DNA of 64,000 nt, taken from assembly GCA_020637295.1 (NCBI GenBank), contig JACJWF010000004.1:170228-234227 (forward strand), in the 5' to 3' direction. The position numbers were made by a program, and so were the translations under genes. Of the stretch, positions 1 through 64,000 are shown piece after piece. This stretch comes from Acidimicrobiaceae bacterium (GTDB lineage Bacteria > Actinomycetota > Acidimicrobiia > Acidimicrobiales > Ilumatobacteraceae). How positions within the stretch are numbered: the first letter of the stretch is position 1; each line of letters begins with the position of its first letter. The notes under the pieces were generated by a model, which was not told where the DNA came from, did no database searches, and was given only the letters and a program-made list of their open reading frames with translations.

Positions 1-13
1 CCCCGGCGACGCG

Positions 14-487
14 ATGTACCACCGGCTGGGTGTGGAGTGGGCGGCCCGCGGCGTGCCCGTCCTGAGGGTCAGCTACCGGAAGCCCAACGACATCGATGCC
101 TGCTGTGTGGACGTGGCCGCGGCCGCCCAGCTGGCCATCGGCGGCGCCGGCGCGGACAAGGTGGTCCTCATGGGCCACAGCTTCGGTGGCGCCGTGGCCG
201 TGCGCGTGGGTGTCGGCCTGCGCGACATGGTCGCCGGCGTCGCCACCTTCGCCACCCAGTCCGCCGGGTGCGAGGTGGCCGGTGGGCTGCAGGGCTTGCC
301 GTTCCTCCTCTTCCACGGCGAGCGCGACGAGATCCTCCCCATCGAGGCCAGCGAGATGGTCACGATGATCGCCGGGTGGGGCGAGGTCGTGCGCCTGCCC
401 GGCGACGGCCACCTCCTGGCCAAGAGCGACGACGCCATCTGGGAACGCCTGGAGGAGTGGCTGCCGCCTCTCGTGCAGGCGCCGTAG
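14..487 (+). CDS. alpha/beta hydrolase (dienelactone-hydrolase-like), probably 5'-truncated by the window edge
   Basis: Nucleophile elbow GHSFGG and a C-terminal GDGH. The frame stays open back to base 2, so the true start may lie upstream of the window. Confidence 0.6.
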   Translation: MYHRLGVEWAARGVPVLRVSYRKPNDIDACCVDVAAAAQLAIGGAGADKVVLMGHSFGGAVAVRVGVGLRDMVAGVATFATQSAGCEVAGGLQGLPFLLFHGERDEILPIEASEMVTMIAGWGEVVRLPGDGHLLAKSDDAIWERLEEWLPPLVQAP

Positions 488-524
488 TCGCCAGCCGGCT
501 CGGCTCGGCCCGAGGGTGGGCGGC

Positions 525-2654
525 TCAGTGCTTGGGCAGGCTCTGCTTGGCTTTGTCCACCAGGTGCGACGGCAGCACGTCGTAGTGGTCGTGCTGCATG
601 GTGAACGTGCCTCGCCCACCGGTCATCGAGCGCAGGTCGATGGCGTAGCGGGACAACTCCGCCGTGGGCACAAGGGCGGACACCACCTGCTCGCCGTGCT
701 CGTTGGTGGTGCTGCCCTGGACCCGCCCGCGGCGCGTGGTGATGTCGCCCATGATGTCGCCCTGGAGCGACGACGGCACGGTGACCTCCAGCAGCGAGAC
801 GGGCTCCAGCACCACCACGCCGGCGGCCGCCATGGCGTCCTTGAAGCCCAGTGAGGAGGCCGTCTTGAAGGCCATGTCGCTGGAGTCCACCGAGTGGTAC
901 TTGCCGTCGTAGCACTCGACGGTGACGTCCACCACGGGGAAGCCATGCACCCCACCCTTGGACATGGTGTCCTCGACGCCGGCCTGCACGGCGGGGATGT
1001 AGTTGCGCGGGATGGTGCCACCGACGATGGCGTCGACGAACTGGAAGCCCGCACCGCGGTCCAGCGGGGCGACCCGCAGGTTGACGACCGCGAACTGGCC
1101 GTGGCCACCGCTCTGCTTCTTCACCTTGCCCTCGGCCTCCGCCCGCCCGCCGACGGTCTCCCGGTAGGGCACGCGCAACTCGGCGGTGTCCACGTTGACG
1201 CCGAACTTGCGGGCCAGCCGCTCGATCGCCACGGCGATGTGGGTGTCGCCCAGGCCGCGCAGCACCGTCTGGCCGGTTTCCTCCACGCGGTCGACGTACA
1301 GCGAGGGGTCCTCGGCCTGCAAGCGACCCAGCGCGTTGCCCAGCTTGTCGTCGTCGGCCTGGGTGTGCGGCACGATGGCCACGCCGTACTGGGGTGTGCG
1401 GCGGGTCGGCGCCGGCACCTTCACGGGCGTGCCCTTCGGGGCCAGCGTGTCCGCAGTGTGCGTGTTGCCGAGCTTGGCGACGGCGGCGATGTCGCCGGCC
1501 ACCACCGCCGACGCGGCGGATTGCTCCTTGCCGCGCAGCTCGAACATCGCGTGCATGCGCTCCTCGACCCCACTCGTGCTGTTGACCAGCTTGTCGTCGG
1601 TGCGGATCGTGCCGGACAGGACCTTGAACAGGCTGAGCTGGCCGATGTACGGGTCGGCCAGGGTCTTGAACACGTAGGCCAGCGGCGCGCCGGTGGCATC
1701 CGCCGTCACATCGCTGAGCTCACCGGCGGCCTCCACCATCGCCGGCCGGTCCGCCGGGGACGGCCCCAGCTCGCAGATGAAGTCCGCCAGGCGATCCACC
1801 CCCACGCCGGTCTGGGCGGAGCCCAGCAGCACCGGGAACTCCACGCCGTCCAGCACCTCGTGTGCCAGGGTGCGCTCGAGGTCGGCCACCGTGGGCACCT
1901 CGCCGGACAGGTAGCGCTCCAGCTGGTCGTCGTCGCCGCTGACAATCTCCTCCACCACGGCGTCGTGCAGGGTGTGCTCCTCGTCGGCGACGTCGGCCGG
2001 CATGGGCTCGGTGTGGTGGCCGCCGTCGGCCTCGTACTCCAAGGCCTCCTCGCTGAGCACGTCGGCGATCCCGTGCAGGGTGGCGGCTTCACCGAGGGGC
2101 AACTCCAGCGGGGCGATGCCGCTGCCGAAGGCGGCACGCAACTGCTCGACGACGGCGTGGAAGTCGGCGCGCTCCTTGTCCTCCTTGGACACGAAGAGCA
2201 TGCGCGGCAGCTTGCGGGCGGCCGCGGCCCGCCACAGCATCTCCGTGTTGGGCTCCACGCCCTCCACCGCGCTGACCACGAACACCGCCATGTCGGCTAC
2301 GGCCAGCGCCGCGTCCACCTCACCGGCGAAGTCGATGGAACCTGGCGTGTCGATGAGGTTGACCTTGTAGGTCTGCCCGTCGGAGGCCTTCCATTCGAAC
2401 GGGGCCAGCGCCAGCGAGAGGGAGATGTGCCGCTTCTGGGACTCCGGGTCGGTGTCCAGCAGGCTGGTGCCGTCGTCGACCCTTCCGGCTCGCGGGACCG
2501 CGCCGGCACGGGTGAGCAGTGCCTCGGCGAGGGTGGTCTTCCCTGCACCGGCGTGGCCCACCAGCGCCACGTTGCGGATCCGCTCGGTCGGAATACTGGT
2601 CACGGCGTACCCCCAGAGGTCAATCACGGTTGTGGCCGGAACCGTAGCCGCCAT
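525..2654 (-). CDS. Elongation factor G-like translational GTPase (EF-G paralogue)
   Basis: G1 motif GHAGAGKTT, G3 motif DTPG, and EF-G-like domains through to the C-terminus (709 aa). An alternative in-frame GTG start lies at 2603. Confidence 0.85.
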   Translation of the reverse strand: MAATVPATTVIDLWGYAVTSIPTERIRNVALVGHAGAGKTTLAEALLTRAGAVPRAGRVDDGTSLLDTDPESQKRHISLSLALAPFEWKASDGQTYKVNLIDTPGSIDFAGEVDAALAVADMAVFVVSAVEGVEPNTEMLWRAAAARKLPRMLFVSKEDKERADFHAVVEQLRAAFGSGIAPLELPLGEAATLHGIADVLSEEALEYEADGGHHTEPMPADVADEEHTLHDAVVEEIVSGDDDQLERYLSGEVPTVADLERTLAHEVLDGVEFPVLLGSAQTGVGVDRLADFICELGPSPADRPAMVEAAGELSDVTADATGAPLAYVFKTLADPYIGQLSLFKVLSGTIRTDDKLVNSTSGVEERMHAMFELRGKEQSAASAVVAGDIAAVAKLGNTHTADTLAPKGTPVKVPAPTRRTPQYGVAIVPHTQADDDKLGNALGRLQAEDPSLYVDRVEETGQTVLRGLGDTHIAVAIERLARKFGVNVDTAELRVPYRETVGGRAEAEGKVKKQSGGHGQFAVVNLRVAPLDRGAGFQFVDAIVGGTIPRNYIPAVQAGVEDTMSKGGVHGFPVVDVTVECYDGKYHSVDSSDMAFKTASSLGFKDAMAAAGVVVLEPVSLLEVTVPSSLQGDIMGDITTRRGRVQGSTTNEHGEQVVSALVPTAELSRYAIDLRSMTGGRGTFTMQHDHYDVLPSHLVDKAKQSLPKH

Positions 2655-2721
2655 CGAGCGGGACCGGGTTAGGGACCTATGGCCCGACCACCAGGGGATG
2701 GTGGCAGTTCCCGGCGGGGAG

Positions 2722-2797
2722 TGGAGCCCAGGAGGAGAATCGAACTCCTGACCTACGCATTACGAGTGCGTTGCTCTGCCGACTGAGCTACCTGGGC
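2722..2797 (-). tRNA. tRNA-Thr (anticodon CGU), CCA encoded
   Basis: Hand-folded cloverleaf: acceptor GCCCAGG/CCTGGGC, D stem GCTC/GAGC, anticodon stem ACGCA/TGCGT with loop CTCGTAA, T arm AGGAG-TTCGATT-CTCCT, discriminator T plus CCA. Confidence 0.9.
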
Positions 2798-2856
2798 GAC
2801 GGCGGGCAATGCTAGCGGCCGGGTCCAGCGCCACCCACCCGATTGGGACCTCCCGC

Positions 2857-3921
2857 TCAGGAGGGCAGGGCGGGCAGGTCCAGCAGCAGTGCCTGCAGCA
2901 GGAGGGACTCGTTGGGGTTGCGGTCCAGCGCCTCGAGGGAACGGTGCACCCGGTGCACTGCGGTGGCCGCAGCCTCCGGGCGGGGCAGGCGCCCGTCCAC
3001 CAAGGCATCCCGGTAGGTCGCCGCGATCACGGCCAGCCCACTGCGCAACTCGTCGGTGCGGTGCCGGCGCAACTCGCGCTTGTGACGCTCCTCCAGTTGC
3101 TTGCGGCCGCTGCCGCGCTCGCCGGCGGCGGCCACGCGGGCCTCGAGCGCGTCGGCCTCCTCGGCTTGGCGGGCGGCCAGCGGGGCGCCCGCGGCCTCGA
3201 TGAGCGCGTTGAGCTCGGTGCACAGGGCAACCACCGTCGCGCCGTTGCCGTCCAGGCGGGTGGGCACGGCGGCGAAGGCGGCCCGGCGCTCCATCAGGCC
3301 CGGGTCGGCGGCCAGCACACGGGCCCGGGTGAGGTTGCCCTCGCTGGCCCGGGCGGCGAGATCCGCCGTGCCTGGCTCCACCCCCTCGTGGGTGAGCGTG
3401 TCCCGAATGGCATCCACCCCGATGGACGCGAACTCGATCCGCACGCAACGCGATGCGACGGTGACGAGCTCCGGCGGCACCTGGTCGGCCAGCACGATGA
3501 ACACCGTGCTGGGGGGCGGCTCCTCGATGGTCTTCAGCAGCCGGGCGGCGGCCGTCGCGTCCAGGAGGTGGAACTCGTGGAGGATCATCACCTTGCGGCT
3601 GCCCTCCACCGGCGCCAGCGACGCGGCGCGGATGATGTCGCTGACCTGCTCCGCGGAGATCCGGGCGCCGGCGCGCTGCACCTCGCGTACGTCGGGGTGC
3701 TCGCCGGCCAGCGCCAGCCTTGCGTCGCGGGCGTCAGGGTCGTCGTGGCCGGTGAGCAGCAGCGCGGCGAACGCGCGGGCCGCCTCGTCCTTCGTGCAAC
3801 CGGGCGGGCCGACGAAGAGGAAGGCATGCACGGACGCGCCGGCGGCGCGGCCGAGGTGCTCCACGGCGCGGGCCTGGCCGATCACGCCGTCCCAGACGGA
3901 GCGGGCGTACTCGGGGAACAT
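2857..3921 (-). CDS. holB: DNA polymerase III delta-prime subunit
   Basis: Internal start MFPEYARSVWDGVIGQ...FLFVGPPGCTKDEAA within track ORF 2857..4632. ATGA start/stop overlap with tmk. The tmk-holB-tRNA-Thr order is typical of actinobacteria. Confidence 0.8.
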   Translation of the reverse strand: MFPEYARSVWDGVIGQARAVEHLGRAAGASVHAFLFVGPPGCTKDEAARAFAALLLTGHDDPDARDARLALAGEHPDVREVQRAGARISAEQVSDIIRAASLAPVEGSRKVMILHEFHLLDATAAARLLKTIEEPPPSTVFIVLADQVPPELVTVASRCVRIEFASIGVDAIRDTLTHEGVEPGTADLAARASEGNLTRARVLAADPGLMERRAAFAAVPTRLDGNGATVVALCTELNALIEAAGAPLAARQAEEADALEARVAAAGERGSGRKQLEERHKRELRRHRTDELRSGLAVIAATYRDALVDGRLPRPEAAATAVHRVHRSLEALDRNPNESLLLQALLLDLPALPS

Positions 3922-4532
3922 CAGACGTCCAGCCGATCGCGCACGGCGGCACGGATGGCAGCGAACACGTCGTTGGGGGCGAGCGCCCCGTCCACCACCA
4001 CCCAGTGGGTGGGGTCGCCCTCCGCCATCCGGCGGAACCCGTCGCGCACCCGCTCGTGGAACTCGTCGCCCTCCTGCTCGAAGCGATCGAGTTGCTGGCG
4101 GCTGCGCATCCGCTTCTCCAGCACCGCCGGCGACGCGTCGATCAGCACCACCAGGTCCGGCCAGCGGTCGCCGATGGCCCAGCGGTTGATCTCCCGCACC
4201 TCGTCCACGCTGAGGTCCCGCCCGTAGCCCTGGTAGGCGAGTGCCGAGTAGACGCTGCGGTCGCTGACCACGTGCCGCCCTGCAGCCAGCGCCGGGCGCA
4301 CCACTTCCTCGAGGTGCTGGGCGCGGTCGGCGGCGGTGAGGAGCGCCTCGGCCCGGTGGGCGAGGTGGGTGACGGTGGTGTCGTGGAGGATGGCGCGGAT
4401 CCGCTGGCCGATGGAGGTGCCGCCGGTCTCCCGCGTCAGCACGGCTCCGAGCGCGTCGGCCAGGCGCGCCGCCTGGGTGCTCTTCCCGCACCCCTCGGCG
4501 CCCTCGAGGGCGATGTACCGGCCGGCCGACAT
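3921..4532 (-). CDS. tmk: Thymidylate kinase
   Basis: MSAGRYIALEGAEGCGKSTQ P-loop, 203 aa, typical dTMP kinase length and layout. Confidence 0.9.
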   Translation of the reverse strand: MSAGRYIALEGAEGCGKSTQAARLADALGAVLTRETGGTSIGQRIRAILHDTTVTHLAHRAEALLTAADRAQHLEEVVRPALAAGRHVVSDRSVYSALAYQGYGRDLSVDEVREINRWAIGDRWPDLVVLIDASPAVLEKRMRSRQQLDRFEQEGDEFHERVRDGFRRMAEGDPTHWVVVDGALAPNDVFAAIRAAVRDRLDV

Positions 4533-4609
4533 ACTCGGCGCACCATACCCAGTCGCGGCGGCTAGTCTGTGTTTGGGACAGACGTCCCGAAATGTGAGAA
4601 CACGTCGCC

Positions 4610-5497
4610 ATGTTGTGGATCCCCATCACCATCGCTGCCGCCGGCTTCCAGACCGCCCGGACAGCCCTCCAGCACCGCCTGCGCGACGTGCTGAACCCCA
4701 GCGCGGCCGGCTTCGTCCGTTACGTGTACGGCGCGCCCATCGCGCTGCTGGCCGTGGCTGCCGCCTGGGTGGCCGGGGTGTCCATGCCGTCCGTCGCCGC
4801 CCGGTTCTGGCCGGCCATCATCGCCGGCGGCGTCGCCCAGATCCTCGGCACCGTCGCCCTGCTGCGTGCCTTCGCCCACCGCGACTTCGCCGTCGGCACC
4901 GTGTTCGCCAAGACCGAGGTCGTCCAGGTCGCGGTCTTCTCGCTGGCGGTGCTCGGCGAGCCGCTGCGGTTCGGCGGCTGGCTGGGGGCCGCGGTGTGCA
5001 CCGTCGGCGTGGTGCTGCTGGCGGCACACGGGCAGCGGCTGACCTGGTCGGCCGTCCGCCAGCCGGCAGCCCTGTACGGGCTGGCTGCCGGCGGCCTCTT
5101 CGGGCTGGCCGCCATCGGCATCCGGGGCGCCACCAAGGCGCTCGACGGGGGTCCGGTGGTCTTCAAGGCGCTGGTCACCCTGGCCGTGATGAACAGCGCG
5201 CAGACGGTCATCCACGGTGGATGGCTGGCGTGGCGCGACCGGGCCCAGCTGGGGCGGACGTTCACCCACTGGCGACGGACCCTCCCCGTCGGCGTGTTGA
5301 GCGTGTGCGGCTCCGCCGGGTGGGCGTGGGCGCTGGCGCTGGAGAACGCGGCCAAGGTCCGCACGCTCGGGCAGGTGGAATTGCTGATCACGTTCACGGT
5401 GTCGCACCGCCTGCTCGGCGAACGCCACGAGCGGGGGGAGATGGCCGCCAGCGCGCTCGTTCTTGCCGGAGTCCTGGCCGTGGTGCTGTTGGGTTGA
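4610..5497 (+). CDS. DMT/EamA-family membrane transporter
   Basis: 295 aa with about 10 hydrophobic segments in a two-fold EamA-like arrangement. Confidence 0.6.
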   Translation: MLWIPITIAAAGFQTARTALQHRLRDVLNPSAAGFVRYVYGAPIALLAVAAAWVAGVSMPSVAARFWPAIIAGGVAQILGTVALLRAFAHRDFAVGTVFAKTEVVQVAVFSLAVLGEPLRFGGWLGAAVCTVGVVLLAAHGQRLTWSAVRQPAALYGLAAGGLFGLAAIGIRGATKALDGGPVVFKALVTLAVMNSAQTVIHGGWLAWRDRAQLGRTFTHWRRTLPVGVLSVCGSAGWAWALALENAAKVRTLGQVELLITFTVSHRLLGERHERGEMAASALVLAGVLAVVLLG

Positions 5498-5516
5498 GCG
5501 TGACAGGATCGGCCAC

Positions 5517-6131
5517 ATGGGCCTCTACCGCGAGCACGTACTGCCCCGGCTGATCGACCGGGCGTGCGGGACGGGCGAGTTGCGCCAGTGGCGGCGACGG
5601 GTGGCCGAGGGGCTGGCGGGCACCGTGGTGGAGATCGGCTTCGGCTCCGGGCTGAACATGGAGGCCTACCCACCGGAGGTGGAACTGGTCTACGCCGTGG
5701 AGCCGGCGGAGGTCGCCCGCCGCCTGGCGGCCAAGCGGATCGACGCCGCGGCGGCCCGGGTGGAGCACGTCGGCCTGCGTGGCGAGGAGATCCCGCTGCC
5801 GGACGCGTCGTGCGACGGGGCGCTGTCCACGTTCACCCTGTGCACGATCCCGGACGTGGAGCAGGCGCTGGCGGAGGTCCGCCGCGTGCTGAAGCCCGGC
5901 GGCCGGTTGCACTTCCTGGAGCACGGGCGCTCGCCCGACCACCGCATCGCCCGGTGGCAGGACCGGCTGGAGCCGATGCAGAAGCGGCTGGCCGACGGCT
6001 GCCACCTCACCCGCCTGCCCGCCGACCTCGTGGCGGCTGCCGGCTTCGAGCTGGAGCGGGTGGAGTCGCGCTATGCCCGCGGCCCCAAGCCGTGGTCGTG
6101 GTTCACCGAAGGGGTGGCCCGCCGCCGCTGA
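5517..6131 (+). CDS. Class I SAM-dependent methyltransferase
   Basis: ATG at 5517 (MGLYREHV). Motif I VVEIGFGSGLN and post-I LKPGGRLHFLEH. Confidence 0.75.
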   Translation: MGLYREHVLPRLIDRACGTGELRQWRRRVAEGLAGTVVEIGFGSGLNMEAYPPEVELVYAVEPAEVARRLAAKRIDAAAARVEHVGLRGEEIPLPDASCDGALSTFTLCTIPDVEQALAEVRRVLKPGGRLHFLEHGRSPDHRIARWQDRLEPMQKRLADGCHLTRLPADLVAAAGFELERVESRYARGPKPWSWFTEGVARRR

Positions 6132-6146
6132 CGCGGCCGGGCCGGC

Positions 6147-7568
6147 TCAGGCGTCGAGCACGCTCTGCTCGGGCACCAGCCCGACGTCGAAGAAGGCGAA
6201 GAACTCCTTGGTGGAGGTGTCCAGGTACTTGCGGGTGGTGCCGCGCATCCGGGTGTCGAGGAAGTGGGGTGTCAGTGAACCGTCGGGGCCGTGCTCGTAG
6301 TAGAAGAACGTCGGCCAGGTGCCGTTGATGTCCAACTGCATGGCCGTCACGCAGCCGACGTTGATCAGCGACTGGGCCAGTTGCTCGGCGTCCACGTCGC
6401 CGACCATCAGGTAGGCGAGCCGGCCGTCCGCCATGGTGCACGCCGCGGAGCGCGGCACGTACACCTCGTCGCCGTTGTCGGCACCCCACCAGACGCCTTC
6501 GCGGATGCCGCGCCGCACCTGGCTGACCCCGCCGTCGACGATCGGAATCAGGTTCTGGCGGAGGCTCACCCACGTGCCGTCGTCGACCAGGTCGCGCCCG
6601 TACACGCCGAGCACCAGCCGACCGTCGGTCGCCACGGCCAGGGTGGCATCGCCGTCGCGCATCGGCCGCAGTTCCACCCCTTCGGTCTTGTAGCCGCCCT
6701 TGAAGTGGTCGAAGCGGAAGCCGCCGTTCCATGCGGCCACCAGCGCCGGTTGCAGGTCGACGGGGATGTGGTCGCCCCGGGCCCAGGTGCCGCCCGGCTC
6801 CTCGTGGCCGTTGAACATCCCCGCCCGCAGGTGGGTCTGGTCGAAGACGGCGATCGTGGCGACCACCCCGCCGGCGTCGGGCAGGGGCCGGATGCTGGTG
6901 GCCCAGACGGCCTCCTCGCCGCCGGCCCAGCCGATGGGCACCCACTGGCCCTCACCACCGAGCGCCGGTTGGAAGAAGGGGGCGAGCGCTGCCGGTGCCT
7001 GCGGGGGTGGGGGCGGCGGCTCGGTCGTGGTCGTGGACGGGTCGGGCGCGGCCGTGGTGGTCGGCGCGGCCACGGAGGTGGTCGTCGACGCCACCGGCCG
7101 TAGCGCCAGTTCGTCCGCAGGGTCGCGGGACGGCGGGTCGTTGTAGACGACGGTCTCCAGGTAGTCGATGACCGGGCCGAACCCGTGGTTGCGCCCCCAG
7201 GTGGCCATCCGCTGGCTGACGGTGTCGCCGTTCTCCCGTCGCACGTACGAGGTGAACGACACGGCGTTCCACAGCGCCAGCGATCCGACCAGCGCGACCG
7301 CGGCGACCCAGCGCACGCCGCGGAACGTGCCCCGCCACCACTTCCAGCCGATGCCGGCCGCCAGCGCGGCGAGCCCGAAGGCCATGGCGCCGGCGCCGCC
7401 CGTGACGTGCGCCAGCCAGATCGAGGTGACGATCAGCGCGCCGGCGATGGCCAGTGACGCGACCTGCCGCACCCTGCCAGGTGGGGTCCCGCCTGCCGTT
7501 CCCATGTCGCCGCCTTCGCCGCTCGCGTGCCGGCGCCCGTCACCGTCCACGCGCGCCACATTCTGCAT
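6147..7568 (-). CDS. Membrane-anchored phosphodiester glycosidase family protein (DUF2233-like)
   Basis: N-terminal TM helices, a Pro/Thr-rich linker (TTTTEPPPPPPQAP) and a C-terminal domain with GGFRFDHFKGGY...LMVGDVDAEQLAQSLINVGCVTAMQLDINGTW. The start is uncertain (alternative M at 7505). Confidence 0.6.
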   Translation of the reverse strand: MQNVARVDGDGRRHASGEGGDMGTAGGTPPGRVRQVASLAIAGALIVTSIWLAHVTGGAGAMAFGLAALAAGIGWKWWRGTFRGVRWVAAVALVGSLALWNAVSFTSYVRRENGDTVSQRMATWGRNHGFGPVIDYLETVVYNDPPSRDPADELALRPVASTTTSVAAPTTTAAPDPSTTTTEPPPPPPQAPAALAPFFQPALGGEGQWVPIGWAGGEEAVWATSIRPLPDAGGVVATIAVFDQTHLRAGMFNGHEEPGGTWARGDHIPVDLQPALVAAWNGGFRFDHFKGGYKTEGVELRPMRDGDATLAVATDGRLVLGVYGRDLVDDGTWVSLRQNLIPIVDGGVSQVRRGIREGVWWGADNGDEVYVPRSAACTMADGRLAYLMVGDVDAEQLAQSLINVGCVTAMQLDINGTWPTFFYYEHGPDGSLTPHFLDTRMRGTTRKYLDTSTKEFFAFFDVGLVPEQSVLDA

Positions 7569-7601
7569 GGTCCCTGCGGTCGCGGTCGCACCCGCAGACT
7601 A

Positions 7602-7630
7602 TTGACAGTACTAGTGTCAGAAGTTACCGT
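7602..7630 (+). promoter_or_regulatory. Candidate promoter: -35 TTGACA (7602-7607), 17-nt spacer, -10 TACCGT (7625-7630), feeding a leaderless start at 7639. Overlaps a near-palindrome TGACAGTACTAGTGTCA (7603-7619).
   Basis: An AT-rich island in otherwise GC-rich DNA. The ATG lies 8 nt after the -10. Seven of eight palindrome positions pair. Confidence 0.35.
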
Positions 7631-7638
7631 ACGGTCCC

Positions 7639-8460
7639 ATGCGCGTCACCCTGCTCGGCACCGGTAGCCCCATCCCCGACCCGCGGCGTGCGGGGCCCTC
7701 CACACTTGTCCAGGCCGACGGCCTGAGCGTGCTGGTGGACTGTGGCCGCGGGGTCCTCATGCGGCTGGCGGGTGCCGGTGTGCTGCCGCCGATGCTGACG
7801 GCGGTGTTCCTCACCCACCTGCACTCCGACCACATCACCGACCTCGGCGACGTCATCACCACCCGCTGGGTGATGACCCCCGGCCCCAACCCGCTGAAGG
7901 TCTACGGCCCGGTCGGCACGGCCGAGGTCGTGGACGCGACGCTCGCGTCCCTGGCGCCGGACATCCGCTACCGCCTCGACCACCACGACGACCTCACCGA
8001 GGGCCCGCAGGTCGAGGCCGTGGAGGTCGGCCCGGGTGACGAGTTCGCGCTCGGCCCGGCGTCCGTGGTGGTCGGCGCCACCGACCACCGCCCGGTGGAG
8101 CCGACGGTCGCCTTCCGGATCGAGGCGGACGGCCGCAGCCTGGTGCTCGGCGGCGACGGCATCCCCTGCGCCGGCCTCGACGCGCTGTGCGCCGGTGCCG
8201 ACGCCTACGTGCAGACCGTGATCCGGGAGGACCTCGTGCGGCTGGTGCCCAACCCCCGCTTCCAGGACATCCTGGACTACCACTCCACGGTGGAGCAGGC
8301 GGCGCAGACGGCGGCCCGCGCCGGTGTCGGCACGCTGCTGCTCACCCACTACGTGCCGCCGCTGCAGCCCGGCCAGGAGGACGGCTGGCGGGCGCTCGCC
8401 GCTGCTCACTTCGGCGGAACGATCGTGCTCGGCGAGGACCTGACGGCCGTCGATCTCTGA
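7639..8460 (+). CDS. MBL-fold metallo-hydrolase (RNase Z-like)
   Basis: THLHSDHITDLGD (HxHxDH) motif, 273 aa. Confidence 0.8.
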   Translation: MRVTLLGTGSPIPDPRRAGPSTLVQADGLSVLVDCGRGVLMRLAGAGVLPPMLTAVFLTHLHSDHITDLGDVITTRWVMTPGPNPLKVYGPVGTAEVVDATLASLAPDIRYRLDHHDDLTEGPQVEAVEVGPGDEFALGPASVVVGATDHRPVEPTVAFRIEADGRSLVLGGDGIPCAGLDALCAGADAYVQTVIREDLVRLVPNPRFQDILDYHSTVEQAAQTAARAGVGTLLLTHYVPPLQPGQEDGWRALAAAHFGGTIVLGEDLTAVDL

Positions 8461-8469
8461 GCCGGCCGG

Positions 8470-8901
8470 TCAGCCGACGGTGGCACCCTCGGCGGCCCGG
8501 CGGAACCCCTCGGCCTCGGTGCGCAGGATGTTGCGCAGCCTGCGGCCCAGCAGCGCGCCCATCAGGCCGGCACCGCGCCCGCTGAGGTCGAGGCGCAGGG
8601 TGTTGCGGCAGCCCGTGTCGGTCGGGTCCACGAGGTGGGTGGCGACGGTGGTGACGCCGTAGACGGTGGCCTGCCACACGAACCGGGTCTCCGGTTCCAC
8701 GGTGGTGACCGTCCACTTGGCCGCCCGCTGCCCCGGCTGCTTGACCGTGGCGGAGCGCCCGACACGCAGCGGGCCGTCGTCCTCCCACGCCACCGAGGTG
8801 ACGGTGGGCGTGAGGTCCGGCCAGCGCACCGGATCCGTGTTCAGTGCCCACACGACCGACGGGGCCGCGGCGATGTCGATGGAGTGTTCGATCGTCCTCA
8901 T
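8470..8901 (-). CDS. SRPBCC (polyketide cyclase/dehydrase-like) family protein
   Basis: Internal start MRTIEHSIDIAAAPSVVWALNTDPVRWPDL within track ORF 8470..9606, 143 aa. Confidence 0.7.
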   Translation of the reverse strand: MRTIEHSIDIAAAPSVVWALNTDPVRWPDLTPTVTSVAWEDDGPLRVGRSATVKQPGQRAAKWTVTTVEPETRFVWQATVYGVTTVATHLVDPTDTGCRNTLRLDLSGRGAGLMGALLGRRLRNILRTEAEGFRRAAEGATVG

Positions 8902-8907
8902 GCCGTC

Positions 8908-8927
8908 ACTGTACCAAATGGTACACT
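8908..8927. promoter_or_regulatory. Near-palindromic operator ACTGTACC-AAAT-GGTACACT (perfect core TGTACC-N4-GGTACA, 8910-8925) that holds both divergent -10 boxes
   Basis: It sits in the 33-bp gap between the SRPBCC start (8901) and the TetR start (8935). TACACT (8922-8927) lies 7 nt before the TetR ATG. TACAGT on the minus strand (8908-8913) lies 6 nt before the SRPBCC ATG. Confidence 0.45.
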
Positions 8928-8934
8928 CACTGTC

Positions 8935-9465
8935 ATGGGTGATTCCCGCGACGCGTTGCTGACCCGGATCGTGGACGACGTGGCGGCCAACGGCCTGGGC
9001 GACCGCAGCTTGCGCGACCTGGCCACCGCCGTCGGCTCCAGCCACCGGATGCTGCTCTACCACTTCGGGTCCCGCGAGGGGCTGGTGGCGGCGATCGTCG
9101 AACGGGTGGAGGCCACCCAGCGGGCGCTGATGGCCGCCGACGTGCCGGCCGCGGCGACGGCGGCGGAGGTCATCCGCGGGGTGTGGTCGCGGGTCAGCGC
9201 GCCCGAGACCTTGCCGCTCGTCCGGCTGTTCTTCGAGACCGTCGCCTACGCCGGCCGCGAGGGCACCGACCTGACCTCGGCATGGCTGGACGACGCAGCC
9301 GCACTCGCCGTTGCGCTCGGCATCGCGCCGGACCCGGTGGGTACCCGCCTCGGTGTCGCGGTGATGCGCGGGCTGCTGGTGGACGTGGTGACCGGTGGCG
9401 ACGCCGACGCCGCGAGCGCAGCCCTGGAACGTTTTGTTGCACTGATCAAGGACTTCCGACCCTAA
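8935..9465 (+). CDS. TetR/AcrR-family transcriptional regulator
   Basis: N-terminal HTH GDRSLRDLATAVGSSHRMLLYHFGSREGL, 176 aa, divergent from the SRPBCC gene. Confidence 0.85.
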   Translation: MGDSRDALLTRIVDDVAANGLGDRSLRDLATAVGSSHRMLLYHFGSREGLVAAIVERVEATQRALMAADVPAAATAAEVIRGVWSRVSAPETLPLVRLFFETVAYAGREGTDLTSAWLDDAAALAVALGIAPDPVGTRLGVAVMRGLLVDVVTGGDADAASAALERFVALIKDFRP

Positions 9466-9526
9466 AGCGGGGGGACCTCCTGCGCGACAGTCGCGTCCAC
9501 GTTCCGATGACCAGGGGGACATCACC

Positions 9527-11029
9527 GTGAGCCAGACCGCCACCCTTGCCGCCGACGCACCCGTGCGCACCGAGCACTTCGACGTCGTCATCGTCGGCGC
9601 CGGCATCTCCGGCGTCGGCGCCGCCTACCACCTGCAGCAGCAATGCCCGCAGAAGTCGTTCGTCGTCCTCGAGGGGATGGAGAGCTTCGGTGGCACCTGG
9701 CTCTTCCACAAGTACCCGGGCGTCCGCAGCGACTCCGACCTGTACACGTTCGGGTACCGCTTCAAGCCGTGGACCGGCGCACCCATCGCCACCGCCGACG
9801 AGATCCTGAAGTACATGGGCGAGGTGATCGACGAGAACGACCTCGACCAGCACATCCGCTACTCGCACCACATCGACGCCGCGGACTGGAGCGAGGCCGA
9901 CCGGCAGTGGACGGTCACGGCCACCAACACGGCCAGCGGCCAGCGGTTCCAGTTCACCTGCAACTTCCTGTGGATGTGCCAGGGCTACTACAAGTTCGAC
10001 AAGGGCTACACGCCCGAGTGGCCGGACATGGACACCTACAAGGGCCTGCTGATCCACCCGATGGAGTGGAGCGACGAGGTGGACTACAAGGGCAAGAAGG
10101 TGCTGTGCATCGGGTCCGGTGCCACCACCGCCACCGTCGTGCCGGCCATCGCCGCCGACTGCGACCACGTCACCGTGCTGCAGCGCTCGCCGACGTACTT
10201 CTGGACCGGCCGCAACGCCAACGAGGTGGCGGACATGCTCCGCGAGTTGGAGGTCGACGAGACCTGGATCCACGAGATCGTCCGCCGCAAGATCCTCCAC
10301 GACCAGGAGATGGTCACCCGCCTGTCCTTCGACGCGCCGGAGCTCGTGCGCGACGAGCTGCTCAACAACGTCAAGTCGCTCCTCCCCGAGGGCTACGACA
10401 TGACGCACTTCACGCCGAAGTACCGGCCGTGGCAGCAGCGCCTGGCGTTCGTGCCGGACGGCGACCTGTTCGCCGGCATCACCGCCGGCAAGGCCAGCAT
10501 GGTCACCGACGAGATCGAGACGTTCACGGAGACCGGCGTGGTCACCAAGGGCGGCGTGGTCATCGACGCGGACATCATCATCAGCGCCACCGGGTTCAAC
10601 CTCAGCGTGCTCGGCGACATCCCGTTCAGCCTTGACGGTGTGCCGGTGGACTTCGCCGACACCGTCACCTGGCGGGGGATGATGTTCACCGGCGTGCCCA
10701 ACCTGCTGTGGGTGTTCGGCTACTTCCGGGCCAGCTGGACCTTGCGCGCCGACCTGATCGGCGACCTCGTCTGCCGCCTGCTGACCACGATGGACGGCAA
10801 GGGCGCGACGAAGGTGGTGCCGGCGCTCCGCGAGGCGGAGGACGCCGGCATGGAGGTCGGGCCGTGGATGGACCCGAGCAACTTCAACCCGGGCTACCTG
10901 ATGCGCAGCATGCACCTGCTGCCCAAAGCCGGCGACAAGCCGGAGTGGCGGCACACCCAGGACTACTGGAACGAGCGCCAGTTCCTGCCCGCCGAGGACT
11001 TCTCCGACGGTTGCCTGCGGTTCAGCTGA
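9527..11029 (+). CDS. FAD-dependent Baeyer-Villiger-type monooxygenase (EthA-like)
   Basis: Rossmann motifs GAGISG and GSGATT. BVMO fingerprint YKGLLIHPMEW, i.e. (F/Y)xGxxxHxxxW. Confidence 0.85.
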   Translation: MSQTATLAADAPVRTEHFDVVIVGAGISGVGAAYHLQQQCPQKSFVVLEGMESFGGTWLFHKYPGVRSDSDLYTFGYRFKPWTGAPIATADEILKYMGEVIDENDLDQHIRYSHHIDAADWSEADRQWTVTATNTASGQRFQFTCNFLWMCQGYYKFDKGYTPEWPDMDTYKGLLIHPMEWSDEVDYKGKKVLCIGSGATTATVVPAIAADCDHVTVLQRSPTYFWTGRNANEVADMLRELEVDETWIHEIVRRKILHDQEMVTRLSFDAPELVRDELLNNVKSLLPEGYDMTHFTPKYRPWQQRLAFVPDGDLFAGITAGKASMVTDEIETFTETGVVTKGGVVIDADIIISATGFNLSVLGDIPFSLDGVPVDFADTVTWRGMMFTGVPNLLWVFGYFRASWTLRADLIGDLVCRLLTTMDGKGATKVVPALREAEDAGMEVGPWMDPSNFNPGYLMRSMHLLPKAGDKPEWRHTQDYWNERQFLPAEDFSDGCLRFS

Positions 11030-11044
11030 ACCGCGGACGGGCCG

Positions 11045-12436
11045 TCACATCTCGTCGGGCACGCCGGCGTCCAGCTCCACACCGGTCGAGTTGAGGAACA
11101 TCGCCACCAGCTGGTAGCCACCGACGGTGGCGACGAGATCCAGCCGTTGCCGGTCGGTGTAGTGGCGGCCGAGCGCGGCCCATGTGACGTCGCTGAGGCA
11201 GCGCTGTCCGTGGAGCTCGTCGGCGGCCGTCATCAGCAGACGGTCGAGGTCGCCCCACTGGCCCCTCGGCCCGACCTTCACCTGCTCGATCTCGTCGCGG
11301 GAGATGTCGCACCGCAGGGCGATGACGACGTGCTGGCCGAACTCGTACCGGCTGCGGCAGTTCCACCCGGTGCGCAGGATGAGCAACTCGCGGTCACGGG
11401 CGGACAGGCTGTTCTTCGACAGCACGTGCCCGGCGAAGACCAGCCAGCGGCGCAGCATGTCCGGGTGGTGGGCCAGCGTGCCGAAGATGTTCAGCGGTGT
11501 GCCGTCGGGCCCGTTGAGACCCTTGGCGAACAGCTCCTCCAGCCGCGGGTCGTCCTCCGCCCGCAGTGGGGTCAGCCTGGCGTGGGTGGGCATCACCCCG
11601 GCCAGTTCGGCGGCCAGGCCGGGCACCGTGGCGAGGATGCTGAGGTGGCCCTCGCCGGGCAGCACCCGCAGCGTCGCGGTGGGGATGACCTCTGCCGTGT
11701 GGCGGCCGTGGGCCAGCGGCACGGCCTCGTCGGCGTCGCCGTGCACCACCAGCACCGGCACGGTGATGGTCGCGGGGTCGAATGCCCACGGGCGCCCCTG
11801 GACCACCATGTCCTGGGCGAGGCTGCCGACGCCCTGGCGGAAGGCCTCGCCGACGCTGGCCACCAGCGCGTCGGCCAGCCGTTGGTCCGGGGCACTCGCT
11901 GCGTCGGGCGGGGGCTCCAGCCCCTCGGTGGTGAGGAAGCCGGCGCCGTCCGCGCCGTAGTGCTCCGCACACCAGCGCAGCGACGCGCCCTCGTCGCCGA
12001 GGCGGCGGAACGCGGTTTCCTCCGGTGTGTAGTGCGCCCATGCGCCCTCCCAGCCGAGGTCGCTGACGCCGGCCACCACGGCCGCGCCGCTGACCCGCTC
12101 CGCCAGGAGGGCCGCACACGCCACCGCGTACGGCCCGCCGGAGGACAGCCCGATCACGCCGAAACGACCGAGGCCCAGATGGTCGGCGAGGGCGGCGACG
12201 TCCGCCGGCCAGTCCTCACGCCGGCGGCCGGGCTGCGGTGAGGAGCCGCCGTAGCCGGGGCGGTCGGGGGCGATCACCAGCACGCCGCGGCGGCGCAGTT
12301 CGTCGTCGAACACGGCGACGTCGAGCCGGCTGGTCGGCGCTCCGTGGAAGTACATCACCGCCGGCCCGTCGGGGTCGCCGGTCTCGGTGAACGCCAGCGT
12401 GCGGCCGTCGGGGAGCGTCATCGTCAGGTCTCGCAT
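11045..12436 (-). CDS. Fusion protein: alpha/beta hydrolase plus carboxymuconolactone-decarboxylase (CMD/AhpD-like) domain
   Basis: MRDLTMTLPDG...GLSSGG (nucleophile)...GEGH runs without a stop into MPTHARL...WNCRSRYEFGQH (CMD motif). An internal ATG at 11593 could also yield a stand-alone CMD protein. Confidence 0.7.
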   Translation of the reverse strand: MRDLTMTLPDGRTLAFTETGDPDGPAVMYFHGAPTSRLDVAVFDDELRRRGVLVIAPDRPGYGGSSPQPGRRREDWPADVAALADHLGLGRFGVIGLSSGGPYAVACAALLAERVSGAAVVAGVSDLGWEGAWAHYTPEETAFRRLGDEGASLRWCAEHYGADGAGFLTTEGLEPPPDAASAPDQRLADALVASVGEAFRQGVGSLAQDMVVQGRPWAFDPATITVPVLVVHGDADEAVPLAHGRHTAEVIPTATLRVLPGEGHLSILATVPGLAAELAGVMPTHARLTPLRAEDDPRLEELFAKGLNGPDGTPLNIFGTLAHHPDMLRRWLVFAGHVLSKNSLSARDRELLILRTGWNCRSRYEFGQHVVIALRCDISRDEIEQVKVGPRGQWGDLDRLLMTAADELHGQRCLSDVTWAALGRHYTDRQRLDLVATVGGYQLVAMFLNSTGVELDAGVPDEM

Positions 12437-12547
12437 GCGCGCACCGTAGCCGGTGACCTTCGCGTGACCTTCGGCCCTGCGGGGCGTGAGCCGCCGGGGT
12501 GACACTGGAGGTGGGCCTACAGTGGTCGCACACGAAGGAGGTGCTCC

Positions 12548-12997
12548 ATGTCGGAGAAGGACCTCAGCAAGTGGATCGTCGTCGGTGTCGACGGTTCGGA
12601 GGATGGCGAGCGCGCCCTCCGCTGGGCGTTGGAGACGGCACAGCGGCGGGATCTGTCGATCCTGCTGGTGCACGGGCTGGACGTTGGCCTGTCTGCCGCG
12701 GATCCCTACGGCGGCGGGTACGTGCTGGAGCAGTTGCAGGACGCCGGCCGCCTGGCGCTCGAAGCCGCATCGAAGATGTGCGCCGACGCGGGGATCGAGT
12801 GCGAGTCCAAGCTGGAGATGGGTTCGCCCGGCTACCTGCTGGTCGAGGAGTCGCGTGGTGCGGCGATGCTGGTCATCGGCAGCCGTGGGCACGGTGGCTT
12901 CGTCGGCCTGTTGCTCGGGTCGGTGTCGAACGCCTGCGTGCACCACGCCCACTGCCCGGTGGTGGTCGTCCCGCCGCCGGAGCGTACGGATCGCTAG
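12548..12997 (+). CDS. Universal stress protein (UspA family)
   Basis: IVVGVDGSEDGERAL...GSRGHGGFVGLLLGSVS...HAHCPVVVV, 149 aa. Confidence 0.9.
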   Translation: MSEKDLSKWIVVGVDGSEDGERALRWALETAQRRDLSILLVHGLDVGLSAADPYGGGYVLEQLQDAGRLALEAASKMCADAGIECESKLEMGSPGYLLVEESRGAAMLVIGSRGHGGFVGLLLGSVSNACVHHAHCPVVVVPPPERTDR

Positions 12998-13045
12998 CAC
13001 CCGCCCGGCTCGGCGCTGCCGCGGCGGCGTGAGTACCGTCGCTGC

Positions 13046-14272
13046 ATGACCGAAGCCTGGATCATCGACGCCGTCCGCTCCCCCCGTGGCAAGGGGAAGC
13101 CCTCCGGCGCGCTGCACAACGTCCACCCCCAGCGCATCCTCGCCCAGGTGCTGAACGCCCTGCAGGCCCGCAACGGGTTCGACACCGCCGAGGTGGACGA
13201 CGTGATCATGGGGTGTGGCGCCGGGAGCGGCGACCACAGCATGGACATCGCCCGCATGGCCGCCCTCGACGCCGGCTGGAGCATCCAGGCGCCGGGCGTC
13301 ACCCTCAACCGCTTCTGCGGGTCCGGCCAGCAGGCGGTGAACTTCGCCGGCGCCGGCATCAAGGCCGGCTTCCAGGACCTCGTGGTCGCCGGCGGGGTGG
13401 AGAGCATGTCCCGCCCGGCGCCGATGCACGTGGACGGCTTCACCGCCAACAACAACCACCTGCGCGACCAGTACGACATGGTGCCCCAGGGCATCAGCGC
13501 CGACCTCATCGCCTCCGTCGAGGGGTTCAGCCGGGAGGAGCTCGACCAGCTGGCGGTGGACAGCCAGGCCCGCGCCGCCCGCGCCCAGGCGGAGGGCCGC
13601 TTCGACCGCTCGCTCGTGCCGATCTTCCACGACGACGGCACGCTGGCCCTGGCGATCGATGAGCATCCTCGCGCCGGCACCACGCTGGAGGACCTCGCCA
13701 AGCTGCAGCCCAGCTTCGCCGGGATGGGCGGGCACGTGCAGGAGGGGCGGGAGCTCAGCATCGACGCCACCGCGCTGAAGGCGTACCCGAACGTCAGCGA
13801 GATCCGCCACGTCCACCACGGTGGCAACTCGTCCGGTGTGGTGGACGGGGCCTCCGCCCTGCTGCTGGCCTCGCCCGACTACGCGCGTGCGCACGGAATG
13901 ACCCCGCGGGCCAAGGTCACGATGGCCGCGGTCGCGGGTGACGAGCCGGTGATCATGCTCACCGCGCCGGGGCCGGCCACCGACCTCGTGCTGCGCAAGG
14001 CCGGGATGGCGCTGTCGGACATCGACCTGTTCGAGGTCAACGAGGCGTTCGCTGCGGTGCTCCTGAAGTGGCTGCGCCACACGGGCGCGGACTGGGACAC
14101 GGTCAACGTCAACGGCGGGGCGATGGCCCTCGGTCACCCGATCGGCGCCACCGGCGGCATGCTGATCGGCACCGTGCTCGACGAGCTGGAGCGTCAGGAC
14201 AAGGAGACCGGCCTGGTCACCATGTGCACCGGCGGCGGCATGGCCACCGCCACCATCATCCAGCGGGTCTAG
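13046..14272 (+). CDS. Acetyl-CoA C-acyltransferase (thiolase)
   Basis: NRFCGSGQQAV active-site Cys, GGNSSG, C-terminal CTGGGMATA, 408 aa. Confidence 0.9.
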   Translation: MTEAWIIDAVRSPRGKGKPSGALHNVHPQRILAQVLNALQARNGFDTAEVDDVIMGCGAGSGDHSMDIARMAALDAGWSIQAPGVTLNRFCGSGQQAVNFAGAGIKAGFQDLVVAGGVESMSRPAPMHVDGFTANNNHLRDQYDMVPQGISADLIASVEGFSREELDQLAVDSQARAARAQAEGRFDRSLVPIFHDDGTLALAIDEHPRAGTTLEDLAKLQPSFAGMGGHVQEGRELSIDATALKAYPNVSEIRHVHHGGNSSGVVDGASALLLASPDYARAHGMTPRAKVTMAAVAGDEPVIMLTAPGPATDLVLRKAGMALSDIDLFEVNEAFAAVLLKWLRHTGADWDTVNVNGGAMALGHPIGATGGMLIGTVLDELERQDKETGLVTMCTGGGMATATIIQRV

Positions 14273-14284
14273 ATCGCCACCGGC

Positions 14285-15337
14285 TCAGAAGCGGTTGCGG
14301 AACCGCTGCTGATCCCAGCGGATGGAGTCGATCGCCTCGCTCACCCGCGCCATCAACTCGTCGTTGGAGTTGTCCTCCACCACCCGCATCGCCTCGGCGA
14401 GCGTGGCGCCGCGCTCCACCAGCGCCCGCCTGGCCACCGGGGTCTCGAGCACGTCGCAGAGGTGGACGACCTCTTCGATGGAGGTGATGCACGCCCGCAC
14501 CGGGCGGCCGTGCAGATCCACGTCCGGCAGCAGCAGCCGGTAGAAGACCTCCAGGGCCTCGTCGTCGAGGAACTCGCAGAGATGGTCGTCCCAGTCCAGC
14601 CAGCTGCGCACCACGGTGCGGGCCATCGCCACGTGGAAGAACGGGAAGACGCGTGCAGCGTCGGCGGGCAGCAGCGGGTGCTGCTGGAGGAACTGCTCCA
14701 GCGCCCGGTAGGCGTGGTACTTGCGCATCGCCGCCCGGCTGCCACCGGTGGCCACGGCCACGTCGTAGGTGGAGCGATGACGCCCACACTGGGCCAGCTG
14801 GCGCAGCAGGCGATCGCGCTGGCCGAGGTACCACTGGTCGCTGCTGTCGCGCGGTGCGTCCAGCAGGGACAGCACGAAGGCCGGGTCGGTGTCCGGCGCG
14901 ATCATCCGCACCGGGCAGGCCTGGGCCAGCGCCTGCACGTCGTCTGGAAGGTCCACGCCCATCTCGCCGGTGTCCTCCACCAGCTTGCGCAGGGCGGCGA
15001 CGTGCCACATCCCGTCGATGACGATGTAGCGGTCCTCGAACAGTGGGCGAACCAGCACCCGCTGCTCCATCACGCCCGGGTTGCGGACGATCGAGGACGT
15101 CAGCGCGCTGAGGTCCAGCTTCGCCAGGCGCTGGTAGGAGCGCAGCGGCACGAACGCCATCAGGAACGCCGGGTCGGTGCCGAGCTCCGGTTCGTCCACC
15201 GCCGCCAGCTCGTCGCCGGGGTCCAGCACCAGCTGTTGCAGTGGCAGGAACCCGGGGGTCACCAACGGGGCGCGACCGTCCATCACGTGATCGCCACCGC
15301 GGGCGCGGCGGTCACCCTGCGTCGATGAGGAACCCAT
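14285..15337 (-). CDS. Hypothetical protein with a ParB/Srx-like N-terminal fold (degenerate GxxR box)
   Basis: VLVRPLFEDRYIVIDGMWHVAALRKL resembles the ParB-N box, with GERR replaced by GMWH. The rest is unrecognised. The track start at 15370 is followed by low-GC3 codons, so I prefer the ATG at 15337. Confidence 0.45.
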   Translation of the reverse strand: MGSSSTQGDRRARGGDHVMDGRAPLVTPGFLPLQQLVLDPGDELAAVDEPELGTDPAFLMAFVPLRSYQRLAKLDLSALTSSIVRNPGVMEQRVLVRPLFEDRYIVIDGMWHVAALRKLVEDTGEMGVDLPDDVQALAQACPVRMIAPDTDPAFVLSLLDAPRDSSDQWYLGQRDRLLRQLAQCGRHRSTYDVAVATGGSRAAMRKYHAYRALEQFLQQHPLLPADAARVFPFFHVAMARTVVRSWLDWDDHLCEFLDDEALEVFYRLLLPDVDLHGRPVRACITSIEEVVHLCDVLETPVARRALVERGATLAEAMRVVEDNSNDELMARVSEAIDSIRWDQQRFRNRF

Positions 15338-15430
15338 TTCACTGACGCGTATCGTCACGAATTGCCGCAATCTTGAGGCTTTCGTGTGAATACGTGCGCC
15401 AGCGCGACGGCCGAATCGGCGGCCTGCGGG

Positions 15431-16561
15431 CTACTCCATCATGGACTCCACCCGTTGCACGGCCTCGATGAACTCCTCCACCATGTCCATCACGACACGG
15501 GCGGCGGGCTTCGGCTCGTTCATCGACCCGACGATCTGGCCGACGAAGTAGTTGGCCAGCTTCGCCGAACCGCTGGCCGGGTCGTGGGCGCCGCGCGCGA
15601 TGCGCTCCTCGGCGGCGCCGACGAGCAGCGGCTGCAGCGGCATGGGCAGAGTGCCGGGCGAGTTGGGGCCCTCCCATTCCTCGGTCCACGCGGACTTCAA
15701 CTGGCGGGCCGGCTTGCCGGTCTTGCTCCGCGACCGGACGGTGTCCGACGACGTGGCGGCGAGGAACTTCTGCTTCACCGTCGGGTGGGTCTCGGCCTCG
15801 TCGGTGGTCAGCCACACCGAGCCGCACCACACGCCGTCCGCGCCGAGCGCCAGCGCCGCCGCCAGCTGACGGCCACCGCCGATCCCACCCGCTGCCAGCA
15901 CCGGCACGGGGGCGACGGCATCCACGACCTCCGGCACCAGCACCATCGTGCCGATCTCGCCGGTGTGCCCTCCGGCTTCGCCGCCCTGGGCGATGATCAG
16001 GTCCACCCCTGCGGCCACGTGGCGCTGGGCATGCACGGCCTTGCCGGCCAACGCGCCGACGAGGATGCCCTGGTCGTGCGCACGCTGCACCATGTCCGAC
16101 GGCGGGGTGCCGAGCGCGTTGACCAGCAGCTTGATCGGGTGCCCGAAGGCGATCTCCATCATGTGCGACGCCAGCGAGTAGCTCATCGGCGGAGCGTCGC
16201 CACGGGATGCGTCGCGGCGCGACTCGCCGAGCGGCGGGGGCACGTCATAGCGGTTCAGCAGATCTTCCAGGAAGTCGCGGTGGGCCTGCGGGATGCGGTC
16301 ACGAAGCTGGGACGCAGTGACCTCGCCCTCGGCCTTGCCTTCGTACTTGGCCGGCACGATGAGGTCCACGCCGAACGGCTTGTCGCCCACCTGCTCCTTA
16401 ATCCAGGCCAGGTCGATGTCCAGCTGGGCGGGGGTCAGCGCCTCGGCCCCCAGCACACCCATGCCGCCCGCCTTGGTGACGGCCGCGGCAACGTCGCGGC
16501 AGTGGGTGAAGGCGAGGATCGGGAACTCGATCCCGAGCATGTCGCAGATGCGGTTCTTCAT
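15431..16561 (-). CDS. Nitronate monooxygenase (2-nitropropane dioxygenase family, FMN-dependent)
   Basis: MLGIEFPILAFTH...GGMGVLG...AQGGEAGGHTGEIGT, 376 aa. Confidence 0.85.
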   Translation of the reverse strand: MKNRICDMLGIEFPILAFTHCRDVAAAVTKAGGMGVLGAEALTPAQLDIDLAWIKEQVGDKPFGVDLIVPAKYEGKAEGEVTASQLRDRIPQAHRDFLEDLLNRYDVPPPLGESRRDASRGDAPPMSYSLASHMMEIAFGHPIKLLVNALGTPPSDMVQRAHDQGILVGALAGKAVHAQRHVAAGVDLIIAQGGEAGGHTGEIGTMVLVPEVVDAVAPVPVLAAGGIGGGRQLAAALALGADGVWCGSVWLTTDEAETHPTVKQKFLAATSSDTVRSRSKTGKPARQLKSAWTEEWEGPNSPGTLPMPLQPLLVGAAEERIARGAHDPASGSAKLANYFVGQIVGSMNEPKPAARVVMDMVEEFIEAVQRVESMME

Positions 16562-16570
16562 GGGCCGAGA

Positions 16571-18055
16571 CTACGAGCGGCGCCGCCCCCGCTTCGTGCC
16601 GGACGCCGGTGGCGCTGCCGCCGCCGCCCGCGCCAGCAACTCGTCCATGCCGCTGCTGATCCCCTCCGCCAGCACGTGCACATCGGGCACGGTGTCCCAA
16701 TCGCCGGTGACCCCGAAGGCGACCTCGCCGTTGTAGGACAGGATCGCCACGCCGGTGCGGACCCCCTGCGAGAGCGGCACGAACGGGTAGTAGTGGAGCA
16801 TCTCGCGACCGCACGCGTACAGCGGGATCTGCGGCCCGGGCACGTTGGTGGTGACGGTGTTGACGCTGCGCTGGGGCGCCCGGCGCATCACCGTCACCGC
16901 GGTGCGCAGGCCCACGGACAGCAGCACCGGAGGGGCGAAGCCGGCCAGCTCGGCCAGCACGTTGCCCGCCACGGCCTGGTGGCTGTCCTTCAGGTCCTGC
17001 ATCTGGGCGCGGATGGCCTGCAGCCGCTCGGCGGGGTCCTCGATGCCCACTGGCAGCTCGGCGATCATCGCGCTGACCTGGTTGTTGTAGGTGTGGTCGC
17101 CAGAGGTGCGCACGGACACGGGCACGAGGGTGCGGATGGCGGTGCCGGCCGCATCCGGACCCACCAGCTCCCCACGGTGCACCAGCAGGTCGCGGAAGCC
17201 CTTGGTGATCGCCGCCAGCACGACGTCGTTCACCGTGCCGCCGAGGCCGGCGCGCACCCGCTTCACGTCGGCGAGGGTGGTGCACGCGCACGCCCACCGC
17301 CGGTGCGGCCCGATGGTGCCCTCGATGCTGAGTGGCACGTTGGGAGCCAGTCGGCGGCCCAGCGCCCCCATGCCCTGCACCGTGGCGGCCATCTCGGCGG
17401 CGATCCGCTTCGGGGCGCGCAGGCCTCTGCGGGCCCAGCGGCCGAGCTCGGCCGGGCTGACGAGCGCGTCGGCCACGGCATCCACGACGAGGGCAGTCGG
17501 GGTCGGCTCATCGGCCGGTCGCCAGTCGTCGGCCACCGGTGGCGAGCCCTCCGGCGTGGTGTCCAGCACCACGGCCATCAGGTCGGTGCCGCTGATGCCG
17601 TCGACCATGCAGTGGTGCACCTTGGAGATCAGCGCCCACGTGCCGTCGTCGAGGCCCTCGACCACCCACGTCTCCCACAGCGGACGGTGGCGGTCCAGCT
17701 GCTGGCTCATCAGCCGGCCCATCAGCCGGTGGAGATCGGCCCGCGTGCCGGGCGGCGGCAGCGCGGTGTGGCGGATGTGGTAATCGAGGCGGAAGTGGGG
17801 GTCGTCGGCCCAGACCGGCCGGCCCACCGCACCGGGCACGAAGTGCACCTTCTGGCGGTAGCGGGGCACCAGCGGCAGCTTGCCGCGGAACAGGTCGACC
17901 AGGTCGTCGTAGGCCGGCGCCGGCCCCTCGAAGATGGCGCACGAGGCAATGTGCATGTGGTTGACGTCGTCTTCGATGTGCAAGAACGCAGCATCCAGCG
18001 GGCTCATCCGGTCCACGGGCTCGTCCACCTCCGTGTGTCGCGGGCGTACCGGCAT
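16571..18055 (-). CDS. Wax ester synthase/diacylglycerol acyltransferase (WS/DGAT)
   Basis: HHCMVDGISG (HHxxxDG) active site with an N-terminal MSPLDAAFLHIED. The start is either 18055 (MPVRP) or 18007 (MSPLD). Confidence 0.85.
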   Translation of the reverse strand: MPVRPRHTEVDEPVDRMSPLDAAFLHIEDDVNHMHIASCAIFEGPAPAYDDLVDLFRGKLPLVPRYRQKVHFVPGAVGRPVWADDPHFRLDYHIRHTALPPPGTRADLHRLMGRLMSQQLDRHRPLWETWVVEGLDDGTWALISKVHHCMVDGISGTDLMAVVLDTTPEGSPPVADDWRPADEPTPTALVVDAVADALVSPAELGRWARRGLRAPKRIAAEMAATVQGMGALGRRLAPNVPLSIEGTIGPHRRWACACTTLADVKRVRAGLGGTVNDVVLAAITKGFRDLLVHRGELVGPDAAGTAIRTLVPVSVRTSGDHTYNNQVSAMIAELPVGIEDPAERLQAIRAQMQDLKDSHQAVAGNVLAELAGFAPPVLLSVGLRTAVTVMRRAPQRSVNTVTTNVPGPQIPLYACGREMLHYYPFVPLSQGVRTGVAILSYNGEVAFGVTGDWDTVPDVHVLAEGISSGMDELLARAAAAAPPASGTKRGRRRS

Positions 18056-18185
18056 GGTCGCGCCACCGATCGCCGAAGGGCGAGGGCCGAACGTCATCGG
18101 CCCGGCCGACGAACGGACGGCGGACCTGCGCCGCGGGGACTTGCGGCCCATGGCGGCGGTGGGCGGCCGGGCGCACACTGGGGGC

Positions 18186-19289
18186 ATGGACACCGAAGCG
18201 CTCTTCGGGCGCAGCCTGCTGACCACCCACGACTGGTCCGTGGCGGACCTGGACACCCTGCTGGCAGTTGCAGCCGCGCTGGAATTGCTCGATCGCGCCG
18301 GGGTGCGCACCGAACTGCTGCCCGACGAGTTGGCCTACGCGATGTTCTTCGACAACTCGACGCGCACCAAGTCCGCCTGGGCCGGCGCAGCGGCGCGGTT
18401 GGGCATGCAGCCGGTGATCGTGGACGGCAGCAGCACCCAGGTGGCCCACGGCGAGACGGCCGAGGAGACCGGGGCGATGCTGGGGATGAACGCCCACGCG
18501 CTGGGCGTACGGCACGACCTGATCCTCGGCGAGGGCAACTCCTTCATGCGCGACGTGCTGCGCGGCATCAGCGACTACCTCGCGGCCACGGCCGATCCAC
18601 GGGTGGTGCCGGTGGTGAACCTGCAGTGCGACGTGGATCACCCCACCCAGTCGCTCGCCGACCTGCTGTGGCTCCGCGAGCACTTCGGTGGCGACGTCGC
18701 CGGGCGGCGGATCACCGTGAGTTGGGCGTACTCGCCGAGCTACGCCAAGCCGCTGTCCGTGCCACAGGGCGTGGTCAGCCTGCTCACCCGCTTCGGCGCC
18801 CACGTCACGCTCGCCCACCCCGAGGGCTACGACCTGCTGCCCGAGCCGATGGCGTGGGCGGCCGAGGGGGCGGCGGCGTCGGGTGGCTCGTTCCGCGTCA
18901 CCCACGACATGGACGACGCCTTCGCCGGTGCGGATGCGGTGTATCCCAAGAGTTGGGGACCACTGGCCTTGATGACCGAACGGGTGGCCGCCAACCGGGC
19001 GGGCGACGGCGCGGCGATGCGGGACATCGAGCAGCGCGCGCTCACCACCAACGCTGCGCACCGCGACTGGATCTGCGACGAGCGGCGCATGGGCCTCACC
19101 CGTGACGCGCTGTACCTGCACTGCCTGCCGGCCGACATCGGCGCCGAGGTGACGTCGGGCGTCATGGAGCGCTTCCGCGTGCAGGTGGCCCGCGAGGCGA
19201 ACAAGAAGGTGTACGTGATCATGGCGATGCTCGCCGTGGCGAAGGTGCCCGACCTGCCCGGCCGCCTGGCGGCCCTGGCCGGGCCATGA
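18186..19289 (+). CDS. ygeW: YgeW-type (knotted) carbamoyltransferase
   Basis: Long stretches match my recollection of E. coli YgeW: FFDNSTRTK, VNLQCDVDHPTQSLADLLWLREHFG, WAYSPSYAKPLSVPQG, LAHPEGYDL, ASGGSF, YPKSW, HCLPADI. Confidence 0.8.
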   Translation: MDTEALFGRSLLTTHDWSVADLDTLLAVAAALELLDRAGVRTELLPDELAYAMFFDNSTRTKSAWAGAAARLGMQPVIVDGSSTQVAHGETAEETGAMLGMNAHALGVRHDLILGEGNSFMRDVLRGISDYLAATADPRVVPVVNLQCDVDHPTQSLADLLWLREHFGGDVAGRRITVSWAYSPSYAKPLSVPQGVVSLLTRFGAHVTLAHPEGYDLLPEPMAWAAEGAAASGGSFRVTHDMDDAFAGADAVYPKSWGPLALMTERVAANRAGDGAAMRDIEQRALTTNAAHRDWICDERRMGLTRDALYLHCLPADIGAEVTSGVMERFRVQVAREANKKVYVIMAMLAVAKVPDLPGRLAALAGP

Positions 19290-19302
19290 GGGGAGCTCCC
19301 TG

Positions 19303-20850
19303 ATGATCGAATCCGCTGCCGACGCGCCGACCAGCCTGGACCACCGGGTCGGCGAACTGGCCGACCGCTACCTGCCCCTCGCGGTGAGCGTCCTGAAGGA
19401 GGCCATCCGCATCCCTGCCGATGACCAGGACGACCCGCAGGCCGGGCTGTCCAACCACGAGGGGCACCGGCTGCAGTTCCTGCGCGGTGCCATCGTCGAC
19501 CTGGCCGCGGTGGAGCGCGAGGGCGACGTGGGTTTCGATGACTTCGGCAACCTGGTGTGGACGGTCAGCGATCCGTTCGACGGGGTGGCGCCGGAGCACC
19601 GCCGGGTGATCATGCTGGACGGCCACAGCGACACGGTGCAGGCCCTGCGCAGCCAGTGGGCCGAGAAGCTCGGCGCCGCGGTCGACCCGTACGACGGCCG
19701 CCGCGACGGTGTGCCGCTCGACGAAGGCGCGCTGCGCGCCCAGCTGGGTTGGGTGCCACCGGAGGAGGAGTGGCACCACCTCCTGTTCGGTCGTGGCGCG
19801 GCGGATCAGCTGGCCGGTGTCGTGTCACAGATCATCGCCACCAAGATCCTCCTCGAGCTGCGCGACGAGGGTGCGCTGCGGGGGTGCATGGTGCGCGCCT
19901 ACGCCACCGTCGCGGAGGAGGACAACGACGGCGGCGGGCCCCGCCACCTGGTGCGCGACGTGCTGCCGGGAGCACCGGCCGATCTGGTGCCCGACGTGGT
20001 GATCCTCACCGAGGGCACGGGCGATGCGGTGAAGGGCGCGCTGGGCATCTATCGCGGGCAGCGCGGCCGGATGCAGATCGAGGTCACCGTGGTCGGCCGG
20101 TCGTGCCACGGCTCGATGCCGGCCCTGGGGCTGAACCCTCTGGAGCACGGCGGGGCGATCCTCGCCGAAGCAGCAGCCCGCCACGCCCGTGGTGAGGGGA
20201 TGCTCGACCACCCGGTGGTGGGCAGGGGCACCCGCACGGCGAGCTGGGCGGTGCTGGACACGCCGAGCGACTGCGCCGTGCCGGACCGTTTCACGTTCCG
20301 GTTCGACCGCCGGCTGACGGTGGGCGAGACGCCGGAGCAGGCGGTCGCCGAGATCGACGGGCTGGACGCCGTGGCCGCAGCACGGGCCGCCGGGCTGGAC
20401 GTGCTGGTGGCGGTGCCCCGCTACACCACGCCCACATGGGCCGGCTGCGCGGTGGACAACGAGCAGGTCTACCCGGGCTGGATCACGCCCGAGGACCATC
20501 CAGCCGTCACCGCCGCGGTGGAGGCCTACCGCCGCGTCGTGTCACCCCTGGTGCAGGAGCCGCCAGGCGGTGCCACGGGTGCCATGCTGCGGGCCGAGCC
20601 CCGGGTGGACACATGGGTGTTCTCCACGGACGGTGTGGGCTTCCCGGTGCCGGCGGGCGATGAGAGCATCGCCGTGCCGCCCGCCAAGCGGTGGGTGGTG
20701 TCGGGGGCGGTGCGTCACCCGGCCATGTTCGGCATCGGCGCCGGCGTGGAGCAGAACACCCATCGCATCGGCGAGTTCGTGGACACCCGCGAGCTCCGCC
20801 ACGCCATCGCCGTCCTGGCCCGCTTCCCCAGCCTCTTCGCCGCCACCTGA
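19303..20850 (+). CDS. ygeY: YgeY-like M20-family amidohydrolase/peptidase
   Basis: YRGQRGRMQIEVTVVGRSCHGSMP, DRRLTVGET and WVFSTDG match remembered YgeY blocks. At 515 aa it is longer than E. coli YgeY, with insertions. Confidence 0.7.
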   Translation: MIESAADAPTSLDHRVGELADRYLPLAVSVLKEAIRIPADDQDDPQAGLSNHEGHRLQFLRGAIVDLAAVEREGDVGFDDFGNLVWTVSDPFDGVAPEHRRVIMLDGHSDTVQALRSQWAEKLGAAVDPYDGRRDGVPLDEGALRAQLGWVPPEEEWHHLLFGRGAADQLAGVVSQIIATKILLELRDEGALRGCMVRAYATVAEEDNDGGGPRHLVRDVLPGAPADLVPDVVILTEGTGDAVKGALGIYRGQRGRMQIEVTVVGRSCHGSMPALGLNPLEHGGAILAEAAARHARGEGMLDHPVVGRGTRTASWAVLDTPSDCAVPDRFTFRFDRRLTVGETPEQAVAEIDGLDAVAAARAAGLDVLVAVPRYTTPTWAGCAVDNEQVYPGWITPEDHPAVTAAVEAYRRVVSPLVQEPPGGATGAMLRAEPRVDTWVFSTDGVGFPVPAGDESIAVPPAKRWVVSGAVRHPAMFGIGAGVEQNTHRIGEFVDTRELRHAIAVLARFPSLFAAT

Positions 20851-20884
20851 CCGGCGGGACGGGGTCGGGGACCCGGACGGCGGG

Positions 20885-21463
20885 TCAGGAGTGCTGCGTG
20901 CGGTAGCGCCAGGTGCGGATGGAGTCCGGCCAGGCGCGGGGCGGCAGGCCGGCCTTGCGCCACAGCGCGCCCACCCACCCGGTGGCGTCGGGGATCTCCT
21001 CCCACACGGACGGCAGGAACGTGGCCCGGTGCCGTCCGGCCTCCACCAGCACGCCGTCCACGCCGGGGCGCAGCGTCGCCACGAGCGCGTCGTAGCCACC
21101 GACCTCGAACGGCTCCATCGGGGTCAGCACCGATACCTCGACCGAGAGGTCGTCCAACTCGTCCGGGCCCAGCGGCGGGAAGCGTGGGTCGTTGAACGCC
21201 GCTGCCCGCGCCCGGTCGGCGGCGGCCAGCGCCAGCGGGAGTTGCGGTGTCATCGTCCCGATGCAGCCGCGCAGCGCGCCGCCGCGGCGCAGGGTGACGA
21301 ACACCGCACCGTCGCGCCGCAGCGCGGCCGGCTCGTCGGCGGTGGAAGGGTCCCAATGATGACGGCGGGTGACGGCGTCGACGACGGCGCGGTGGGCGAT
21401 CGCTGCCAGCCGGGCGAGCTCGGCGCTGGTGAGGTCGGGGGCTGTGCTGGCGTGGGCGTTCAT
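20885..21463 (-). CDS. amrA: AmmeMemoRadiSam system protein A (AMMECR1 domain)
   Basis: GAVFVTLRRGGALRGCIGT...RATFLPSVWEE, 192 aa. ATGA overlap with the upstream MEMO-like gene. Confidence 0.85.
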   Translation of the reverse strand: MNAHASTAPDLTSAELARLAAIAHRAVVDAVTRRHHWDPSTADEPAALRRDGAVFVTLRRGGALRGCIGTMTPQLPLALAAADRARAAAFNDPRFPPLGPDELDDLSVEVSVLTPMEPFEVGGYDALVATLRPGVDGVLVEAGRHRATFLPSVWEEIPDATGWVGALWRKAGLPPRAWPDSIRTWRYRTQHS

Positions 21464-22266
21464 CGGATCTCGAAGCTCCCGTAGCCGACCACCCGGTCCT
21501 CCGGCCCGGCGGTGTCGCCCGACGTGCGCAGGTCCAGCAGGCGCACACGCTGGCCGTGACGCAGGCACAGCTCCATCGCCGCCCGCACCCCGCTGACACC
21601 GCAGGCCTGCTCGCCGCCCAGCCCCGCCCACTGCAGGGCGACGACGGCCTCGGCCGTGGCCAGGTCGATGGCCCGGGCCTCGTGCAGCGGGTGGTAGTGG
21701 CTGAGGTCGGTGGACACCACCACCAGCGTGTCCTCCTTGCCCCACCAGGGGGTGAGGGCGTCGGCGATCTGCGCCGTGCCGTTGCCGCCGGCGATGACCG
21801 GCACCAACTGCCACCCGCCGTCCAGGCTGCGCTGGAGGAAGGGGACGTGCACCTCCAGGCTGTGCTCCTCGGCGTGGGCGCGGTCGTCCACCACCACACC
21901 GGGCAGCGTGGCCATGGCGGCGCACGCCTCGGTGTCCACCTCCACATGCCCGAGTGGCGTCGCCCACGCGGCGGCGCTGCTGAGCGCCAGCCCGCGCACG
22001 GGCGCACGGTGCGGCACCCCGACCAGCACCACCCGCCGGATCTGCGCGGCCCAGGGGCGGACGAGGGCGTACGCCGTGGCGGCGACCGGGCCGGAGTAGA
22101 CGTAGCCGGCGTGGGGGGCGATCACCGCCACCGGGGGTCGGGTCGGGGTGCCGGTGGCCTGCGGCGGGCGGGCAGCGGCAAGCAACCCGTCGACCGTCCT
22201 GGCCAGTGCCTCCGGGTCGGCCGGGTAGAAGGTCCCCGCCAGTGCGGGCGGTCGAATGCGTGTCAT
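21460..22266 (-). CDS. amrB: AmmeMemoRadiSam system protein B (MEMO1-like)
   Basis: MTRIRPPALAGTFYPADPEAL...VIAPHAGYVYSGPVAA...STDLSHYH, 268 aa. Confidence 0.85.
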   Translation of the reverse strand: MTRIRPPALAGTFYPADPEALARTVDGLLAAARPPQATGTPTRPPVAVIAPHAGYVYSGPVAATAYALVRPWAAQIRRVVLVGVPHRAPVRGLALSSAAAWATPLGHVEVDTEACAAMATLPGVVVDDRAHAEEHSLEVHVPFLQRSLDGGWQLVPVIAGGNGTAQIADALTPWWGKEDTLVVVSTDLSHYHPLHEARAIDLATAEAVVALQWAGLGGEQACGVSGVRAAMELCLRHGQRVRLLDLRTSGDTAGPEDRVVGYGSFEIR

Positions 22267-22285
22267 CGAAACCACCTTCCAGTGC

Positions 22286-23413
22286 TCACGGAGCGTGTGC
22301 CGCAGCCACATCGGCCGGGCTCGACGACAGGCGCACCGGGCGCCGCCGCCTGCCCCACTCGCCGGGTGGGCCGTCGAACACCCCTGCAACCGGGGCGCCG
22401 CACTCGGTGCAGCGTCCGTCGCCCGTCAGCCGGTACGCATCGATGCGGTACCAGTCGCGCACCACGGTGGGCGCACCGCACTCCGGGCAGTGGGTGGTGC
22501 CGCCGACCGTGTCGTGCACATTGCCGGTGTACACGTAGCGCAGGCCGTTGGCGATGGCCACCCGGCGGGCCCGCCGCAGCGTCTCGGGCGGTGTGGGCGG
22601 CACGTCGAGCATCCGGAAGTCGGGGTGGAAGGCGCTGAAGTGCAGCGGCACGTCCGGGCCGAGGTGGTCCGCCACCCACGCGCTCAGCCGGGTGAGCTCG
22701 GCGTCGGAGTCGTTGTGCCCAGGGATGACGAGGGTGGTGACCTCCACCCACACCCCGTTGGCCACCAGCCACTCCAGGGTGTCCAGCACGGGCTGCAGGT
22801 GACCGCCGCACACATGGCGGTAGAAGTCCTCGGTGAACCCCTTGAGATCGATGTTCGCCGCATCGATGCGCGAGAATAGTTCCGCCCGCGGCCCCTCGTG
22901 CACGTAGCCGGCGCTCACCGCCACGGTGCGCAGGCCGGCCGCGTGGCAGGCGTCGGCCGTGTCCGCGGCGTACTCGAGGAAGACCACCGGGTCGTTGTAG
23001 GTGAAGGCAACGCTGGCGCAGCCTTGGGCGATCGCAGCGCGGGCGATGCCCTCCGGGCCGGCGGCATCGGCGAGGGTGTCCGTGCTGCGGCTCTTGGAGA
23101 TGTCCCAGTTCTGGCAGAAGCGACACGCCAGGTTGCAGCCGGCCGTCCCGAACGACAGCACGGACGAGCCGGGCAGGAAGTGGTTGAGTGGCTTCTTCTC
23201 GATCGGGTCCACGCAGAAGCCACTGCTGCGGCCGTACGTGGTGAGCACGATCTCGTCGTGCTCGCGGGCCCGCACGAAGCACAGCCCGCGCTGTCCCTCG
23301 CGCAGCGAGCACCCCCTCGGGCACACGTCGCAGCGGATCCGCCCGTCGTCCAGGCGGGTCCACCACCGTGTCGGGAAGCTCGCTGGCGGCTGTTCCACGC
23401 CTTCAGGATGCAC
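22286..23413 (-). CDS. amrS: AmmeMemoRadiSam system radical SAM enzyme
   Basis: CNLACRFCQNW (CX3CX2C), an N-terminal Cys motif IRCDVCPRGCSL, and a C-terminal CPECG...CTECG ribbon. I chose the GTG start at 23413 (alternative 23398) because the upstream ATGs would overlap the divergent lipoprotein gene. Confidence 0.8.
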   Translation of the reverse strand: MHPEGVEQPPASFPTRWWTRLDDGRIRCDVCPRGCSLREGQRGLCFVRAREHDEIVLTTYGRSSGFCVDPIEKKPLNHFLPGSSVLSFGTAGCNLACRFCQNWDISKSRSTDTLADAAGPEGIARAAIAQGCASVAFTYNDPVVFLEYAADTADACHAAGLRTVAVSAGYVHEGPRAELFSRIDAANIDLKGFTEDFYRHVCGGHLQPVLDTLEWLVANGVWVEVTTLVIPGHNDSDAELTRLSAWVADHLGPDVPLHFSAFHPDFRMLDVPPTPPETLRRARRVAIANGLRYVYTGNVHDTVGGTTHCPECGAPTVVRDWYRIDAYRLTGDGRCTECGAPVAGVFDGPPGEWGRRRRPVRLSSSPADVAAAHAP

Positions 23414-23492
23414 CCTCGGCGCCCGCCGCGTACAGCGCCCTTGGTCCTTCGCCGGGCCGGGTGCGGCGGGCGGCGCGGGGTACCATGCCGCG

Positions 23493-24155
23493 ATGCGAGG
23501 GGCGGGGAGGGCCATCACCGGGCTGTTCGGGGCTGTCATGGTCCTCATCACCGGGTGCTCCGCGGACTCCACGGTCACCGTGGTGCGCGACGCCGACGAC
23601 GTGCAGGTGATGTCGCCCGAGCAGGTGCTGCAGCAGCGGCTTCCGGCGGTCACCACCACGGTGCCGGGCGCCTCGGACAGTTCGGTGCCGGCCGGAGCCG
23701 GTCAGCCACCGGCCACCACCGCGGCGGCCGACACCATCCCGCTCAACCAGGACGACCGCCCGCCGGAGGTGCGCCTGTTCGCCGCGTTCGGGGAGTTCCG
23801 CGGCTGCCTGGAGGACAAGGGCTACGTGATCGAGGGCAACCTGCTGGACCCGAACAACCCGGCCATGCAGGACAGCGCGTACCGCGACGCGGTCATCACC
23901 TGCGCCGCCCGTTCGGACATCGTCGCCGTCCTCCAGGAGGTGCAGGCCACTCGGGCCAACCTCACGCCGGAGGAGGTGGAGCAGCGCAACGAGGTGTTCG
24001 TCGCGTTGCGCGACTGCCTGCGCGACAAGGGATGGACGGTGGAAGCCACCACCAGCGAGATCGGCCTCCTGGAGCCCACCGAGTTCCACGACGCCGACGG
24101 CGAGCTCGACGAGCGGGACATCAACCAGTGCCTGTCGGAGATGAACATCGGATGA
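23493..24155 (+). CDS. Lipoprotein with an internally duplicated 2-Cys module, function unknown
   Basis: Lipobox LITGC. Two copies of [FL]RxCLxDKG[YW]x[IV]E...C, at about aa 95-140 and 165-214. Confidence 0.7.
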   Translation: MRGAGRAITGLFGAVMVLITGCSADSTVTVVRDADDVQVMSPEQVLQQRLPAVTTTVPGASDSSVPAGAGQPPATTAAADTIPLNQDDRPPEVRLFAAFGEFRGCLEDKGYVIEGNLLDPNNPAMQDSAYRDAVITCAARSDIVAVLQEVQATRANLTPEEVEQRNEVFVALRDCLRDKGWTVEATTSEIGLLEPTEFHDADGELDERDINQCLSEMNIG

Positions 24156-24174
24156 CCAGTCAACGGGGAGACGG

Positions 24175-26343
24175 ATGAGGACCAGAACGGCCCTGATCGG
24201 GGGAGTGGTGGCCGTCGGCCTGGTCGGCGGCGGCCTGCTCATCGGCCGGGCGGCGACGGACGACAGTGCGCCGCGGCAGCTGCTGATCGTGCCCCGGCCG
24301 GTGGAGCGCCGCGACCTCGACGACGTGCTGACGATCAGCGGCGAGATCCGCCGCGACGAGATCCAGACGATCAACCTGCCGGTGGACGGCAAGGTCAGCA
24401 GCCTCGAGGTGGAGGACGGCGACACGATCGAGGAGGGCGACTCGCTGTTCGCCCTCGACGGCCGCACGTCGGTGGCCGTCGTCGGTGACTTCGCGTTCTA
24501 CCGCCGGCTGGACGTCGGCAGTGAGGGACCCGACGTCCGCCAGTTGGAGACCATCCTGGTGGCGGCCGGCTACCCGATCTCCTCCGTCGACACCCTGTAC
24601 ACGGAAGAGACCCGCCAGGCGCTGACGGCCTGGCAGGCGGATCACGGCTACGGCGGGGCCACCCCGGAGCCGGTGGAGACGATCACCGTCGGCCTGTCGC
24701 CCAACCAGGCCGGATACACCATCGGGAAGGCCAACACCGTCGCCTACTCGATCGTGCCCAGTGCCGCGCTGGGTGGGGCTCGTTCGCCCCACCTCCCCGA
24801 GAGCCGCCCCGCCGCCCCGCGGGGCACACCGCAGAAGCCGATCATCACGCTCGGCGCCGACCTCACCGAGGTGGTGGAGGGTGGCCAGGTGGTGTTCACG
24901 TTCGTGGCCAACCCGGCGCCGGCCAACGACATCACCGTGGACCTCACGATCGGCGGCGATGCCACCGGCGGCACGGACCCCGACGACGGGGCGGACTACC
25001 AGCAGATCACCAACAGCTTCCTGTTCCCCTCCGGGCAGACCAGCTACAGCATCAGCGTGCCGGTGTTCGTGGACGACGTGAAGGAGGACGGCGAGGAGAT
25101 CGTCGTCTCGCTGACGGACCAGTTCGGCAACGACCCCAACTATGTGGTCGGCCCGGCCAACCAGGCCCGGGTGACGATCCTCCCGAACGGCGACGACCTC
25201 GTGCCGGTCATCACGGTCACGTCGAACGCCAGCGTGGTGCGCGAAGGCGGCACCGTCACGTTCACGTTCCGCTCCACCGTGGAGTCCAACCAGCCGCTGG
25301 ACCTCGTGATCGCCCTGGGCGGCGGGGCGACCAACGGCTCCGACTACGTCGAAGTGGAACGCGACGACGTCACCATCCCCGCCGGGCAGACGTCGGCCAC
25401 CTTGCAGGTGCAGACCCGCGACGACGACCGTGTGGAGGGCGACGAGCGCATCGTCGTGGCCGTGGTGCCCAACCCGGACGACCCCCCGGGCAGTCCCAGC
25501 TACACGGTGGGCAACCCGGGCAGCGCCGCGGCCACCATCGAGAGCGACGACCTGCCGGAGCTCACCCTGCGCGGGGGCGGCGACATCCGCGAGGGCGGGT
25601 CGGCGTCGTTCACCATCGTCGCCAATGCGCCGGTGGCGGAGGACACCTCGGTCAACTACCAGGTGGGCGGCACCGCCCAGCCGGGCAGCGACTACGACAC
25701 CCTCACGGGCACGGTCATCCTCCCGGCGGGCCACAGCCAGATCACCGTTGCGATCACGACCATCGACGACGACGTGGTGTTCCTGCCGAGCGACATGGTG
25801 GTGGCCGACTGGCCGGCGCGGATCGGCACCGTCGACGTGGACGAGGGTGAGTTCGTGCTGCAGGGCGCCCCGGTGCTGACGCTCACCGAACCGGTGTTCA
25901 CGATCACGTTGGCGGTCAGCGCGTCGGATCGTGCCGAGTTGGAGGTGGGGCAGAAGGCGGAGGTCCACCTGGACGCTGCGGATGCCGACTTCACCGGCAT
26001 CATCGCCACCCTGGACGAGACGGCGACCGTGGACCAGAGCGGTGCCGAGACCTACGAGGGCACTGTGGAGGTGGAGGGCGAACTGGTGGCTGTGGACGGC
26101 GCCCGGGTCACCATCGACGTCACCCTGGCAGAACGGCTGGGCGTGCTGGTGGTGCCCGTGGCCGCCGTGCTGCGCTCCGCCGGAGGCGACCAGGTTCGGG
26201 TGATCAACGACGAAGGCACGATCAGCCGGGTCGATGTCACCATCGGCCTGATCGACGGCGAGTGGGTGGAGGTCGTCGACGGCCTGCGCGGCGACGAACT
26301 GGTGGTGGTGGACGTGGACCCGGAGGCCGACACCAGTGGGTGA
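24175..26343 (+). CDS. Membrane-fusion (HlyD/MacA-type) periplasmic adaptor with a peptidoglycan-binding segment and three Calx-beta-like modules
   Basis: N-terminal TM. Split lipoyl halves (INLPVDGKVSSLEVEDGDTIEEGDSLFALD ... ARIGTVDVDEGEFVLQGAPVLTL). PG_binding_1-like GPDVRQLETILVAAGY...TRQALTAWQADHGY. A C-terminal beta-barrel/MP domain. 722 aa. Confidence 0.75.
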   Translation: MRTRTALIGGVVAVGLVGGGLLIGRAATDDSAPRQLLIVPRPVERRDLDDVLTISGEIRRDEIQTINLPVDGKVSSLEVEDGDTIEEGDSLFALDGRTSVAVVGDFAFYRRLDVGSEGPDVRQLETILVAAGYPISSVDTLYTEETRQALTAWQADHGYGGATPEPVETITVGLSPNQAGYTIGKANTVAYSIVPSAALGGARSPHLPESRPAAPRGTPQKPIITLGADLTEVVEGGQVVFTFVANPAPANDITVDLTIGGDATGGTDPDDGADYQQITNSFLFPSGQTSYSISVPVFVDDVKEDGEEIVVSLTDQFGNDPNYVVGPANQARVTILPNGDDLVPVITVTSNASVVREGGTVTFTFRSTVESNQPLDLVIALGGGATNGSDYVEVERDDVTIPAGQTSATLQVQTRDDDRVEGDERIVVAVVPNPDDPPGSPSYTVGNPGSAAATIESDDLPELTLRGGGDIREGGSASFTIVANAPVAEDTSVNYQVGGTAQPGSDYDTLTGTVILPAGHSQITVAITTIDDDVVFLPSDMVVADWPARIGTVDVDEGEFVLQGAPVLTLTEPVFTITLAVSASDRAELEVGQKAEVHLDAADADFTGIIATLDETATVDQSGAETYEGTVEVEGELVAVDGARVTIDVTLAERLGVLVVPVAAVLRSAGGDQVRVINDEGTISRVDVTIGLIDGEWVEVVDGLRGDELVVVDVDPEADTSG
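24838..25779 (+). repeat. Three tandem coding repeats of about 105-115 aa (Calx-beta-like) inside the adaptor gene
   Basis: Each unit has xEGGxVxFT(F/I)...(D/G)xDY...(F/I/L)P(S/A)GQTSxx(I/L)xVxxxDDxxxEGxExI(V)V. The units span about aa 222-338, 343-458 and 461-535. Confidence 0.65.
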
Positions 26344-27043
26344 CGCGGACGTCCAGCCGGTCCTCGAACTGGAGCACGTGTCGCGGGTGTACGGGGACGG
26401 CGACGCTGCGGTCACCGCGCTGCACGACGTGTCGCTCCGCGTGATGCCCGGCGACTTCCTGTCGATCATGGGGCCATCCGGCTCCGGCAAGTCCACGATG
26501 CTCGGCCTGCTCGGCTGCCTGGACCTGCCGACCACCGGCACCATCCGGGTCGGCGGTCACGAGGTGACGGCGATGGACGATGCCGAGCGCAGTCGGGTGC
26601 GCGGCCGGGAGATCGGCTTCGTCTTCCAGCAGTTCCATCTCATCCCTCACCTGGATGCGATGGGCAATGTGGAGACCGCCCTGCTCTACCGTGGCCTGCG
26701 CCCGCGGGAACGCCGGGACCGGGCGATGCACGCGCTGGACCGCGTGGGCCTGGCCCACCGCCACGACCACCGGCCGGTGCAGTTGAGCGGCGGCGAGCAG
26801 CAGCGCGTGGCGCTGGCCCGCGCGCTGGTGACCGAGCCGCGCATCCTCCTCGGCGACGAGCCCACGGGCGCGCTGGACTCCAAGAACGCCGAGAACGTGA
26901 TGGAGATCTTCGCCTCGTTGCAGTCCCCTGAGCGGGCCGTGGTGCTGGTCACCCATGATCCCGGTGTCGGTGCCGCGGCGGAGCGCCGCGTGCGGATGCG
27001 CGACGGGGAGATCGTCGCCGACGAGCGGGCGGTCCGCGCGTGA
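26336..27043 (+). CDS. ABC transporter ATP-binding protein (MacB/LolD type)
   Basis: Walker A GPSGSGKST, signature LSGGEQQRVALARAL, Walker B ILLGDEPTGALD. GTG start overlaps the adaptor stop by 8 nt. Confidence 0.9.
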   Translation: MGDADVQPVLELEHVSRVYGDGDAAVTALHDVSLRVMPGDFLSIMGPSGSGKSTMLGLLGCLDLPTTGTIRVGGHEVTAMDDAERSRVRGREIGFVFQQFHLIPHLDAMGNVETALLYRGLRPRERRDRAMHALDRVGLAHRHDHRPVQLSGGEQQRVALARALVTEPRILLGDEPTGALDSKNAENVMEIFASLQSPERAVVLVTHDPGVGAAAERRVRMRDGEIVADERAVRA

Positions 27044-28227
27044 GACGGGTGCGCGAACTGATCACGGTGGCCCTGGTTGGCCTGTTCGCCCGCAAGGTGC
27101 GCACCGCGCTGCTGCTGCTCGGGCCCACCATCGGTGTGGCTGCGATCATCGCCGCGGTGGGCCTGACGGACAGCGCCAAGGGCGATCTGAAGCGCAAGGT
27201 GGCCGAACTGGGCACGAACCTGATCGAGGCGTCCGCGGCGAGTGCGTTCGGGTCGCAGAACCCGGTGCTGCCCACCGACGCGGTGGAGCGGGCGCGGACG
27301 GTCGTGACGGTGGACGGCGTGTCGGCCGTGCGCGAGTTGAGCGACATCGTCGTCACCCCGTACGAGGAGGCCACGGAGAAGTTCGAGGTCGTGCCGGTGC
27401 CGGTGCTCGCCGCCGATGCCGAACTGCCGGGGGTGCTCCAGGTGCCCATGATCAGCGGCCGCTGGCTGGACCCGTTCGACGAGGGGCCGGGCGTGCGCAG
27501 TGCCGTGATCGGTATCGGGCTGGCCCGCGAGTTCGATTACCTCCCCGGTGAGGTCCGCTCGATCGTGCTCGACGACCACGAGTACGCCGTGATCGGCGTG
27601 CTCGGTCAGGTCGAACTGGAGCCGGCCTTCGACAACGCCGTGTTCATCTCCTTCCGCGCTGCGGACGACGACTTCGTGGAGGACGACATCCAGCCGAACA
27701 AGCTCTACGTCCGCGCCGCGGACGGGACCGAGAGCGACACGGCCGAGGCGCTGAAGGTGGCGGTGGGTCTCGGCGGGCCCACCGAGGTGAACACGGAGTT
27801 GAAGTCCGAAGCGCTGGAGTTGGCGTCGCAGAGCGACCGCCAACTACAACTCATCGTCGTGGCGATGGGCCTGCTGGCGATCGTGGTCGGTGGCATCGGC
27901 ATCGCCAACGTGATGTCGATCTCCGTCATCCAGCGCTCCAGCGAGATCGGCATCCGCCGCGCGCTCGGCCACACCCGCGGCACCATCGCGCTGCAGTTCC
28001 TGTTCGAGGCCATCGTCGTCGGTGTGCTGGGCGGGATGCTGGGCGTGCTCACGGGTGTGGCCGCGATCGGCGTCGGCGTGGCGATGGCCGGATGGGTGTT
28101 CACCCTCCAGCCGGTGCTGGTGCCCGGCGGCATCATCCTGGCCGTCGCCATCTCCGTGCTCGCCGGCCTGTACCCGGCGGTTCGAGCCGCCCGCCTGGAG
28201 CCGCTGGAGACCTTGCGCCTCGGCTGA
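27040..28227 (+). CDS. ABC transporter permease, FtsX/MacB type
   Basis: TM1, then a large extracytoplasmic domain, then three C-terminal TMs. RRALGHTRGTIALQF motif. 4-nt overlap with the ATPase gene. Confidence 0.85.
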   Translation: MRRVRELITVALVGLFARKVRTALLLLGPTIGVAAIIAAVGLTDSAKGDLKRKVAELGTNLIEASAASAFGSQNPVLPTDAVERARTVVTVDGVSAVRELSDIVVTPYEEATEKFEVVPVPVLAADAELPGVLQVPMISGRWLDPFDEGPGVRSAVIGIGLAREFDYLPGEVRSIVLDDHEYAVIGVLGQVELEPAFDNAVFISFRAADDDFVEDDIQPNKLYVRAADGTESDTAEALKVAVGLGGPTEVNTELKSEALELASQSDRQLQLIVVAMGLLAIVVGGIGIANVMSISVIQRSSEIGIRRALGHTRGTIALQFLFEAIVVGVLGGMLGVLTGVAAIGVGVAMAGWVFTLQPVLVPGGIILAVAISVLAGLYPAVRAARLEPLETLRLG

Positions 28228-28315
28228 GCCGCCCGGACGGACCGGGGGCAAGTTCTCGACGACGCTTGGACGTGCTCTCACCTTCCTCCAACCGTCGCGG
28301 CGCACCGTGTGCGTC

Positions 28316-29275
28316 ATGTTCAGCGACGCACGGTTCCGGGCCATGGGCTCCGACGTGCACCTGGTGGTGCACGGCAGCCAGGCGCTGGTGGATCTGGCCG
28401 TCACCCGCCTGGCGGCCCTTGAGGCGGCATGGAGCCGCTTCCGGCCGGACAGCGAGATCAGCCGCCTCAACGCCGGTGCGGGCCGCTGGCTGGAAGTGTC
28501 TGCCCCGACAGCATTGCTGCTGCAGCGGGCCGTCGAGGGCTGGCGGCTGACCGGCGGGGCGTACGACCCGCTGCTGCTGCACGCCCTGCAGGCGGCGGGC
28601 TACGACCGCTCGTTCGAGGCACTGGACCCTGCGCTCCCTGCAGTTCCGCCGGCCCGCTGGTGGAACCGGCCGCTGCCTCCGGAGATCGAGGTGAACGGCA
28701 GCGCGGCCCGCATCCCCGCCGGCGCCGGGTTCGACCCGGGCGGGATCGGCAAGGGCCTGGCAGCCGACCTGGTGACGGCCGACCTGATGGCCGCCGGCGC
28801 GGTGGGCGTGTGCGTGTCCGTCGGCGGCGACGTGAGGGTGCGCGGCACGGCGCCGGGCGGCACCCCCTGGACGATCGCCGTCGAGCACCCGCTGGCGGCG
28901 GCACCGGTGACCCTCGTGGGGCTGTGGGACGGCGCGCTCGCCACGTCCAGCGTGCTCCGCCGGGTGTGGCAGGCGGGTGGCCGGCCGCGACACCACATCA
29001 TCGAACCCGACACGGGTGTGCCCGCACGGACCACCGCCGACCTGGCCAGCGTGATCGCCGGCGACGGGTGGCTGGCCGAGGTGCTCACCAAGCCCGTCCT
29101 GCTCCGCCCGGCCGACCGCCGCTTCGACAACGTGCCGAGCGGTTGCGCGGCGCTCGCCGTGGTAGCCGACGGCACCGTGGCTGCCACGGCATCGATGAGC
29201 CGATTCACCGGGGGCGCCCTCGTCCCCACCGTTCTGCGCTCCGTCGAGCGCACGCATCCAGGAGGTGCACGATGA
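28316..29275 (+). CDS. apbE: ApbE-family FAD:protein FMN transferase, with no signal peptide or lipobox
   Basis: MFSDARFRAMGSDVHLVV...EISRLN...GAYDP...DPGGIGKGLAAD...HHIIEPDTG. The N-terminus starts directly in the conserved core. Confidence 0.75.
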   Translation: MFSDARFRAMGSDVHLVVHGSQALVDLAVTRLAALEAAWSRFRPDSEISRLNAGAGRWLEVSAPTALLLQRAVEGWRLTGGAYDPLLLHALQAAGYDRSFEALDPALPAVPPARWWNRPLPPEIEVNGSAARIPAGAGFDPGGIGKGLAADLVTADLMAAGAVGVCVSVGGDVRVRGTAPGGTPWTIAVEHPLAAAPVTLVGLWDGALATSSVLRRVWQAGGRPRHHIIEPDTGVPARTTADLASVIAGDGWLAEVLTKPVLLRPADRRFDNVPSGCAALAVVADGTVAATASMSRFTGGALVPTVLRSVERTHPGGAR

Positions 29276-29610
29276 ACGAACCGTTCGATTCCTCCCGCTG
29301 GGATCCGCCGTACGGTCGGGTGCCGGTGTCAGCGGCGCCACCGGCATTCGACCGGCGCCCGCGGCGACGCCCGTGGCGGACTGCCGCTGCGGGCGCCGTC
29401 GCCGCCGTCTCCGGTGCGGCCGTCGCCGTCGCCGTGGTGGCGGTGGTGGCCCCGACGTTCGCCGACGACGGGCACGACGACGACGGCGTCAGCATCGAGT
29501 CGCACCACGGGGCCGAGCACGACGAGGCGGAGCACAGCGTGACCCGCTCGGCGGCGCCGACCCCGGCCCAGCCGTCGGCCCAGCCGACGACCGGGAGCCA
29601 CAGCAGTTGA
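29272..29610 (+). CDS. Small bitopic membrane protein with a His/Asp/Glu-rich exterior tail
   Basis: GGAGG Shine-Dalgarno (SD) sequence 6 nt upstream and ATGA overlap with apbE. Arg-rich N-terminus (RRPRRRPWR), one TM (AAAGAVAAVSGAAVAVAVVAVVAP), then DDGHDDDGVSIESHHGAEHDEAEH. 112 aa. Confidence 0.55.
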   Translation: MNEPFDSSRWDPPYGRVPVSAAPPAFDRRPRRRPWRTAAAGAVAAVSGAAVAVAVVAVVAPTFADDGHDDDGVSIESHHGAEHDEAEHSVTRSAAPTPAQPSAQPTTGSHSS

Positions 29611-30170
29611 GCCGTCAACCCCTCGCGCCCACCCGTGCCGCCCTCGGCAGCCGCCGGCTGTCCGCGCTGGCGGCCGCCTCCCCGCTCGCCGCGGTCCTGC
29701 TGGCTGCCGCTGCCGGGTCCGGCACGGGTGGGCCGTCCACTGCTGCCGGCGCGGCTGGCGACACTGCATCCGGCGTCGCTGCGCCGGCCATGACTGCGGC
29801 GGTGCCCACCGTTGCGCCGTCGCCGACCACCGCCCCGTTGGCAGCGGCAGCGCCAGTCACCGAGCCTGCGCCCACGTACGCCGTGTGCTCGAACTGGTAC
29901 ACGGTGGCGGCGGGCGACTCGTGGTACGCCATCGCCTCGGCTGCATCGGTGACCGCCGACGAACTGCTGGCGCTCAACGGCGGCGACGGCGCCGCTGCCT
30001 TGTATCCAGGCGACGAGATCTGCCTCCCCGCCGGTGCCGTCGTGACCACCACGACGCCGACCACCGTGGCAGCCGCCGCCACGGTGCCTGCCACCCCGGC
30101 CGCACCAGCCACCACCGCCGCGCCCGCGGCGCCGACGACGACGCCGCATACGGTCAGCGCCAGCAGCTGA
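29607..30170 (+). CDS. Secreted LysM-domain protein with no catalytic domain
   Basis: TTG start in a TTGA overlap with the previous stop. Tat-like leader GSRRLSALAAASPLAAVLLAAAAG. LysM domain YTVAAGDSWYAIASAASVTADELLALNG. Thr/Pro/Ala-rich tail. Confidence 0.6.
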   Translation: MSRQPLAPTRAALGSRRLSALAAASPLAAVLLAAAAGSGTGGPSTAAGAAGDTASGVAAPAMTAAVPTVAPSPTTAPLAAAAPVTEPAPTYAVCSNWYTVAAGDSWYAIASAASVTADELLALNGGDGAAALYPGDEICLPAGAVVTTTTPTTVAAAATVPATPAAPATTAAPAAPTTTPHTVSASS

Positions 30171-30173
30171 ACG

Positions 30174-31427
30174 TCAGGCGGCGTCGGCCACCATCGTGGC
30201 CCACCACCGCCGGATCTCGTCGGCATGGTGCCCAGGGAGGACGACGAGGTGGTTGCCGAGCGGCCGGCGGAGCAGTTCACCGGCGGCGTGTTGCGGCACC
30301 ACCACGTCCAGTTGGGTGCGGCACCGGCCGTGCCGGGGGTCGGTCATCAGCGCCTGCCCGTCCGTGACCCACAGGTGCTCGAGGCAGCGGCCGCCGAGGC
30401 GCACCACGGTCGCCGGCCCGGCAGCGAAGTGGCCGTTGATGCCCACGCCGATCCCGCTCTCGAAGTGGGTGTCCAGTTCGAAGCTCTCCACCAGCGACAG
30501 CGGCACCGTGCAGTGGGCCAGTTCGATCCTCCCGGTGGCCTCGTCGATCGCCGCCGGGTTGGCCATCCAGCCGATCCGGCCGATGAGGTGCCGAAGCCAC
30601 AGCAACGCCACCGTCGCAGCCACGTCGCCCTCGCACCCGGCCACGATGCCGTGGTCGTTCAGCGATGACAGCGCCAGGCAGCCGGATGTGTGGGCGTCGG
30701 TGACCAGGTCGAAGCACCGCACCGTGACCGCGTCGTACGCGCCTGCCGCGACCACCTCGCGCAGCACCGGCTCGAAGCGGCCGGCGGTCTCCACCTCCGC
30801 GGGGTGCGGCTCGTCGTCGTGGCGGCGGGCACGCAGGCGCACGGGCTCGGCGATCGGTGCATCGATGTTGTCGACGAAGCGGTCCATCACCGGGGCCAGC
30901 GGATGGTCCACGAGCGTCACGCCCCAACGCTCCTGGACGGCCGTCGCGTCGGGCACCGACGCCACCAGCCAGTCGCTGGGCGTGCCGACCACGCCGAGGC
31001 GGGCACGGTGCAGGCGGTGCCAGACGGCGATGTCGTGGATGGCCGCACGCAGTGCATGACCGTTCGGTGGGTCGGTGGGCAGGGGCACGTGGAGCATCAG
31101 GATGCGCCCCCGGGCCCCGTCCATCTGCAGCCGGGCCAGCACCTCCAGCGCGGCCGGCAGGGAGTTCTGGCCAGGATGGGTCAGCAGCAGCAGCGGCTCG
31201 CCCGGAACCAGTTGCTGGCGGGCCTGCCAGGCCTGCAGCACGTGGCGCTCGCTGCCGCCGGTGAGCACGAAGACGGCCAGCGGCAGCCGCGGGTCGGCGG
31301 CCTCGATGGAGCCGGCGACCTCGGCGCCCACGGCGGCGAACTGCGGCCGGAAGGCGTCGACGACGGCATCGACGGCAGCCATGTCGTGCAGGGCGGATGC
31401 GGCGGTGAGCACGGTGCACGTCGTCAT
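30174..31427 (-). CDS. Putative sugar isomerase (L-fucose/L-arabinose isomerase-like family)
   Basis: 417 aa. The GCEGDVAATVALLWL block and overall layout are reminiscent of FucI/AraA-like proteins. The assignment is tentative. Confidence 0.4.
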   Translation of the reverse strand: MTTCTVLTAASALHDMAAVDAVVDAFRPQFAAVGAEVAGSIEAADPRLPLAVFVLTGGSERHVLQAWQARQQLVPGEPLLLLTHPGQNSLPAALEVLARLQMDGARGRILMLHVPLPTDPPNGHALRAAIHDIAVWHRLHRARLGVVGTPSDWLVASVPDATAVQERWGVTLVDHPLAPVMDRFVDNIDAPIAEPVRLRARRHDDEPHPAEVETAGRFEPVLREVVAAGAYDAVTVRCFDLVTDAHTSGCLALSSLNDHGIVAGCEGDVAATVALLWLRHLIGRIGWMANPAAIDEATGRIELAHCTVPLSLVESFELDTHFESGIGVGINGHFAAGPATVVRLGGRCLEHLWVTDGQALMTDPRHGRCRTQLDVVVPQHAAGELLRRPLGNHLVVLPGHHADEIRRWWATMVADAA

Positions 31428-31540
31428 ACCGGCATCGCACCATTCGCAGCGCTGCGGGGACTAGGGCATGTGGTCCCCGTGGCGGGGGACCGAGTACCAC
31501 CCGCCGCCGGCCGCTGCCACACTGCCGGAAAAACCGAACG

Positions 31541-31578
31541 GGCCGACCCCAGAGTGTGTTCGTGAGCCAGGGTCGGCC
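31541..31578 (-). terminator. Possible intrinsic terminator downstream of the DJ-1 gene
   Basis: 9-bp stem GGCCGACCC/GGGTCGGCC with a 20-nt loop. On the minus strand it is followed by CGTTCGG then TTTTT. The U-tract is 7 nt away from the stem, so this is weak. Confidence 0.3.
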
Positions 31579-31674
31579 AGGTGGCGACGGACCGGTCAGA
31601 GTTGCGCCACGACGTTCAGTTGAGAGTGAAGTCGCCGGACCCGCCCGTCGAGTTCCCGGGTTCTCGAAAATCTT

Positions 31675-32313
31675 CTAGCGCCCCAGCATGCTGTCGTACA
31701 TCGCCCGCACGGTGGCGGTCACGTGGGCCGGCGCGCAGCGGGGATGGCCGCTCTGGAACGGCGGGGCTGGGTCGTACTCCATGTCCAGCTGTGCTGCCTG
31801 TGCGTACTCGGTGGTGCTCAGCCGCTCCAGCAGGCGCAGGCCCATATCGATCCCCGCGGACACCCCGGCAGCCGTCATCACCTTGCCGTGTTCGACCACC
31901 CGCTCCTGGGTGGGGATGGCGCCGTAGCGGACCAAGTCGTCCATGCAGTACCAGTGGGTGGTCGCCCTCACGCCCTCCAGCACCCCGGCAGCGCCGAGGA
32001 GCAACGACCCTGTGCACACTGAGGTGGTCCATGTGGTTGTGCGATGTATCGCCCGGATCCAGTCCACCAGCGGTCCACCCTCCTCGGCCATCGTGATGGC
32101 CGCCAAGCCGCCGGGCACCAGCAGCACGTCCAGCGCGTCGATCTCGTCGATGCTGCGCGTCGCCATCATCGTGAACGAACCGCCGTTGCCCACTGGGCCG
32201 GCCTGCTCGGCGACGAACGCGAAGTCCGCTCCCGGCACGCCGGCCACCGAGTGGTACGGCCCGATGGCATCGAGCGCGGTGAAGCCGGGATACAGGAGGA
32301 TGGCGATCTTCAT
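31675..32313 (-). CDS. DJ-1/PfpI-family protein
   Basis: MKIAILLYPGFTALDAIGPY...LLVPGG...SVCTGSLLLGAAG (nucleophile Cys), 212 aa. ATGA overlap with the upstream ABC ATPase gene. Confidence 0.85.
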   Translation of the reverse strand: MKIAILLYPGFTALDAIGPYHSVAGVPGADFAFVAEQAGPVGNGGSFTMMATRSIDEIDALDVLLVPGGLAAITMAEEGGPLVDWIRAIHRTTTWTTSVCTGSLLLGAAGVLEGVRATTHWYCMDDLVRYGAIPTQERVVEHGKVMTAAGVSAGIDMGLRLLERLSTTEYAQAAQLDMEYDPAPPFQSGHPRCAPAHVTATVRAMYDSMLGR

Positions 32314-33101
32314 GTGGGTTCCTTCGGTGTGGTGGAGAGCGGGGCGAACGTCAGGTGCAACGCACCGGTGAGCGGGTGTGTGCCGACATGGACACGCACC
32401 CGGAACACGTCCTCGATGAGCGCGGGTGTCAGGACGTCCGCCGGTGCACCAGTCACCACTGCGTGCCCACCTCGCATGACGGTGACGCGGTCGCAAACGG
32501 CCGCGGCGTGGTCCAGGTCGTGGAGCGCCACCACAGTGGTGAGACCGGCGTCGCGGACCAGTCCCAGGAGCTCGAGTTGGGCGTGGACGTCGAGGTGGTT
32601 CGTCGGCTCGTCAAGGAGCAGCACGGGCGCCTGCTGAGCGACGGCGCGGGCCAGGTACACACGTTGGCGTTCGCCGCCGGACAAGGTGGCTACCATCCGC
32701 CTGGCAGCCCACGTCATGCCGACCTCGGCTATGGCCGCGTCGACGAGCCGGTCGTCCTCTTGCGCGTAGTGGCCGAACAGCCCGCCGTGCGCCGTGCGGC
32801 CCATCGCCACCGTGTCGCGGACGGTGAAATCCAGGTCTGCCGTGGCGTCTTGGGTGACGACCGCCCGCCGATGGGCCGCAACGCGGGCCGACAGGTCGCG
32901 CCAGAGATCGGCACCTCCGAGGAGGACGGTTCCAGCAGCGGGGCGCAGCGCCCGGTACAGGCAGCGCAGCAGTGTGCTCTTGCCCGAGCCGTTGGGCCCG
33001 ACGAGTCCGTGCACCTCGCCCGGCGCGACCACCATGGTCGCGTCGTGGACGATCACGACATCGTCGATGGCGAGCCGGACCCCGCGCACCTCGACGTTCA
33101 T
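32310..33101 (-). CDS. Iron-siderophore/cobalamin-type ABC transporter ATP-binding protein (FepC/FecE-like)
   Basis: GPNGSGKSTLL, LSGGERQRVYLARAV, LLLDEPTNHLD, 263 aa. Confidence 0.85.
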   Translation of the reverse strand: MNVEVRGVRLAIDDVVIVHDATMVVAPGEVHGLVGPNGSGKSTLLRCLYRALRPAAGTVLLGGADLWRDLSARVAAHRRAVVTQDATADLDFTVRDTVAMGRTAHGGLFGHYAQEDDRLVDAAIAEVGMTWAARRMVATLSGGERQRVYLARAVAQQAPVLLLDEPTNHLDVHAQLELLGLVRDAGLTTVVALHDLDHAAAVCDRVTVMRGGHAVVTGAPADVLTPALIEDVFRVRVHVGTHPLTGALHLTFAPLSTTPKEPT

Positions 33102-34114
33102 GCCGTTCCCTTCGATGCACGACGCATGAGCGCGAGGAAGAACGGGGCGCCGAGCACGGCGGTGAAGATGCCCACCGGATACTCGTTGGGGCGGTCGAAG
33201 ACGCGGCTCAGCAGGTCGACGAGAACCATGAAGGACGCCCCGCCGAGCGCGGCCACCGGCAGGACTCGTCGGTGGTCCGGGCCGACTACCAGGCGGGTCA
33301 TGTGCGGCACGAGCAGTCCGACGAAGCCGATCCCGCCGGCCACCGCGACGGCCGTCGCCGTCAGCAACGAGGCGGCGACCAGCAGTTCGATGCGGAACCG
33401 GTTGGTGTCCACGCCCAGGCCGCTGGCGGTGTCGTCGCCGGTGGTCATGACGTTCATCCATCGCCCGCGGACCACCAGCCACGCCGTGGTGAGGACCATC
33501 ACGACCGTGGGGATTCGCAGGTCGTCCCATCCGGCCCCGGCGAAGCTGCCGAGCATCCAGAACATGGTGCCGCGCAGCTCCAGCGGGTTGACCTGCAGCT
33601 GGACCAGTGAGGTGAGCGCAGTGGTCAGGTAGCTCACCGCCACCCCGGCAAGGACCAGGCGGGCGGGGCCGATCCGCCCTGCCCGCTGGGCGAGTGTGAA
33701 GACCAGGATGAGCGTGATCGTCGCCCCGGCGAAGGCGGCCCCGCTGATGCCGAGCCCTCCGAGCGCCGACGAGCCGAGCAGTACGGCGAGCACTGCGCCG
33801 AACGAGGCGCCGGAGGACACGCCGAGGACGTACGGATCGGCGAGCGGGTTCCGGGCCAGCACCTGCAGCGCAGTGCCGGCGACTGCCAGCCCGCCGCCGA
33901 CGACGGCGGCCAGCAGCACTCGAGGTGTACGGAACTGCCAGATGATCTGGTCGTCGCCGCCCTTGACCACGTCGCCGATCCCGAGATGGGACAGGACGAC
34001 CCGCCACACGGTCCCGAGCGGCAACGTGACCGTCCCGAACGAGATGCCGACCAGAACGCTGAGCGCGAGCACGATGGCCAGTGCGGCGACGAGCACCGAC
34101 AGGCCCTTGCCCAT
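33098..34114 (-). CDS. FecCD-family ABC permease
   Basis: RTPRVLLAAVVGGGLAVAGTALQVLARNPLADPYVLGVSSGA...RRVLPVAALGGA. 4-nt overlap with the ATPase gene. Confidence 0.85.
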   Translation of the reverse strand: MGKGLSVLVAALAIVLALSVLVGISFGTVTLPLGTVWRVVLSHLGIGDVVKGGDDQIIWQFRTPRVLLAAVVGGGLAVAGTALQVLARNPLADPYVLGVSSGASFGAVLAVLLGSSALGGLGISGAAFAGATITLILVFTLAQRAGRIGPARLVLAGVAVSYLTTALTSLVQLQVNPLELRGTMFWMLGSFAGAGWDDLRIPTVVMVLTTAWLVVRGRWMNVMTTGDDTASGLGVDTNRFRIELLVAASLLTATAVAVAGGIGFVGLLVPHMTRLVVGPDHRRVLPVAALGGASFMVLVDLLSRVFDRPNEYPVGIFTAVLGAPFFLALMRRASKGTA

Positions 34115-34154
34115 GACGAGGAAGGGCCGCCGGTCGGGAGTCGGACGGACGGGC

Positions 34155-35306
34155 TCAGCCAAGCGTGGCGATGGCGTCGGCGATCCGCTGGATGGCAATC
34201 GCGTTGTGCGGCCCGAGGTAGGCGCTCTCCGCCACGGTCGTGTACGTGCCGGACTTGGCGGCGTCCCATTGGGGGTACATCGCGAAGATCTGGGCAGCGT
34301 ACGCGGCGGCATCCTCGCCATCCATGAACAGGCCGATCACCAGCACGTCGACGTCTGCGGCAGCCAGTGCCTCGGCGCTGATGTTCGATGAGTCGTTGAA
34401 GGTGGCGAAGTCGGGGAACGCGTTCACGCCGCCGGCAGCCTCGATGATCGAGTCGGTGAAGGGCCCGGCGAACACGCCTGGGACACCCGTCTGGTCCATC
34501 ATCGACATGCCGGGATAGGCGAGCAGCACGTGGACGTCGCCGCCGCTTGCCGGCGGCTGGATGGCGGCGATGGCCTCGCGGGCGTGCTCGATGACGTGGC
34601 CGGCTTCGTGCTGCACGTCGAAGATCAGCCCGAGCTCCTCGAGCAGCTCGAAGGACGCCTCATACGTCTGGTTCTCGTTCTTCGCCACGTCCTCGGGGCG
34701 CGGGTCGGTCACGCCGAACGCGCAGTTCACCGGTGTGACATAGCTGTTGATGCCGGCCTCGGCCAGTTCGTCGCGTGTGGCCAGACCCATCTCCGAGGAG
34801 AATCCGCCGGACCAGGTGCTGACCACCAGGTCGGGCTGGAGCGCCAACACCTGCTCACGCGGCACCTCGTAGTTCTCGTTGAGCGTCATGCCACCGTTGG
34901 GGATGGCCATGATCTGCTCCAGCATCCCGTCCACGTCCGAGACGCCGTACATCTGGCTGTTGGCCAGGATGCGGTCCTCGATGCCGAGCGCAATGAAGCT
35001 CTCCACCTCGGCGACCGATGTGCCGTTGAGAATCACGACCCGCTCCGGTGCCTTCTCGAAGGTGACTTGGCGCCCGCAGTTGTCGATGGTCAGTGGATAC
35101 TGGGTGCGCTCGCCCCCGTGCTCCACCGTGTCCGGCACCGTGGTGTCGAGGCCCGTGGTGGCGGGCGTGGTCGTGTCAGGCGCGGCGGCCGTGGCGGCGA
35201 CCGTCGTGGGCGTTGCGGTGGTGGACGCGTCGTTGGTGTCGTCGCCACAGGCAGTGACGGCGACGAGGAGCGCGGCGCAGAGAAGTGATGATCTGGAGAG
35301 GTTCAC
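34155..35306 (-). CDS. ABC substrate-binding lipoprotein (iron-siderophore/B12 periplasmic-binding family)
   Basis: Lipobox LLVAVTACG, a Thr-rich linker, and blocks typical of a class III substrate-binding protein (ERVVILNGT...PDLVVST). Confidence 0.75.
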   Translation of the reverse strand: MNLSRSSLLCAALLVAVTACGDDTNDASTTATPTTVAATAAAPDTTTPATTGLDTTVPDTVEHGGERTQYPLTIDNCGRQVTFEKAPERVVILNGTSVAEVESFIALGIEDRILANSQMYGVSDVDGMLEQIMAIPNGGMTLNENYEVPREQVLALQPDLVVSTWSGGFSSEMGLATRDELAEAGINSYVTPVNCAFGVTDPRPEDVAKNENQTYEASFELLEELGLIFDVQHEAGHVIEHAREAIAAIQPPASGGDVHVLLAYPGMSMMDQTGVPGVFAGPFTDSIIEAAGGVNAFPDFATFNDSSNISAEALAAADVDVLVIGLFMDGEDAAAYAAQIFAMYPQWDAAKSGTYTTVAESAYLGPHNAIAIQRIADAIATLG

Positions 35307-35357
35307 GGCGTCCTAGTCGCCGCAGTCGCCGGTTTGGTTCCGCAGATTCTGAGCAGG

Positions 35358-38357
35358 TCACCGTCGTCCGGCGTGCTCCAGTTCGACCAGCACGGTGCGG
35401 CCGCGTTGGTAGACGGCGTCGTCGTCCTGCCACGACGGCGAGAAGGCGCTGCGGTCCAGTTCGTCGGCCAGCCAGCGGGCGTCCTCGCCGGTCAGCACCT
35501 CGGCCAGGTCCCGGTTCGGTTCCGTCCCGCCCGCGCCGGCGCGGGTGGCGGCGACGGTGAAGCGGTCCTGGAGGACGCCCCAGCGGCCGCGGCGGCGGCG
35601 TCGCACCGCCGCCCGCCCGGACCGGCCGGCGACGATGACGACGAGCAGTCCGCCGCCCCCCAGCACCAGGTGCGGCGCATGGTCGGTGACGAACCCGGCG
35701 ACGGCGTCGAACAGTTCCCCACCCACGCTCACGTCGTCGGCCTCGCCGGGCAGCGGCACCGCGGCCGTCGGATCGAAGGCCACCCATCCGTCGTCGGGGA
35801 AGCGGACCTCCACCCACGCGTGGGCGTCGTGAGCACGGCTGATCCACACCCCGGCGATGTGGTCCCGCTCGCTGGGGACGTAGCCGGTGGCGATGCGTGC
35901 CGGCACGCCGAGGGAGCGCAGCAGCACGGCCATGGCCGACGCGATCTGCTCACAGAAACCCCGGCGCGACTCGAACAGGAACCAGTCCACTGCGTCGCCA
36001 CCTTCCGGGGGCAGCGATGCCTCCAAGTCGTAGGCGACGTGATCGGTCAGCCAGGCGTCGATCGCCTGGATCACCTCGTACGTGGACGTCGTCCCCTCGG
36101 CCAACTCCGCCGCCAGTTGGCGGGTGCGTTCGGTGGTGGTGCCGGGGAGTTGCACGTACTGCGCCGGTGCCCCCAGCGCGGCAAGGTCGCCCTGCGAGGC
36201 CAGCGAGTCTGGCGTCGCCGACGAGCGCACGGACAGCACCGTGTAGGCGCTGCCCGCAGGCAGCACCACCCCGGCGCGGAGGGCGCCGTCCAGGCGCTGC
36301 CAGACGGGCGCGTCGAGCAGCAGTCGGTAGGCGCGCGGTGCGGCGAAGATGATGTTCGGCAGGTCGACCTGCGGGTAGAAGGTCTGCAGGAGGGTCTCGC
36401 CGTCCGCCACGCCCAGCACATCACCCGATGCCCTTCCGAAGGCGTGGTCAGGTCCCTCGGTCCGCAGCCCGGCGTCCTCGTCCACGAACCAGGTCGTGCC
36501 GTCGAACGTGGTGAAGGTCTGCCCTCGCCAGAAGTCCGGCTGCGGGCTGCGGACGCGCAGCACCACCTCGTCGCCGAGGTTGCCGCGCAGCGACGTGTCC
36601 ATCCGGTTGCTGAAGCCGGGGTAACTCGCGGCCGCGCCGCCGGTGCGCTTGCCCGGCCCCTGCACCGCCCCGCCGAGCAGGGGCGACCCACCGGGGGTCG
36701 CCAGGCCGCCGTCGTCGAGCACCTCGCGCCGCTCGCTGAGGAAGCTCGGCAGCGTCAACTGGGCCGGGCCGTCCGGCACAGGGATGACCACGAGCCCGGC
36801 GACGGTCGAGATGGCCGCCAGCGCGGCCCCGGTGACCGGCGCCAGCCCGTGGCGCCAGCGAACGCCGCGGGACGGTGCGGCAGCCGAGCCCCGCGTCGCC
36901 GGCCGCCGGTCGGGCCGGCCGACGAGTTGTGACGCCACCGCCAGCAGGAGTATCGATGCCAGCAACCAGGCACCGAGCCGGTCGTCCACGCGGATGCCGC
37001 CGGCGTAGGCCACGAGCACCGCGGCGATGGCCAGCGTCACCCGCGCCGAACGGCGGTCGGTGCACTCGAAGCCCTGCATCACGAACAGCGCCAGCAGCAC
37101 CTGGGGCATCACGAAGCGCAGCACCGATGCCGGTGTGTCCACCGCGCTGACGTCGATGAGCGCGGCGCCGACACCGACGCCACAGGCCAGGCCCATGCTC
37201 TGGCGGAGTCCCTTGGCCACCGGGTGACGCATGGTGGTGAGGCCCGCGCCGGCAGCCAGGCCGGCCGCCACGACGGCGATGTGGAACGCCCCGTAGCCCA
37301 GTGGCTGGAGCACCATCACCGCCGGCGCCAGGCAGGCTGCTGCGATCGCCCACCGCGCTGTGCGGACGACGGAGGTGTCTGGCTCTGCGTGGGTCACCCC
37401 GACGGGCCGGCGCCACCACGGCACCGGCGGTGGCGTCGGGTCGGGTCCGTCGAAGACGGCCGCCCAGCGCAGCAGTGCCGTGGGGTCGGCGGCGTCGTGC
37501 GGCTCACCGATGCGGGTGCCGTCCACCTCGACGATCGACGCGCCGGCGCCCAGCGACCAGGCCGCCTCCACGGCGCTGCGGACGCGCGCCGCTTCGGCGG
37601 CAGCATCGCCGGTGCCGCGCCGGGCCTCCACGACGTGCCGCTCCACCGCGTTGGTCCGCTGCTGGCGGACGATCACCTCGCCCGCACGCCACGACGAGGG
37701 CCAGTGGATGGTGGCCGCCTCGTCACCGTCCCGCCACGGCCGCACACTGTCCAACTCGTCGTGCCCGCGCACCGGAGCGCCTGGTGCCACACCGGCGGCC
37801 TCGTCGGCGAGCGGCATCGTGTGCGCCGGCACGGCGGCTGCGGCCGGGGCCACCCACATCGGGTCGCAGCGGACGGTGAAGGACCGTCGCCACCAGAACA
37901 GGCCGATGCGGCCGGCACTCGCCACCGTCACCCGCACCTCGTCCCAACGGCCCCGGGCGGGGCCGGTGCCGGTGATCTCGCACCGCTCGCTGCGGCACCA
38001 TCCGGCGGCGACCCGCTCCGCCGTCGCAACCGCGCCGTCCGCGGGCCGGGCGACCCGGACCTCGACGTGCACGGGCCATCTCCCCGTCACCTCGACGACG
38101 GCGGTGAGCGGCTCCCCGGTGGTCGCCACGGCCGGCAGTTCCACGCCGACCACGCCGGCGCGGCGCAGCCGCAGCGGCGCAGCGACGAACCCGGCGGCCA
38201 TCGCCACCAGGCCGGCCATCAGCAGGATCACGACGCTGCTGGCGCCGGTGAGCAGCGCGATGGCTACGCCGACCACCCATGCCGCGGCGAACGCCCACGC
38301 GCCGCGGGCGGGCCCGGCGGGCCTCAGCGGCGCGGTGCGGGAACCCCGGCCAGGCAC
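35358..38357 (-). CDS. DUF58-domain protein fused in frame to a transglutaminase-like (TgpA-type) membrane protein
   Basis: The N-terminal ~300 aa carry the DUF58 signature DSVRPWRDGDEAATIHWPSSWRAGEVIV. Then come multiple TMs and a transglutaminase core GFCEQIASAMAVLLRSLGVPARIATGY...DAHAWVEV...WVAFDPT. There is no in-frame stop between the parts. The start is uncertain (38357 overlaps moxR by 34 nt; a GTG at 38276 is an alternative). Confidence 0.7.
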   Translation of the reverse strand: MPGRGSRTAPLRPAGPARGAWAFAAAWVVGVAIALLTGASSVVILLMAGLVAMAAGFVAAPLRLRRAGVVGVELPAVATTGEPLTAVVEVTGRWPVHVEVRVARPADGAVATAERVAAGWCRSERCEITGTGPARGRWDEVRVTVASAGRIGLFWWRRSFTVRCDPMWVAPAAAAVPAHTMPLADEAAGVAPGAPVRGHDELDSVRPWRDGDEAATIHWPSSWRAGEVIVRQQRTNAVERHVVEARRGTGDAAAEAARVRSAVEAAWSLGAGASIVEVDGTRIGEPHDAADPTALLRWAAVFDGPDPTPPPVPWWRRPVGVTHAEPDTSVVRTARWAIAAACLAPAVMVLQPLGYGAFHIAVVAAGLAAGAGLTTMRHPVAKGLRQSMGLACGVGVGAALIDVSAVDTPASVLRFVMPQVLLALFVMQGFECTDRRSARVTLAIAAVLVAYAGGIRVDDRLGAWLLASILLLAVASQLVGRPDRRPATRGSAAAPSRGVRWRHGLAPVTGAALAAISTVAGLVVIPVPDGPAQLTLPSFLSERREVLDDGGLATPGGSPLLGGAVQGPGKRTGGAAASYPGFSNRMDTSLRGNLGDEVVLRVRSPQPDFWRGQTFTTFDGTTWFVDEDAGLRTEGPDHAFGRASGDVLGVADGETLLQTFYPQVDLPNIIFAAPRAYRLLLDAPVWQRLDGALRAGVVLPAGSAYTVLSVRSSATPDSLASQGDLAALGAPAQYVQLPGTTTERTRQLAAELAEGTTSTYEVIQAIDAWLTDHVAYDLEASLPPEGGDAVDWFLFESRRGFCEQIASAMAVLLRSLGVPARIATGYVPSERDHIAGVWISRAHDAHAWVEVRFPDDGWVAFDPTAAVPLPGEADDVSVGGELFDAVAGFVTDHAPHLVLGGGGLLVVIVAGRSGRAAVRRRRRGRWGVLQDRFTVAATRAGAGGTEPNRDLAEVLTGEDARWLADELDRSAFSPSWQDDDAVYQRGRTVLVELEHAGRR

Positions 38358-39283
38358 TCGTCGACCACCTCTGCCGCGGCCTCGCCCGCCGCGGTGACGA
38401 TCCGGTGGGCCAGCGTCGCCCGGGATGCCCGGGCAATGTCGTGCGGGGCCACGTAGTCGCGCCCGTCGAGGGTGGCGAACGCCCGCGCCATCGCGACGGT
38501 GGCCACGCCGGCCCGAGTGGACGCGCCCAACCGCACCCGCGGGTGGCTGCGGGTGGCCCGCAGCACGTCCACCGCGTAGCGGGCGACGGTGTCGTCCAGA
38601 TGCACGGTCCGGACCGCGCTCCGGGCGGCCAGCATCGCCGCTGGATCGACCACGGCGGCCAGGCTGTCCAGCCGGGTGCGGCCGCGCCGACCGGCCAGCA
38701 CCTCCAGTTCCTCCTCGGCGCCGGCCCGGCCCAGCGACACGGCTGCCATGAAGCGGTCCGTCACGCCCTCGGCCAGTGGGTAGGTGCCGGCCATCTGCAC
38801 GGGGTTCTGGGTGGCGACCACGAAGAACGGCTCGGGCACCCGGTGCGCCACCCCGTCCACCGTCACGGTGCCCTCCTCCATCACTTCCAGCAGCGCGGAC
38901 TGGGTGCGGGCGTTGGCCCGGTTGAGCTCGTCGAACAGCACGACGTGGGCGAACACCGGGCCGGGGCGGAAGCGCAGGCCGAAGCCGTCACCGTCCGGTG
39001 CCAGCGTGCCGGTGACGTCGCCCGGCAGCAGGTCGGCCGTGCCCTGGACACGGCGGAACGCGCCGCCGGACGCGGCGGCCAGCGACTGGGCCAGCAGTGT
39101 CTTGCCGACGCCCGGCACGTCCTCCACCAGCAGGTGGCCGCCGGCCAGCACACAGGCCACCGCGACCTCGATCTGATCGTGGCGCCCGGCCAGCACACCA
39201 CCCACGGCGCGCCCCAGTGCCACCCCCACCCGGTGTCCGTGGGCGAGCGCGGTGGGACTCTCGCTGGTGACTGCGGGCGTCAT
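38324..39283 (-). CDS. moxR: MoxR-family AAA+ ATPase
   Basis: Walker A VPGVGKT, Walker B LFDELNRA, NPVQMAGTYPLAEGVTDRF. Start taken at MTPAV (39283); the track start is 39304. Confidence 0.9.
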   Translation of the reverse strand: MTPAVTSESPTALAHGHRVGVALGRAVGGVLAGRHDQIEVAVACVLAGGHLLVEDVPGVGKTLLAQSLAAASGGAFRRVQGTADLLPGDVTGTLAPDGDGFGLRFRPGPVFAHVVLFDELNRANARTQSALLEVMEEGTVTVDGVAHRVPEPFFVVATQNPVQMAGTYPLAEGVTDRFMAAVSLGRAGAEEELEVLAGRRGRTRLDSLAAVVDPAAMLAARSAVRTVHLDDTVARYAVDVLRATRSHPRVRLGASTRAGVATVAMARAFATLDGRDYVAPHDIARASRATLAHRIVTAAGEAAAEVVDECLAGVPAPRR

Positions 39284-39343
39284 ACGAGTGTGTGATCGGC
39301 ACACGAAGCGGCCGACTTGACCATTCCGAGCGACGCCGACCCG

Positions 39344-40183
39344 TCAGGTGAGCGGCTGGAAGGAGGTCAGGTCGGCCGTGTAGGTCTCGGTGTAGTACAC
39401 GTCACCGATCACGCCGGAGTCGGTGTTGGAGGTCTTCTCCGTGGTCATCCGCACCGGCAACCCGCTGGGGGCCAGCCACCAGTCCGTCGTGGTGCGCTCG
39501 AAGTGGGCGTCGCCGCTGTCCACCACCATCCGCACGTGCACCGTGGCCACGGCGATGCCGTCCACCGTCAGGGTCTCGCGGGCGACGGCGGTCCATGTGG
39601 GGTCCCACGGCTCGCCGTCGAGCAGGCAGGTCACCGCCTGCTCCGGCGGCAGGGTGTCCGTCGTGGGGACCAGGAGCACCGTGGCGGTGCACGCCAGCTT
39701 CTCCAGCCGGCCGTTGGAATAGAACTCGTGGTAGTGAGCGCCCGCGGTCTGCAGCTCCACGCCGGCGTCGGTGACGCACAGACGCCACTCGTCGCGCCGT
39801 TGCTCCAGCAGGTCCCACCGCAGCAGCACGCCACAGCCGTCATGGGTAACGGTCAGCAGCGTCTCCGCCGGATAGTCGTGAGTGGCGCCGCCGAGGATGT
39901 CCACGGACTCGCTGCCGGTGGTGGCGTAGCGGTACACGCCGGTCGCCGGCAGCTGGCGCAGCGGCTGCGGCTCGGTGACCATCACGGTGGTCGGCGCTGC
40001 GGTGGTGGTGGGTGCCGCCGAGGTGGTGGTGTCGTGGAAGCGATCGAGCGCTTCGTCCGCCTCCACCCGGGTGGCGCGGTCCTGCGGCCACAGCGCCCTC
40101 ACCAGCAGCCCGCCCGCGAGGACGACCGCTGCGATCGCGACGAACACCCACGTCCGCCGGCGGCGTCCCCCTCGCTCGGCCAC
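39344..40183 (-). CDS. Membrane-anchored exported hypothetical protein
   Basis: Arg-rich N-terminus plus one TM, a Thr/Pro linker, then a globular domain of about 200 aa with balanced composition (W, Y, C, H). No family recognised. Confidence 0.5.
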   Translation of the reverse strand: MAERGGRRRRTWVFVAIAAVVLAGGLLVRALWPQDRATRVEADEALDRFHDTTTSAAPTTTAAPTTVMVTEPQPLRQLPATGVYRYATTGSESVDILGGATHDYPAETLLTVTHDGCGVLLRWDLLEQRRDEWRLCVTDAGVELQTAGAHYHEFYSNGRLEKLACTATVLLVPTTDTLPPEQAVTCLLDGEPWDPTWTAVARETLTVDGIAVATVHVRMVVDSGDAHFERTTTDWWLAPSGLPVRMTTEKTSNTDSGVIGDVYYTETYTADLTSFQPLT

Positions 40184-40192
40184 GACTGGAGC

Positions 40193-40702
40193 CTACCCGT
40201 GGCGGCGGAGCGCCATTCCGTAGGCCTGCGCGGCCTGCTCGTTGAACGCCACGAAGGTGACCTCGCGCACCTGCGTGCGCGAGGCGCTCACGGTGGTGAC
40301 CGCCACCTCGGTGGCCAGCTCCATCGGGTAGCCGTAGATGCCGGCGGAGATGGCGGGGAACGCCACCGTCGCCGCGCCCAACTCGTCGGCCACCGCCAGC
40401 GAGTTGTGGTAGCACGCGGCCAGCAGCGCCGGCTCGCCGTGGTCGCCGCCGCGCCACACCGGGCCGACGGTGTGGATGACCCAGCGGGCGGGCAACCGGA
40501 AGCCGGGAGTCCCCTTGGCCTGGCCCACGGGGCAGCCGTGCAGCAGGCGGCAGGCGGCCAGCAGCTCCGGGCCGGCGGCGCGATGGATGGCGCCGTCCAC
40601 CCCGCCGCCCCCGAGCAGCGAGGTGTTGGCCGCGTTGACGATGGCGTCGACCGCCAGCGTGGTGATGTCCGCGGTGATGACGGTGAGCTGCGGCGTCACC
40701 AT
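40193..40702 (-). CDS. Macro-domain protein (O-acetyl-ADP-ribose deacetylase/YmdB-like)
   Basis: [26 protein letters not shown]...[13 protein letters not shown], 169 aa. Confidence 0.9.
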
Positions 40703-40710
40703 CTGCCGGC

Positions 40711-41094
40711 TCACATCATCCGCTGGCGGATCGGCTCGATCCGGTAGAGCACGCGGGTGTCCGTGGGGCCGAACGTGTACGGCCCGCCCACGTACTTGCC
40801 GGCCAGCTTGTTGATGTGGTCGGCGGCCTCCTGGCCGGCGACGGAGCCGACGACCCGGCCGCGCACCTCCGCGTAGCGGTACGGGTTCTCGGCGTCCCAG
40901 ATGGCCACGGTGACCCGCGGGTCGGCGTCCATCGCCTTGGCCTTGGCGCGATCGATGTCGGTGTTGATGAGGATGTGCTGGTCGTCGGCGTCGACCCACA
41001 TCACGTGCGTCATCGGATGGCCGCCGGCCGGGATGACGGTGAGTGCGGCGAAGTTCTTGGCCTGGGCGAGGTCGCGGATCTGGGGATCGAGCAT
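40711..41094 (-). CDS. Pyridoxamine 5'-phosphate oxidase-fold (PPOX / F420-binding class) protein
   Basis: [45 protein letters not shown]...[14 protein letters not shown], 127 aa. Confidence 0.7.
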
Positions 41095-41163
41095 GTCCCG
41101 ATGGTACCGAGGGCGTCCCTGGCCGGGGGAGGGCCGTTGGTCCGATCGGCCAGACTGGGGTGC

Positions 41164-41538
41164 ATGCGGATCACCGAACTCGACCACATCGTCCTGCGCG
41201 TCGCCGACATGGAGCAGTCGGTGGCCTGGTACTGCGACCTGCTCGGCCTGGAGGCCGTGCGGCTGGAGGAGTGGCGGCGCGGCGAGGCCCCGTTCGTGTC
41301 CGTGCGCGTCACCGCGGACACGATCATCGACCTCCAGGCCGGCGAGATCACCGGCACCAACGTCGATCACTTCGCGCTGGTGGTGGAGGACGTGGATCTC
41401 GCCGAACTGGCCGCAAGCGGTCGCTTCGGCGATGTGCGGCCGCCACGGGACCTGTTCGGCGCCCGCGGGGTGGGCCAGGGCATCTATGTGCGTGACCCGG
41501 ACGGCCACGGGGTGGAGTTGCGGACCTACCCGGCCTGA
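41164..41538 (+). CDS. VOC/glyoxalase-family protein
   Basis: [28 protein letters not shown]...DHFALVV...[13 protein letters not shown], 124 aa. Confidence 0.85.
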
Positions 41539-42023
41539 GCCCGGGCCCCGCCGGCCGACGCCGCTGCGGCGCGGATGGCCGTGACAGTCTCCACCGCGGC
41601 CAGCGCGGCCTCGGCGCCCTTGTTGCCGGCCTTGCCGCCCGCCCGGTCGAGCGCCTGCTCCATCGTGTCCACCGTGATGATCCCGTTGGTCACGACCACG
41701 CCGGTGTCGTGGGCCACCCGGGCCAGCCCGGCGGCGCTGTGGTTGGCGATCACCTCGAAGTGGTAGGTGGCGCCGCGCAGGACGGCCCCGATGCCGACGA
41801 TCGCGTCGTAGCGGCCGGTCGTCGCCAGTGCGGCGGCGGCGAGGGGGATCTCCCACGCGCCGGGGACCCACACGGTGTCGACGTCCCCCTCCGCCGCGCC
41901 GTGGCGGAGGAGCGCGTTGCGGGCGCCGTCGGCCAGGCGGTCGACGACGAGGTCGTTGAAGCGGCTGCAGACGAGCGCGATGTGCAGCCCTGCTGCGTCG
42001 GAGGTGCCGTGGACGGTGGTCAT
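41526..42023 (-). CDS. ribH: 6,7-dimethyl-8-ribityllumazine synthase
   Basis: [16 protein letters not shown]...[13 protein letters not shown]...[16 protein letters not shown], 165 aa. Confidence 0.9.
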
Positions 42024-42679
42024 TCGAAGGCTCCGTGGAGGATCAGGCCGGCGAGGACGAGGTCCTCCGTGCGGCGGTGGGCGATGAGGTCGGCGATGGA
42101 CACGAGGGGCAGGCGGTGGGTGTCGGCGAAGCGGCGCAGGTCCGGCAGGCGGGCCATCCGGCCGTCGTCGAGCACGACCTCGCTGAGCACGCCGGCGGGG
42201 AGGCGCCCGGCGAGGCGGGCCAGGTCGACGGCCGCTTCGGTGTGGCCCGGGCGCTCGAGCACCCCGCCGGGGCGGGCGCGCAACGGGAAGATGTGGCCCG
42301 GTCGGGTGAAGTCGCCCGCTCGGCTCCAGGGATGGGCCAGCACCCGGAGGGTGGCGGCCCTGTCCTCGGCCGAGATGCCGGTGGTCACCCCGTGAGCGAG
42401 GTCGACGGTGACGGTGAAGGCGGTGCGGAACGGGTCCTCGTTCGCCGCCGGTGGGACCATCAGCGGCAGGTCCAGTTCGTCGCAGCGGCGAGGAGGGAGG
42501 GCTGCGCAGATCACGCCGGACGTGTGGCGGACGAAGAAGGCGATGGCCTCCGGCGTCGCCGCGTCGGCGGCCATGATGAGGTCACCCTCGTTCTCCCGGT
42601 CCTCGTCGTCGGCCACCACGACGATGCCGCCGGCGGCGATCGCGGCGATCGCCTGCTCGATGGGATCGAAGCTGCTCAC
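42020..42679 (-). CDS. ribB: 3,4-dihydroxy-2-butanone-4-phosphate synthase, stand-alone with no GTP cyclohydrolase II domain
   Basis: GTG start in a GTGA overlap with rib[16 protein letters not shown]...[16 protein letters not shown]. Ends after 219 aa in an ATGA overlap with ribH. Confidence 0.85.
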
Positions 42680-43284
42680 GACGCACCCCCGGCGAGCAGG
42701 CGCTCCACGTACTTGGCCATCACGTCGACCTCGATGTTGACGGGGTCGCCGGGGCACTTCGTCCCGAGTGTGGTGACGGCCGCCGTGTGGGGGATGATCG
42801 CCACGGTGAAGCCGTCGTCGAGCGGTTGCACGACGGTGAGGCTGACCCCGTCCACGGTGACCGAGCCCTTCTCCACCACGTAGCGCAGCAGGTGTGCGGG
42901 GATGCGCACCTGGAGGTCGGGTACCGGTGCCACCACCTCGCCCACCCCGTCCACGTGGCCCTGCACGAGATGGCCACCCAGACGGTCGGCCATCCGCACG
43001 GAGCGCTCCAGGTTCAGCGGCGCGCCCACCGCCAGCGAGCCGAGGCTGGTGCGCCGCAGGGTCTCCTCGCTCACGTCCGCCTCCCACCATGCCGGGGCCG
43101 GCGCCGGGTCCACCGCGACGGCCGTGAGGCAGCAGCCGTTGACGGCGATGGAGTCGCCGAGGTGGACGTCCTCCAGCACCGTCCGCGCCGTGATGCGCAG
43201 GCGCACCGTGCCGGACGCGCCCGCGCCGGAGTTGGGTTCGAGGGCTGCGAGCGAGCCCAGTTCTTCGACGATGCCGGTGAACAT
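42676..43284 (-). CDS. ribE: Riboflavin synthase
   Basis: [10 protein letters not shown]...[10 protein letters not shown]...[10 protein letters not shown]...[11 protein letters not shown], 202 aa. Confidence 0.9.
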
Positions 43285-43451
43285 GCGTGCCGTCCGTTCC
43301 TGGTCGGGCGGGGGCGACGGGGGAATGGCAACGCCGGCGGGGCCACGGCGGGAACGCCCCGGCGGCACCACCGGCGAGCGACGAACAACGGGCTCGTCGC
43401 GGGCATGGTGGCGCAACGCGACGAGGCGCGACCCGGCGGCCACGCGACGCA

Positions 43452-43589
43452 CCCTGCTCCCATCCGGACTGTCACCGTCGGCCCCGGAGTTCCACCGGAT
43501 CGGCCCCACGCGCCGTGCCCCGCAGGGCCGTGTGCGCAGGGTTCGCGGGCTGTCACCGCCGGTCGGGAATTTCACCCAACCCCGCAGGG
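43452..43589 (-). promoter_or_regulatory. FMN riboswitch (RFN element) in the ribE leader
   Basis: The minus strand reads CCCTGCGGGGTTGGGTGAAATTCCCGACCGGCGGTGACAGCCCGCGAACC...GATCCGGTGGAACTCCGGGGCCGACGGTGACAGTCCGGATGGGAGCAGGG. P1 is CCCTGC/GCAGGG. The conserved RFN blocks are present, about 165 nt upstream of the ribE ATG. Confidence 0.9.
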
Positions 43590-43624
43590 GGATTCAGTTG
43601 TCGGCCGCGACGCTACCGGTGCGG

Positions 43625-44083
43625 TCAGCGCTTCGCCGAACCGGCGGCGACGATGGCGGCGAACTCGCCGTCGGTGAGCGGCATGACGGACAGCCGGTTG
43701 CCCCTGGCGAGCAGGCGGCACTCGGCGAGCTGCGGCATGGTGCGCAACTCGTCGAGCGGGATGAAGCGCAGCCGCTTCACCGGTGCGACGGTGACCCAGT
43801 CCCACCGTGGGTCGGTGGGATTCGACGCCGGGTCGAAGTACTTGGATGCGGGGTCGAACTGGGTGGGGTCGGGCTCCGCCTCGCCGACGATCTTGGCGAT
43901 GCCGGCCACCCCGGGCGGCGTGGCGTTGGAGTGGTAGAAGACCGCCTGGTCGCCCTTGCGCATCTCCCGCAGGAAGTTGCGGGCCTGGTAGTTGCGGATG
44001 CCGTCCCAGCCCTCGCGCTTCACCCGCACCAGGTCGTCGTAGCCGAACACGTCCGGCTCGCTCTTCATCAACCAGTAGGCCAT
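43625..44083 (-). CDS. EVE (PUA-like) domain protein
   Basis: MAYWLMKSEPDVFGYDDL...WDGIRNYQARNFLREMRKGDQAVFYHS...VAGIAKIV, 152 aa. Confidence 0.85.
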   Translation of the reverse strand: MAYWLMKSEPDVFGYDDLVRVKREGWDGIRNYQARNFLREMRKGDQAVFYHSNATPPGVAGIAKIVGEAEPDPTQFDPASKYFDPASNPTDPRWDWVTVAPVKRLRFIPLDELRTMPQLAECRLLARGNRLSVMPLTDGEFAAIVAAGSAKR

Positions 44084-44093
44084 GCCGCCGACG

Positions 44094-45563
44094 CTACCGG
44101 GCGGGGACGAGGCGTTCGTAGAGCGCGAGGTAGCGGGCGGCGGCCAGATCCCACCCGACGTCGCGGCTCATCGCCCGCTTCTGCACCTTCTGCCAAGCGG
44201 GCCGTTCGGCGTACAGGTCGCACACCCGTTCCAGCGCCACACCCAGCGGCCCGGCGTCCACGGGAGAGAACGCGAAGCCGGTGGCCACGCCGTCGCGCAG
44301 CGCTGCCTCGTTGGCGTCGATCACCGTGTCCGCCAGGCCGCCGACGCGCGCCACCACGGGCAGCGTGCCGTAGCGCAGCCCATACAGCTGGGTGAGGCCA
44401 CAGGGCTCGAAGCGGGACGGCACGACGATGGCGTCCGCACCGGCCTGCACACGGTGGGACAGGCCCTCGTCGAAGCCGATGACCGCGGCGACGTCGTGGC
44501 GATGGTGGCCGACCAGGTGGCGGAAGCCTTCCTCCAGCGCGGCTTCGCCCGTGCCGAGCACCACCAGTTGGGCGCCGCGGTGGGCCACCCGGTGCCACGC
44601 CTGCAGCAGGAGGTCCAGCCCCTTCTGGTGGGACAGCCGGCTGACCACGCCGAACAGCGGCACGTCGGGGCGCACCGTCAGGCCCAGCTCCGCCTGGAGC
44701 GCGGCCTTGGACACCGCCTTGGCGTGCAACCGGCGTGTGGAGTAGGTGGAGTACGGCGGGGCGAGGTGGGTGTCCGTGGCGGGGTCCCAGAGGTGGTCGT
44801 CGATCCCGTTGACGATGCCGGTGAGGTGGCCGGCGCGAGCACGCAGCAACCCGTCGAAGCCCATCCCGCCTCCGGGCGTGAGGATCTCGCGGGCGTAGGT
44901 GGGGCTGACGGTGGTGAGGTGGTCCGCCCAGAGCACGCCGGCCTTGAGGAAGCTGAGGTGGCCCCAGTACTCCAGCCCGTCCCCGTCCATCACGTGCGCC
45001 GGGAGGCGGATGGAGGGGGCGAGTGCGCCGTCGAACAGCCCCTGGAACGCGAGGTTGTGGATGGTGAGCACGGTGGGTGGCCGGTCGGCGGCCATCACCG
45101 GGTCGTAGTGCAGGTAGGCAGCAGTGAGCGCCGCCTGCCAGTCGTGCAGATGCAGCACGTCGGGGCGCCAGCCGGCGTCCACGACACCGCTGCCGAGCGC
45201 CGCGCCCACCCAGGAGAGCGCCGCGAAGCGCAGGTGGTTGTCCGGCCAGTCCTCGCCGCCGGGCCCGGCGTAGGGTCCGCCGCCGTCGCGCCGAAACAGG
45301 TGCGGCGCGTCCACCAACCAGACCTGCAGCCCCTCCGCCGTGGTGCCCTCCAGCAGTGACCCGTCGCCCCCCATCAAGGAGAGCAGCGGCGCGACCGTGC
45401 GCACCTTGCGCAGCCGGCCGCGCACCCCCGGGTAGGCAGGCAGCAGCACCCGCACGTCGGCACCCAGCGGGGCCAACGCCAGCGGCAACGCGCCCGCGAC
45501 ATCTGCCAGCCCCCCGGTCTTCACCAGCGGGTAGCACTCCGGGGTGACGAACAGCACTTTCAC
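44094..45563 (-). CDS. glgA: Glycogen synthase (ADP-glucose type)
   Basis: GTG start gives VKVLFVTPECYPLVKTGGLADV. 489 aa. The track ORF extends further to 45704. Confidence 0.9.
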   Translation of the reverse strand: MKVLFVTPECYPLVKTGGLADVAGALPLALAPLGADVRVLLPAYPGVRGRLRKVRTVAPLLSLMGGDGSLLEGTTAEGLQVWLVDAPHLFRRDGGGPYAGPGGEDWPDNHLRFAALSWVGAALGSGVVDAGWRPDVLHLHDWQAALTAAYLHYDPVMAADRPPTVLTIHNLAFQGLFDGALAPSIRLPAHVMDGDGLEYWGHLSFLKAGVLWADHLTTVSPTYAREILTPGGGMGFDGLLRARAGHLTGIVNGIDDHLWDPATDTHLAPPYSTYSTRRLHAKAVSKAALQAELGLTVRPDVPLFGVVSRLSHQKGLDLLLQAWHRVAHRGAQLVVLGTGEAALEEGFRHLVGHHRHDVAAVIGFDEGLSHRVQAGADAIVVPSRFEPCGLTQLYGLRYGTLPVVARVGGLADTVIDANEAALRDGVATGFAFSPVDAGPLGVALERVCDLYAERPAWQKVQKRAMSRDVGWDLAAARYLALYERLVPAR

Positions 45564-45621
45564 CAAGGACGAAGGTAACTCATGGCCCCACGCGACGGGG
45601 CATGAGGGGTACATTCCGGCT

Positions 45622-46845
45622 ATGGCCGATCCCAAAGTGCTCGTGATGGTGCTCGCCGGCGGGGAAGGCAAGCGGATGTTGCCGCTCACGCAGGACCGCG
45701 CCAAACCCGCGGTCCCGTTCGGCGGCAGCTACCGGATCATCGACTTCGCCCTGTCCAACTTCGCCAGCGCGCGGTACCTGAAGATCGTGGTGCTCACCCA
45801 GTACATGAGCCACAGCCTGGACCGCCACATCTCCCAGACATGGCGGTTCTCCGGCCTGCTCGGCAACTACGTGACGCCGGTGCCGGCGCAGATGCGCCGC
45901 GGCCCCCACTGGTTCGCCGGCTCGGCCGACGCGATCTACCAGAACCTCAACCTGATCACCGACGAGGACCCCGACGTCGTGTGCGTGTTCGGCGCCGACC
46001 ACATCTACCGGATGGACCCGCGCCAGATGGTGAACCACCACCTGGACAGCGGTGCGGGCGTCACCGTTGCCGCCATCCCCGTGAGCTACGAGGAGGCCAA
46101 GGCGTTCGGCGTCATCGAGAGCGACGCCGAGGGCAAGATCGTCGCCTTCCACGAGAAGTCGCCCACGCCGCCCACCATGCCGGGCGACAGCACCCGCTGC
46201 CTGGCCAGCATGGGGAACTACGTGTTCGACACCCAGACGCTCATCGACATCGTCACGCCTGCCGGCGAGGACGGGGCGCCCACGGACATCGGCGGTCACG
46301 TCATCCCGGCGCTCACCGCGGCCGGTGTGGCCCACGTGTACGACTTCAGCACCAACATCGTGCCCGGGCAGGACGATCGGGAGAAGGGCTACTGGCGCGA
46401 CGTCGGCACCATCGACTCGTACTACGACGCCAACATGGACCTGCTGGCCCCGGTGCCGGTCTTCAACCTGTACAACGACCGCTGGCCGGTGTTCACCAGC
46501 CACGGCAGCTACCCGCCGGCCAAGATCTCCCGCGGCGCGGGCGGCGAGCCGGCGCATGTGGACGGCAGCCTGCTCAGCGACGGCTCGATCATCTCCGGCG
46601 CGCACGTGGAGGGGTCGATCGTGTCGCCCGACGTCCACGTCCACCACGACGCCCACATCACCGGCAGCATCCTGTTCCCCGGCGTGCGTGTGGGTCCAGG
46701 GGCACGGGTCAACCGGTGCATCGTGGACAAGAACGTGGAGATCCCGGCCGGGCTGCGGATCGGCTTCGATCCGGCTGCGGACGCCCAGCGCTTCACCGTC
46801 AGCGACCGTGGCATCGTGGTGATCCCCAAGGGTTACGTGTTCTGA
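45622..46845 (+). CDS. glgC: Glucose-1-phosphate adenylyltransferase
   Basis: ATG at 45622. VLAGGEGKRMLPLTQDRAKPAVPFGG, and a left-handed beta-helix C-terminus. 407 aa. Confidence 0.9.
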   Translation: MADPKVLVMVLAGGEGKRMLPLTQDRAKPAVPFGGSYRIIDFALSNFASARYLKIVVLTQYMSHSLDRHISQTWRFSGLLGNYVTPVPAQMRRGPHWFAGSADAIYQNLNLITDEDPDVVCVFGADHIYRMDPRQMVNHHLDSGAGVTVAAIPVSYEEAKAFGVIESDAEGKIVAFHEKSPTPPTMPGDSTRCLASMGNYVFDTQTLIDIVTPAGEDGAPTDIGGHVIPALTAAGVAHVYDFSTNIVPGQDDREKGYWRDVGTIDSYYDANMDLLAPVPVFNLYNDRWPVFTSHGSYPPAKISRGAGGEPAHVDGSLLSDGSIISGAHVEGSIVSPDVHVHHDAHITGSILFPGVRVGPGARVNRCIVDKNVEIPAGLRIGFDPAADAQRFTVSDRGIVVIPKGYVF

Positions 46846-46846
46846 G

Positions 46847-47875
46847 ATGAGCCTGCCGGGCGACGTTGCCGTGCCCGCCGAGCGGGCCACGCGGGTCGCC
46901 CTGGCGCTCGGCAGCGGTGGCGCCCGCGGCTACGCGCACGTCGGCGTCATCCAGGTGCTGGTGGAGCGCGGCTACGACATCGTCACCATCGCCGGTTCGT
47001 CGATGGGCGCGCTGGTCGGCGGGCTCCACGCCGCCAGGGCGCTGGAGCCCTACACGGAGTGGGTCACGTCGCTCAGCCAACTGGACGTGCTGCGCCTGCT
47101 GGACCCCTCGTTGTCCTCGCCCGGTGCCATCAAGGCCGAGAAGGTGTTCGCCAAGGTGCGCGAACTGCTCGGCGGGGTGCTCATCGAGGACATGGCGGTG
47201 CCGTTCACCGCCGTCGCCGCCGACCTGTTCGCCGGGCGCGAGGTGTGGTTCCAGCGTGGGCCGGCCGATGTGGCCATCCGAGCTTCGATCGCCATCCCCA
47301 CCGTCATCACCCCGGTCATGCACAACGGGCGGTTGCTGGCCGACGGCGGCCTGCTCAACCCGGTGCCGATCGCACCGCTGGCGGCTGCCCGTGCCGACGC
47401 GACGATCGCCGTGTCGCTGGGCGGAGACCGTGTCGGGGAGCGACCTGGCGAGCGTCGCGGCCTGGGCGGCGCGCCGGACCACGCGTCGGCGGCACCGCGA
47501 CCGGTGGAGGAGTGGGGCGACCGCTTCCGGCGGATGGCGGCGAACGTGATGGACCGGGAGTCGATCAAGGCGTTGATGGCCCGCTTCGACCGCGGCCGCG
47601 AGCGTGGCCAGGACGACGACGACGACCCTGGTCTGCCCGCCGGGCTGGGCAAGGCCGACGTGCTCACCCAGTCGCTGGAGGTGATGCAGAGCGTGCTCAC
47701 CCGCTACCGCCTGGCCAGCTACCCGCCGGACCTCCTCATCACCATCTCCCGCGACGCGTGCCGCAGCCTGGACTTCCACCGCGCCGAAGAGATGATCGCC
47801 GTCGGCCGGGCGGCGACGATCGAGGCGCTGGACCACGCCGAACTCACCCCCACCCTGCCGGTGACCTCCGGGTGA
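46847..47875 (+). CDS. Patatin-like phospholipase
   Basis: GSGGARG oxyanion box, GSSMG serine motif, ADGGLLN catalytic Asp. 342 aa. Confidence 0.85.
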   Translation: MSLPGDVAVPAERATRVALALGSGGARGYAHVGVIQVLVERGYDIVTIAGSSMGALVGGLHAARALEPYTEWVTSLSQLDVLRLLDPSLSSPGAIKAEKVFAKVRELLGGVLIEDMAVPFTAVAADLFAGREVWFQRGPADVAIRASIAIPTVITPVMHNGRLLADGGLLNPVPIAPLAAARADATIAVSLGGDRVGERPGERRGLGGAPDHASAAPRPVEEWGDRFRRMAANVMDRESIKALMARFDRGRERGQDDDDDPGLPAGLGKADVLTQSLEVMQSVLTRYRLASYPPDLLITISRDACRSLDFHRAEEMIAVGRAATIEALDHAELTPTLPVTSG

Positions 47876-47884
47876 GCGAGGCAC

Positions 47885-47911
47885 CCATCCGGCCCGGGCT
47901 GTGCTCCGAAC
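47885..47911 (+). promoter_or_regulatory. Candidate ECF (SigK-type) autoregulatory promoter: CCATCC, 15-nt spacer, CCGAAC
   Basis: It lies 43-61 nt upstream of the sigK start candidates. From memory it resembles the mycobacterial SigK promoter motif CCATCC...CCGAAT. Not verified. Confidence 0.35.
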
Positions 47912-47953
47912 GGAGGGCATGAACGTCCGTCTCGAACCGACCGGGGTCCCCCG

Positions 47954-48565
47954 GTGGGTGTGATCCGCGCCATGCGCGCTCGACCCGGCGTCCTCCCCCC
48001 CGATGCGGCAGCGCCGGCCGATGGCGACGCCGCATCGGCCCTCCTCCGCCGGGCCGGGCGCGGCGACCAACAGGCATTCGCCGAGCTCTACGACGTGCTC
48101 TCCCCCCTGGTGCACGGTGTGGTGCTGAAGGTCGTCCGCGACCCGGCCCAGGCGGAGGAAGTGACCCAGGAGGTGTTCGTCGAGCTGTGGCGCACCGCCA
48201 CCCGCTTCGACGGGTCGAAGGGTTCGGCCCGCGCCTGGGCGTCCACCCTGGCCCACCGGCGGGCGGTGGACCGGGTGCGCAGCGAGCAGGCATCGCGTGA
48301 GCGCCAGCAGCGCGACGCGGCGGCGGCCATCCGTGACCACGACATGGTGGTGGACGAGGTGGAGGCCGGCCTGGACCAGGCCAGGGTGCGCCGGGCGCTG
48401 GACCGCCTCAGCGAGCTCCAGCGCGAGGCCGTCGAGCTGGCATATTTCGGCGGGCACACGTACCGCGACGTGGCGGTGCTGCTCGGCGTCGCCGAAGGCA
48501 CCGTGAAGAGCAGGATCCGGGACGGCATGATCCGTCTCCGCGACGAACTGGGAGGTGAGGCATGA
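47954..48565 (+). CDS. sigK: ECF sigma factor, SigK-like
   Basis: Region 2 FAELYDVLSPLVHGVVLKVVRDPAQAEEVTQEVFVELW and region 4 LSELQREAVELAYFGGHTYRDVAVLLGVAEGTVKSRIRDG. GTG start at 47954 or ATG at 47972. Confidence 0.85.
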   Translation: MGVIRAMRARPGVLPPDAAAPADGDAASALLRRAGRGDQQAFAELYDVLSPLVHGVVLKVVRDPAQAEEVTQEVFVELWRTATRFDGSKGSARAWASTLAHRRAVDRVRSEQASRERQQRDAAAAIRDHDMVVDEVEAGLDQARVRRALDRLSELQREAVELAYFGGHTYRDVAVLLGVAEGTVKSRIRDGMIRLRDELGGEA

Positions 48566-49323
48566 GCGACGTGGACATCCACCATCTGGCAGCGGCATAT
48601 GTCCTCGACGCGCTCGATCCTCGCGAGCGGGACGAGTTCGAGACCCACTACGGCGCCTGCGACGTGTGCCGCGACGACGTGGTCGCGTTCCGCCGCACGC
48701 TGGCCGAGGTTGCCGCGGCGGTCGCAGTGCCGCCGCCGGCGGCCATGAAGGAGCGGGTGCTGGCCGAGATCGCCACCACCAGGCAGCTCTCTCCCAGGGT
48801 GGCCGCGACGGCGGACGTGGTGCCGCTGGCCGGCCGCCGCCGGGTGGGCACCTGGCTGTCGGTCGCCGCTGCCGTGGTGCTGCTTGCGGGCATCGTCACG
48901 GTGCTCGGCCTGGCCCGCCGGACCAGCACGTCGTATGCGGACGAGTTGGCCAAGGTCATGGAGCAGGACGACGCCACCGTCACGTCCCTCGCCCCCGCCG
49001 ACGGGGTGCAGGGCACCTTCCGGGTCGCCTGGTCCGAGCACCTCGGCACCGCCGTGCTCATCGGTGAAGGGCTGCCGGCCGCTCCGGCGGGGACGGCCTA
49101 CGAGCTGTGGTGGTTCCCCCAGCCCGATGCCACGGACTCGCCGGACAGCCCGAACGCGGACGGCCGGCTGGCCATGTACGTGCTGGACGCCGCCGGCGAC
49201 GGCAACGTGCACCATGTGCTCGACCTGCCCGCCGACCCGGCGGCCTGGGCGATCACGTTGGAGCCCGAGGGCGGTGCCGCCGTCACCACCGGCGACGTGA
49301 TCTTCATCGGCGCCGTCGCCTGA
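48562..49323 (+). CDS. rskA: Anti-sigma-K factor (RskA-like)
   Basis: 4-nt overlap with sigK. N-terminal HHLAAAYVLDALDPRERDEFETHYGACDVCRDD (zf-HC2-like), one TM, and an RskA-type C-terminus YELWWFP...WAITLEPEGG. Confidence 0.85.
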   Translation: MSDVDIHHLAAAYVLDALDPRERDEFETHYGACDVCRDDVVAFRRTLAEVAAAVAVPPPAAMKERVLAEIATTRQLSPRVAATADVVPLAGRRRVGTWLSVAAAVVLLAGIVTVLGLARRTSTSYADELAKVMEQDDATVTSLAPADGVQGTFRVAWSEHLGTAVLIGEGLPAAPAGTAYELWWFPQPDATDSPDSPNADGRLAMYVLDAAGDGNVHHVLDLPADPAAWAITLEPEGGAAVTTGDVIFIGAVA

Positions 49324-49375
49324 CGGGGCCGCGCACGATTCGTACCGGCCCGTCCCGGCGCACGACACTGTCGCA

Positions 49376-50668
49376 ATGAGCGATTTCCTCGACGAACTCG
49401 ACGCCTGGCTGGACGACAACTGGGATGCGGAGCTGACGATCGCCGAGTGGTGGGACCGCCTCGGCCGCAGCGGCTGGGCCTCTCCCTCCCTCCCCGTCAA
49501 CGCCTACGGCAAGGGCATGCCGCGCAACGACGCGCTGGCCGTCGGCAAGCGGATCGTCGAGCGTGGCGCGGTCGCCGCGCCCGGCGGGCTGGGCATGATG
49601 CTGGCCGCGCCGACCATCGCCGCCCACGGCAGCCAGGAGCAGATCGAGCGCTACGTCCTGCCGATCCTCACCGGGCAGCAGGCGTGGTGCCAGCTGTTCA
49701 GCGAGCCGGGTGCCGGCAGCGACCTCGCCGGCCTCGGCGCCCGCGCCGTGAAGGACGGCGAGGAGTGGATCGTCAACGGGCAGAAGGTGTGGACCAGCGG
49801 CGGCCATGTGGCCGACATGGGCATGCTCATCGCCCGCACCGATCCGGACGTGCCCAAGCACCAGGGCATCACCTGGTTCGCCATGGACATGCACCAGGGC
49901 GACGCCGTGGACGTCCGCCCGCTGCGCGAGATGACCGGCCGGGCGCTGTTCAACGAGGTGTTCATGAGCGACGCCCGGGTGGAGGACGCCGCCATCATCG
50001 GTGGCCTCAACAACGGATGGGCCGTGGCCAACACGACGCTGATGTTCGAGCGTTCCAGCCTGGGCGCCGGCGGGCACGCCGCCGCCGCGCTGGCCACGCC
50101 GGGCACCGTCGCCGGCCACCTCGGCCTGCGTGCCGGGGACTTCGTCCGCCAGGCCGGGCCGTCCGGTGGCGGTGGCGGCGGGGCGATGGCCAGCGGCGTG
50201 CAGAAGATGATCGCGGGCATGGCCAAGGCCAAGGGGCTGGCCGACGACCCCACGTTCCGCCAGGCGTACATGAAGCTGTACTCGCTGGGCGAGGTCGGCC
50301 GGATGCTGGCCCTGCGGCTGAAGGCCGAGAAGGCCGCCGGCCGCGACATCGCCGGTGCCCCGAACATCGCCAAGCTGTCGATGAGCGAGATCATGCGCCA
50401 GACGCGGGACCTCGCGCTGCGCGTCGCCGGCCCGGCCGGCACCCTCCACGCCTACGACAGCGAGCACCGCAAGGTGCTGGACGCCGCCACCGGCACGCCC
50501 GAGTTGGCGTTCGTCACCGAGATGGCGCTGTTCGCCCAGGCGCCGCCGATCTATGGCGGCACGGACCAGGTGCAGCGCAACATCCTCGGCGAGCGGGCCC
50601 TCGGCCTGCCGAAGGAGCCCAGCGACGAGCGCACCAAGTCCTGGGCCGAACTGCCGAAGAACGGCTGA
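49376..50668 (+). CDS. Acyl-CoA dehydrogenase family protein
   Basis: 430 aa. WCQLFSEPGAGSDLAGL...ITWF...GGTDQVQRNILGERALGLP. Confidence 0.8.
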   Translation: MSDFLDELDAWLDDNWDAELTIAEWWDRLGRSGWASPSLPVNAYGKGMPRNDALAVGKRIVERGAVAAPGGLGMMLAAPTIAAHGSQEQIERYVLPILTGQQAWCQLFSEPGAGSDLAGLGARAVKDGEEWIVNGQKVWTSGGHVADMGMLIARTDPDVPKHQGITWFAMDMHQGDAVDVRPLREMTGRALFNEVFMSDARVEDAAIIGGLNNGWAVANTTLMFERSSLGAGGHAAAALATPGTVAGHLGLRAGDFVRQAGPSGGGGGGAMASGVQKMIAGMAKAKGLADDPTFRQAYMKLYSLGEVGRMLALRLKAEKAAGRDIAGAPNIAKLSMSEIMRQTRDLALRVAGPAGTLHAYDSEHRKVLDAATGTPELAFVTEMALFAQAPPIYGGTDQVQRNILGERALGLPKEPSDERTKSWAELPKNG

Positions 50669-50713
50669 CGCCCATCCCCCGCCCGCCTGCGGGTGGGCGG
50701 CGAGACTGTGCGG

Positions 50714-51283
50714 ATGGAACAGCGTCAGTGGCCGCGCACGCACGAGGAGCTGAACCAGCAGCCGATCCAGGTCCGTGTGGCGTCCGTGGAGCAGATCTTC
50801 AACCCGATGGACCCGACGCCGATCGAGGAGCGGTCGCTGAACATCGAGGTGGCCGACTGGATCGAGGAGTGGGCGGAGGACCTGGACCGCGACCAGCCGA
50901 TCACCGTCGAGTTCTACGTGGGCGACGGGCGGGTGCAAGGACGCGAGGGCATCGTGGCCGCTGGGCTGCACAACCACTTCGAGTACCGCGAGTGGCAGGC
51001 CGGCCGGCAGCTCAGCAAGCTGTGGCGTGAGGGCCGGATCAGCCTGGTGATCGGCCTCGTCGCGCTCGCCGGCTTCAACGCCGCGTCGCGTGCCATCGGC
51101 ACCAGCAGCAACCCCGTGGTGGAGGTCATCCACGAGAGCCTGTCGGTCATCGGTTGGGTGTCGATGTGGAAGCCGATCGAGATCTTCCTCTACGACTGGT
51201 GGCCGATCCGCCGCGAGCGGCGGGCCTGCCGCCGGCTGGCCGAGGCCGAGGTGCGGTTCCCCGCGGTCGCGGCGCGGGCCTGA
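50714..51283 (+). CDS. Hypothetical membrane protein
   Basis: An acidic soluble N-terminal half (IFNPMDPTPIEERSLN...) followed by two C-terminal TM segments. No family recognised. The track start at 50693 is an alternative. Confidence 0.5.
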   Translation: MEQRQWPRTHEELNQQPIQVRVASVEQIFNPMDPTPIEERSLNIEVADWIEEWAEDLDRDQPITVEFYVGDGRVQGREGIVAAGLHNHFEYREWQAGRQLSKLWREGRISLVIGLVALAGFNAASRAIGTSSNPVVEVIHESLSVIGWVSMWKPIEIFLYDWWPIRRERRACRRLAEAEVRFPAVAARA

Positions 51284-51287
51284 CGGG

Positions 51288-52001
51288 TCAGCTGCCCGTG
51301 AGGCGGCGGGTCAGTTCCCCGGCCACGTCGTCGCCGGCCAGCGCCGCCAATTCCCCGGCCAGCGACACGTACACCGGGACGTCGCCGATGTAGGCCGACG
51401 GGGCCGCCTGCGGCTCCGTGCAGCACCACGCCATCGTCGCGCCGCCTTCGTCCCAGTCGGCACGCGACCAGCGGCTGACGGTGACGACGTCCTGACCCGC
51501 CGGGCCGGCGGCCACGGCGGTGGCCGTGCGCAGCGGCAGTTGCCAGCAGACCGATGGTTTCCAGTCGATCGGTGACTCGTCGGCCTCCAGCGCGGCGAGG
51601 TGCAGGGCGCACCCGGCCCCACCGGCGAACCCGGGACGGTTGAGGAAGATGCACGCCCCGTCGGCGAGCGCGGTGTGCGTGCGGGCGCCGTCGCGGAAGA
51701 TGCCGTCGGGCAGCGACCCGGCGGCGTGGGCCAGGGCGTGGAACTGCCAGCCGTCGGGGGTGAGGAACTCGGCGTAGGCGGCCAGCGTCATCGCCTCGTC
51801 GGCGTCCGCCATCGCCGTGCCGACCGAGCAGCACCCCTGCTGGAGGTGCTCGGCCGGTTCGTCGAGGATGCCCTGGCAACCCCGCCCCCAGGTGCAGGTC
51901 CAGTTCGAGCGGAGGAAGTCCTCCTCGAACCGCCAGACGGTGTCGGCGGTGCGGACCTCCACGTACGCGCCGTCCGGCGCCGGTGGGGGCGGGGTGCTCA
52001 C
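51288..52001 (-). CDS. Cys-rich hypothetical protein (possible metal or Fe-S binding)
   Basis: 237 aa with 9 Cys arranged as WTCTWGRGCQGI...GCCSVG...GACIFLN...GCALH...VCWQLP...WCC. High GC3. Confidence 0.5.
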   Translation of the reverse strand: MSTPPPPAPDGAYVEVRTADTVWRFEEDFLRSNWTCTWGRGCQGILDEPAEHLQQGCCSVGTAMADADEAMTLAAYAEFLTPDGWQFHALAHAAGSLPDGIFRDGARTHTALADGACIFLNRPGFAGGAGCALHLAALEADESPIDWKPSVCWQLPLRTATAVAAGPAGQDVVTVSRWSRADWDEGGATMAWCCTEPQAAPSAYIGDVPVYVSLAGELAALAGDDVAGELTRRLTGS

Positions 52002-52022
52002 GGGGTGTTCAGTGCCGGTGGC

Positions 52023-52637
52023 TCAGAGGGGGGAGGGCGTGGTGCGGGCCGCGGCGAAGCGGGCGGCCACGTCCTGCCAGTTGGCGATGTTCCAGAACGC
52101 CTTCACCCAGTCGGCCTTGACGTTCTTGTACTGCAGGTAGAAGGCGTGCTCCCACGAGTCGATCACCAGCAGCGGCACGGTGGTGGTGCCGGCGTTGCCC
52201 TGGTGGTCGTAGATCTGCTCGACCACGAGGCGCTGGCCGACGGGCTCCCACGCCAGCGCGCCCCAGCCGATGCCCTGCACGCTGGTGGTGGCGGCCGTGA
52301 CCTGAGCCTGCATGGCGTCGAAGCTGCCGAAGTACTCGTCGATCGCGGCAGCCAGTTCGCCGTCGGGGCGACCGCCGCCGTCGGGGCTCATGTTGGTCCA
52401 GAAGATGCTGTGCAGGACATGGCCGCTGAGGTGGAAGGCGAAGCTCTTGCTGAGCGCGTTGATGGCGGCGAAGTCGCCCTTCTCGCGGGCGGCGGCCAGC
52501 GCGTCGAGCGTGTCGTTGGCGCCCTTCACATAGGCGGCATGGTGCTTGTCGTGGTGCAGGGCCACGATCTCGCCGCTGTAGTGCGGCTCCAGCGCACCGG
52601 GGGAGTAGGGCAGTTCGGGCAACGTGTACACAGTCAT
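52023..52637 (-). CDS. sodA: Fe/Mn-family superoxide dismutase
   Basis: YTLPELPY...HHDKHH...[21 protein letters not shown] sequence 6 nt upstream of the ATG at 52637. Confidence 0.95.
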
Positions 52638-52720
52638 CTCGTCTCCTTTTCGCGTTGGTTCCACCGTATCGGCCGATCTCCGCACGCGCCTCGCGGGGCC
52701 CGGATTCGGCCCGGGACGCG

Positions 52721-52757
52721 CCGGAGGGGCGCCCCTCCCGTTGGGGCGCCCCTCCGG
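52721..52757. terminator. GC-rich 15-bp inverted repeat (CCGGAGGGGCGCCCC / GGGGCGCCCCTCCGG, 7-nt loop) between the LPXTG gene stop and the sodA promoter region
   Basis: Read directly from the sequence. It also contains two direct copies of GGGGCGCCCCTCC (52725-52737 and 52743-52755). There is no U-tract. Confidence 0.35.
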
Positions 52758-52767
52758 TCGGGGGGAT

Positions 52768-53700
52768 CTAGGCGACCGGGCGGCGACGGCGGCTCATGCT
52801 CAGCGCCGTGAACCCGAGGCCGGCACCGAGCACCAGGAGGGCGCTGCCGACGACCACGACGGTCGCATCGCTGCCGGTGTGGGGGAGGTCACCACCGGGC
52901 GTCTCGGGAACCTGGGGCACCTGGGGCGTCTCGGGAACCTCGGGCACTTCCGGCACGTCGGGGATCTCGGGCACTTCGGGGATCTCCGGGATCTCGGGGA
53001 TCTCGGGGATCTCCGGGACTTCGGGCAGGTCCTGGATCAGGCAGTCGGGCGTGTTCCGCGTCTGGCCGAAGTAGCCGGCCCACGGGTGCTCGTAGCCCTC
53101 GATGTCCAGCCACGTGTCGTAGGCGCAGGCGGTGTCGAACGTGATCACGTAGTCCTTGTCCAGCGCGTTGGCCGCCACCACGTCGCTCAGCCAGGCGGTG
53201 GCGGTCTGGGCCGGGCCGCCCACCGGCTGGAGGGTGGCCTGGATCTGGCGCTCGCACAGGTTGGCGACGTCGCCGTGGAAGAAGATTCGCCACTGCCAGT
53301 CGTACGGCGACGTCTGGGCGGCGCGCACGTCGATCTGGTCGGGCGTGAGGTAGTCGCACTCCTCGTCGCCGTCGTCGCCAGGGGGGATGATCGGGAAGAC
53401 GGGGATGGCGCTGAGGATGCTCGGGTCGATCGTCAGCACCGGCGGGTCCAGTGGGTCCAGCGGACCCACGGGGTCGTCGCAGGCGCCGATCCACACGACA
53501 TGGCCGGTGCCGTCGCCGTCTGGCATCCAGACGGCCGTGCAGTCATCGGTGCCGGTGCCGGTGCCGGTGCCGGCGTGGGCGGTGGCGCCCATGGCGGCGA
53601 GCGAGGCGGCGGCGGCGAGCGAGGCGGCCAGTGCGGTGCGGACCACGCTGGTGCGGATCCGGCGGGCGGTGCTGATGCTGGTGGCGGTGGAGGTGCGCAT
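52768..53700 (-). CDS. Sortase-anchored (LPXTG) surface protein with an (E/D/Q)(I/V/T)P repeat stalk
   Basis: ATG at 53700 with a GGAGAAAGG SD sequence. Signal peptide ...AMGATAHA. C-terminal LPHTG plus a hydrophobic helix and an RRRRP tail. Confidence 0.8.
52897..53022 (-). repeat. 14 tandem 9-bp coding repeats (GGGxxxCTC family) encoding ETP/QVP/EVP/DVP/EIP
   Basis: Counted codon by codon. Four consecutive EIP units are near-identical (GGGGATCTC / CGGGATCTC). Confidence 0.9.
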
Positions 53701-53815
53701 CGGGAGTTCCTTTCTCCGTCGGCGCCCGTTCGGCGCCGTCACCCGTCCAGAGCGCGCCCGCTCCTCCGGCTCGCGCTTTTCTCCCGGAAACCCTCCCGCG
53801 GCGTAGTTTCTTGTC

Positions 53816-55033
53816 ATGGAGTTCGCTTACACCGACCGCTGCAACGACTACCGGGAGCGCCTGCTGGCGTTCATGGACGAGTGCATCTACCCCAACGAGG
53901 CGGTGTACGAGGAGCAGCTGACGGCCAGCGGCGACCCGCACCACCAGCCGGCGATCATGGAGGAGCTGAAGGTGGAGGCCCGCCAGCGCGGGCTGTGGAA
54001 CCTGTTCCACCCCCACCAGGAGTGGGGCCCCGGGCTGACCAACGCGGAGTACGCCCCGCTCGCCGAGATCATGGGTCGCAGCTGGATCGCCAGTGAAGCC
54101 TGCAACTGCTCGGCGCCCGACACGGGCAACATGGAGGTGCTGACCATGTTCGGCACGCCGGAGCAGCAGGACCTGTGGCTGCGCCCCCTGCTGGCCGGGG
54201 AGATCCGCTCCTCGTTCGCCATGACGGAGCCGGACGTGGCGTCCAGCGATGCCACCAACATCTCACTGCGCATCGAGCGCGACGGTGACGACTACGTGCT
54301 GAACGGTCGCAAGTGGTGGATCACCGGCGCCAACCACCCGCACAACCGGATCTTCATCGTGATGGGGCAGACGGACCCGGAGGCCGCCCCCCACCGCCGC
54401 CAGAGCCAGATCCTCGTGCCGCGGGACACCCCTGGCCTCACCATCGTCCGCGACCTGCCGGTGTTCGGGTACTGGCACCAGGACGGCCACTGCGAGCTGC
54501 GCTTCGAGGACTGCCGCGTGCCGGCCTCCAACCTGCTGGCCAACGAGGGCGACGGGTTCGCCATCAGCCAGGCCCGCCTCGGCCCCGGCCGGATCCACCA
54601 CTGCATGCGCTCCATCGGCGCGGCGGAGCGGGCGCTGGACCTGATGTGCCAGCGGGCGCTGCAGCGCACGACGTTCGGCAAGCGGCTGGCGGAGCGGGCC
54701 AACGTGATGGACTGGATCGCCGAGAGCCGCATCGAGCTGGAGATGGTCCGCCTGCTGACGCTGAAGACGGCGTGGATGATGGACACCGTGGGCAACAAGG
54801 CGGCGGCCGTGGAGATCAGCGCGATCAAGGTGGCCGGCCCCAACGTGGCGGCGAAGATCATCGACCGGGCCATCCAGGTGCACGGTGCCGGCGGCATCAG
54901 CGACGACTACCCGCTGGCGGCGAGCTGGGCGTGGCAGCGGGCGCTGCGGTTCGCCGACGGCCCCGACGAGGTGCACAAGATGACCATCGCCCGCCGCGAG
55001 CTGCGCAAGCACGACCCGTCGTTCCGCAGCTGA
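53816..55033 (+). CDS. Acyl-CoA dehydrogenase (FadE2/ACAD10-11-like)
   Basis: [28 protein letters not shown]...[15 protein letters not shown]...[16 protein letters not shown], 405 aa. Confidence 0.85.
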
Positions 55034-55036
55034 CGG

Positions 55037-55363
55037 TCAGCCGGCGAGGCCGCCCTGCACCCGTACGGCGCGGTCCACCCCGGTGAGGGCCAGCCGGTGG
55101 CGCAGGCGCTCGCCCGCGCACACCACCACCAGCTCCCCGCCCTGCTCGCGCGCCCGCCCGGCAGCACCCAGCAGCATGCCGAGGCCGGCGTCGTCCAGCG
55201 CGGTGACCCCGTCCAGGTCCACGTACAGCTCGGTGCCCGGGTGCTGGCCGATGGCCCGCGTGAGGTGGTCGCGCAGCAGCGGCACGGTGGACAGGTCGAT
55301 CTCGCCGCTGACCTGCAGCACCGGGATGGTGCCGAGCAGTGAGAGGCGGCAGATCAGGTCCAT
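55037..55363 (-). CDS. STAS-domain anti-sigma-factor antagonist
   Basis: VLQVSGEIDLSTVPLLRDHL...LYVDLDGVTALDDAGLGMLLGA, 108 aa. Confidence 0.8.
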   Translation of the reverse strand: MDLICRLSLLGTIPVLQVSGEIDLSTVPLLRDHLTRAIGQHPGTELYVDLDGVTALDDAGLGMLLGAAGRAREQGGELVVVCAGERLRHRLALTGVDRAVRVQGGLAG

Positions 55364-55396
55364 GGCCGGCTCACCCTACCGGGCGGCACCCGATGG

Positions 55397-55765
55397 CTAT
55401 GGAGGCTCCAGCAGCATCGTGGCCGAGGCGGTGAGCGTGACGTCCGGCAGCAGCCAGCCGACGAGTGGGGCATCGGTGCGGTCGACGAAGCTGACGGTGA
55501 CCGTCACCCGCCCACCGGCCACCACGGTGGCGACGTCGAGCGGCGCGACGCCCACGGCGGCTGCGGCCGCCTGCCCGGCGGCGCCCGCCGGGGCGGCCGC
55601 CACCGCAGCCGCCCGAGCGCCGCGCCGTGCCGCTTCCTGCACCGCCAACTGGTGGCGGGCGACCAGGCCGACCTGCAGCACTCCGGCGGCCAGCAGGCAC
55701 ACGAGGGGCAGCCCGAGGGCGAGCTCCACCGTGGCCTGCCCGCCGTCGCGGCGGCAGCGGTTCAC
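55397..55765 (-). CDS. TadE-like pilus assembly/pseudopilin protein
   Basis: GTG start in a GTGA overlap with the flp stop. N-terminus GGQATVELALGLPLVCLL is typical of TadE. 122 aa. Confidence 0.7.
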   Translation of the reverse strand: MNRCRRDGGQATVELALGLPLVCLLAAGVLQVGLVARHQLAVQEAARRGARAAAVAAAPAGAAGQAAAAAVGVAPLDVATVVAGGRVTVTVSFVDRTDAPLVGWLLPDVTLTASATMLLEPP

Positions 55766-55968
55766 AGCTTGTCGATCACGGCATCGATGACCTTGTCGAA
55801 CAGGCGGCCGACTTTGCCGGCGCCGCCACCGCCGGTGGCCCAGGCGATGACCAGCAGGGCCACCAGCGCGGCGCCCAGCAGGACCAGTGCGTACTCGGTG
55901 GTGGCCTGGCCCTCGTCGTCCTCCAGCCGCAGCAGGAAGAGATGGAGCCGGACGAGGAATGCGTGCAT
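55762..55968 (-). CDS. flp: Flp-family type IVb pilin
   Basis: 68 aa. The prepilin processing motif G/QATTEYALVLL is followed by a hydrophobic helix. GGAGG SD sequence 5 nt upstream. Confidence 0.8.
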   Translation of the reverse strand: MHAFLVRLHLFLLRLEDDEGQATTEYALVLLGAALVALLVIAWATGGGGAGKVGRLFDKVIDAVIDKL

Positions 55969-56107
55969 GACGCCTCCTTCGGAACGTGGGTGGGTTCGCG
56001 TGGCCCGTCGTGGGGCGAGGAGGCTGCAGCGCAGCGATCAAGGCGGAACATATCGGCGCCGTCGGTCGGCGGCAACCAGCCACCGGGCGGACGGATAGGG
56101 TCGGATC

Positions 56108-56776
56108 GTGAGCGTCGAGGTGACCCGCCCGCTGCCCGCCGTTGCCGTCGTCACGCTGGCCCGGCCGGAGAAGCGCAACGCCCTCTCCATCGCCGTGCGC
56201 GACGCCGTTAGCGACGCACTGGACGCGGCCGCCGCCGACGAGGACGTCAAGGTCGTCGTCATCACCGGTCAGGGCACCCACTTCAGCGCCGGGTTCGACC
56301 TGAAGGAGTTCGCCGACCCCGACGCCGAGCACCAACGACGGCTGTGGGCCTCCAGCGACCGCTTCCACCACACGGTGCTGAGCAGCCCGCTGCCCACCAT
56401 TGCCGCGGTCAACGGCCCCGCCCTTGCCGGCGGCTGCGACCTGGCCTGCATGGCCGACATCCGCATCGCCGTGCCGACCGCGCGGTTCGGCCACCCCGAG
56501 CACGCCTGGTCGCCCGTGGTCTACCGGCCGCTGCGCGACCTGATCGGCGGGGCGGCGGCGCGGGAGTTCCTGCTCACCGGGCGGGACATGGACATGGAGG
56601 AAGCCGTCCGCATCGGCCTGGTGGCCGCACTCGTCGAGCCGGAGGGGTTGATGCCGAGGGCGTTGGCAATGGCGGAGATGATCGCCCGGGCGCCGCGCAC
56701 TGCGCTGGTGTCGCTGCGGGCGCGCATCCAGCGGGCGGCGGGCATCGACGCCGGCACGGCGACGCTGGAACTGTGA
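56108..56776 (+). CDS. Enoyl-CoA hydratase/isomerase (crotonase family)
   Basis: VVTLARPEKRNAL...VVVITGQGTHFSAGFDLKEF...AAVNGPALAGGCDLA. GTG start. 222 aa. Confidence 0.85.
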   Translation: MSVEVTRPLPAVAVVTLARPEKRNALSIAVRDAVSDALDAAAADEDVKVVVITGQGTHFSAGFDLKEFADPDAEHQRRLWASSDRFHHTVLSSPLPTIAAVNGPALAGGCDLACMADIRIAVPTARFGHPEHAWSPVVYRPLRDLIGGAAAREFLLTGRDMDMEEAVRIGLVAALVEPEGLMPRALAMAEMIARAPRTALVSLRARIQRAAGIDAGTATLEL

Positions 56777-56781
56777 GCCGC

Positions 56782-57384
56782 TCACCAGGCCAGTGAGGAG
56801 ATGGCGGCCAGCAGCAGGGGCGCCACGGCCAGCAGCACGAACGACGGGAGGGTGCAGAGCACCAGCGGGGCTGCCATGCGAATTGGCAGTTGGCGGGCCA
56901 CCGCCTCGGTGCGTCGGCGGCGCTGGTGGCGAGCCTCGGCGGCCAGCCGCTCCACGATCGGCGCCAGGGGCAGCCCGTAGCGGTCGGCTGCGGCGAACGA
57001 GTCCACCAGTGGTGACGCCGCCGGGCCGACCGAGTGGCGCAGCGCGGCGAGCGCGTCGGCGAACCGCTGCCCGCTGTCCACCTGGGCCAGCACGTCGGCA
57101 AAGGCTTCGGCAACCGCCGGCGGCAGGTGGGGTGCGGCAGCACGGATGGCAGCGGCCGGTAGGTGGCCGGCGCGGACGGCCAGCACGATGAGCTCCAGCG
57201 CGTCGGGGTACGCGGCGGCGACGGCACGGCGATGGGCCCGGCGGCGCCGGCCGAGCGGATCCGGAGGCAGGCGAGCACGTCGCGGTGGGGCGGCGCCCGT
57301 GCGGGGGTGGGCTGACGGCACCAACCGGGCGGCGGCGACCACCACCAGCCCGGCGGCGAGCGCGGCCGCGCCGGCGGGGCTCAT
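56782..57384 (-). CDS. tadC: Tad pilus inner-membrane platform protein (TadC-like, T2SS-F fold)
   Basis: ATGA overlap with tadB. About 200 aa with N- and C-terminal TMs. RQLPIRMAAPLVLCTLPSFVLLAVAP. Confidence 0.65.
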   Translation of the reverse strand: MSPAGAAALAAGLVVVAAARLVPSAHPRTGAAPPRRARLPPDPLGRRRRAHRRAVAAAYPDALELIVLAVRAGHLPAAAIRAAAPHLPPAVAEAFADVLAQVDSGQRFADALAALRHSVGPAASPLVDSFAAADRYGLPLAPIVERLAAEARHQRRRRTEAVARQLPIRMAAPLVLCTLPSFVLLAVAPLLLAAISSLAW

Positions 57385-58025
57385 GCTGCGGACCCGGCGG
57401 CCCGGACGAGGCGGCGCATCCAGGCCCACCCGGCCAGGTTCAACCCCCCGCCGGCGACGGCGCACACCGCACCGGCTGGGCTGAGGAGTGCGGCGCGGAA
57501 CGACGCGCTGGTGAGCGCGCTCCAGCCGGCAAAGGCGAGGGGCACGGCCGTGAGCACTCGAGCGCTGAGGCGGGCCTGGGCCGCATGTGCCTGTGCCTCC
57601 GCCCGGGCGGCGAGGCGTTCGCGCAGCAGCGCCGCCCCGGCATCCAGCGTGGCGGCTACCGGCCCGCCGAGCTCCGCGGCGGCGCGCACGGCCTGATGGA
57701 CCACCGCCTCGTCGGCCGGGCTACCGGCCTCGTGCGCGGCACCGTCCGCAGGGAACGTCTGGGGTCGCAACGCGACGGCGGGAGCCTCCGGCCAGGCCGC
57801 GGTGGATGCCCATGCCGCACGCAGGGAAGCGCCCGCACGAACGTCGGCGGCCAGCGCGTCGAGCAGCGCCACCCAGGCCTCCGTGGACGGTGTGGCGCGG
57901 TGCCGCCGGCCGATGCGCCGTTCCCGGCCGGGCGCCACACCTCGGCGCGGCGGGCGTGGCGCGCCCGCCACTGCCGCCACCGCGACCAGCAGCGCGGCGG
58001 CGATGGCGGCGATGGCGGCGTTCAT
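57381..58025 (-). CDS. tadB: Tad pilus inner-membrane platform protein (TadB-like)
   Basis: ATGA overlap with tadA. 214 aa with hydrophobic termini. ARLSARVLTAVPLAFAGW. Confidence 0.65.
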   Translation of the reverse strand: MNAAIAAIAAALLVAVAAVAGAPRPPRRGVAPGRERRIGRRHRATPSTEAWVALLDALAADVRAGASLRAAWASTAAWPEAPAVALRPQTFPADGAAHEAGSPADEAVVHQAVRAAAELGGPVAATLDAGAALLRERLAARAEAQAHAAQARLSARVLTAVPLAFAGWSALTSASFRAALLSPAGAVCAVAGGGLNLAGWAWMRRLVRAAGSAA

Positions 58026-59005
58026 CGACGCCCCCGGCTGGGCAGCGCCACCACCTGGCCGCGTTCCACCAACGGGCGCGCCCGCAGCCGGCCATCGGTG
58101 GCCTCCACTTCGGCGATCTCTGCCACCGTCCGACGCCCGTCCGGCAGGCGGGCCACGTGCACCACCACGTCGATGCCTCGAGCCACCTCGTCGTGCACCG
58201 CGGTGAGTGGCCAGTTCGGCGTGGACTGGAGCACCAGCGACGCCAACCGCCCCAGCGCGTCCGCAGCACCGTTGGCGTGCACGGTGGCCAGCGAGCCGTC
58301 GTGGCCGGTGTTCAGCGCGTGCAGCAGGTGCACGGCTTCGGGGCCGCGGATCTCACCGACCACCAGCCGGTCGGGTCGCATCCGCAGGGCAGCGCGCAGC
58401 AGGTCGGCCAGCGTGACCTCGCCCACCCCGTCGGGCGTCGCCGTGCGGGTCTCCAGCCGCACGACGTGGGGATGGGCCAGCCGCAGTTCGGCGGTGTCCT
58501 CCAGCACGACGATCCGCTCCCCTGGGGCCGCGCCACCCGCCAGCGTGCCGAGCAGGGTGGTCTTCCCGGCGGACGTCGCCCCGCTGATCAGCAGGTTCGC
58601 CCGGCCGGCCACCAGCCGGCGCAGCAGGGCCGCGCCCTCGGGCGTGGTGAAGCGCTCCAGCGCCAGCGGAGCCACGGCGAAGCGCCGGATGGCGAGGCAC
58701 GGCCCGTCCACCGCCACCGGAGGGATGACGGCGCAGAGGCGGCTGCCGTCGGCGAGGCGGGCGTCCACCACGGGTTGGGAGCGGTCGAGCCGCCGGCCGG
58801 TGGGCGTCAGCAGGTGTTCGATGGCGGCTTCCAGGGTGGCCGGGCGCATCCGCCCCACGCGCTCCAGCGCGCCGGCGCGGTCCACCCACACCTCGCACCC
58901 GGCGTTGACGAGCAGTTCGCCGACGTCGGGGTCGTCCAGCCATCGTTCCAGCCCACCGAGCGGCGATGCCTCGGCCACCAGGTCCACTTCCAGCCGGCGG
59001 CTCAT
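58022..59005 (-). CDS. tadA: Tad/CpaF-type secretion ATPase
   Basis: Walker A GATSAGKTT, VLEDTAEL, VGEIRGPEA, NTGHDGSLATVHA. Start at MSRRLEV (59005) in an ATGA overlap with the upstream gene. Confidence 0.9.
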   Translation of the reverse strand: MSRRLEVDLVAEASPLGGLERWLDDPDVGELLVNAGCEVWVDRAGALERVGRMRPATLEAAIEHLLTPTGRRLDRSQPVVDARLADGSRLCAVIPPVAVDGPCLAIRRFAVAPLALERFTTPEGAALLRRLVAGRANLLISGATSAGKTTLLGTLAGGAAPGERIVVLEDTAELRLAHPHVVRLETRTATPDGVGEVTLADLLRAALRMRPDRLVVGEIRGPEAVHLLHALNTGHDGSLATVHANGAADALGRLASLVLQSTPNWPLTAVHDEVARGIDVVVHVARLPDGRRTVAEIAEVEATDGRLRARPLVERGQVVALPSRGRR

Positions 59006-59652
59006 GCCGCGGCCCGCAGGGTGCGGCTGAGGCTGGAGGGCAGCCGGGCAGCGAGCATGCCCGAGTCCACCGAGCGGGCGATGGCAGGGTCCCACGGCAC
59101 CTCAGCGACGATCGGTACGCCCAGCGCGTGCTCCACGTCCGAGCGGCGCAAGGCACGCCCGGGCTCGTGGACGAGGACCGCGCCAGTGGGCCCGATCTGC
59201 TGGGCCGCCGCCCGCCGCAGCGACAGGTAGCAGGCCCGGGTGACCAGCAGGGTCTGGGCAGCGGCGGCTCGCAGGGCCGGTGGCGGGGCCCCGGTGCCGG
59301 CGTCCACCACCACCTCTGCGCCAGTGGCGTGGAGGCCTGCGGCGAGGGCGGCCCAGCGAGCGGCCGGCACGTCGCGCGCCGCGGCGATGGCGGCCGGGGA
59401 GCCGCGGTGGATGAGCCGCAGGCCGTCGCTGACGCCGTCCGCCAGGCGGAGCAGCGCATGGCCGTCCGCGACGGGCGACGCGAGCCAGTCGAACACGCCG
59501 GGGCCGGACGGCTCGGAGAGGCCCAATGCGGCCGGCAGGTCGCCGGCGAGGTCGACCAGCAGGCACGGGCCGTGCTGGGCGTGGAGGAGCGCGAGCGTCG
59601 CGGCGACCACGGTGGTGCCGCTGCCGCCCTTGGCGGAACAGAGGATGAGCAT
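59002..59652 (-). CDS. ParA/MinD-like ATPase (TadZ/CpaE-like, ATPase domain only)
   Basis: Deviant Walker A CSAKGGSGTT. About 216 aa with no receiver-like N-domain. An alternative start lies at 59670. Confidence 0.7.
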   Translation of the reverse strand: MLILCSAKGGSGTTVVAATLALLHAQHGPCLLVDLAGDLPAALGLSEPSGPGVFDWLASPVADGHALLRLADGVSDGLRLIHRGSPAAIAAARDVPAARWAALAAGLHATGAEVVVDAGTGAPPPALRAAAAQTLLVTRACYLSLRRAAAQQIGPTGAVLVHEPGRALRRSDVEHALGVPIVAEVPWDPAIARSVDSGMLAARLPSSLSRTLRAAA

Positions 59653-59706
59653 GACCGACCCCCAGGACATGGGACGGGATTCAACTGGGGGAAGTCGAAG
59701 CGGAAC

Positions 59707-61263
59707 CTATCGACGGTGGCGGCGGCTGCCAACCTCGCGCCAGTAACGCGGCGCCTCGGCGGCGAGGTCCAGCGGGGCGACGCAGGCCTCGGCCGCGGCA
59801 GGGATCTGGGCGGCGGCCCAGCCGGCGGCGAACCAGGCCTGCGGGAAGCCCTCCTGGGCGAGTGCGGTGCAGGTGTCGCGGGCGACGATCAGGTCGTTGA
59901 GCGCGCCGAGCGCGTCCTGCGCCGGGGCCAGCGCCTTGATGTAGCGGTTCGCCTGCTTGGCAGGGAACAGGCCGGCAGTCAGTTCCGCCAGGTAGCGCAG
60001 GCGCTTCAGCCGCTTGCGCACCATGTGCTGCTGCTCCTCTTCCATCGTGGGGAAGTGGGCGTGGCCACGCAGGGCCTGGCGGCGGAGGCGGCGCATCTCC
60101 CCGGCCACGGCCTCACGCAGTGGCGGCTCACCCTCGGCGGGGGGCAGCGCAGGGCCGTGGGCGTACGCCAGCAGATCCAGCAGCAGCAGGGTGAGCGACG
60201 GGTCGCGGGCCACGTCGCCGGCGTCGTCGCGCGCCAGCGGCGGAAGGGTGAAGGTCGGCCCGCCGATGGCCTCGAGGTCGTGGATGAGGCCACCGATGAC
60301 GTCCCGGTCCCGGGTGGCGCCGAGCCGCCCGAACACCTCCCCCAGGCGAGCCGCCCACGCAGGGTCCACGGCCGGGCTGAGGTGGCCGAACTCGCCGAGC
60401 ACCGTGCGCAGCTTGCGGATCCCGACGCGGGCGATGTGCACGTGCTCCGGCCCGCCGAGGTCGTTGGCCAGGGCGCTGGTGTTGCGCAGCACCTGCACCA
60501 GGCAGGCCTGCACCATCTCGCGAAGCGCCGCGTCCACGCTCATGTCCGGGCGGAGTGCAGGGCGGGCGCCGCGGGCAACCCTGGCCGTGACGGCGCCGTC
60601 GGCCAGCAGGGCGCCGCGCATCGCCTTGTTCACGGTGTCCAGCCACAGGCCATGGCGTTCCGCCCAGTGGCGGGCGGTAGCGATGACGGTGAGGGGGGTG
60701 CCGCTGACCAGTTCCACTTCCAGTTCGCACACGTCGGTGGCGGCGCCCTCCGGCGTGGTGATGGTGCCACGGTCCATCGCGAACGTGACGGTGCCGCCCG
60801 TGCGGACCCGTTGGGTCCGCTCCAGGCGGTGCACGTTGGTGCGGAAGCGGACGGACGGCGCTGCCGCACCGGCAGCCGCCAGGTCGGCCAGCACGTCCGC
60901 CAGACGGTCGCCGGCCGGCGTGCCGGCGAACACGCCGGGGTCGCCGTCGGGCCACGCCGCCCTCCGGCCGGCCGGGCCGGGCACGGGCTGGTTGTGCTCG
61001 TCGCGCTGGAAGCCGTGACCTTTGGGGGCGGCCCACTTCAGCGTCTGCACCCAGCGCTGGCCCTCGCGGCGCACCCGCCACGCCAGACCTGCGGCACCGA
61101 GGCGGCCGTCCGCCGTGTCGAAGTACGCGGCGCGCAGGTGGACGGTGTGGGAACGGGTGCGGTCGTGGAGCGCGCGTTCGACCTCGGCCACCCGATCGGC
61201 GGGGATGTGGAGCTTCAACTCCACCTCGCTGGCCGCCGGCGCAGTCCGTTCCCGCGCGCCCAT
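59707..61263 (-). CDS. CYTH plus CHAD domain protein (triphosphate-tunnel metalloenzyme with a polyphosphate-associated domain)
   Basis: The ExExK signature EVELKL lies near the N-terminus. The helical C-terminal half has CHAD-like HIARVGIRKLR / MVRKRLKRLRYLAE. The track start at 61311 is an alternative. Confidence 0.75.
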   Translation of the reverse strand: MGARERTAPAASEVELKLHIPADRVAEVERALHDRTRSHTVHLRAAYFDTADGRLGAAGLAWRVRREGQRWVQTLKWAAPKGHGFQRDEHNQPVPGPAGRRAAWPDGDPGVFAGTPAGDRLADVLADLAAAGAAAPSVRFRTNVHRLERTQRVRTGGTVTFAMDRGTITTPEGAATDVCELEVELVSGTPLTVIATARHWAERHGLWLDTVNKAMRGALLADGAVTARVARGARPALRPDMSVDAALREMVQACLVQVLRNTSALANDLGGPEHVHIARVGIRKLRTVLGEFGHLSPAVDPAWAARLGEVFGRLGATRDRDVIGGLIHDLEAIGGPTFTLPPLARDDAGDVARDPSLTLLLLDLLAYAHGPALPPAEGEPPLREAVAGEMRRLRRQALRGHAHFPTMEEEQQHMVRKRLKRLRYLAELTAGLFPAKQANRYIKALAPAQDALGALNDLIVARDTCTALAQEGFPQAWFAAGWAAAQIPAAAEACVAPLDLAAEAPRYWREVGSRRHRR

Positions 61264-61326
61264 AGCGCTTGGACTGTACCCAGGGCCATCCGAGGTCCGG
61301 CCGGTGTTCACCGAGTGTTCACCCCG

Positions 61327-62166
61327 TCAGGGCAGCTCCGTCGGCATCGCTCCGCCCATCACGAACGCCGCGAGGTTGCGGGTGAACATCTCCGCCGCCC
61401 GGTCCGCGCCGAGCTGGGTTCCCGCCGCGGCGTGGGGGGTGATGATCACGTTCGGCAGGTCCCACAGCGGGCTGTCCGCCGGCAGCGGCTCGGTGACGAA
61501 GACATCCAGTGCGGCGCCGCCGAGGTGCCCGCGAGCGAGCGCGTCGGCGAGCGCCGCCTCGTCGACCAGTTCTCCTCGGCCGACGTTCACCAGGTGGGCG
61601 CCGGGGCGCAGCATCGCCAGTTCGGCAGCCCCGACCATCCCACGGGTGTCGTCCGTGAGGGGCGCCGTCAGCACCAGGTCGTCCACCGTCGCCAGCAGCT
61701 CGGCCAACCGGGTGACGGGCCAGGTCTCGCACGGCTCGTCGCCGCGGGGCTGGCGGCGCATGCCGATGACCCGCATGCCGAAGTGCGGCGCCAGCCGGGC
61801 GACCTCGGCGCCGATGTGCCCGAGCCCGACGATGCCCATCGTGCGGCCCTCGAGGTCCTCGTTGCGGATGTCCGTCCTGGCCCACTCGTGGCGATGCTGG
61901 AAGTCGGCGAACCGCCGAGCGTTCCGGCACAGCGCGATGACGTGCATCATCACGCTGTGCGCGATCGGCCGGGCGGTGGCACCGGGGGAGTTGGTGAGAC
62001 GGATGCCGCGGTTGCGCAGTTCGGCGAACACCGGGCTGTCCATGCCGGCGGCGAACATGTGCAGCCAGCGCACGTTCGGCAGGCGCATCAGGGTGCCGAA
62101 GAAGGCGTGCCCGCGGCCGGACAGCCACAAGTCGTGAGAGTAGGTGGCGAGGTCCACCGCCGCCAT
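61327..62166 (-). CDS. D-isomer-specific 2-hydroxyacid dehydrogenase (NAD-binding). The coding signal extends about 41 codons upstream of the only canonical start.
   Basis: GIVGLGHIGAEVA (GxGxxG), VNVGRGELVDE, ITPHAAA. The in-frame stretch 62167-62289 has near-uniform G/C at third positions but no ATG, GTG or TTG. Confidence 0.8.
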   Translation of the reverse strand: MAAVDLATYSHDLWLSGRGHAFFGTLMRLPNVRWLHMFAAGMDSPVFAELRNRGIRLTNSPGATARPIAHSVMMHVIALCRNARRFADFQHRHEWARTDIRNEDLEGRTMGIVGLGHIGAEVARLAPHFGMRVIGMRRQPRGDEPCETWPVTRLAELLATVDDLVLTAPLTDDTRGMVGAAELAMLRPGAHLVNVGRGELVDEAALADALARGHLGGAALDVFVTEPLPADSPLWDLPNVIITPHAAAGTQLGADRAAEMFTRNLAAFVMGGAMPTELP

Positions 62167-62285
62167 CTCCTCTGCCGTGAGGTGGCGGTGGTCCGGCAGG
62201 GTGAGGAAGGTCAGGCCCGGGGCGACCGCCCGCCAGCTGTCCCCGTACCGCTCGGCGGCCGCCCGCGAGCAGAACAGCGTGAGGC

Positions 62286-62360
62286 TCAGGCCGACTGCAC
62301 CTTCTTGACGGCCACGGCCACCAACCCGATGAGTGCGAGGAGGAGGATGAGTCGCTTCAT
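62286..62360 (-). CDS. 24-codon hydrophobic small ORF (MKRLILLLALIGLVAVAVKKVQSA) immediately upstream of the dehydrogenase
   Basis: ATG start, high GC3 (22 of 24 codons end in G or C), and a stop that overlaps the first codon of the dehydrogenase-frame coding signal (CTGA). There is no obvious SD sequence, so this is tentative. Confidence 0.35.
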   Translation of the reverse strand: MKRLILLLALIGLVAVAVKKVQSA

Positions 62361-62418
62361 GGGTGGGAGCCTAGTCCCGCTCCACTCTCCCGGTCGGCGC
62401 CCACTACCCTCGACCGAC

Positions 62419-62514
62419 GGAGGTGTCCGTGCGCCTGGTGGGCACCGCCGCCTTCAAAGCGGTTGGGGCAGGCGATCCCTGCCCGGCGGGTTCGATTCCC
62501 GTCCACCTCCGCCA
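62419..62514 (+). tRNA. selC: tRNA-Sec (anticodon UCA)
   Basis: 96 nt: GGAGGTGT...CTTCAAA loop...long variable arm GGGCAGG-CGATC-CCTGCCC...GGGTTCGATTCCC...CACCTCC-G-CCA. It aligns closely block by block with my recollection of E. coli selC (CTTCAAA, TTGGGGC, variable stem, GGTTCGAnTCC, discriminator G, CCA). Confidence 0.85.
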
Positions 62515-62545
62515 ATCGATCTGGGCGCGAGAACGGAAAGCAACG

Positions 62546-62574
62546 TTGACATTGTGACAAGTTTGCTTTACACT
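62546..62574 (+). promoter_or_regulatory. Strong sigma-70-type promoter: -35 TTGACA, 17-nt spacer, -10 TACACT, feeding a leaderless ATG at 62583
   Basis: A consensus -35 and a TANNNT -10 inside an AT-rich island. Only 8 nt separate the -10 from the ATG. Confidence 0.55.
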
Positions 62575-62582
62575 CGCGCGAC

Positions 62583-63014
62583 ATGACGAACGCCCACAGC
62601 ACCACCAGTTCCCCCAACCGAGGTCCCCGGCTCAGTGCCGCGGACAAGCACCAGCGCGACCGGTACCTGCGGGAGTTCATCCCGGCCATCGTGACCTTCT
62701 GGATCCTGCTGGCCGTGGTGCTCAACACCGTTGACGAGCAGACGTACGGGGCGCGGCTCTGGGTCCTCCTGCCGGTGCTGCCGATGATCGGCGTCGCCGT
62801 CGCGCTCTACCGTGCCGTGCAGCGGGCCGACGAGTACGGCCGGGTGGTGCTGCTCGAGTGCATGGCGCTGGGCTTCGGCGCAGCGATGGTCGCCTCGTTG
62901 GCGCTCGGGTTCCTCGGCATCATCGGTGAGGCGTGGACCTTCGGCGGATGGCTGGTCTTCGGCATCGGCATGACGACCTGGACCGGGTCGCTCCTCGTGC
63001 GGAACTTGCGCTGA
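62583..63014 (+). CDS. Small integral membrane protein (4 predicted TM), partner of the downstream XRE regulator
   Basis: 143 aa. Polar N-terminus, then hydrophobic segments FIPAIVTFWILLAVVL, LWVLLPVLPMIGVAVAL, ALGFGAAMVASLALGFLG, WLVFGIGMTTW. Confidence 0.65.
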   Translation: MTNAHSTTSSPNRGPRLSAADKHQRDRYLREFIPAIVTFWILLAVVLNTVDEQTYGARLWVLLPVLPMIGVAVALYRAVQRADEYGRVVLLECMALGFGAAMVASLALGFLGIIGEAWTFGGWLVFGIGMTTWTGSLLVRNLR

Positions 63015-63229
63015 TGGAGAACAGCCTGAGGGTTCGGCGCGCCGCAAACGGCTGGAGCCAGGCACACCTGGCCGACCTGCTGGGCGTCAGCCGCCAGACG
63101 GTGAACGCGCTGGAGACGGGGCGCTACGACCCCAGCCTGCCGCTGGCCTTCCGGCTGGCGCGCGTCTTCGCCACCACGATCGAAGACCTATTCACGCCCA
63201 CCGACAGCGACCTGCGATCGCCCGCATGA
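63014..63229 (+). CDS. Short XRE-family helix-turn-helix transcriptional regulator
   Basis: LRVRRAANGWSQAHLADLLGVSRQTVNALETGRYDPSLPLAFRLARVF. 71 aa. The ATG shares one base with the upstream TGA (TGATG). Confidence 0.85.
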   Translation: MENSLRVRRAANGWSQAHLADLLGVSRQTVNALETGRYDPSLPLAFRLARVFATTIEDLFTPTDSDLRSPA

Positions 63230-63322
63230 CGGTTCGAACCGTGGTCCAGGGCAAGCCGATGCGGACGTGGAACCTGAGGCCGCCGGGTAGCGCCTGCGCC
63301 CGTCCAGGTGCATCATGGACTC

Positions 63323-64000
63323 GTGAGGTTCGCACGCTTGCTCGCGGCGGCCTGCCTGCTGGTCGCCTGCACGACGACGCCGGCCGGGACCACACCCTCA
63401 ACGACCCGATCGCCGACGACGGCCGAGCAGACCTCCGTCTCCACGGTCGCGCCGACGGCCGAACCGACCACCACCGTCTCGTACCCCACGACCACGGAGC
63501 ACACGCTGCCGGCCGACTGCGACGCCACCCCGCTGCTGGCCGAGGTGGATGCCCGCATGGCGTCGGCCCGCCTGGCGCCCGGTAGCGGCTGGCGGACCGA
63601 CGGTTCGCTGTCCACGCCGTTCGACGCCATCACGCAGGACGCGGAGGAGTTCCGCTACCGGATGGGCCTGGACTGCCGGTTGCGCGCGTCGCAGCGAGGC
63701 GCCGACGGCTCCGTGCGACTGCTGGTCGCGGCGTGGACCGGGCAGCGCAGCGCCTTCGTCGTCCAAGCCAGCGATGCGCCGAGCACCCCGTACCGAGCCG
63801 ACCAGCGCCTCCAGTTGATGGTCGAGATCGCCTGGGGCGAGTGGCTCGTCGACCAGTTCGTCTGGGCCGGCACGCTCGCTGACGGCCGTTCGATGGTCAT
63901 CGGGACCGCCGACGCACCACTGGCCGTCGCAGCGAAGGCATGGCCCGCTGCCGTGCCCCGCTTCGAGGACCTGCCGGTCACCATCGCCGCCCAGAGGTAC
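63323..64000 (+). CDS. Lipoprotein, function unknown (3'-truncated by the window end)
   Basis: Not in the ORF track because no stop is reached. GTG start gives VRFARLLAAACLLVAC (lipobox), a Thr/Pro-rich linker, then a globular part. The frame is open to base 64000 with high GC3. Confidence 0.6.
   Translation, partial: MRFARLLAAACLLVACTTTPAGTTPSTTRSPTTAEQTSVSTVAPTAEPTTTVSYPTTTEHTLPADCDATPLLAEVDARMASARLAPGSGWRTDGSLSTPFDAITQDAEEFRYRMGLDCRLRASQRGADGSVRLLVAAWTGQRSAFVVQASDAPSTPYRADQRLQLMVEIAWGEWLVDQFVWAGTLADGRSMVIGTADAPLAVAAKAWPAAVPRFEDLPVTIAAQRY

Follow-up and report, generated by a model that had tools for sequence, protein, structure and literature searches.

A genuine AmmeMemoRadiSam locus in an Acidimicrobiia genome of the Ilumatobacter lineage

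To which system do three co-directional minus-strand genes at 20885-23413 of an actinobacterial contig belong, and what can their sequences, relatives and neighbors tell us about its function? The genes lie in the window, that is, the whole 64,000-nucleotide stretch of DNA that was analyzed, and the host belongs to the Ilumatobacter lineage of the Acidimicrobiia. The first gene encodes a radical SAM enzyme, the second a protein of the MEMO family and the third one of the AMMECR1 family. AMMECR1 and MEMO1 have human homologues with disease links, and AMMECR1 is among the top-priority uncharacterized archaeal families (PMC6393860).

Identity, layout and inheritance of the operon

The radical SAM gene (22286-23413, minus strand) begins with GTG and encodes 375 aa. 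It is followed by AmmeMemoRadiSam protein B, with a MEMO/LigB-type fold (21460-22266, minus strand, ATG start, 268 aa), and by AmmeMemoRadiSam protein A, the AMMECR1 protein (20885-21463, minus strand, ATG start, 192 aa). The preliminary description had read the locus as a complete AmmeMemoRadiSam triad and had suggested scoring it with the NCBIfam profiles. This search bore the reading out, with all three trusted cut-offs exceeded: TIGR04337 scored the radical SAM protein at 615 bits (cut-off 220; model positions 1-349 of 349), TIGR04336 gave 241.9 bits against 26 for MEMO, and TIGR04335 gave 179.8 bits against 99 for AMMECR1. The respective E-values were 3e-185, 7e-72 and 3e-53, each match spanning the full model, and a whole-genome search with TIGR04337 returned the same radical SAM gene at 614.9 bits. 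The Pfam models agreed (Radical_SAM, 67.6 bits; Memo, 169.1 bits against a cut-off of 27; AMMECR1, 149 bits against 25). The locus is thus a genuine member of the catalogued AmmeMemoRadiSam system, from which it departs in no substantial way. The trio is already known, and routine annotation with NCBIfam models would be enough to name its three genes. Balaji & Aravind 2007 (PMC2034487) described the association of these genes and proposed RNA-base modification for it, and PMC7159879 refers to it under the name 'Memo-Ammecr1 systems', citing Burroughs et al. 2019. It had been called a system without a defined substrate, in agreement with the literature searched and the PDB, neither of which gives one; a functional study of the system was likewise absent from the literature searched.

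The genes are tightly packed. As previously noted, the last two share an ATGA at 21460..21463 on the minus strand (21463-21460 in reading direction), where direct reading of the sequence places the MEMO stop TGA over the AMMECR1 start ATG; such an overlap would imply translational coupling of the two. A 19-nt spacer (22267..22285, minus strand) separates the radical SAM stop from the MEMO start and contains the Shine-Dalgarno-like GGAAGGTGG. Upstream, a 79-nt divergent intergenic region (23414..23492) lies between the trio and a lipoprotein/MacB-type operon, and the start-to-start distance of 80 bp given earlier (radical SAM start 23413, lipoprotein start 23493) is correct. Promoters presumably lie within this region, which has GC-rich inverted repeats. 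No sigma-70-type consensus was found in it: the consensus scan for promoters and terminators over 20600-23800, which suits a high-GC actinobacterium poorly and is uninformative at 72% GC, returned 0 sites. Downstream, the AMMECR1 stop codon (20885-20887) faces that of a ygeY-like gene (20848-20850) across a 34-nt gap. An 18-nt inverted repeat at 20846..20889, with no T-tract, spans both convergent stop codons; its RNA fold has a free energy of -29.5 kcal/mol (z-score -2.2). The repeat, which the consensus terminator scan did not flag, may form a bidirectional terminator hairpin.

All three proteins are predicted to be cytoplasmic. Their HMM matches start at residue 15 (radical SAM), 5 (MEMO) and 18 (AMMECR1), too close to the N-terminus for any of them to carry a signal peptide, and extending the radical SAM ORF upstream in frame would take it into the divergent lipoprotein gene. 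No conserved membrane redox gene was found near the trio in the compared loci from other lineages or in an ORF clustering of 75 loci.

Among 61 relatives, the radical SAM gene scored above the cut-off in 14, and 13 of these (13/61 overall) carry all three genes; in the 14th carrier the copy is broken by a contig end. A further 46 relatives have no trio gene at all, and one has a degenerate MEMO-AMMECR1 fusion alone. The trio is thus gained or lost as a unit. The preliminary description had pointed to the actinobacterial context of the triad; the radical SAM gene exceeds the cut-off in 95 of 301 sampled Actinomycetota, approximately one third, and such a setting is therefore not unusual. The window copy belongs to a clade (SH-aLRT 99%) made up of same-genus genomes and Acidimicrobiia MAGs only. 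Recent horizontal acquisition was considered and rejected, given this nesting among Acidimicrobiia sequences and a GC3 of 0.91-0.94 across the trio, equal to that of neighboring genes.

In the all-against-all ORF clustering of the 75 loci, which used a GC3 filter, only the cassette genes and their antisense shadow ORFs recurred. AMMECR1 formed no cluster in this run, and its adjacency was shown by tblastn instead. Next in frequency came a generic ABC ATPase, present in 14 loci, and a short-chain dehydrogenase, present in 11; there is no conserved fourth gene. Separately, in locus L022 the cassette is split by a 5-kb insertion, in which a search for functional hints yielded just an opposite-strand HIT-PLD-helicase gene and an HlyIII-family membrane protein.

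Overall, we are highly confident that the three genes form a canonical AmmeMemoRadiSam operon with cytoplasmic products: a self-contained accessory cassette that has been passed down within the Acidimicrobiia and frequently lost. No result speaks against the identification itself. Among the points counted against the wider explanation, no Pfam family is reported to mark anaerobes more strongly than AMMECR1, which occurs in 3.4% of aerobes versus 50.7% of anaerobes (PMC13386939), whereas the window lineage looks aerobic: the class III ribonucleotide reductase NrdD occurs in 0 of the 61 relatives, which also leaves no contrast for the trio against anaerobic markers.

The three proteins and their candidate substrates

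Every motif quoted for the radical SAM protein in the preliminary description is present in the translation. An N-terminal CDVCPRGC (CxxCPxGC, residues 28-35) belongs to a four-cysteine module, C28/C31/C35/C45. The radical SAM CX3CX2C motif (Cys93/97/100, within GCNLACRFCQNW) is invariant in 79/79 homologues, and a C-terminal CPECG ... CTECG forms a four-cysteine zinc-ribbon-like module (C309/C312/C335/C338). The cysteines of all three sites are invariant or nearly so among the 79 homologues, and in these sequences, which represent at least seven phyla, 133 of the 375 residues are at least 97% conserved. Window-type enzymes form a subclade of 64-94% identity that covers at least seven bacterial phyla and one haloarchaeon-labelled bin, aerobes included. 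When one common set of 21 loci was compared, the radical SAM enzyme had a median identity of 68% to its window counterpart, MEMO one of 50% and AMMECR1 one of 46%.

The AlphaFold2 model of the radical SAM protein (mean pLDDT 87, pTM 0.87) is least confident in its core at the loop past CX3CX2C (residues ~95-120, pLDDT 65-75). Among PDB folds it is closest to PFL-AE (3cb8/8fo0; E ~1e-13, target-normalized TM-score 0.77-0.80), whose E-value is some six orders of magnitude better than that of any other match. The sole PDB sequence match is PflA (E ~5e-8), and the PDB holds no structure of the AmmeMemoRadiSam radical SAM family. The C-terminal 80 aa gave zinc-ribbon matches below threshold only, and the N-terminal 80 aa matched no Pfam family. 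The model thus predicts a PFL-activase-like fold with two extra four-cysteine sites.

The putative catalytic residues of the two partners are also conserved. In MEMO, H52, H86, H135, H190 and C222 are invariant among 60 homologues. H52 and H86 sit in the PHAGY and G.xH segments conserved in human MEMO1, according to an alignment that ends at residue 192. The reported metal ligands of human MEMO1 include His49 and His81 (PMC9477392), and we take H52 and H86 as their probable equivalents on the basis of the conserved segments. C222 lies past the end of that alignment and would correspond, judging by its motif, to human Cys244. The predicted metal site of MEMO is intact. In AMMECR1, Cys67 (RGCIG) is invariant among 28 homologues and DPRF is present, matching the motifs proposed as the active site (PMC2034487); in the PDB, its closest relatives by sequence are PH0010 (1vaj), MM0484 and ST0229. 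MEMO and AMMECR1 are fused, in that order, as one ORF, with motifs intact, in three loci (L042, L096 and L077), and these natural fusions support a physical complex.

From these features we infer a three-step mechanism. The radical SAM enzyme would reductively cleave SAM at its CX3CX2C [4Fe-4S] cluster, the resulting 5'-deoxyadenosyl radical would take a hydrogen atom from the substrate, and a MEMO-AMMECR1 complex would hold the substrate or process it further by means of the MEMO metal site (His/His/His/Cys) and the cysteine in the AMMECR1 cleft. Since the cassette brings no substrate gene along, we expect a ubiquitous cellular molecule or a partner protein as substrate. Memo is said to have been linked by Burroughs and colleagues, in 2019, to nucleotide-base and isoprenoid modification. 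Our first candidate, still short of probable, is a nucleotide base, either free or as part of RNA. The acidic character of the three proteins (pI ~6, net charge -2 to -7) argues weakly against direct nucleic-acid binding, and the fact that PFL-AE, the closest fold, acts on a protein and not on a nucleotide also counts against our best explanation. Another small molecule or a lipid, such as an isoprenoid or a cofactor, is a less likely candidate, followed by a partner protein and by something else altogether, which we consider equally unlikely.

In the strongest competing explanation, the PFL-activase-like radical SAM enzyme would act on one of its partners, installing a radical or a covalent change either on MEMO or on the invariant G-C-I-G loop of AMMECR1, and the partner so altered would be the true catalyst. 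This is possible, though we consider it rather unlikely. The closest fold is that of PFL-AE complexed with a peptide substrate, and the low-confidence loop at residues ~95-120 (pLDDT 65-75) is as expected of a substrate clamp; yet AMMECR1 has no glycyl-radical signature and the genome no Gly_radical domain. The anaerobe bias of AMMECR1 would suit an oxygen-sensitive radical protein, whereas the window lineage lacks anaerobic markers. Strict co-occurrence of the trio (13/13 genomes), in a cassette without a fourth gene or a precursor peptide, also fits a partner as substrate. However, the radical SAM enzyme is conserved far more strongly than the two proteins on which it would act (68% versus 46-50% identity), and the conservation pattern of PFL and PFL-AE is the opposite. 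Eukaryotes, moreover, retain AMMECR1 and MEMO1, which to our knowledge function there without a partner radical SAM enzyme of this kind. The narrower proposal, that the window-type enzyme is an activase targeting the invariant G-C-I-G loop within a MEMO-AMMECR1 complex, is more doubtful again. If true, AMMECR1 and MEMO would represent a new enzyme class, activated or modified by a radical, and an easily expressed three-gene cassette would open a first biochemical route to human AMMECR1 and MEMO1.

Neighboring genes

The preliminary description had drawn two neighborhood hypotheses from the flanks, one for the divergent envelope operon and one for the convergent ygeW-ygeY pair. Neither survived comparison across loci: each flank accompanies the trio in two or three same-genus genomes only and in 0 of 80 loci from other lineages. 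The comparison supports no functional link of the trio to either flank.

That the trio cooperates with the lipoprotein/MacB-type operon, for example by making or modifying the cargo of the pump, is therefore very unlikely. The divergent gap of just 79 nt would suit such cooperation, and trio and pump remain adjacent in the same-genus loci L025 and L027; in L030, however, they are separated by ~2.8 kb. The pump is absent from six of nine other same-order loci, it is beside the trio in none of the 80 loci of other lineages, and the trio proteins have no room for an export signal.

A functional tie to the carbamoyltransferase and M20 hydrolase genes on the other side is less probable still. The convergence reported earlier is real, with its 34-nt gap and shared hairpin, and the arrangement is retained in L025 and L030. 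The names given to the pair did not hold, since neither gene reaches the equivalog cut-offs: 370.5 against 453 (NF005538) and 346.7 against 500 (TIGR03316) for the YgeW models, and 196.3 against 321 (NF009555) and 176.9 against 321.5 (TIGR03526) for the YgeY models. The carbamoyltransferase is thus ygeW-like and the M20 hydrolase ygeY-like only. They are not beside the trio in L027 or in the remaining same-genus and same-order loci, nor in any of the 80 other-lineage loci. In the Ilumatobacteraceae MAG locus L046, a WS/DGAT gene directly follows AMMECR1, suggesting that the ygeW/ygeY-like pair was inserted between these two genes in the window lineage.

The canonical, self-contained cassette thus remains our preferred explanation, and the window copy gives no new handle on AmmeMemoRadiSam function. 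The by-products are modest: a clean negative on the flanks, figures for strict three-gene co-occurrence, unusually strong conservation of a radical SAM enzyme with two extra four-cysteine sites, and intact MEMO-AMMECR1 fusions.

Comparison with known systems

The preliminary description had named membership of another radical SAM subfamily, for example the PFL activases, as the outcome that would speak against a triad. An ordinary PflA-like activase of a glycyl-radical enzyme, merely adjoining MEMO and AMMECR1, is extremely improbable, as the PFL-AE-like fold and weak matches to activase models are outweighed by a PFLA score (TIGR02493) of 53.3 bits against a cut-off of 231.75 and against 615 bits for TIGR04337, by 0 matches to the Gly_radical domain PF01228 in the window genome, by 0/61 relatives with NrdD (PF13597), and by strict co-occurrence with MEMO and AMMECR1.

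PflA (PDB 3c8f/3cb8/8fo0) is nonetheless the closest solved fold, and the two proteins have the CX3CX2C radical SAM core in common. They are 18-20% identical over the structural alignment, and the window protein has ~130 additional residues, which make up the N-terminal four-cysteine beta module and the C-terminal four-cysteine ribbon. PflA works on a glycyl-radical enzyme, whereas the window genome has none. Human MEMO1 (PDB 3bcz, 7l5c, 7m8h) belongs to the same family as the window MEMO (E 2.5e-17), which shares the PHAGY and G.xH segments that carry His49 and His81 in the human protein. The archaeal AMMECR1 homologue PH0010 (1vaj) belongs to the same family as the window AMMECR1 (E 4e-22), which conserves the RGCIG and DPRF motifs. 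At the level of the operon, other Actinomycetota loci have the same order of radical SAM, MEMO and AMMECR1. The window differs in this respect from Proteobacteria, where most loci have either the order MEMO-AMMECR1-radical SAM or a divergent arrangement that includes a fused MEMO-AMMECR1 gene.

Layout and family identity of the trio

The radical SAM enzyme (22286-23413, GTG start, 375 aa), a MEMO-family protein (21460-22266, ATG start, 268 aa), and an AMMECR1-family protein (20885-21463, ATG start, 192 aa) are encoded by three co-directional genes on the minus strand, together spanning 20885-23413. The preliminary description had this arrangement right, as well as the ATGA overlap of the last two genes, located at 21463-21460, and the 80 bp between the radical SAM start and the divergent envelope operon, where a lipoprotein gene starts at 23493. 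A 19-nt spacer containing GGAAGGTGG separates the radical SAM and MEMO genes, and the GC3 of the trio (0.91-0.94) is the same as that of the adjoining genes. Judged from the sequence, the MEMO and AMMECR1 genes of the window are translationally coupled, and the trio forms a tightly linked unit of three genes whose catalytic residues are intact.

At its other end, the trio does converge on a pair of neighbors, with 34 nt between the AMMECR1 stop and the opposing ygeY-like stop; the names ygeW and ygeY had to be weakened to ygeW-like and ygeY-like, as both genes score below the equivalog cut-offs. An 18-nt inverted repeat (20846-20889) covers both convergent stop codons, folding at -29.5 kcal/mol (z-score -2.2) and lacking a T-tract. 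The ygeY-like M20 hydrolase (19303-20850, 515 aa) is matched by the YgeY models, below cut-off, only from residue 156-158 on, where the match enters the ~400-position models near position 100, such that its N-terminal ~155 residues lie outside the matches.

All three trio proteins exceeded the cut-offs of the NCBIfam AmmeMemoRadiSam families, the check that had been proposed for them, with each match covering the full model length. The radical SAM enzyme scored 615 bits with TIGR04337 (cut-off 220) and matched Pfam Radical_SAM, MEMO scored 241.9 bits with TIGR04336 (cut-off 26; Pfam Memo, 169 bits), and AMMECR1 scored 179.8 bits with TIGR04335 (cut-off 99; Pfam AMMECR1, 149 bits). The HMM cores begin at residues 15, 5, and 18, respectively, and these positions mark all three proteins as cytoplasmic.

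Conserved residues and predicted fold

We compared 79 radical SAM sequences from Actinomycetota, Pseudomonadota, Chloroflexota, Gemmatimonadota, Nitrospirota, Myxococcota, and Acidobacteriota, in which conservation reaches 97% or more at 133 of the 375 positions. Every motif previously quoted for this enzyme was found, namely the N-terminal CDVCPRGC, GCNLACRFCQNW, and the C-terminal CPECG...CTECG. Beyond C93/C97/C100, two four-cysteine sets (C28/C31/C35/C45 and C309/C312/C335/C338) are invariant or nearly so across these sequences, and C156 is likewise invariant. Across one shared set of 21 loci, the radical SAM enzyme has a median of 68% identity to its window counterpart, compared with 50% in the case of MEMO and 46% in that of AMMECR1; a 67%-identical radical SAM copy is found even in L066, a locus from a bin labelled as a haloarchaeon.

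In the AlphaFold2 model of the radical SAM enzyme (pLDDT 87, pTM 0.87), a beta-rich module at the N-terminus precedes a partial-barrel core, and beta hairpins make up the C-terminal part. No Pfam family matched the N-terminal 80 residues, the last 80 residues gave zinc-ribbon matches that were all sub-threshold, and no solved structure of this family was found in the PDB. The best PDB matches to the model were structures of the pyruvate formate-lyase activating enzyme (PFL-AE; E about 1e-13, target-normalised TM-score 0.77-0.80), followed by RlmN, QueE, TYW1, and LipA at about 1e-7 or weaker. An identity as a pyruvate formate-lyase activase, the alternative that had been named as refuting the family assignment, does not hold: the protein reaches 53.3 bits where the model's cut-off is 231.75, and a whole-genome domain search found no glycyl-radical domain.

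In MEMO, H52, H86, H135, H190, and C222 are kept, and all are invariant among homologues. H52 and H86 sit in segments conserved with human MEMO1, for which His49, His81, and Cys244 are the reported ligands (PMC9477392); C222 would be the counterpart of Cys244, the alignment itself ending at residue 192. AMMECR1 retains DPRF as well as the cysteine of RGCIG; these two motifs have been put forward as its active site (PMC2034487). A physical complex of the two proteins is supported by single open frames on the minus strand of L042 (8538-9938), L096 (8509-9912), and L077 (8443-9906), in which MEMO and AMMECR1 are fused with all motifs intact and in the order of the coupled window genes. These fusions, of about 470 aa, come from alpha- and gammaproteobacterial MAGs and lie divergently from the radical SAM gene. 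A further fusion is the only trio component of the relative G058, which has no radical SAM gene (L112, G058:C127, about 2100-3460, plus strand). With PSCGLS, DFAS, and RGSAG standing where MEMO has its metal ligands and AMMECR1 its cleft cysteine, this fusion is probably either a relic devoid of catalysis or a protein that has been repurposed.

Distribution and neighborhood of the cassette

The host assembly measures 4.1 Mb in 39 contigs, with 70.7% GC. The radical SAM gene scored above cut-off in 14 of 61 relatives; MEMO and AMMECR1 accompany it in 13 of these, the 14th copy being at a contig end, and 46 of the 61 have no trio gene at all. Genomes of the order thus acquire or lose the trio as a whole, and can do without it. 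The closest radical SAM sequences are from Acidimicrobiales and Acidimicrobiia MAGs, and in the tree of the 79 sequences, the window copy falls in a clade of same-genus genomes and Acidimicrobiia MAGs (99% SH-aLRT support), with two label changes sufficing for the Actinomycetota; the pattern thus fits vertical descent with repeated loss. In a wider sample of Actinomycetota, the radical SAM gene was present in 95 of 301 genomes (72 of 198 genera matched at E ≤ 1e-40), so that, of the earlier remark on a complete triad in an actinobacterial context, the completeness stands and the context is nothing unusual.

TIGR04337 matches in the sampled Actinomycetota form two score classes, full-length matches of ~600-660 bits, the window type, and matches of ~230-410 bits, some of which stop near model position 288, short of the C-terminal four-cysteine ribbon. 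A break into two reading frames affects MEMO of G011 (L024, 8624-9414) and likewise the radical SAM gene of G044 (L031, 9453-10494), reflecting either cassette decay or assembly error. In L092, from a Propionicimonas MAG, the radical SAM gene nests in a betaproteobacterial clade, and the gene order is the proteobacterial one (MEMO, AMMECR1, radical SAM); cross-phylum transfer is likely here. Of the control genomes, Thermotoga maritima, Methanosarcina acetivorans, Sulfolobus acidocaldarius, and Methanocaldococcus jannaschii contain the full trio, and laboratory E. coli has no MEMO, no AMMECR1, and no TIGR04337-class enzyme. Other controls reveal that the trio is not always complete, as Thermus thermophilus matched the radical SAM and MEMO models and not that of AMMECR1, and Haloferax volcanii matched AMMECR1 only. 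A 2026 study ranked PF01871 (AMMECR1) highest in strength among Pfam markers of anaerobes (PMC13386939); despite this, class III ribonucleotide reductase was found in none of the 61 genomes of the order.

Links of the trio to the lipoprotein/MacB-type envelope operon and to the ygeW/ygeY-like pair had both been suggested, and neither survived the neighborhood comparison. From ten same-genus or same-order genomes, we fetched the surroundings of the radical SAM gene (~20 kb), and from other lineages, 80 radical SAM loci. The order radical SAM, MEMO, AMMECR1 is preserved in nine of the ten. The pair adjoins the trio only in L025 and L030, and the operon lies beside it in just three loci, L025, L027, and L030, in the last at 2.8 kb; neither neighbor lies beside the trio in any of the 80 other loci, where ABC matches were generic ATPases only (30-44% identity). 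When the ORFs of 75 loci were clustered all against all, recurrence was limited to the radical SAM enzyme (70 loci), MEMO (49 loci), and their antisense shadow ORFs; a generic ABC ATPase, in 14 loci, and a short-chain dehydrogenase, in 11, came next. AMMECR1 formed no cluster in this run, and its adjacency was shown by tblastn of the fetched loci. Both associations thus amount to local synteny, and the cassette stands as a self-contained unit.

In L046, an Ilumatobacteraceae MAG locus, a WS/DGAT acyltransferase gene (12574-13947) follows straight after AMMECR1 on the same strand. In the window, the same-strand WS/DGAT gene lies beyond the opposite-strand ygeW/ygeY-like pair (16571-20850 for this gene and the pair together), apart from the trio, which suggests that the pair was inserted between the two. 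Separately, in L022 (G048, 11400-16400), the cassette is split between MEMO and AMMECR1 by an opposite-strand gene for a 1245-aa HIT-PLD-ResIII/helicase protein and by an HlyIII-family membrane protein gene.

Putative chemistry and relation to known systems

Our literature search found no functional study of the AmmeMemoRadiSam system. In the mechanism we propose, SAM would be cleaved at the CX3CX2C cluster of the radical SAM enzyme, the 5'-deoxyadenosyl radical would take a hydrogen atom from a substrate, and the MEMO-AMMECR1 pair would hold or further process that substrate. Since the cassette brings no gene for a substrate along, the enzyme would act either on a partner protein or on some cellular molecule that is ubiquitous.

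A nucleotide base, free or in RNA, is a tentative candidate, in view of the link from Memo to nucleotide-base and isoprenoid modification that Burroughs et al. reportedly drew in 2019, and of features that recall RNA-modification enzymes, namely the zinc-ribbon-like tail and the dispensable, patchy distribution. It is also based on the proposal of Balaji and Aravind (PMC2034487). Against direct RNA binding, the radical SAM enzyme, MEMO, and AMMECR1 are all acidic. Another small molecule or a lipid seems rather unlikely. We consider a partner protein, suggested by PFL-AE being the closest fold, a still fainter prospect, and give something else altogether the same low standing.

The locus belongs to the AmmeMemoRadiSam system in its NCBIfam definition, with all testable defining features present. 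The trio noted in the preliminary description is real and was correctly interpreted, and the window holds an ordinary copy of an already known system.

Follow-up and report, generated by a model that had tools for sequence, protein, structure and literature searches.

Neighbouring MacB-type pump genes and an ApbE cassette with small tail-motif proteins form two probably independent modules in an Ilumatobacter lineage

Seven genes (g1 to g7) lie on the + strand between positions 23493 and 30170 of the window, the whole 64-kb stretch of DNA that was analysed. Their successive spacings are 19, -8, -4, +88, -4 and -4 nt. The last 8 nt of g2 are shared with g3, which starts at GTG, the g3/g4, g5/g6 and g6/g7 junctions are GTGA, ATGA and TTGA overlaps respectively, and a single 88-nt gap (28228-28315) separates g4 from g5, dividing the genes into g1-g4 (module A) and g5-g7 (module B). 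The GC3 of the seven called frames is 0.84-0.94, which is coding-like for a genome of 72% GC, and independent gene calls on public contigs with an identical ApbE returned the same products of 220, 722, 235, 395, 319, 112 and 187 aa. The reading frames re-derived here, the GC3 values and these independent calls bear out the starts, stops and spacings given in an earlier note on this DNA, and the close packing and overlap that it described are correct inside each block. Furthermore, all of the domains it had named (MacB_PCD/FtsX, ABC ATPase, HlyD, PG_binding_1, three Calx-beta, ApbE and LysM) were matched in Pfam.

The first gene of module A, g1 (23493-24155, 220 aa), encodes a lipoprotein with the lipobox LITGC, the cysteine of which is near-invariant among homologues, and a C-terminal domain of ~135 aa bearing four cysteines (C105, C137, C175 and C213) that are invariant in the same alignment. 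It has no family in Pfam or NCBIfam, and its 219 homologues, none of them named, make up an orphan family confined to Acidimicrobiia. The AF2 model of g1 has pLDDT >90 at residues ~88-220, and Foldseek found no match to it in the PDB (best E 0.4). The product of g2 (24175-26343, 722 aa) is a membrane-anchored adaptor (MFP) of the HlyD/YknX type, in which Pfam detected Biotin_lipoyl_2/HlyD_D23, PG_binding_1 (residues 118-158), three stretches of Calx-beta (E 6e-22) and HlyD_3. The PG_binding_1 and Calx-beta domains sit between the two lipoyl half-motifs, the usual alpha-hairpin site, where the adaptors of Gram-negative bacteria have their TolC-docking hairpin. This architecture is retained in orthologues of 45-57% identity. 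The g2 protein scored 82 bits against TIGR01730 (RND_mfp), which is under the cutoff, the YknX families recorded for it are faint or weak, and a PDB sequence search matched only the Calx-beta domains of NCX1 and a PG-binding domain. The third gene, g3 (26336-27043, 235 aa), encodes a MacB/LolD/FtsE-type ABC ATPase (Pfam ABC_tran) with MacB and LolD as its nearest NBDs, while g4 (27040-28227, 395 aa) encodes a MacB-type permease comprising a MacB_PCD extracytoplasmic domain and an FtsX 4-TM domain, with PDB sequence matches to MacB (5nik, 1e-28), Spr0695 of S. pneumoniae (5xu1) and YtrF. Every NCBIfam equivalog cutoff was missed by the pump proteins.

By its sequence, module A encodes a Gram-positive pump resembling YknXYZ and MacAB, together with an orphan lipoprotein that has four cysteines. 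The closest known systems, YknWXYZ of Bacillus and Spr0693-0694-0695 of S. pneumoniae, likewise have a separate MacB-type ATPase, a 4-TM permease with MacB_PCD, a membrane-anchored HlyD/YknX-type adaptor, the order accessory-adaptor-ATPase-permease, and a monoderm host and hence no TolC partner. Module A differs from both in that PG_binding_1 and three Calx-beta domains replace the alpha-hairpin of the adaptor, and from YknWXYZ in that a 4-Cys lipoprotein without known fold stands in place of the Yip1-type membrane protein YknW. With MacAB-TolC of E. coli it shares the permease fold family, the ATPase family and a presumed mechanotransmission, but not the fused NBD, the outer-membrane duct or the hairpin. 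Module A is a type-VII (MacB-type) ABC pump with ATPase and permease as separate proteins, as in YknYZ and Spr0694-0695. In the mechanism that we picture, the extracytoplasmic domain of the permease would, by ATP-driven mechanotransmission, push a substrate (perhaps peptide, antibiotic or lipid-linked) from the exterior side of the membrane into a conduit formed by the adaptor, which would both cross the peptidoglycan and be pinned to it, and g1 may be an accessory or substrate-handling subunit. In a marine clade, g1 is tandemly duplicated and a long coiled coil has been added to the adaptor.

Module B begins with g5 (28316-29275, 319 aa), an ApbE-family FAD:protein FMN transferase (Pfam ApbE, 1e-45). 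Since position 1 of the ApbE profile aligns at residue 10, a signal peptide would not fit in front of the domain, which agrees with the claim that g5 has no export signal, and the N-termini of its orthologues lack a signal peptide or lipobox throughout this Acidimicrobiia ApbE clade. All 61 clade-invariant residues are kept in g5, including GFDPGGIGKG and the HH-x-x-DP segment, and the exact protein, named FAD:protein FMN transferase by NCBI, occurs on 115+ contigs. The cytoplasmic ApbE of Klebsiella pneumoniae is similarly without a signal peptide and flavinylates a soluble fumarate reductase, so that intracellular flavinylation does occur (PMC12052999). That ApbE, however, acts on a cytoplasmic enzyme carrying the canonical D-x-x-[ST]-G-A-[ST], and neither the motif nor the enzyme was found in the window. 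The next gene, g6 (29272-29610, 112 aa), encodes a small His/Asp-rich ApbE-associated protein whose basic N-terminus (RRPRRRPWR) is followed by a single hydrophobic segment, a stretch rich in His and Asp and a Pro/Ser/Thr tail ending in TTGSHSS; the hydrophobic segment and the His/Asp-rich tail quoted earlier are both seen in the translation. No family was found for g6 in Pfam, NCBIfam or further family searches. The last gene, g7 (29607-30170, 187 aa), encodes a protein with a leader/anchor, a Pro/Thr/Ala-rich linker, a single LysM (Pfam, 1e-10), a second linker and the C-terminus HTVSASS, and no other Pfam domain.

The earlier note had regarded all seven genes as one co-transcribed envelope machine in which MacB mechanotransmission is coupled to the flavinylation of proteins and to components bound to peptidoglycan. 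Such a unit would fit the shared strand, the short gaps or overlaps and the presence of peptidoglycan-binding domains in both modules, but gene order in relatives, a requirement of that proposal, is not conserved. In adaptor-anchored loci drawn from about 37 Acidimicrobiia MAGs, g1 lies directly upstream of g2 in 27/28 and g3 and g4 adjoin g2 in 31/31, yet no conserved fifth gene follows g4 (26 loci), and ApbE is found 3' of the permease in just one of 25. That single case is a close relative (L001, 89% nt identity), which carries ApbE-g6-g7 after the permease. Conversely, pump genes were near ApbE in none of the 87 ApbE-anchored loci, where the conserved partners of ApbE are MsrQ-like and small tail-motif proteins rather than transporters. 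With a second relative (L002, 76% aa identity in g2), blastn collinearity runs to the g4 stop at 28227 and resumes at ~30213, within the downstream 417-aa gene. Relative to L002, 28228-30170 is therefore a clean 1.94-kb indel. The divergence of the two blocks differs as well, dS between the window and L001 being 0.42-0.50 for g2-g4 compared with 0.13 for g5 and 0.08 for g6. The synteny, the indel and the dS values do not support a single apparatus joining the pump, flavinylation and LysM, which we regard as very improbable.

It is instead likely that the two modules, a conserved four-gene MacB-type wall-spanning pump and an ApbE cassette, are evolutionarily and most probably functionally independent and have come together in this Ilumatobacter lineage alone. 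Module B would be a 1.9-kb cassette inserted between g4 and the convergent downstream 417-aa gene. Neither a sigma-70 promoter nor an intrinsic terminator was detected in the 88-nt gap, which has no Rfam match and is not unusually stable as a fold (z-score -0.32). The absence of an internal terminator at 28228-28315 speaks for one unit, yet the break between the blocks falls exactly there. With the seven genes co-directional and no terminator in the gap, a single transcript is possible in the Ilumatobacter lineage. Against independence, the seven-gene arrangement is stable both in a well-sampled population, where the exact proteins are on 115+ contigs, and in L001; the loss of synteny elsewhere leaves room for a lineage-specific functional link.

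Across ApbE-anchored loci of Acidimicrobiia, an MsrQ-like gene lies immediately 3' of ApbE in 37/73, and a member of the small-protein family occurs in 56/87 and directly adjoins the start of ApbE in 46/70. Module B is probably a reduced version of a widespread cluster. The complete form encodes an MsrQ-like (PF01794) dihaem membrane protein, an ApbE lacking a signal peptide and a small Ser/Thr-rich protein that bears a leader, to which a LysM version of this small protein may or may not be added. The full cluster is a variant of the extracytosolic electron-transfer clusters described in Actinobacteria as MsrQ-like flavinylation-associated (Meheust et al. 2021, PMC8238504), in which ApbE is likewise next to a PF01794 (MsrQ/ferric-reductase-like) dihaem protein and the lineage is likewise actinobacterial, and it may have a role in electron transfer. 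It differs from them in that its ApbE carries neither a signal peptide nor a lipobox, its short MsrQ-like protein (~190 aa) lacks an NAD-binding domain, and small disordered SSHGS-tailed proteins take the place of an FMN-bind domain protein; indeed FMN-bind, DUF2271 and DUF3570 substrates were all absent from the clusters of this ApbE clade. The 64 kb of the window contain neither a PF01794 homologue nor a canonical flavinylation motif, which weakens any assignment of function to module B in this lineage. Loss of the MsrQ-like partner could have left ApbE-g6-g7 as a functionless remnant that persists through recent insertion, and the dN/dS between the window and L001 is indeed raised in g5-g7 (0.28-0.35) relative to the pump genes (0.03-0.15). 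The ApbE of L001 has a 1-nt deletion, which hints at possible decay of module B but may be a MAG assembly error. We nevertheless consider a remnant improbable, as dN/dS is still well below 1, the clade-invariant residues of ApbE are intact and the MsrQ-like gene could sit elsewhere in the genome. Moreover, some other loci with no adjacent MsrQ-like gene (L055, L070 and L072) have kept their His-rich small proteins, so a functional sub-type is possible.

The usual ApbE partners are small leader-bearing Ser/Thr-rich proteins with the C-terminus [ST]-S-H-G-S-COOH. Their tail consensus is P-S-[SA]-x-A-[STND]-T-[SR]-S-[HK]-G-S, with the terminal Ser invariant (30/30), and the few matches away from ApbE-adjacent genes are Arg-rich, apparently non-coding ORFs. 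This conserved C-terminal motif has not previously been described. By their predicted C-termini, g6 (TGSHSS) and g7 (VSASS) are divergent members of the family, g7 being its LysM-carrying form. Comparable His/Asp-rich proteins follow ApbE in L055, L070, L072, L003 and L134, and g6 itself is 94% identical in aa to its L001 counterpart (dN/dS 0.35). LysM proteins adjoining ApbE/MsrQ-like genes in L048, L051, L003 and L133 end in SSSHSSG, SNSHASK, TSSHSS and SSSKGSS respectively, and the leader HMM of the small-protein family also matches the LysM protein of L133 (E 1e-4). The leader of g7 had been called Tat-like; its RR motif is not kept in LysM orthologues, although an RR-rich leader does typify the related small-protein family.

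Since the tail resembles the flavinylation tag D-x-x-[ST]-G-A-[ST], the small proteins may be new ApbE substrates. Should g6, g7 and the wider family be direct substrates, ApbE would attach FMN in the cytoplasm to the C-terminal Ser of [ST]-S-[HK]-[GAS]-S-COOH, after which the RR-rich leader would export the protein with its cofactor. A disordered Ser/Thr/Pro tether, fixed by lipid, a membrane segment or LysM, would hold the flavin while it relays electrons across the wall from the MsrQ-like cytochrome, and the His/Asp-rich stretches would bind metal acceptors. We hold this scheme to be possible though rather unlikely. Position -2 of the tail is His or Lys in place of the conserved Gly of the tag, and loose motif matches come easily in Ser-rich low-complexity tails. 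Modification before export must also be assumed, as the predicted ApbE is cytoplasmic and the predicted tails are outside, and the leader falls short of the complete S/T-R-R-x-F-L-K Tat consensus. Furthermore, g6 and g7 are divergent, the leader HMM failing to recover g6 and g7 ending in VSASS. The proposal is favoured by the abutting genes, the conserved terminal Ser and the lack of the other substrate types in these clusters, and by agreement of the tail with the tag at positions -3 and 0, with a small residue at -1 (G vs A) and partly N/D at -6. A flavinylation tag of 7 residues is sufficient and is most effective when placed at a protein terminus (PMC12052999), and about 4% of genomes retain "orphan" ApbEs (PMC8238504). 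The leader consensus, RRRRPHPARRARRVTGAASVAGMLLLTGC, is of low hydrophobicity (KD 1.6) and often includes a lipobox, and one family member (L087) contains an internal canonical R-S-S-G-A-T.

The interval at 23493-30170 consists of two modules, a conserved pump (module A, g1 to g4, 23493-28227) and, next to it, a reduced ApbE cassette (module B, g5 to g7, 28316-30170) whose insertion is specific to this lineage. The anatomy described in the earlier note was correct: an ORF check returned seven + strand open reading frames with spacings of 19, -8, -4, +88, -4 and -4 nt, and profile searches with Pfam and NCBIfam bore out each of the domain assignments. In order, the genes encode a lipoprotein (g1), an adaptor (g2), an ATPase (g3), a permease (g4), ApbE (g5), a 112-aa small protein (g6) and a LysM protein (g7). 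The GC content of the window is ~72% and the GC3 of the seven genes is coding-like at 0.84-0.94. Furthermore, the same seven products are called on public contigs encoding an identical ApbE. The closest public relatives of the window are Ilumatobacteraceae/Ilumatobacter MAGs of the Acidimicrobiia.

The proposal that these genes form a single machine, in which a MacB-type pump works together with flavinylation and a LysM protein, would have meant a machine of a new kind, in which protein flavinylation is coupled to a mechanotransmission pump of the ABC class. This proposal was not borne out by synteny. Loci around relatives of the g2 adaptor were collected with one genome per species, and g1 to g7 together with their neighbours were mapped on them by tblastn, giving 37 Acidimicrobiia loci with a g2 identity of 45-91%. 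The lipoprotein gene was directly upstream of g2 in 27 of the 28 loci with enough upstream sequence, and g3 and g4 followed g2 in 31 of 31, while ApbE was downstream of g4 in only one of 25, namely L001, which is 89% identical to the window at the nucleotide level. Anchoring on ApbE instead gave 87 non-redundant loci, none of which contained homologues of g1, g2, g3 or g4. The order of the seven families is therefore not conserved in relatives, and the comparative data show that pump and ApbE are neighbours by accident, which prevents a false lead. The possibility that module A has a conserved fifth gene 3' of g4 was also considered and rejected since the content of this position was variable across the 26 loci inspected.

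The limits of the insertion can be read from L002, a relative with a g2 identity of 76%, in which collinearity with the window extends to the g4 stop codon (28227) and resumes at ~30213 within a convergent gene for a 417-aa protein. Since L002 is collinear on both flanks, 28228-30170, which is exactly g5 to g7 plus the 88-nt gap, represents a 1.94-kb indel. When the window is compared with L001, g2 to g4 show a synonymous divergence of 0.42-0.50, against 0.13 for g5 and 0.08 for g6, and nucleotide identity is 94-96% for g5 and g6 (window 28316-29610) compared with 87-90% for the flanking pump genes. The lower synonymous divergence of the cassette means that its history is different from, and more recent than, that of the adjoining pump genes, and suggests that the cassette has recently moved between lineages by transfer or recombination.

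Neither promoter nor terminator patterns were found in the gap (28228-28315) or the whole interval by pattern scans, which are weak for high-GC actinobacteria, and no Rfam element or unusual RNA fold was found in either. Since no terminator was found in the gap, transcription could still read through from the pump into the cassette in this lineage; such read-through, if it occurs, would be incidental. In the cassette-less L002 (6700-6780) the g4 stop codon lies within an inverted repeat, CCTCGGCTGAC…CAGCCGAGG, between convergent genes, which looks like a bidirectional terminator. The hairpin that follows the g4 stop codon in the window is a different and weaker one.

Module A is a conserved pump of the YknXYZ/MacAB-like kind, predicted to span the wall and accompanied by an orphan lipoprotein. 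The g4 permease matches the Pfam families MacB_PCD at residues 22-237 (2e-20) and FtsX at residues 275-388 (1e-16), and its structure matches include MacB in the PDB (5nik, 1e-28) and the pneumococcal Spr0695 permease. It has the four-TM FtsX domain with a large extracytoplasmic MacB_PCD between TM1 and TM2 that characterizes the MacB type (type VII). The g3 ATPase (ABC_tran, 1e-32) belongs as the cognate NBD to the MacB/LolD/FtsE subfamily, its best NCBIfam models being the MacB NBD (1e-73), LolD and DarD, all below their equivalog cutoffs. The g2 protein has the split lipoyl, beta-barrel and membrane-proximal domains of an HlyD/MFP adaptor, with Biotin_lipoyl_2 at residues 64-95, PG_binding_1 at 118-158, three Calx-beta modules at 223-540, HlyD_3 at 542-636 and a match to TIGR01730 over residues 536-713 that scores 82 bits, below the cutoff of 94.9. 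The matches to YknX families on record for g2 are faint or weak.

In the adaptors of tripartite pumps, an alpha-helical hairpin between the lipoyl halves docks the outer-membrane factor. This hairpin is absent between the lipoyl halves of g2, where residues ~96-541 are made up of PG_binding_1 and the three Calx-beta modules, and no gene for an outer-membrane factor is found near g2. The same architecture is retained in g2 orthologues of 45-57% identity. The adaptors of a marine clade (L022, L023, L024, L026, L027, L030, L032, L036 and L037) are ~920-950 aa long and have a long coiled coil inserted between the Calx-beta modules; among g2 orthologues a coiled coil is found only in this clade. 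Each of these marine loci also carries two tandem copies of g1.

MacAB-like systems are known from Gram-positive bacteria, namely Spr0693-0695 (PMC5768738) and YknWXYZ (PMC4887032). The order of accessory protein, adaptor, ATPase and permease in YknWXYZ of Bacillus is mirrored by g1 to g4; however, its fourth subunit YknW is a membrane protein of the Yip1 family whereas that of module A is the g1 lipoprotein, which does not match it. Module A also differs from both systems in the inter-lipoyl insert of g2, which is PG_binding_1 and Calx-beta rather than a hairpin. By analogy with established MacB biology, ATP-driven mechanotransmission would expel the substrate from the membrane's outer face into an assembly of adaptors, which would be pinned to, and span, the peptidoglycan, with g1 as a putative accessory subunit of the pump. 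No description of module A was found among the papers searched for peptidoglycan-binding MFPs with MacB. A pump in which the TolC-docking hairpin is replaced by peptidoglycan-binding and Calx-beta modules offers a tractable model for how MacB-type systems cross a monoderm wall.

The g1 family comprises 219 proteins, all unnamed and restricted to Acidimicrobiia. Its members have a lipobox Cys and four invariant Cys, and g1 has no Pfam or NCBIfam family and no TM domain beyond the signal. The Cys domain is confidently predicted to have an alpha/beta fold (pLDDT > 90). Since a Foldseek search of this predicted fold against the PDB gave no match (best E 0.4), no function can be transferred to it.

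In module B, the g5 protein matches PF02424 (1e-45) over profile positions 1-249 of 266, and GFDPGGIGKG and H226-H227-x-x-D-P are invariant in its ApbE clade. On the strength of these conserved FAD-binding and catalytic segments, g5 is a predicted ApbE FAD:protein FMN transferase. Typical extracytosolic ApbEs carry an N-terminal signal peptide or lipobox. The ApbE domain of g5 begins at residue 10 with the first profile position, which means that there is no signal peptide, and the in-frame sequence upstream of g5 contains no hydrophobic segment. Acidimicrobiia have many ApbE orthologues (50-64% identity), none of which has a signal peptide. Cytosolic ApbEs are known (PMC12052999).

A gene for an MsrQ-like membrane protein with a ferric-reductase domain (PF01794, ~190 aa) lies immediately 3' of ApbE in 37 of 73 loci, the stop and start codons of the two often overlapping, and elsewhere on the opposite strand in eight further loci. 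In several loci (L048, L051) it is followed by a small protein and a LysM protein. Clusters of ApbE with PF01794 have been described as MsrQ-like systems that are broadly conserved in Actinobacteria (PMC8238504). The Acidimicrobiia version differs from these in that its ApbE is without a signal, its MsrQ-like protein is short and without an NAD-binding domain, and its clusters are without an FMN-bind, DUF2271 or DUF3570 substrate. The cassette in the window is reduced further, since the PF01794 gene expected in such a cluster is missing: tblastn with three orthologous MsrQ-like proteins found no homologue in the 64-kb window (best E 0.5). This loss might mean that the cassette is decaying in the window's lineage. 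Its dN/dS is raised, at 0.28-0.35, and the ApbE of L001 carries a 1-nt deletion. However, the dN/dS does not reach 1, and in the ApbE of the window all 61 clade-invariant residues are retained. The deletion, which frameshifts the ApbE at L001:14130-15085 (~ window 28783), reflects a MAG error or else incipient pseudogenisation; apart from the window's own genome, L001 alone has the seven-gene arrangement. No description of module B was found among the papers searched for ApbE with twin-arginine export.

An unplanned by-product of the ApbE-anchored loci was a family of small Ser/Thr-rich, leader-bearing proteins which, with its C-terminal SSHGS and its tight linkage to a signal-less ApbE and an MsrQ-like cytochrome, is worth following up. 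It is present in 56 of the 87 loci, and its stop codon abuts the ApbE start in 46 of the 70 with enough upstream sequence (range L048-L135; for example L053:7436-7981, L064:6166-6555 and L126:7331-7993). The leader has the consensus RRRRPHPARRARRVTGAASVAGMLLLTGC (also given as RRRRPHPARRARR) followed by a weakly hydrophobic region with a mean Kyte-Doolittle value of 1.6, and about a quarter of the members have a lipobox. The tail is rich in Ser/Thr/Ala/Pro, sometimes with His/Asp- or His/Gly-rich runs, and ends in a conserved P-S-[SA]-x-A-[STND]-T-[SR]-S-[HK]-G-S-COOH, the terminal Ser being present in all 30 strict seeds. Other ORFs with this C-terminus in the ApbE-anchored loci were almost all further members beside ApbE, the exceptions being a few Arg-rich and apparently non-coding ORFs. 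The family is unannotated, and neither Pfam nor NCBIfam has a model for it; searches of both databases at E up to 1 with g6 and five canonical small proteins returned only noise.

LysM partners of ApbE end in SSSHSSG, SNSHASK, TSSHSS or SSSKGSS. Since one of them was matched by the small-family leader HMM, the LysM proteins are LysM-bearing versions of the same type. In the window, the His/Asp-rich g6 (29272-29610) ends in …TTGSHSS and g7 in …HTVSASS; by architecture, position and C-terminus both fit the small-family pattern as divergent members. The leader HMM did not recover g6. His/Asp-rich g6-like proteins directly after ApbE, with no MsrQ-like gene, are found in L055, L070 and L072. The g7 protein has a LysM domain at residues 98-141 (PF01476, 1e-10) and no catalytic domain. 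A homologue search with g7 was swamped by low-complexity words, giving seven weak matches and missing the self-match, and a search with its LysM domain and tail returned mostly multi-LysM repeat proteins among the best 150 matches, the sole clear orthologue among them being P0361, which ends in …TSKPSS. Tat substrates carry an S/T-R-R-x-F-L-K motif followed by a weakly hydrophobic h-region. The Tat-like leader noted for g7 is present as SRRLSAL; however, the LysM orthologues are without SRRLS, which was rejected as a conserved Tat motif. The small-family leaders combine ARRARR with the weakly hydrophobic h-region, and the F-L-K of the motif is missing.

ApbE is the only enzyme in the module B cluster; enzymes of this kind transfer FMN to the final Ser or Thr of D-x-x-[ST]-G-A-[ST]. 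This canonical motif is in no plausible ORF of the 64-kb window, which has only a related C-terminal [ST]-S-H-[GS]-S, and no FMN_bind, DUF2271, DUF3570 or NqrB/C-type substrate domain was found in g6 or g7. The small-family tail agrees with the canonical tag at positions -3 (S/T), -1 (small, G for A) and 0 (Ser), and partly at -6, which is N/D in about a third of members, while -2 is His or Lys instead of the expected Gly. For flavinylation a tag of seven residues suffices, and it performs best at protein termini (PMC12052999). Since the tail aligns with the ApbE tag and such a terminal tag suffices, the most interesting reading that remains, and one which we consider rather improbable, is that these are natural C-terminal flavin tags. 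The small-family proteins encoded with signal-less ApbE, including g6 and the LysM-inserted g7, would then be a new class of ApbE substrate, in which the C-terminal Ser of …T-S-S-[HK]-G-S-COOH is flavinylated before export to give a tethered FMN relay with the MsrQ-like cytochrome. They would act as intrinsically disordered "flavin leashes" anchored by lipid, membrane or peptidoglycan. Modification by ApbE in the cytoplasm followed by export via the RR-rich leader could reconcile a cytoplasmic ApbE with exported tails. The tethered FMN and the cytochrome might then carry electrons across the Gram-positive wall, and His/Asp-rich variants, g6 among them, might pass them on to metals. Against natural flavin tags stand the mismatch at -2, leaders that are without the full Tat consensus, the low-complexity context of the tails and the divergence of g6 and g7. 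If the SSHGS family is flavinylated, the recognition motif and substrate range of ApbE would be widened, some "orphan" ApbEs would be explained, and a minimal route for extracytosolic electron transfer through tethered flavins would be indicated in abundant freshwater and marine actinobacteria. One small-family member (L087:2553-2843) has an internal canonical-like R-S-S-G-A-T-K in its tail as well as a C-terminal …TTKGS.

Divergently upstream of g1, at 21460-23659 (-), lies an AmmeMemoRadiSam-type pair of radical SAM and Memo-like proteins, which is syntenic only in closer relatives (L001, L002, L003, L006, L010 and L029). The 417-aa protein convergent to g7 (30174-31427, -) is without a Pfam family; its gene adjoins the pump in L001, L002 and L006 and is upstream of it in L029. 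MsrQ-like flavinylation clusters are reportedly linked to iron reduction and uptake, and for this reason the siderophore-type ABC importer (ABC ATPase, FecCD permease and Peripla_BP_2) that follows a DJ-1/PfpI protein at ~31675-36000 (-), starting ~1.5 kb beyond the ApbE cassette, may be relevant. The same arrangement of DJ-1/PfpI protein and importer is also found at L136:9360-12960.

Follow-up and report, generated by a model that had tools for sequence, protein, structure and literature searches.

The window (the whole stretch of DNA that was analysed, 64,000 nucleotides long) carries a four-gene cassette on the forward strand, in the order lipoprotein, adaptor, ABC ATPase and MacB_PCD/FtsX permease. 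The first gene (23493..24155) encodes a predicted lipoprotein of 220 amino acids, with a lipobox in which LITG precedes Cys22. The second (24175..26343) encodes a membrane-fusion (periplasmic adaptor) protein of 722 amino acids, assigned using Pfam, NCBIfam, AlphaFold2 and Foldseek, which adjoins the transporter genes as expected of an adaptor. The third (26336..27043) encodes an ABC ATPase with a MacB/LolD-like nucleotide-binding domain (Pfam ABC_tran 114 bits, E 1e-32), in which the Walker A, signature, Walker B and H-loop motifs can be read directly, and whose best NCBIfam matches are MacB, LolD, DarD and FtsE. The fourth (27040..28227) encodes a permease with a MacB-like periplasmic core and an FtsX transmembrane domain (Pfam MacB_PCD 74.4 bits, FtsX 61.2 bits). 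The ABC_tran, MacB_PCD and FtsX matches all exceed their cut-offs, and MacB is the top NCBIfam match of both the ATPase and the permease, which identifies the pair as a MacB-type (type VII) ABC transporter.

The lipoprotein and adaptor genes are separated by a 19-nt gap, the start of the ATPase gene overlaps the adaptor stop by 8 nt, and the ATPase and permease genes share a 4-nt start/stop overlap; these junctions suggest co-translation of the cassette genes in the window. No promoter-like sites were found in 23200-28500, and terminator-like sites were at chance level. No substrate gene is evident near the cassette. The arrangement is conserved in 47 loci, and in forms of the adaptor with 0, 3 and 12 Calx-beta modules.

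The closest genomes are metagenome-assembled genomes from Ilumatobacteraceae and other Acidimicrobiia, of the phylum Actinomycetota, kingdom Bacillati. The host belongs to the Acidimicrobiia within the Actinomycetota and, judged from this taxonomy, has one membrane; on the same basis TolC is absent from the host lineage. No outer-membrane factor gene is present in 13 kb of Pfam-annotated genes around L048, the only Calx-free locus that was so annotated. On the grounds of lineage and of the neighbours at L048, the cassette does not belong to the tripartite two-membrane pumps, which include a TolC-family outer-membrane factor. The earlier note described the adaptor as having a stalk "instead of a TolC-docking hairpin", a wording that presumes a two-membrane cell and does not suit this host.

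The lipoprotein contains four invariant cysteines in its mature part (C105, C137, C175, C213) in addition to the invariant C22. An identical 220-residue NCBI gene call is named "hypothetical protein". None of 219 homologues has a Pfam domain, and the family gave no match by Pfam, PDB sequence search or PDB profile search. Its gene is syntenic in nearly all loci, and homologues lie upstream of 0-module and 12-module adaptors (E 3e-36 and 4e-49 respectively), making it a candidate fourth, obligate component of the cassette. Separately, the C-terminal Cys-containing region of one relative (P0245) was considered as a fusion with the lipoprotein and dropped, the best BLASTP E value being 8.2.

The adaptor has the conserved core of its family. 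It starts with a hydrophobic membrane anchor at about aa 6-25 (ALIGGVVAVGLVGGGLLIG; 24190..24249), which was read from the sequence; in a marine homologue the equivalent stretch (aa 2-20) is modelled as a helix. The first half of the lipoyl (barrel-sandwich hybrid) domain is at aa 61-104 (24355..24486), where Pfam identifies Biotin_lipoyl_2 at aa 64-95 and HlyD_D23 at aa 51-111, and AlphaFold2 places strands at 62-67, 72-77, 90-94 and 97-103. The second half is at aa 541-575 (MVVADWPARIGTV…; 25795..25899), within a Pfam HlyD_3 match to aa 542-636, and has a WPARVG junction that is common to relatives lacking Calx-beta modules. The lipoyl domain is thus in two halves, with predicted strands on both sides of the insertion. 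The β-barrel and membrane-proximal domains follow at aa 576-715 (25900..26319), as indicated by Foldseek matches to MacA in 5nik and 9qgy (rmsd 3.8-4.5, about 176 columns) and by TIGR01730 (RND_mfp), which covers aa 536-713 and profile positions 131-308 of 322 (E 3e-23) with a score of 82.3 bits that falls below the curated whole-protein cut-off of 94.9.

The AlphaFold2 model of the adaptor has a mean pLDDT of 80.7 and a pTM of 0.39, so that the arrangement of the domains is undefined. Foldseek matches the model to MacA, AcrA, MexA and BesA, with E values of 2e-9 to 1e-6. The only helices in the model are at aa 119-130 and 144-156, both within a peptidoglycan-binding (PG-binding) domain. The coiled-coil α-hairpin that most adaptors of the superfamily, though not BesA, have between the lipoyl halves is absent from the model, and Pfam finds no coiled-coil family, in agreement with the earlier proposal that this adaptor has no hairpin. 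We have shown that the adaptor retains the anchor, membrane-proximal, β-barrel and split lipoyl domains, which are the parts that ring a MacB-type transporter, and that the position of the hairpin is taken by a PG_binding_1 domain together with part of a Calx-beta array cut out of phase. That both of these lie between the lipoyl halves had been proposed from the sequence, and Pfam confirms it, including the point of insertion.

The PG_binding_1 domain occupies aa 115-160 (24517..24654). The Pfam match (PF01471; aa 118-158, 28.9 bits against a cut-off of 23) spans profile positions 2-42 of 57, leaving the last third (43-57) unmatched. The domain also matches PDB 5nm7_G, "Peptidoglycan-binding domain 1" (E 0.0011), its two helices are predicted with pLDDT of 85-91, many of its residues are invariant, and relatives score 23.5-43.5 bits against the same profile. 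The domain is not peculiar to the 722-residue protein: a wider class of adaptors, of about 350 residues and with no Calx-beta modules, has it at the hairpin site as the ancestral condition.

The range first flagged, 24838-25779, corresponds to aa 222-535. Here Pfam finds Calx-beta (PF03160) in three stretches (78.3 bits together, E 6e-22, cut-off 27; 31-38 bits each when scored singly), which bears out the identification of the repeats. A repeat HMM delimits the modules as aa 222-342, 344-460 and 461-556. Module 1 (aa 222-342; 24838..25200) and module 2 (aa 343-460; 25201..25554) are complete, matching profile positions 8-117 and 15-118 of 119, and each has the full seven-strand sandwich in one stretch. 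Module 3 (aa 461-540; 25555..25794) does not: it matches only positions 20-84 of 119, and comprises strands A-E followed by the conserved junction …DDDVVFLPSD. The description of three repeats of about 110 residues consequently holds for the first two modules and fails for the third. Weak Pfam side-matches are to LapA, Big_7 and DUF5006.

The repeat motif EGG / DY / DDxxxExxE corresponds to the Ca2+ ligands E385, D421, D447, E451 and E454 of NCX1 CBD1 (ligand list from PMC3386913). In repeats 1 and 2 the equivalents of these five residues and of D500 are invariant or nearly so. Within module 1 the six core ligand positions are invariant, except that one of them, D341, is nearly so (112/120), and the F-G loop (QFGNDPNY) is almost invariant. 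The six core positions of module 2 are conserved across the family; in the window's protein E357, D390, D416-418, E421, E424 and D458/D459 are all acidic, the sole non-acidic position among those compared being the equivalent of D498 (S457). In module 3 the E, D and DDD ligands are in place, while the equivalents of E451 and E454 are replaced by F536 and S539. The modules thus have the acidic ligand pattern of NCX1 CBD1, and the suggestion that the repeats bind Ca2+ stands to the extent that their putative ligand residues are conserved.

The missing part of module 3 appears to lie 300 residues upstream, in a segment that the earlier note had passed over. This conserved segment (aa 165-196; 24667..24762), identified by hhalign and an HMM fusion test, contains an ExxE motif (E165, E168) and strands F and G, which AlphaFold2 predicts at 168-175 and 188-194; E165 and E168 would supply the ligands that module 3 lacks. 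Using hhalign, it aligns with the ExxE-F-G part of repeat 2 with a probability of 93.7 (E 2e-7) and with that of repeat 1 with a probability of 83.9 (E 8e-6), against about 1 for reversed controls. When the segment was fused artificially to module 3, a family-specific HMM gave 62.5 bits, compared with about 46 when the pieces were shuffled, reversed or left unfused. The segment therefore contributes 16 bits, and the end of the HMM was reached in 120/120 sequences, as opposed to never in shuffled or unfused versions and in 7% of reversed ones; in the same family HMM test the native sequence downstream of module 3 did not provide strands F-G. The Pfam Calx-beta match was not longer on the fusion (31.6 against 31.4 bits), and a weak DUF4989 match did lengthen (23.3 against 18.1 bits; reversed control 18.5).

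The segment is present in every relative that bears Calx-beta modules and missing from those that do not. All four residues of the composite site E165, E168, E473 and D532 are present in 113/120 sequences. In a clade of seven all four are replaced together, with the sites of repeats 1 and 2 intact in 6/7; this joint loss represents one clear lineage and one further representative, and hence few independent events. In a mean-field DCA of aa 160-197 against repeat 3 the top pairs were E165/E168 with E473/D532, strand F with C, and strand G with A', although the corresponding controls in repeats 1 and 2 rank equally high, at an Neff of about 50.

The order of the insert is ExxE with strands F-G, a flexible linker, two complete modules, and strands A-E with DDD. 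On sequence grounds, it is a length of Calx-beta array cut out of phase, whose two ends can rebuild one domain, and we infer that aa 165-196 pack against aa 461-535. It would be a clear instance of how a tandem-repeat array can enter a host domain by way of a split, circularly permuted module.

The linker (aa 197-221; 24763..24837) is proline-rich and poorly conserved (mean conservation 0.27), with AlphaFold2 pLDDT below 50 at aa 197-220. In relatives it is 8-47 residues long regardless of the number of modules (3 to 12). Because the chain comes back to the lipoyl domain at either end of the array and the linker does not grow with module number, we conclude that the array is probably a loop and not a free rod. 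The series of module numbers among relatives runs 0, 2, 3, 4, 5, 6, 12. In a marine clade the F-G loop of module 1 contains a long helical insert of about 260 residues; the AlphaFold2 model of this variant has a pLDDT of 51.9, and only its secondary structure was used.

We propose that the cassette encodes a MacB-type transporter that expels or releases a substrate, with a wall-tethered adaptor in which a split module closes a Calx-beta loop that acts as a Ca2+-stiffened collar or spacer, and we give this account as a whole a probability of roughly 55%. The two partial ends would fold into one module beside the lipoyl and PG-binding domains, and closing of module 3 would join the ends of the insert, so that the remaining modules hang as a closed loop. 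By analogy with NCX1, Ca2+ from the medium may be bound by the acidic clusters that lie where modules meet, the composite cluster (E165, E168, E473, D506, D531-533) among them, and would stiffen the loop as it does NCX1 CBD12. The PG-binding domains are predicted to anchor the ring of adaptors to the wall, above the transporter. By MacB-style mechanotransmission the machine would take substrate from the membrane's outer face and expel or release it into or through the wall. The Calx-beta loops would form the collar or spacer, its size set by the number of modules (0 to 12 in relatives).

A different reading, which we consider unlikely, is that the cassette is not an exporter and is instead a mechanotransmission device like FtsEX, in which ATP hydrolysis by the MacB-type ABC would move the wall-anchored adaptor and so turn an extracytoplasmic partner (perhaps the lipoprotein or a wall hydrolase) on or off, and the Calx-beta loop would bind the partner or sense Ca2+. 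This would fit the FtsX/MacB type of the permease and the closeness of the ATPase to FtsE and LolD as well as to MacB; a PG-binding domain points to work at the wall, the lipoprotein accompanies the 0-, 3- and 12-module adaptors as an obligate neighbour, and no nearby gene is recognisable as encoding a substrate. However, the FtsEX systems known so far work with coiled-coil partners and are not known to include a HlyD-type adaptor, whereas the present adaptor retains the lipoyl, β-barrel and membrane-proximal domains, which together make up the channel ring around MacB, and the lipoprotein has neither a hydrolase nor any other known domain.

The split module could also be given a regulatory role, in which the half-domains of this "lariat" re-associate only when Ca2+ bridges the composite site, clamping the PG-binding side to the second lipoyl half and so switching the geometry of the ring and the activity of the pump. 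We hold this to be less probable still than an FtsEX-like device. If true, this would parallel, in bacteria and outside the cytoplasm, the regulation of NCX by Ca2+ through its CBD domains, and would show a general route for inserting long tandem-repeat arrays into loops of other proteins.

The original suggestion, that three Calx-beta modules form a straight, Ca2+-stiffened stalk tethered to peptidoglycan, as a rod-like stand-in for the TolC-docking hairpin, now looks improbable. The domains and ligand residues are as it described, and tandem Calx-beta domains are indeed extended and rigid when Ca2+ is bound, Ca2+ driving the rigidification (PMC3386913). With three modules, a 25-residue linker at full stretch and the PG-binding domain could, by our estimate, just bridge about 12 nm. 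However, the topology is unfit for a stalk: the array leaves from and re-enters at the lipoyl domain, and the chain must come back through a linker that is 8-47 residues long even with 6 or 12 modules. Furthermore, module 3 is completed by a segment beside the PG-binding domain, which puts both ends of the insert in one domain, and the lineage has no TolC to dock.

Least probable of all is that the Calx-beta loop mainly binds wall polysaccharide, S-layer, another cell or secreted cargo, with the adaptor as a mere anchor and the module number or marine insert tuning reach or specificity. Large surface proteins of bacteria often contain Calx-beta arrays, and the weak LapA, Big_7 and DUF5006 matches are in keeping with this; module number varies widely, and the near-invariant F-G loop of module 1 is the exact site of the marine insert. 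Against this, the adaptor around the array is always complete and so is its ABC cassette, no match to a carbohydrate-binding or adhesin domain scores as high as the curated Pfam cut-off, and a three-module loop (contour about 13 nm, by estimate) may not clear the wall.

The proposed wall-tethered adaptor with a closed loop bears on a wider question. Adaptors of one-membrane bacteria were expected to lack hairpins, yet the known ones have them (2015 review, PMC4446572), and it is a recognised puzzle why such bacteria have retained "periplasmic adaptor" proteins. The adaptors described here form a large and environmentally abundant class that does lack the hairpin, and that is predicted to engage the wall through the PG-binding domain. 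They are common in uncultured Acidimicrobiia from freshwater, marine and soil environments, and with 0 to 12 modules they provide a natural series for testing the role of the distal part of an adaptor where there is no outer-membrane duct. In databases the two main forms account for 606 and 483 protein clusters (over 1000), which bear generic names such as "Calx-beta domain-containing protein" and "HlyD family efflux transporter periplasmic adaptor subunit". We found no paper on Calx-beta with HlyD or an adaptor, on PG_binding_1 with HlyD, or on a PG-binding periplasmic adaptor protein in Actinobacteria, and reviews from 2021 and 2026 are silent on Calx-beta or PG-binding adaptors. The architecture, which the earlier note took to be undescribed, is thus absent from the literature searched but already present in databases under generic names.

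Among the closest known systems are the MacA proteins (E. coli 5NIK/9QGY; A. actinomycetemcomitans 4DK0), which share the MacB-type ABC partner, the anchor, the split lipoyl domain, the β-barrel and the membrane-proximal domain; Foldseek aligns them at E 2e-9 to 6e-7, with 22-23% identity and an rmsd of 3.8-4.5 over about 175 columns. Unlike MacA, the window's adaptor has no α-hairpin and no TolC partner in its lineage, and has about 435 residues of PG-binding and Calx-beta sequence at the hairpin site; unlike MacAB, it works with an ATPase and a permease that are encoded separately. BesA of Borrelia burgdorferi (4KKT; Foldseek E about 1e-8, target-normalised TM-score 0.46-0.48) is likewise wholly without the coiled-coil hairpin (PMC4446572), but it works with an RND pump and an outer-membrane channel in a two-membrane cell and has nothing at the hairpin site, whereas here the pump is an ABC transporter and the site is filled. 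YknX of Bacillus and Spr0693 of S. pneumoniae, both MacA-like and from Gram-positive bacteria, are HlyD-type adaptors of FtsX/MacB-type ABC transporters in one-membrane cells (PMC4446572; see also PMC5768738), but they keep a prominent α-hairpin, in contrast to the hairpin-less adaptor with PG-binding and Calx-beta modules described here.

The Calx-free adaptors of about 350 residues (P0193, P0202, P0259 and P0236, the last named "peptidoglycan-binding protein [Dehalococcoidia MAG]") have the first lipoyl half, PG_binding_1 and a WPARVG second lipoyl half, within the same cassette of homologous lipoprotein, ABC ATPase and MacB_PCD/FtsX permease. They are database entries only, and differ in lacking the aa 165-196 segment, the linker and the Calx-beta modules. 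The modules themselves belong to the same fold family as CBD1-CBD2 of NCX1/CALX (2FWS, 3US9, 3RB5), as indicated by Pfam, PDB sequence and Foldseek matches, and have the acidic positions E385, D421, D447, E451, E454 and D500 conserved at the module junctions. However, the CBDs are cytoplasmic regulators of a eukaryotic exchanger, whereas the modules in the window are extracytoplasmic and three in number (0-12 in relatives), one of them apparently split and circularly permuted.

The adaptor gene lies at 24175–26343 on the forward strand of the window, which has a G+C content of approximately 72%, and encodes a MacA/HlyD-type membrane-fusion protein of 722 residues. Pfam searches identified Biotin_lipoyl_2 (aa 64–95), PG_binding_1 (aa 118–158; 28.9 bits against a cut-off of 23), three stretches of Calx-beta (78.3 bits, cut-off 27) and HlyD_3 (aa 542–636), and NCBIfam identified RND_mfp (aa 536–713). 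The region singled out in the earlier note, 24838–25779, corresponds to aa 222–535. The AlphaFold2 model, made from 65 homologues with a mean pLDDT of 80.7, is all-β except in the PG-binding domain, which has two helices, and contains no coiled-coil hairpin. In Foldseek, the core resembles MacA, AcrA, MexA and BesA, while the Calx-beta repeats resemble the Ca2+-binding domains of NCX1 and CALX. These results therefore confirm the observation that a PG_binding_1 domain and three Calx-beta stretches lie between the two halves of the lipoyl domain (aa 61–104 and 541–575), with no α-hairpin at that site. The protein belongs to the adaptor superfamily, and one common feature of that group, the hairpin, was tested and is absent.

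The Ca2+ ligands of NCX1 CBD1 are E385, D421, D446/447, E451, E454 and D498–500, and in tandem Calx-beta domains Ca2+ makes the junction rigid (PMC3386913). The equivalents of E385, D421, D447, E451, E454 and D500 are fully or almost fully conserved in repeats 1 (aa 222–342) and 2 (aa 343–460) among 120 homologues, making these putative Ca2+ sites. The earlier note described three tandem repeats of about 110 residues, which holds for repeats 1 and 2, spanning positions 8–117 and 15–118 of the 119-position Pfam profile, but not for repeat 3 (aa 461–540), which covers only positions 20–84, that is, strands A–E. In repeat 3, the places of the NCX1 ligands E451 and E454 are taken by invariant F536 and S539.

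Directly after the PG-binding domain is a conserved segment, aa 165–196, not mentioned previously, which AlphaFold2 models as a β-hairpin (pLDDT 82–86). In profile–profile comparison its counterpart in repeat 2 is the stretch made up of ExxE, strand F and strand G (probability 93.7%, E = 2e-7), and likewise in repeat 1 (83.9%, E = 8e-6); reversed controls gave about 1%, and repeat 3 was not matched. For each of the 120 members, repeat 3 was joined to its own aa 164–196 and scored with an HMM trained on the complete repeats 1 and 2 only. The fusions scored 62.5 ± 6.2 bits and reached the end of the model in 120/120 cases, compared with 46.5 bits for shuffled hairpins, 46.0 for reversed hairpins and 45.7 with no hairpin; the native sequence downstream of repeat 3 scored 49.1 bits and never reached the end of this model. 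The segment is present in all Calx-bearing relatives and missing from Calx-free ones. Residues E165, E168, E473 and D532 co-occur in 113/120 sequences, and are jointly replaced (by G, Q, R and V) in a clade of seven (P0067, P0074, P0075, P0077, P0078, P0082 and P0084), in six of which the ligands in repeats 1 and 2 are all intact; a second pattern of joint loss occurs in one further representative. These seven proteins look like a naturally occurring "knock-out" of the putative composite site. A coevolution analysis of aa 160–197 against repeat 3 gave apparent agreement, but it did not pass its controls and is not counted as evidence. Because of the profile alignment, the fusion test, the phyletic presence and the joint ligand loss, we conclude at the sequence level that the insert is a slice cut out of phase from a Calx-beta array, and that its two half-modules would be able to rebuild one domain.

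Adaptors of this type form 606 homologous clusters, of which the best 120 are 686–794 residues long and 54–100% identical. A search of 1.84 billion representatives in which the query was aa 36–200 only revealed the unit of lipoyl half 1 and PG_binding_1 at the head of proteins of widely differing lengths. Calx-beta modules, counted using the family HMM and Pfam, number 0 (336–386 residues, with PG_binding_1 directly joined to the "…WPARVG…" of lipoyl half 2), 2 (651), 3 (about 726–740), 4 (813–897), 5 (914–962), 6 (about 1026–1047) and 12 (1705 residues; 11 stretches in Pfam, E = 5.5e-85). Members of the series with the same N-terminal unit include P0143 (L050:5925–11042); P0137, P0144, P0151 and P0179; and P0193, P0202 and P0259 (L048:6001–7047). 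From this graded series it follows that the PG-binding domain at the hairpin site is the base state of a wider adaptor class, with the Calx array as an addition that differs in size between members. P0138 (1126 residues) has a second PG-binding-like stretch and, before its Calx modules, three extra β modules of about 110 residues (pattern VSPxxLxFxxxNWxxxQxVTVxGVDD) with no Pfam assignment. The adaptor-like P0245 (1007 residues) has PG_binding_1, then a long, probably helical Ala/Gln-rich region and a C-terminal Cys-containing domain.

A sister form occurs in marine Acidimicrobiales, for example at L023:7875–10730, L022–L034, P0124 and P0139. It comprises 483 clusters when the cut-off is E ≤ 1e-10, and among the best 120 almost every member is 912–1008 residues long. 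The domain order is unchanged, but module 1 has about 260 extra residues between its strands F and G, in a loop that is nearly invariant in the clade of the window. AlphaFold2 predicts helices here at 316–365, 381–429, 456–477, 483–502 and 505–578 (pLDDT about 63–85 locally, 51.9 overall), and these long predicted helices therefore suggest that one protein can have both the Calx loop and a coiled-coil-like projection, the latter set into that loop of module 1.

The adaptor gene overlaps that of a MacB/LolD-like ABC ATPase (26336–27043), which in turn overlaps a permease gene (27040–28227; MacB_PCD and FtsX), all on the same strand and assigned by Pfam and NCBIfam; both follow the adaptor in nearly all of the approximately 40 Acidimicrobiia loci retrieved. 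Directly upstream, at 23493–24155 on the forward strand, is a predicted lipoprotein of 220 residues with the lipobox LITG|C, identical to an NCBI gene call named "hypothetical protein." Its family shows no Pfam domain among 219 homologues, and no relative was found in the PDB; Cys22 is invariant, as are four more cysteines, C105, C137, C175 and C213. P0245 has no BLASTP similarity to it. A homologue precedes the adaptor in nearly all such loci with upstream sequence. Homologues likewise lie ahead of a 0-module adaptor (L048, E = 3e-36) and of the 12-module adaptor (L050, E = 4e-49), and the lipoprotein is therefore a fourth conserved component of the cassette. Its gene is duplicated in the marine clade. 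Divergent from it are overlapping AMMECR1, Memo and radical-SAM ORFs (20885–23659, reverse strand), an AmmeMemoRadiSam-type trio that does not belong to the cassette at other loci. Downstream of the permease are an ApbE-family gene (FAD:protein FMN transferase; approximately 28300–29275, forward), which borders the cassette in no loci other than the closest (L001 and L003), and a gene for a Pro/Ala-rich LysM-domain protein (29265–30170, forward). A second ORF with an ABC ATPase domain (32313–34154, reverse) is distant from the cassette ATPase (57 bits).

The analysis establishes how the cassette is made up and how the adaptor's domains are ordered, that the hairpin is missing, that one module is split at the sequence level, that ligand residues are conserved and that module number varies; the steps of a mechanism are inferred by drawing on what is known of MacAB mechanotransmission and of CBD12. 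The adaptor would form a ring around the MacB-type permease at its periplasmic domain, with the PG-binding domains anchoring this ring to the wall; Ca2+ would lock the composite module (repeat 3 plus aa 165–196) and stiffen the loop, and the cassette machine might shift a substrate from the membrane's outer face into or through the wall. Alternatively, the cassette could regulate a wall enzyme or the lipoprotein in the manner of FtsEX, or the Calx loop could be a binding surface. As a further rival, a straight free-standing version of the stalk proposed in the earlier note is barely possible with three modules and impossible with longer arrays, because the insert joins the lipoyl domain at each end and the only flexible, poorly conserved stretch (aa 197–221; pLDDT below 50, conservation 0.27) is a linker of 8–47 residues in relatives, irrespective of whether there are 3, 6 or 12 modules. 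The modules must be arranged as a loop starting and finishing at the composite module, of a shape that the AlphaFold2 model predicts with low confidence (pTM 0.39).

The nearest genomic loci, up to 91% identical, are from MAGs of Ilumatobacteraceae, Acidimicrobiaceae and other Acidimicrobiia, which belong to the Actinomycetota, kingdom Bacillati. On taxonomic grounds this lineage has one membrane, and it was therefore the wrong frame to view the insert as standing "instead of a TolC-docking hairpin." The Acidimicrobiia-type gene also occurs in records labelled as Bifidobacterium, Verrucomicrobiaceae or Pseudomonas MAGs (L005, L017, L038; P0040, P0459), probably reflecting errors of binning or labelling.

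A literature search found no paper joining Calx-beta or PG_binding_1 with HlyD-type adaptors, and such adaptors are not mentioned in reviews from 2015, 2021 and 2026. The suggestion that the architecture is undescribed thus stands for the literature searched, but the databases already contain these adaptors under generic names. According to the 2015 review, Gram-positive adaptors had been expected to be without hairpins, yet the known ones retain them, with BesA the one hairpin-less adaptor named (PMC4446572). The adaptor of the window is, like BesA, hairpin-less, and BesA is a Foldseek match to its core.
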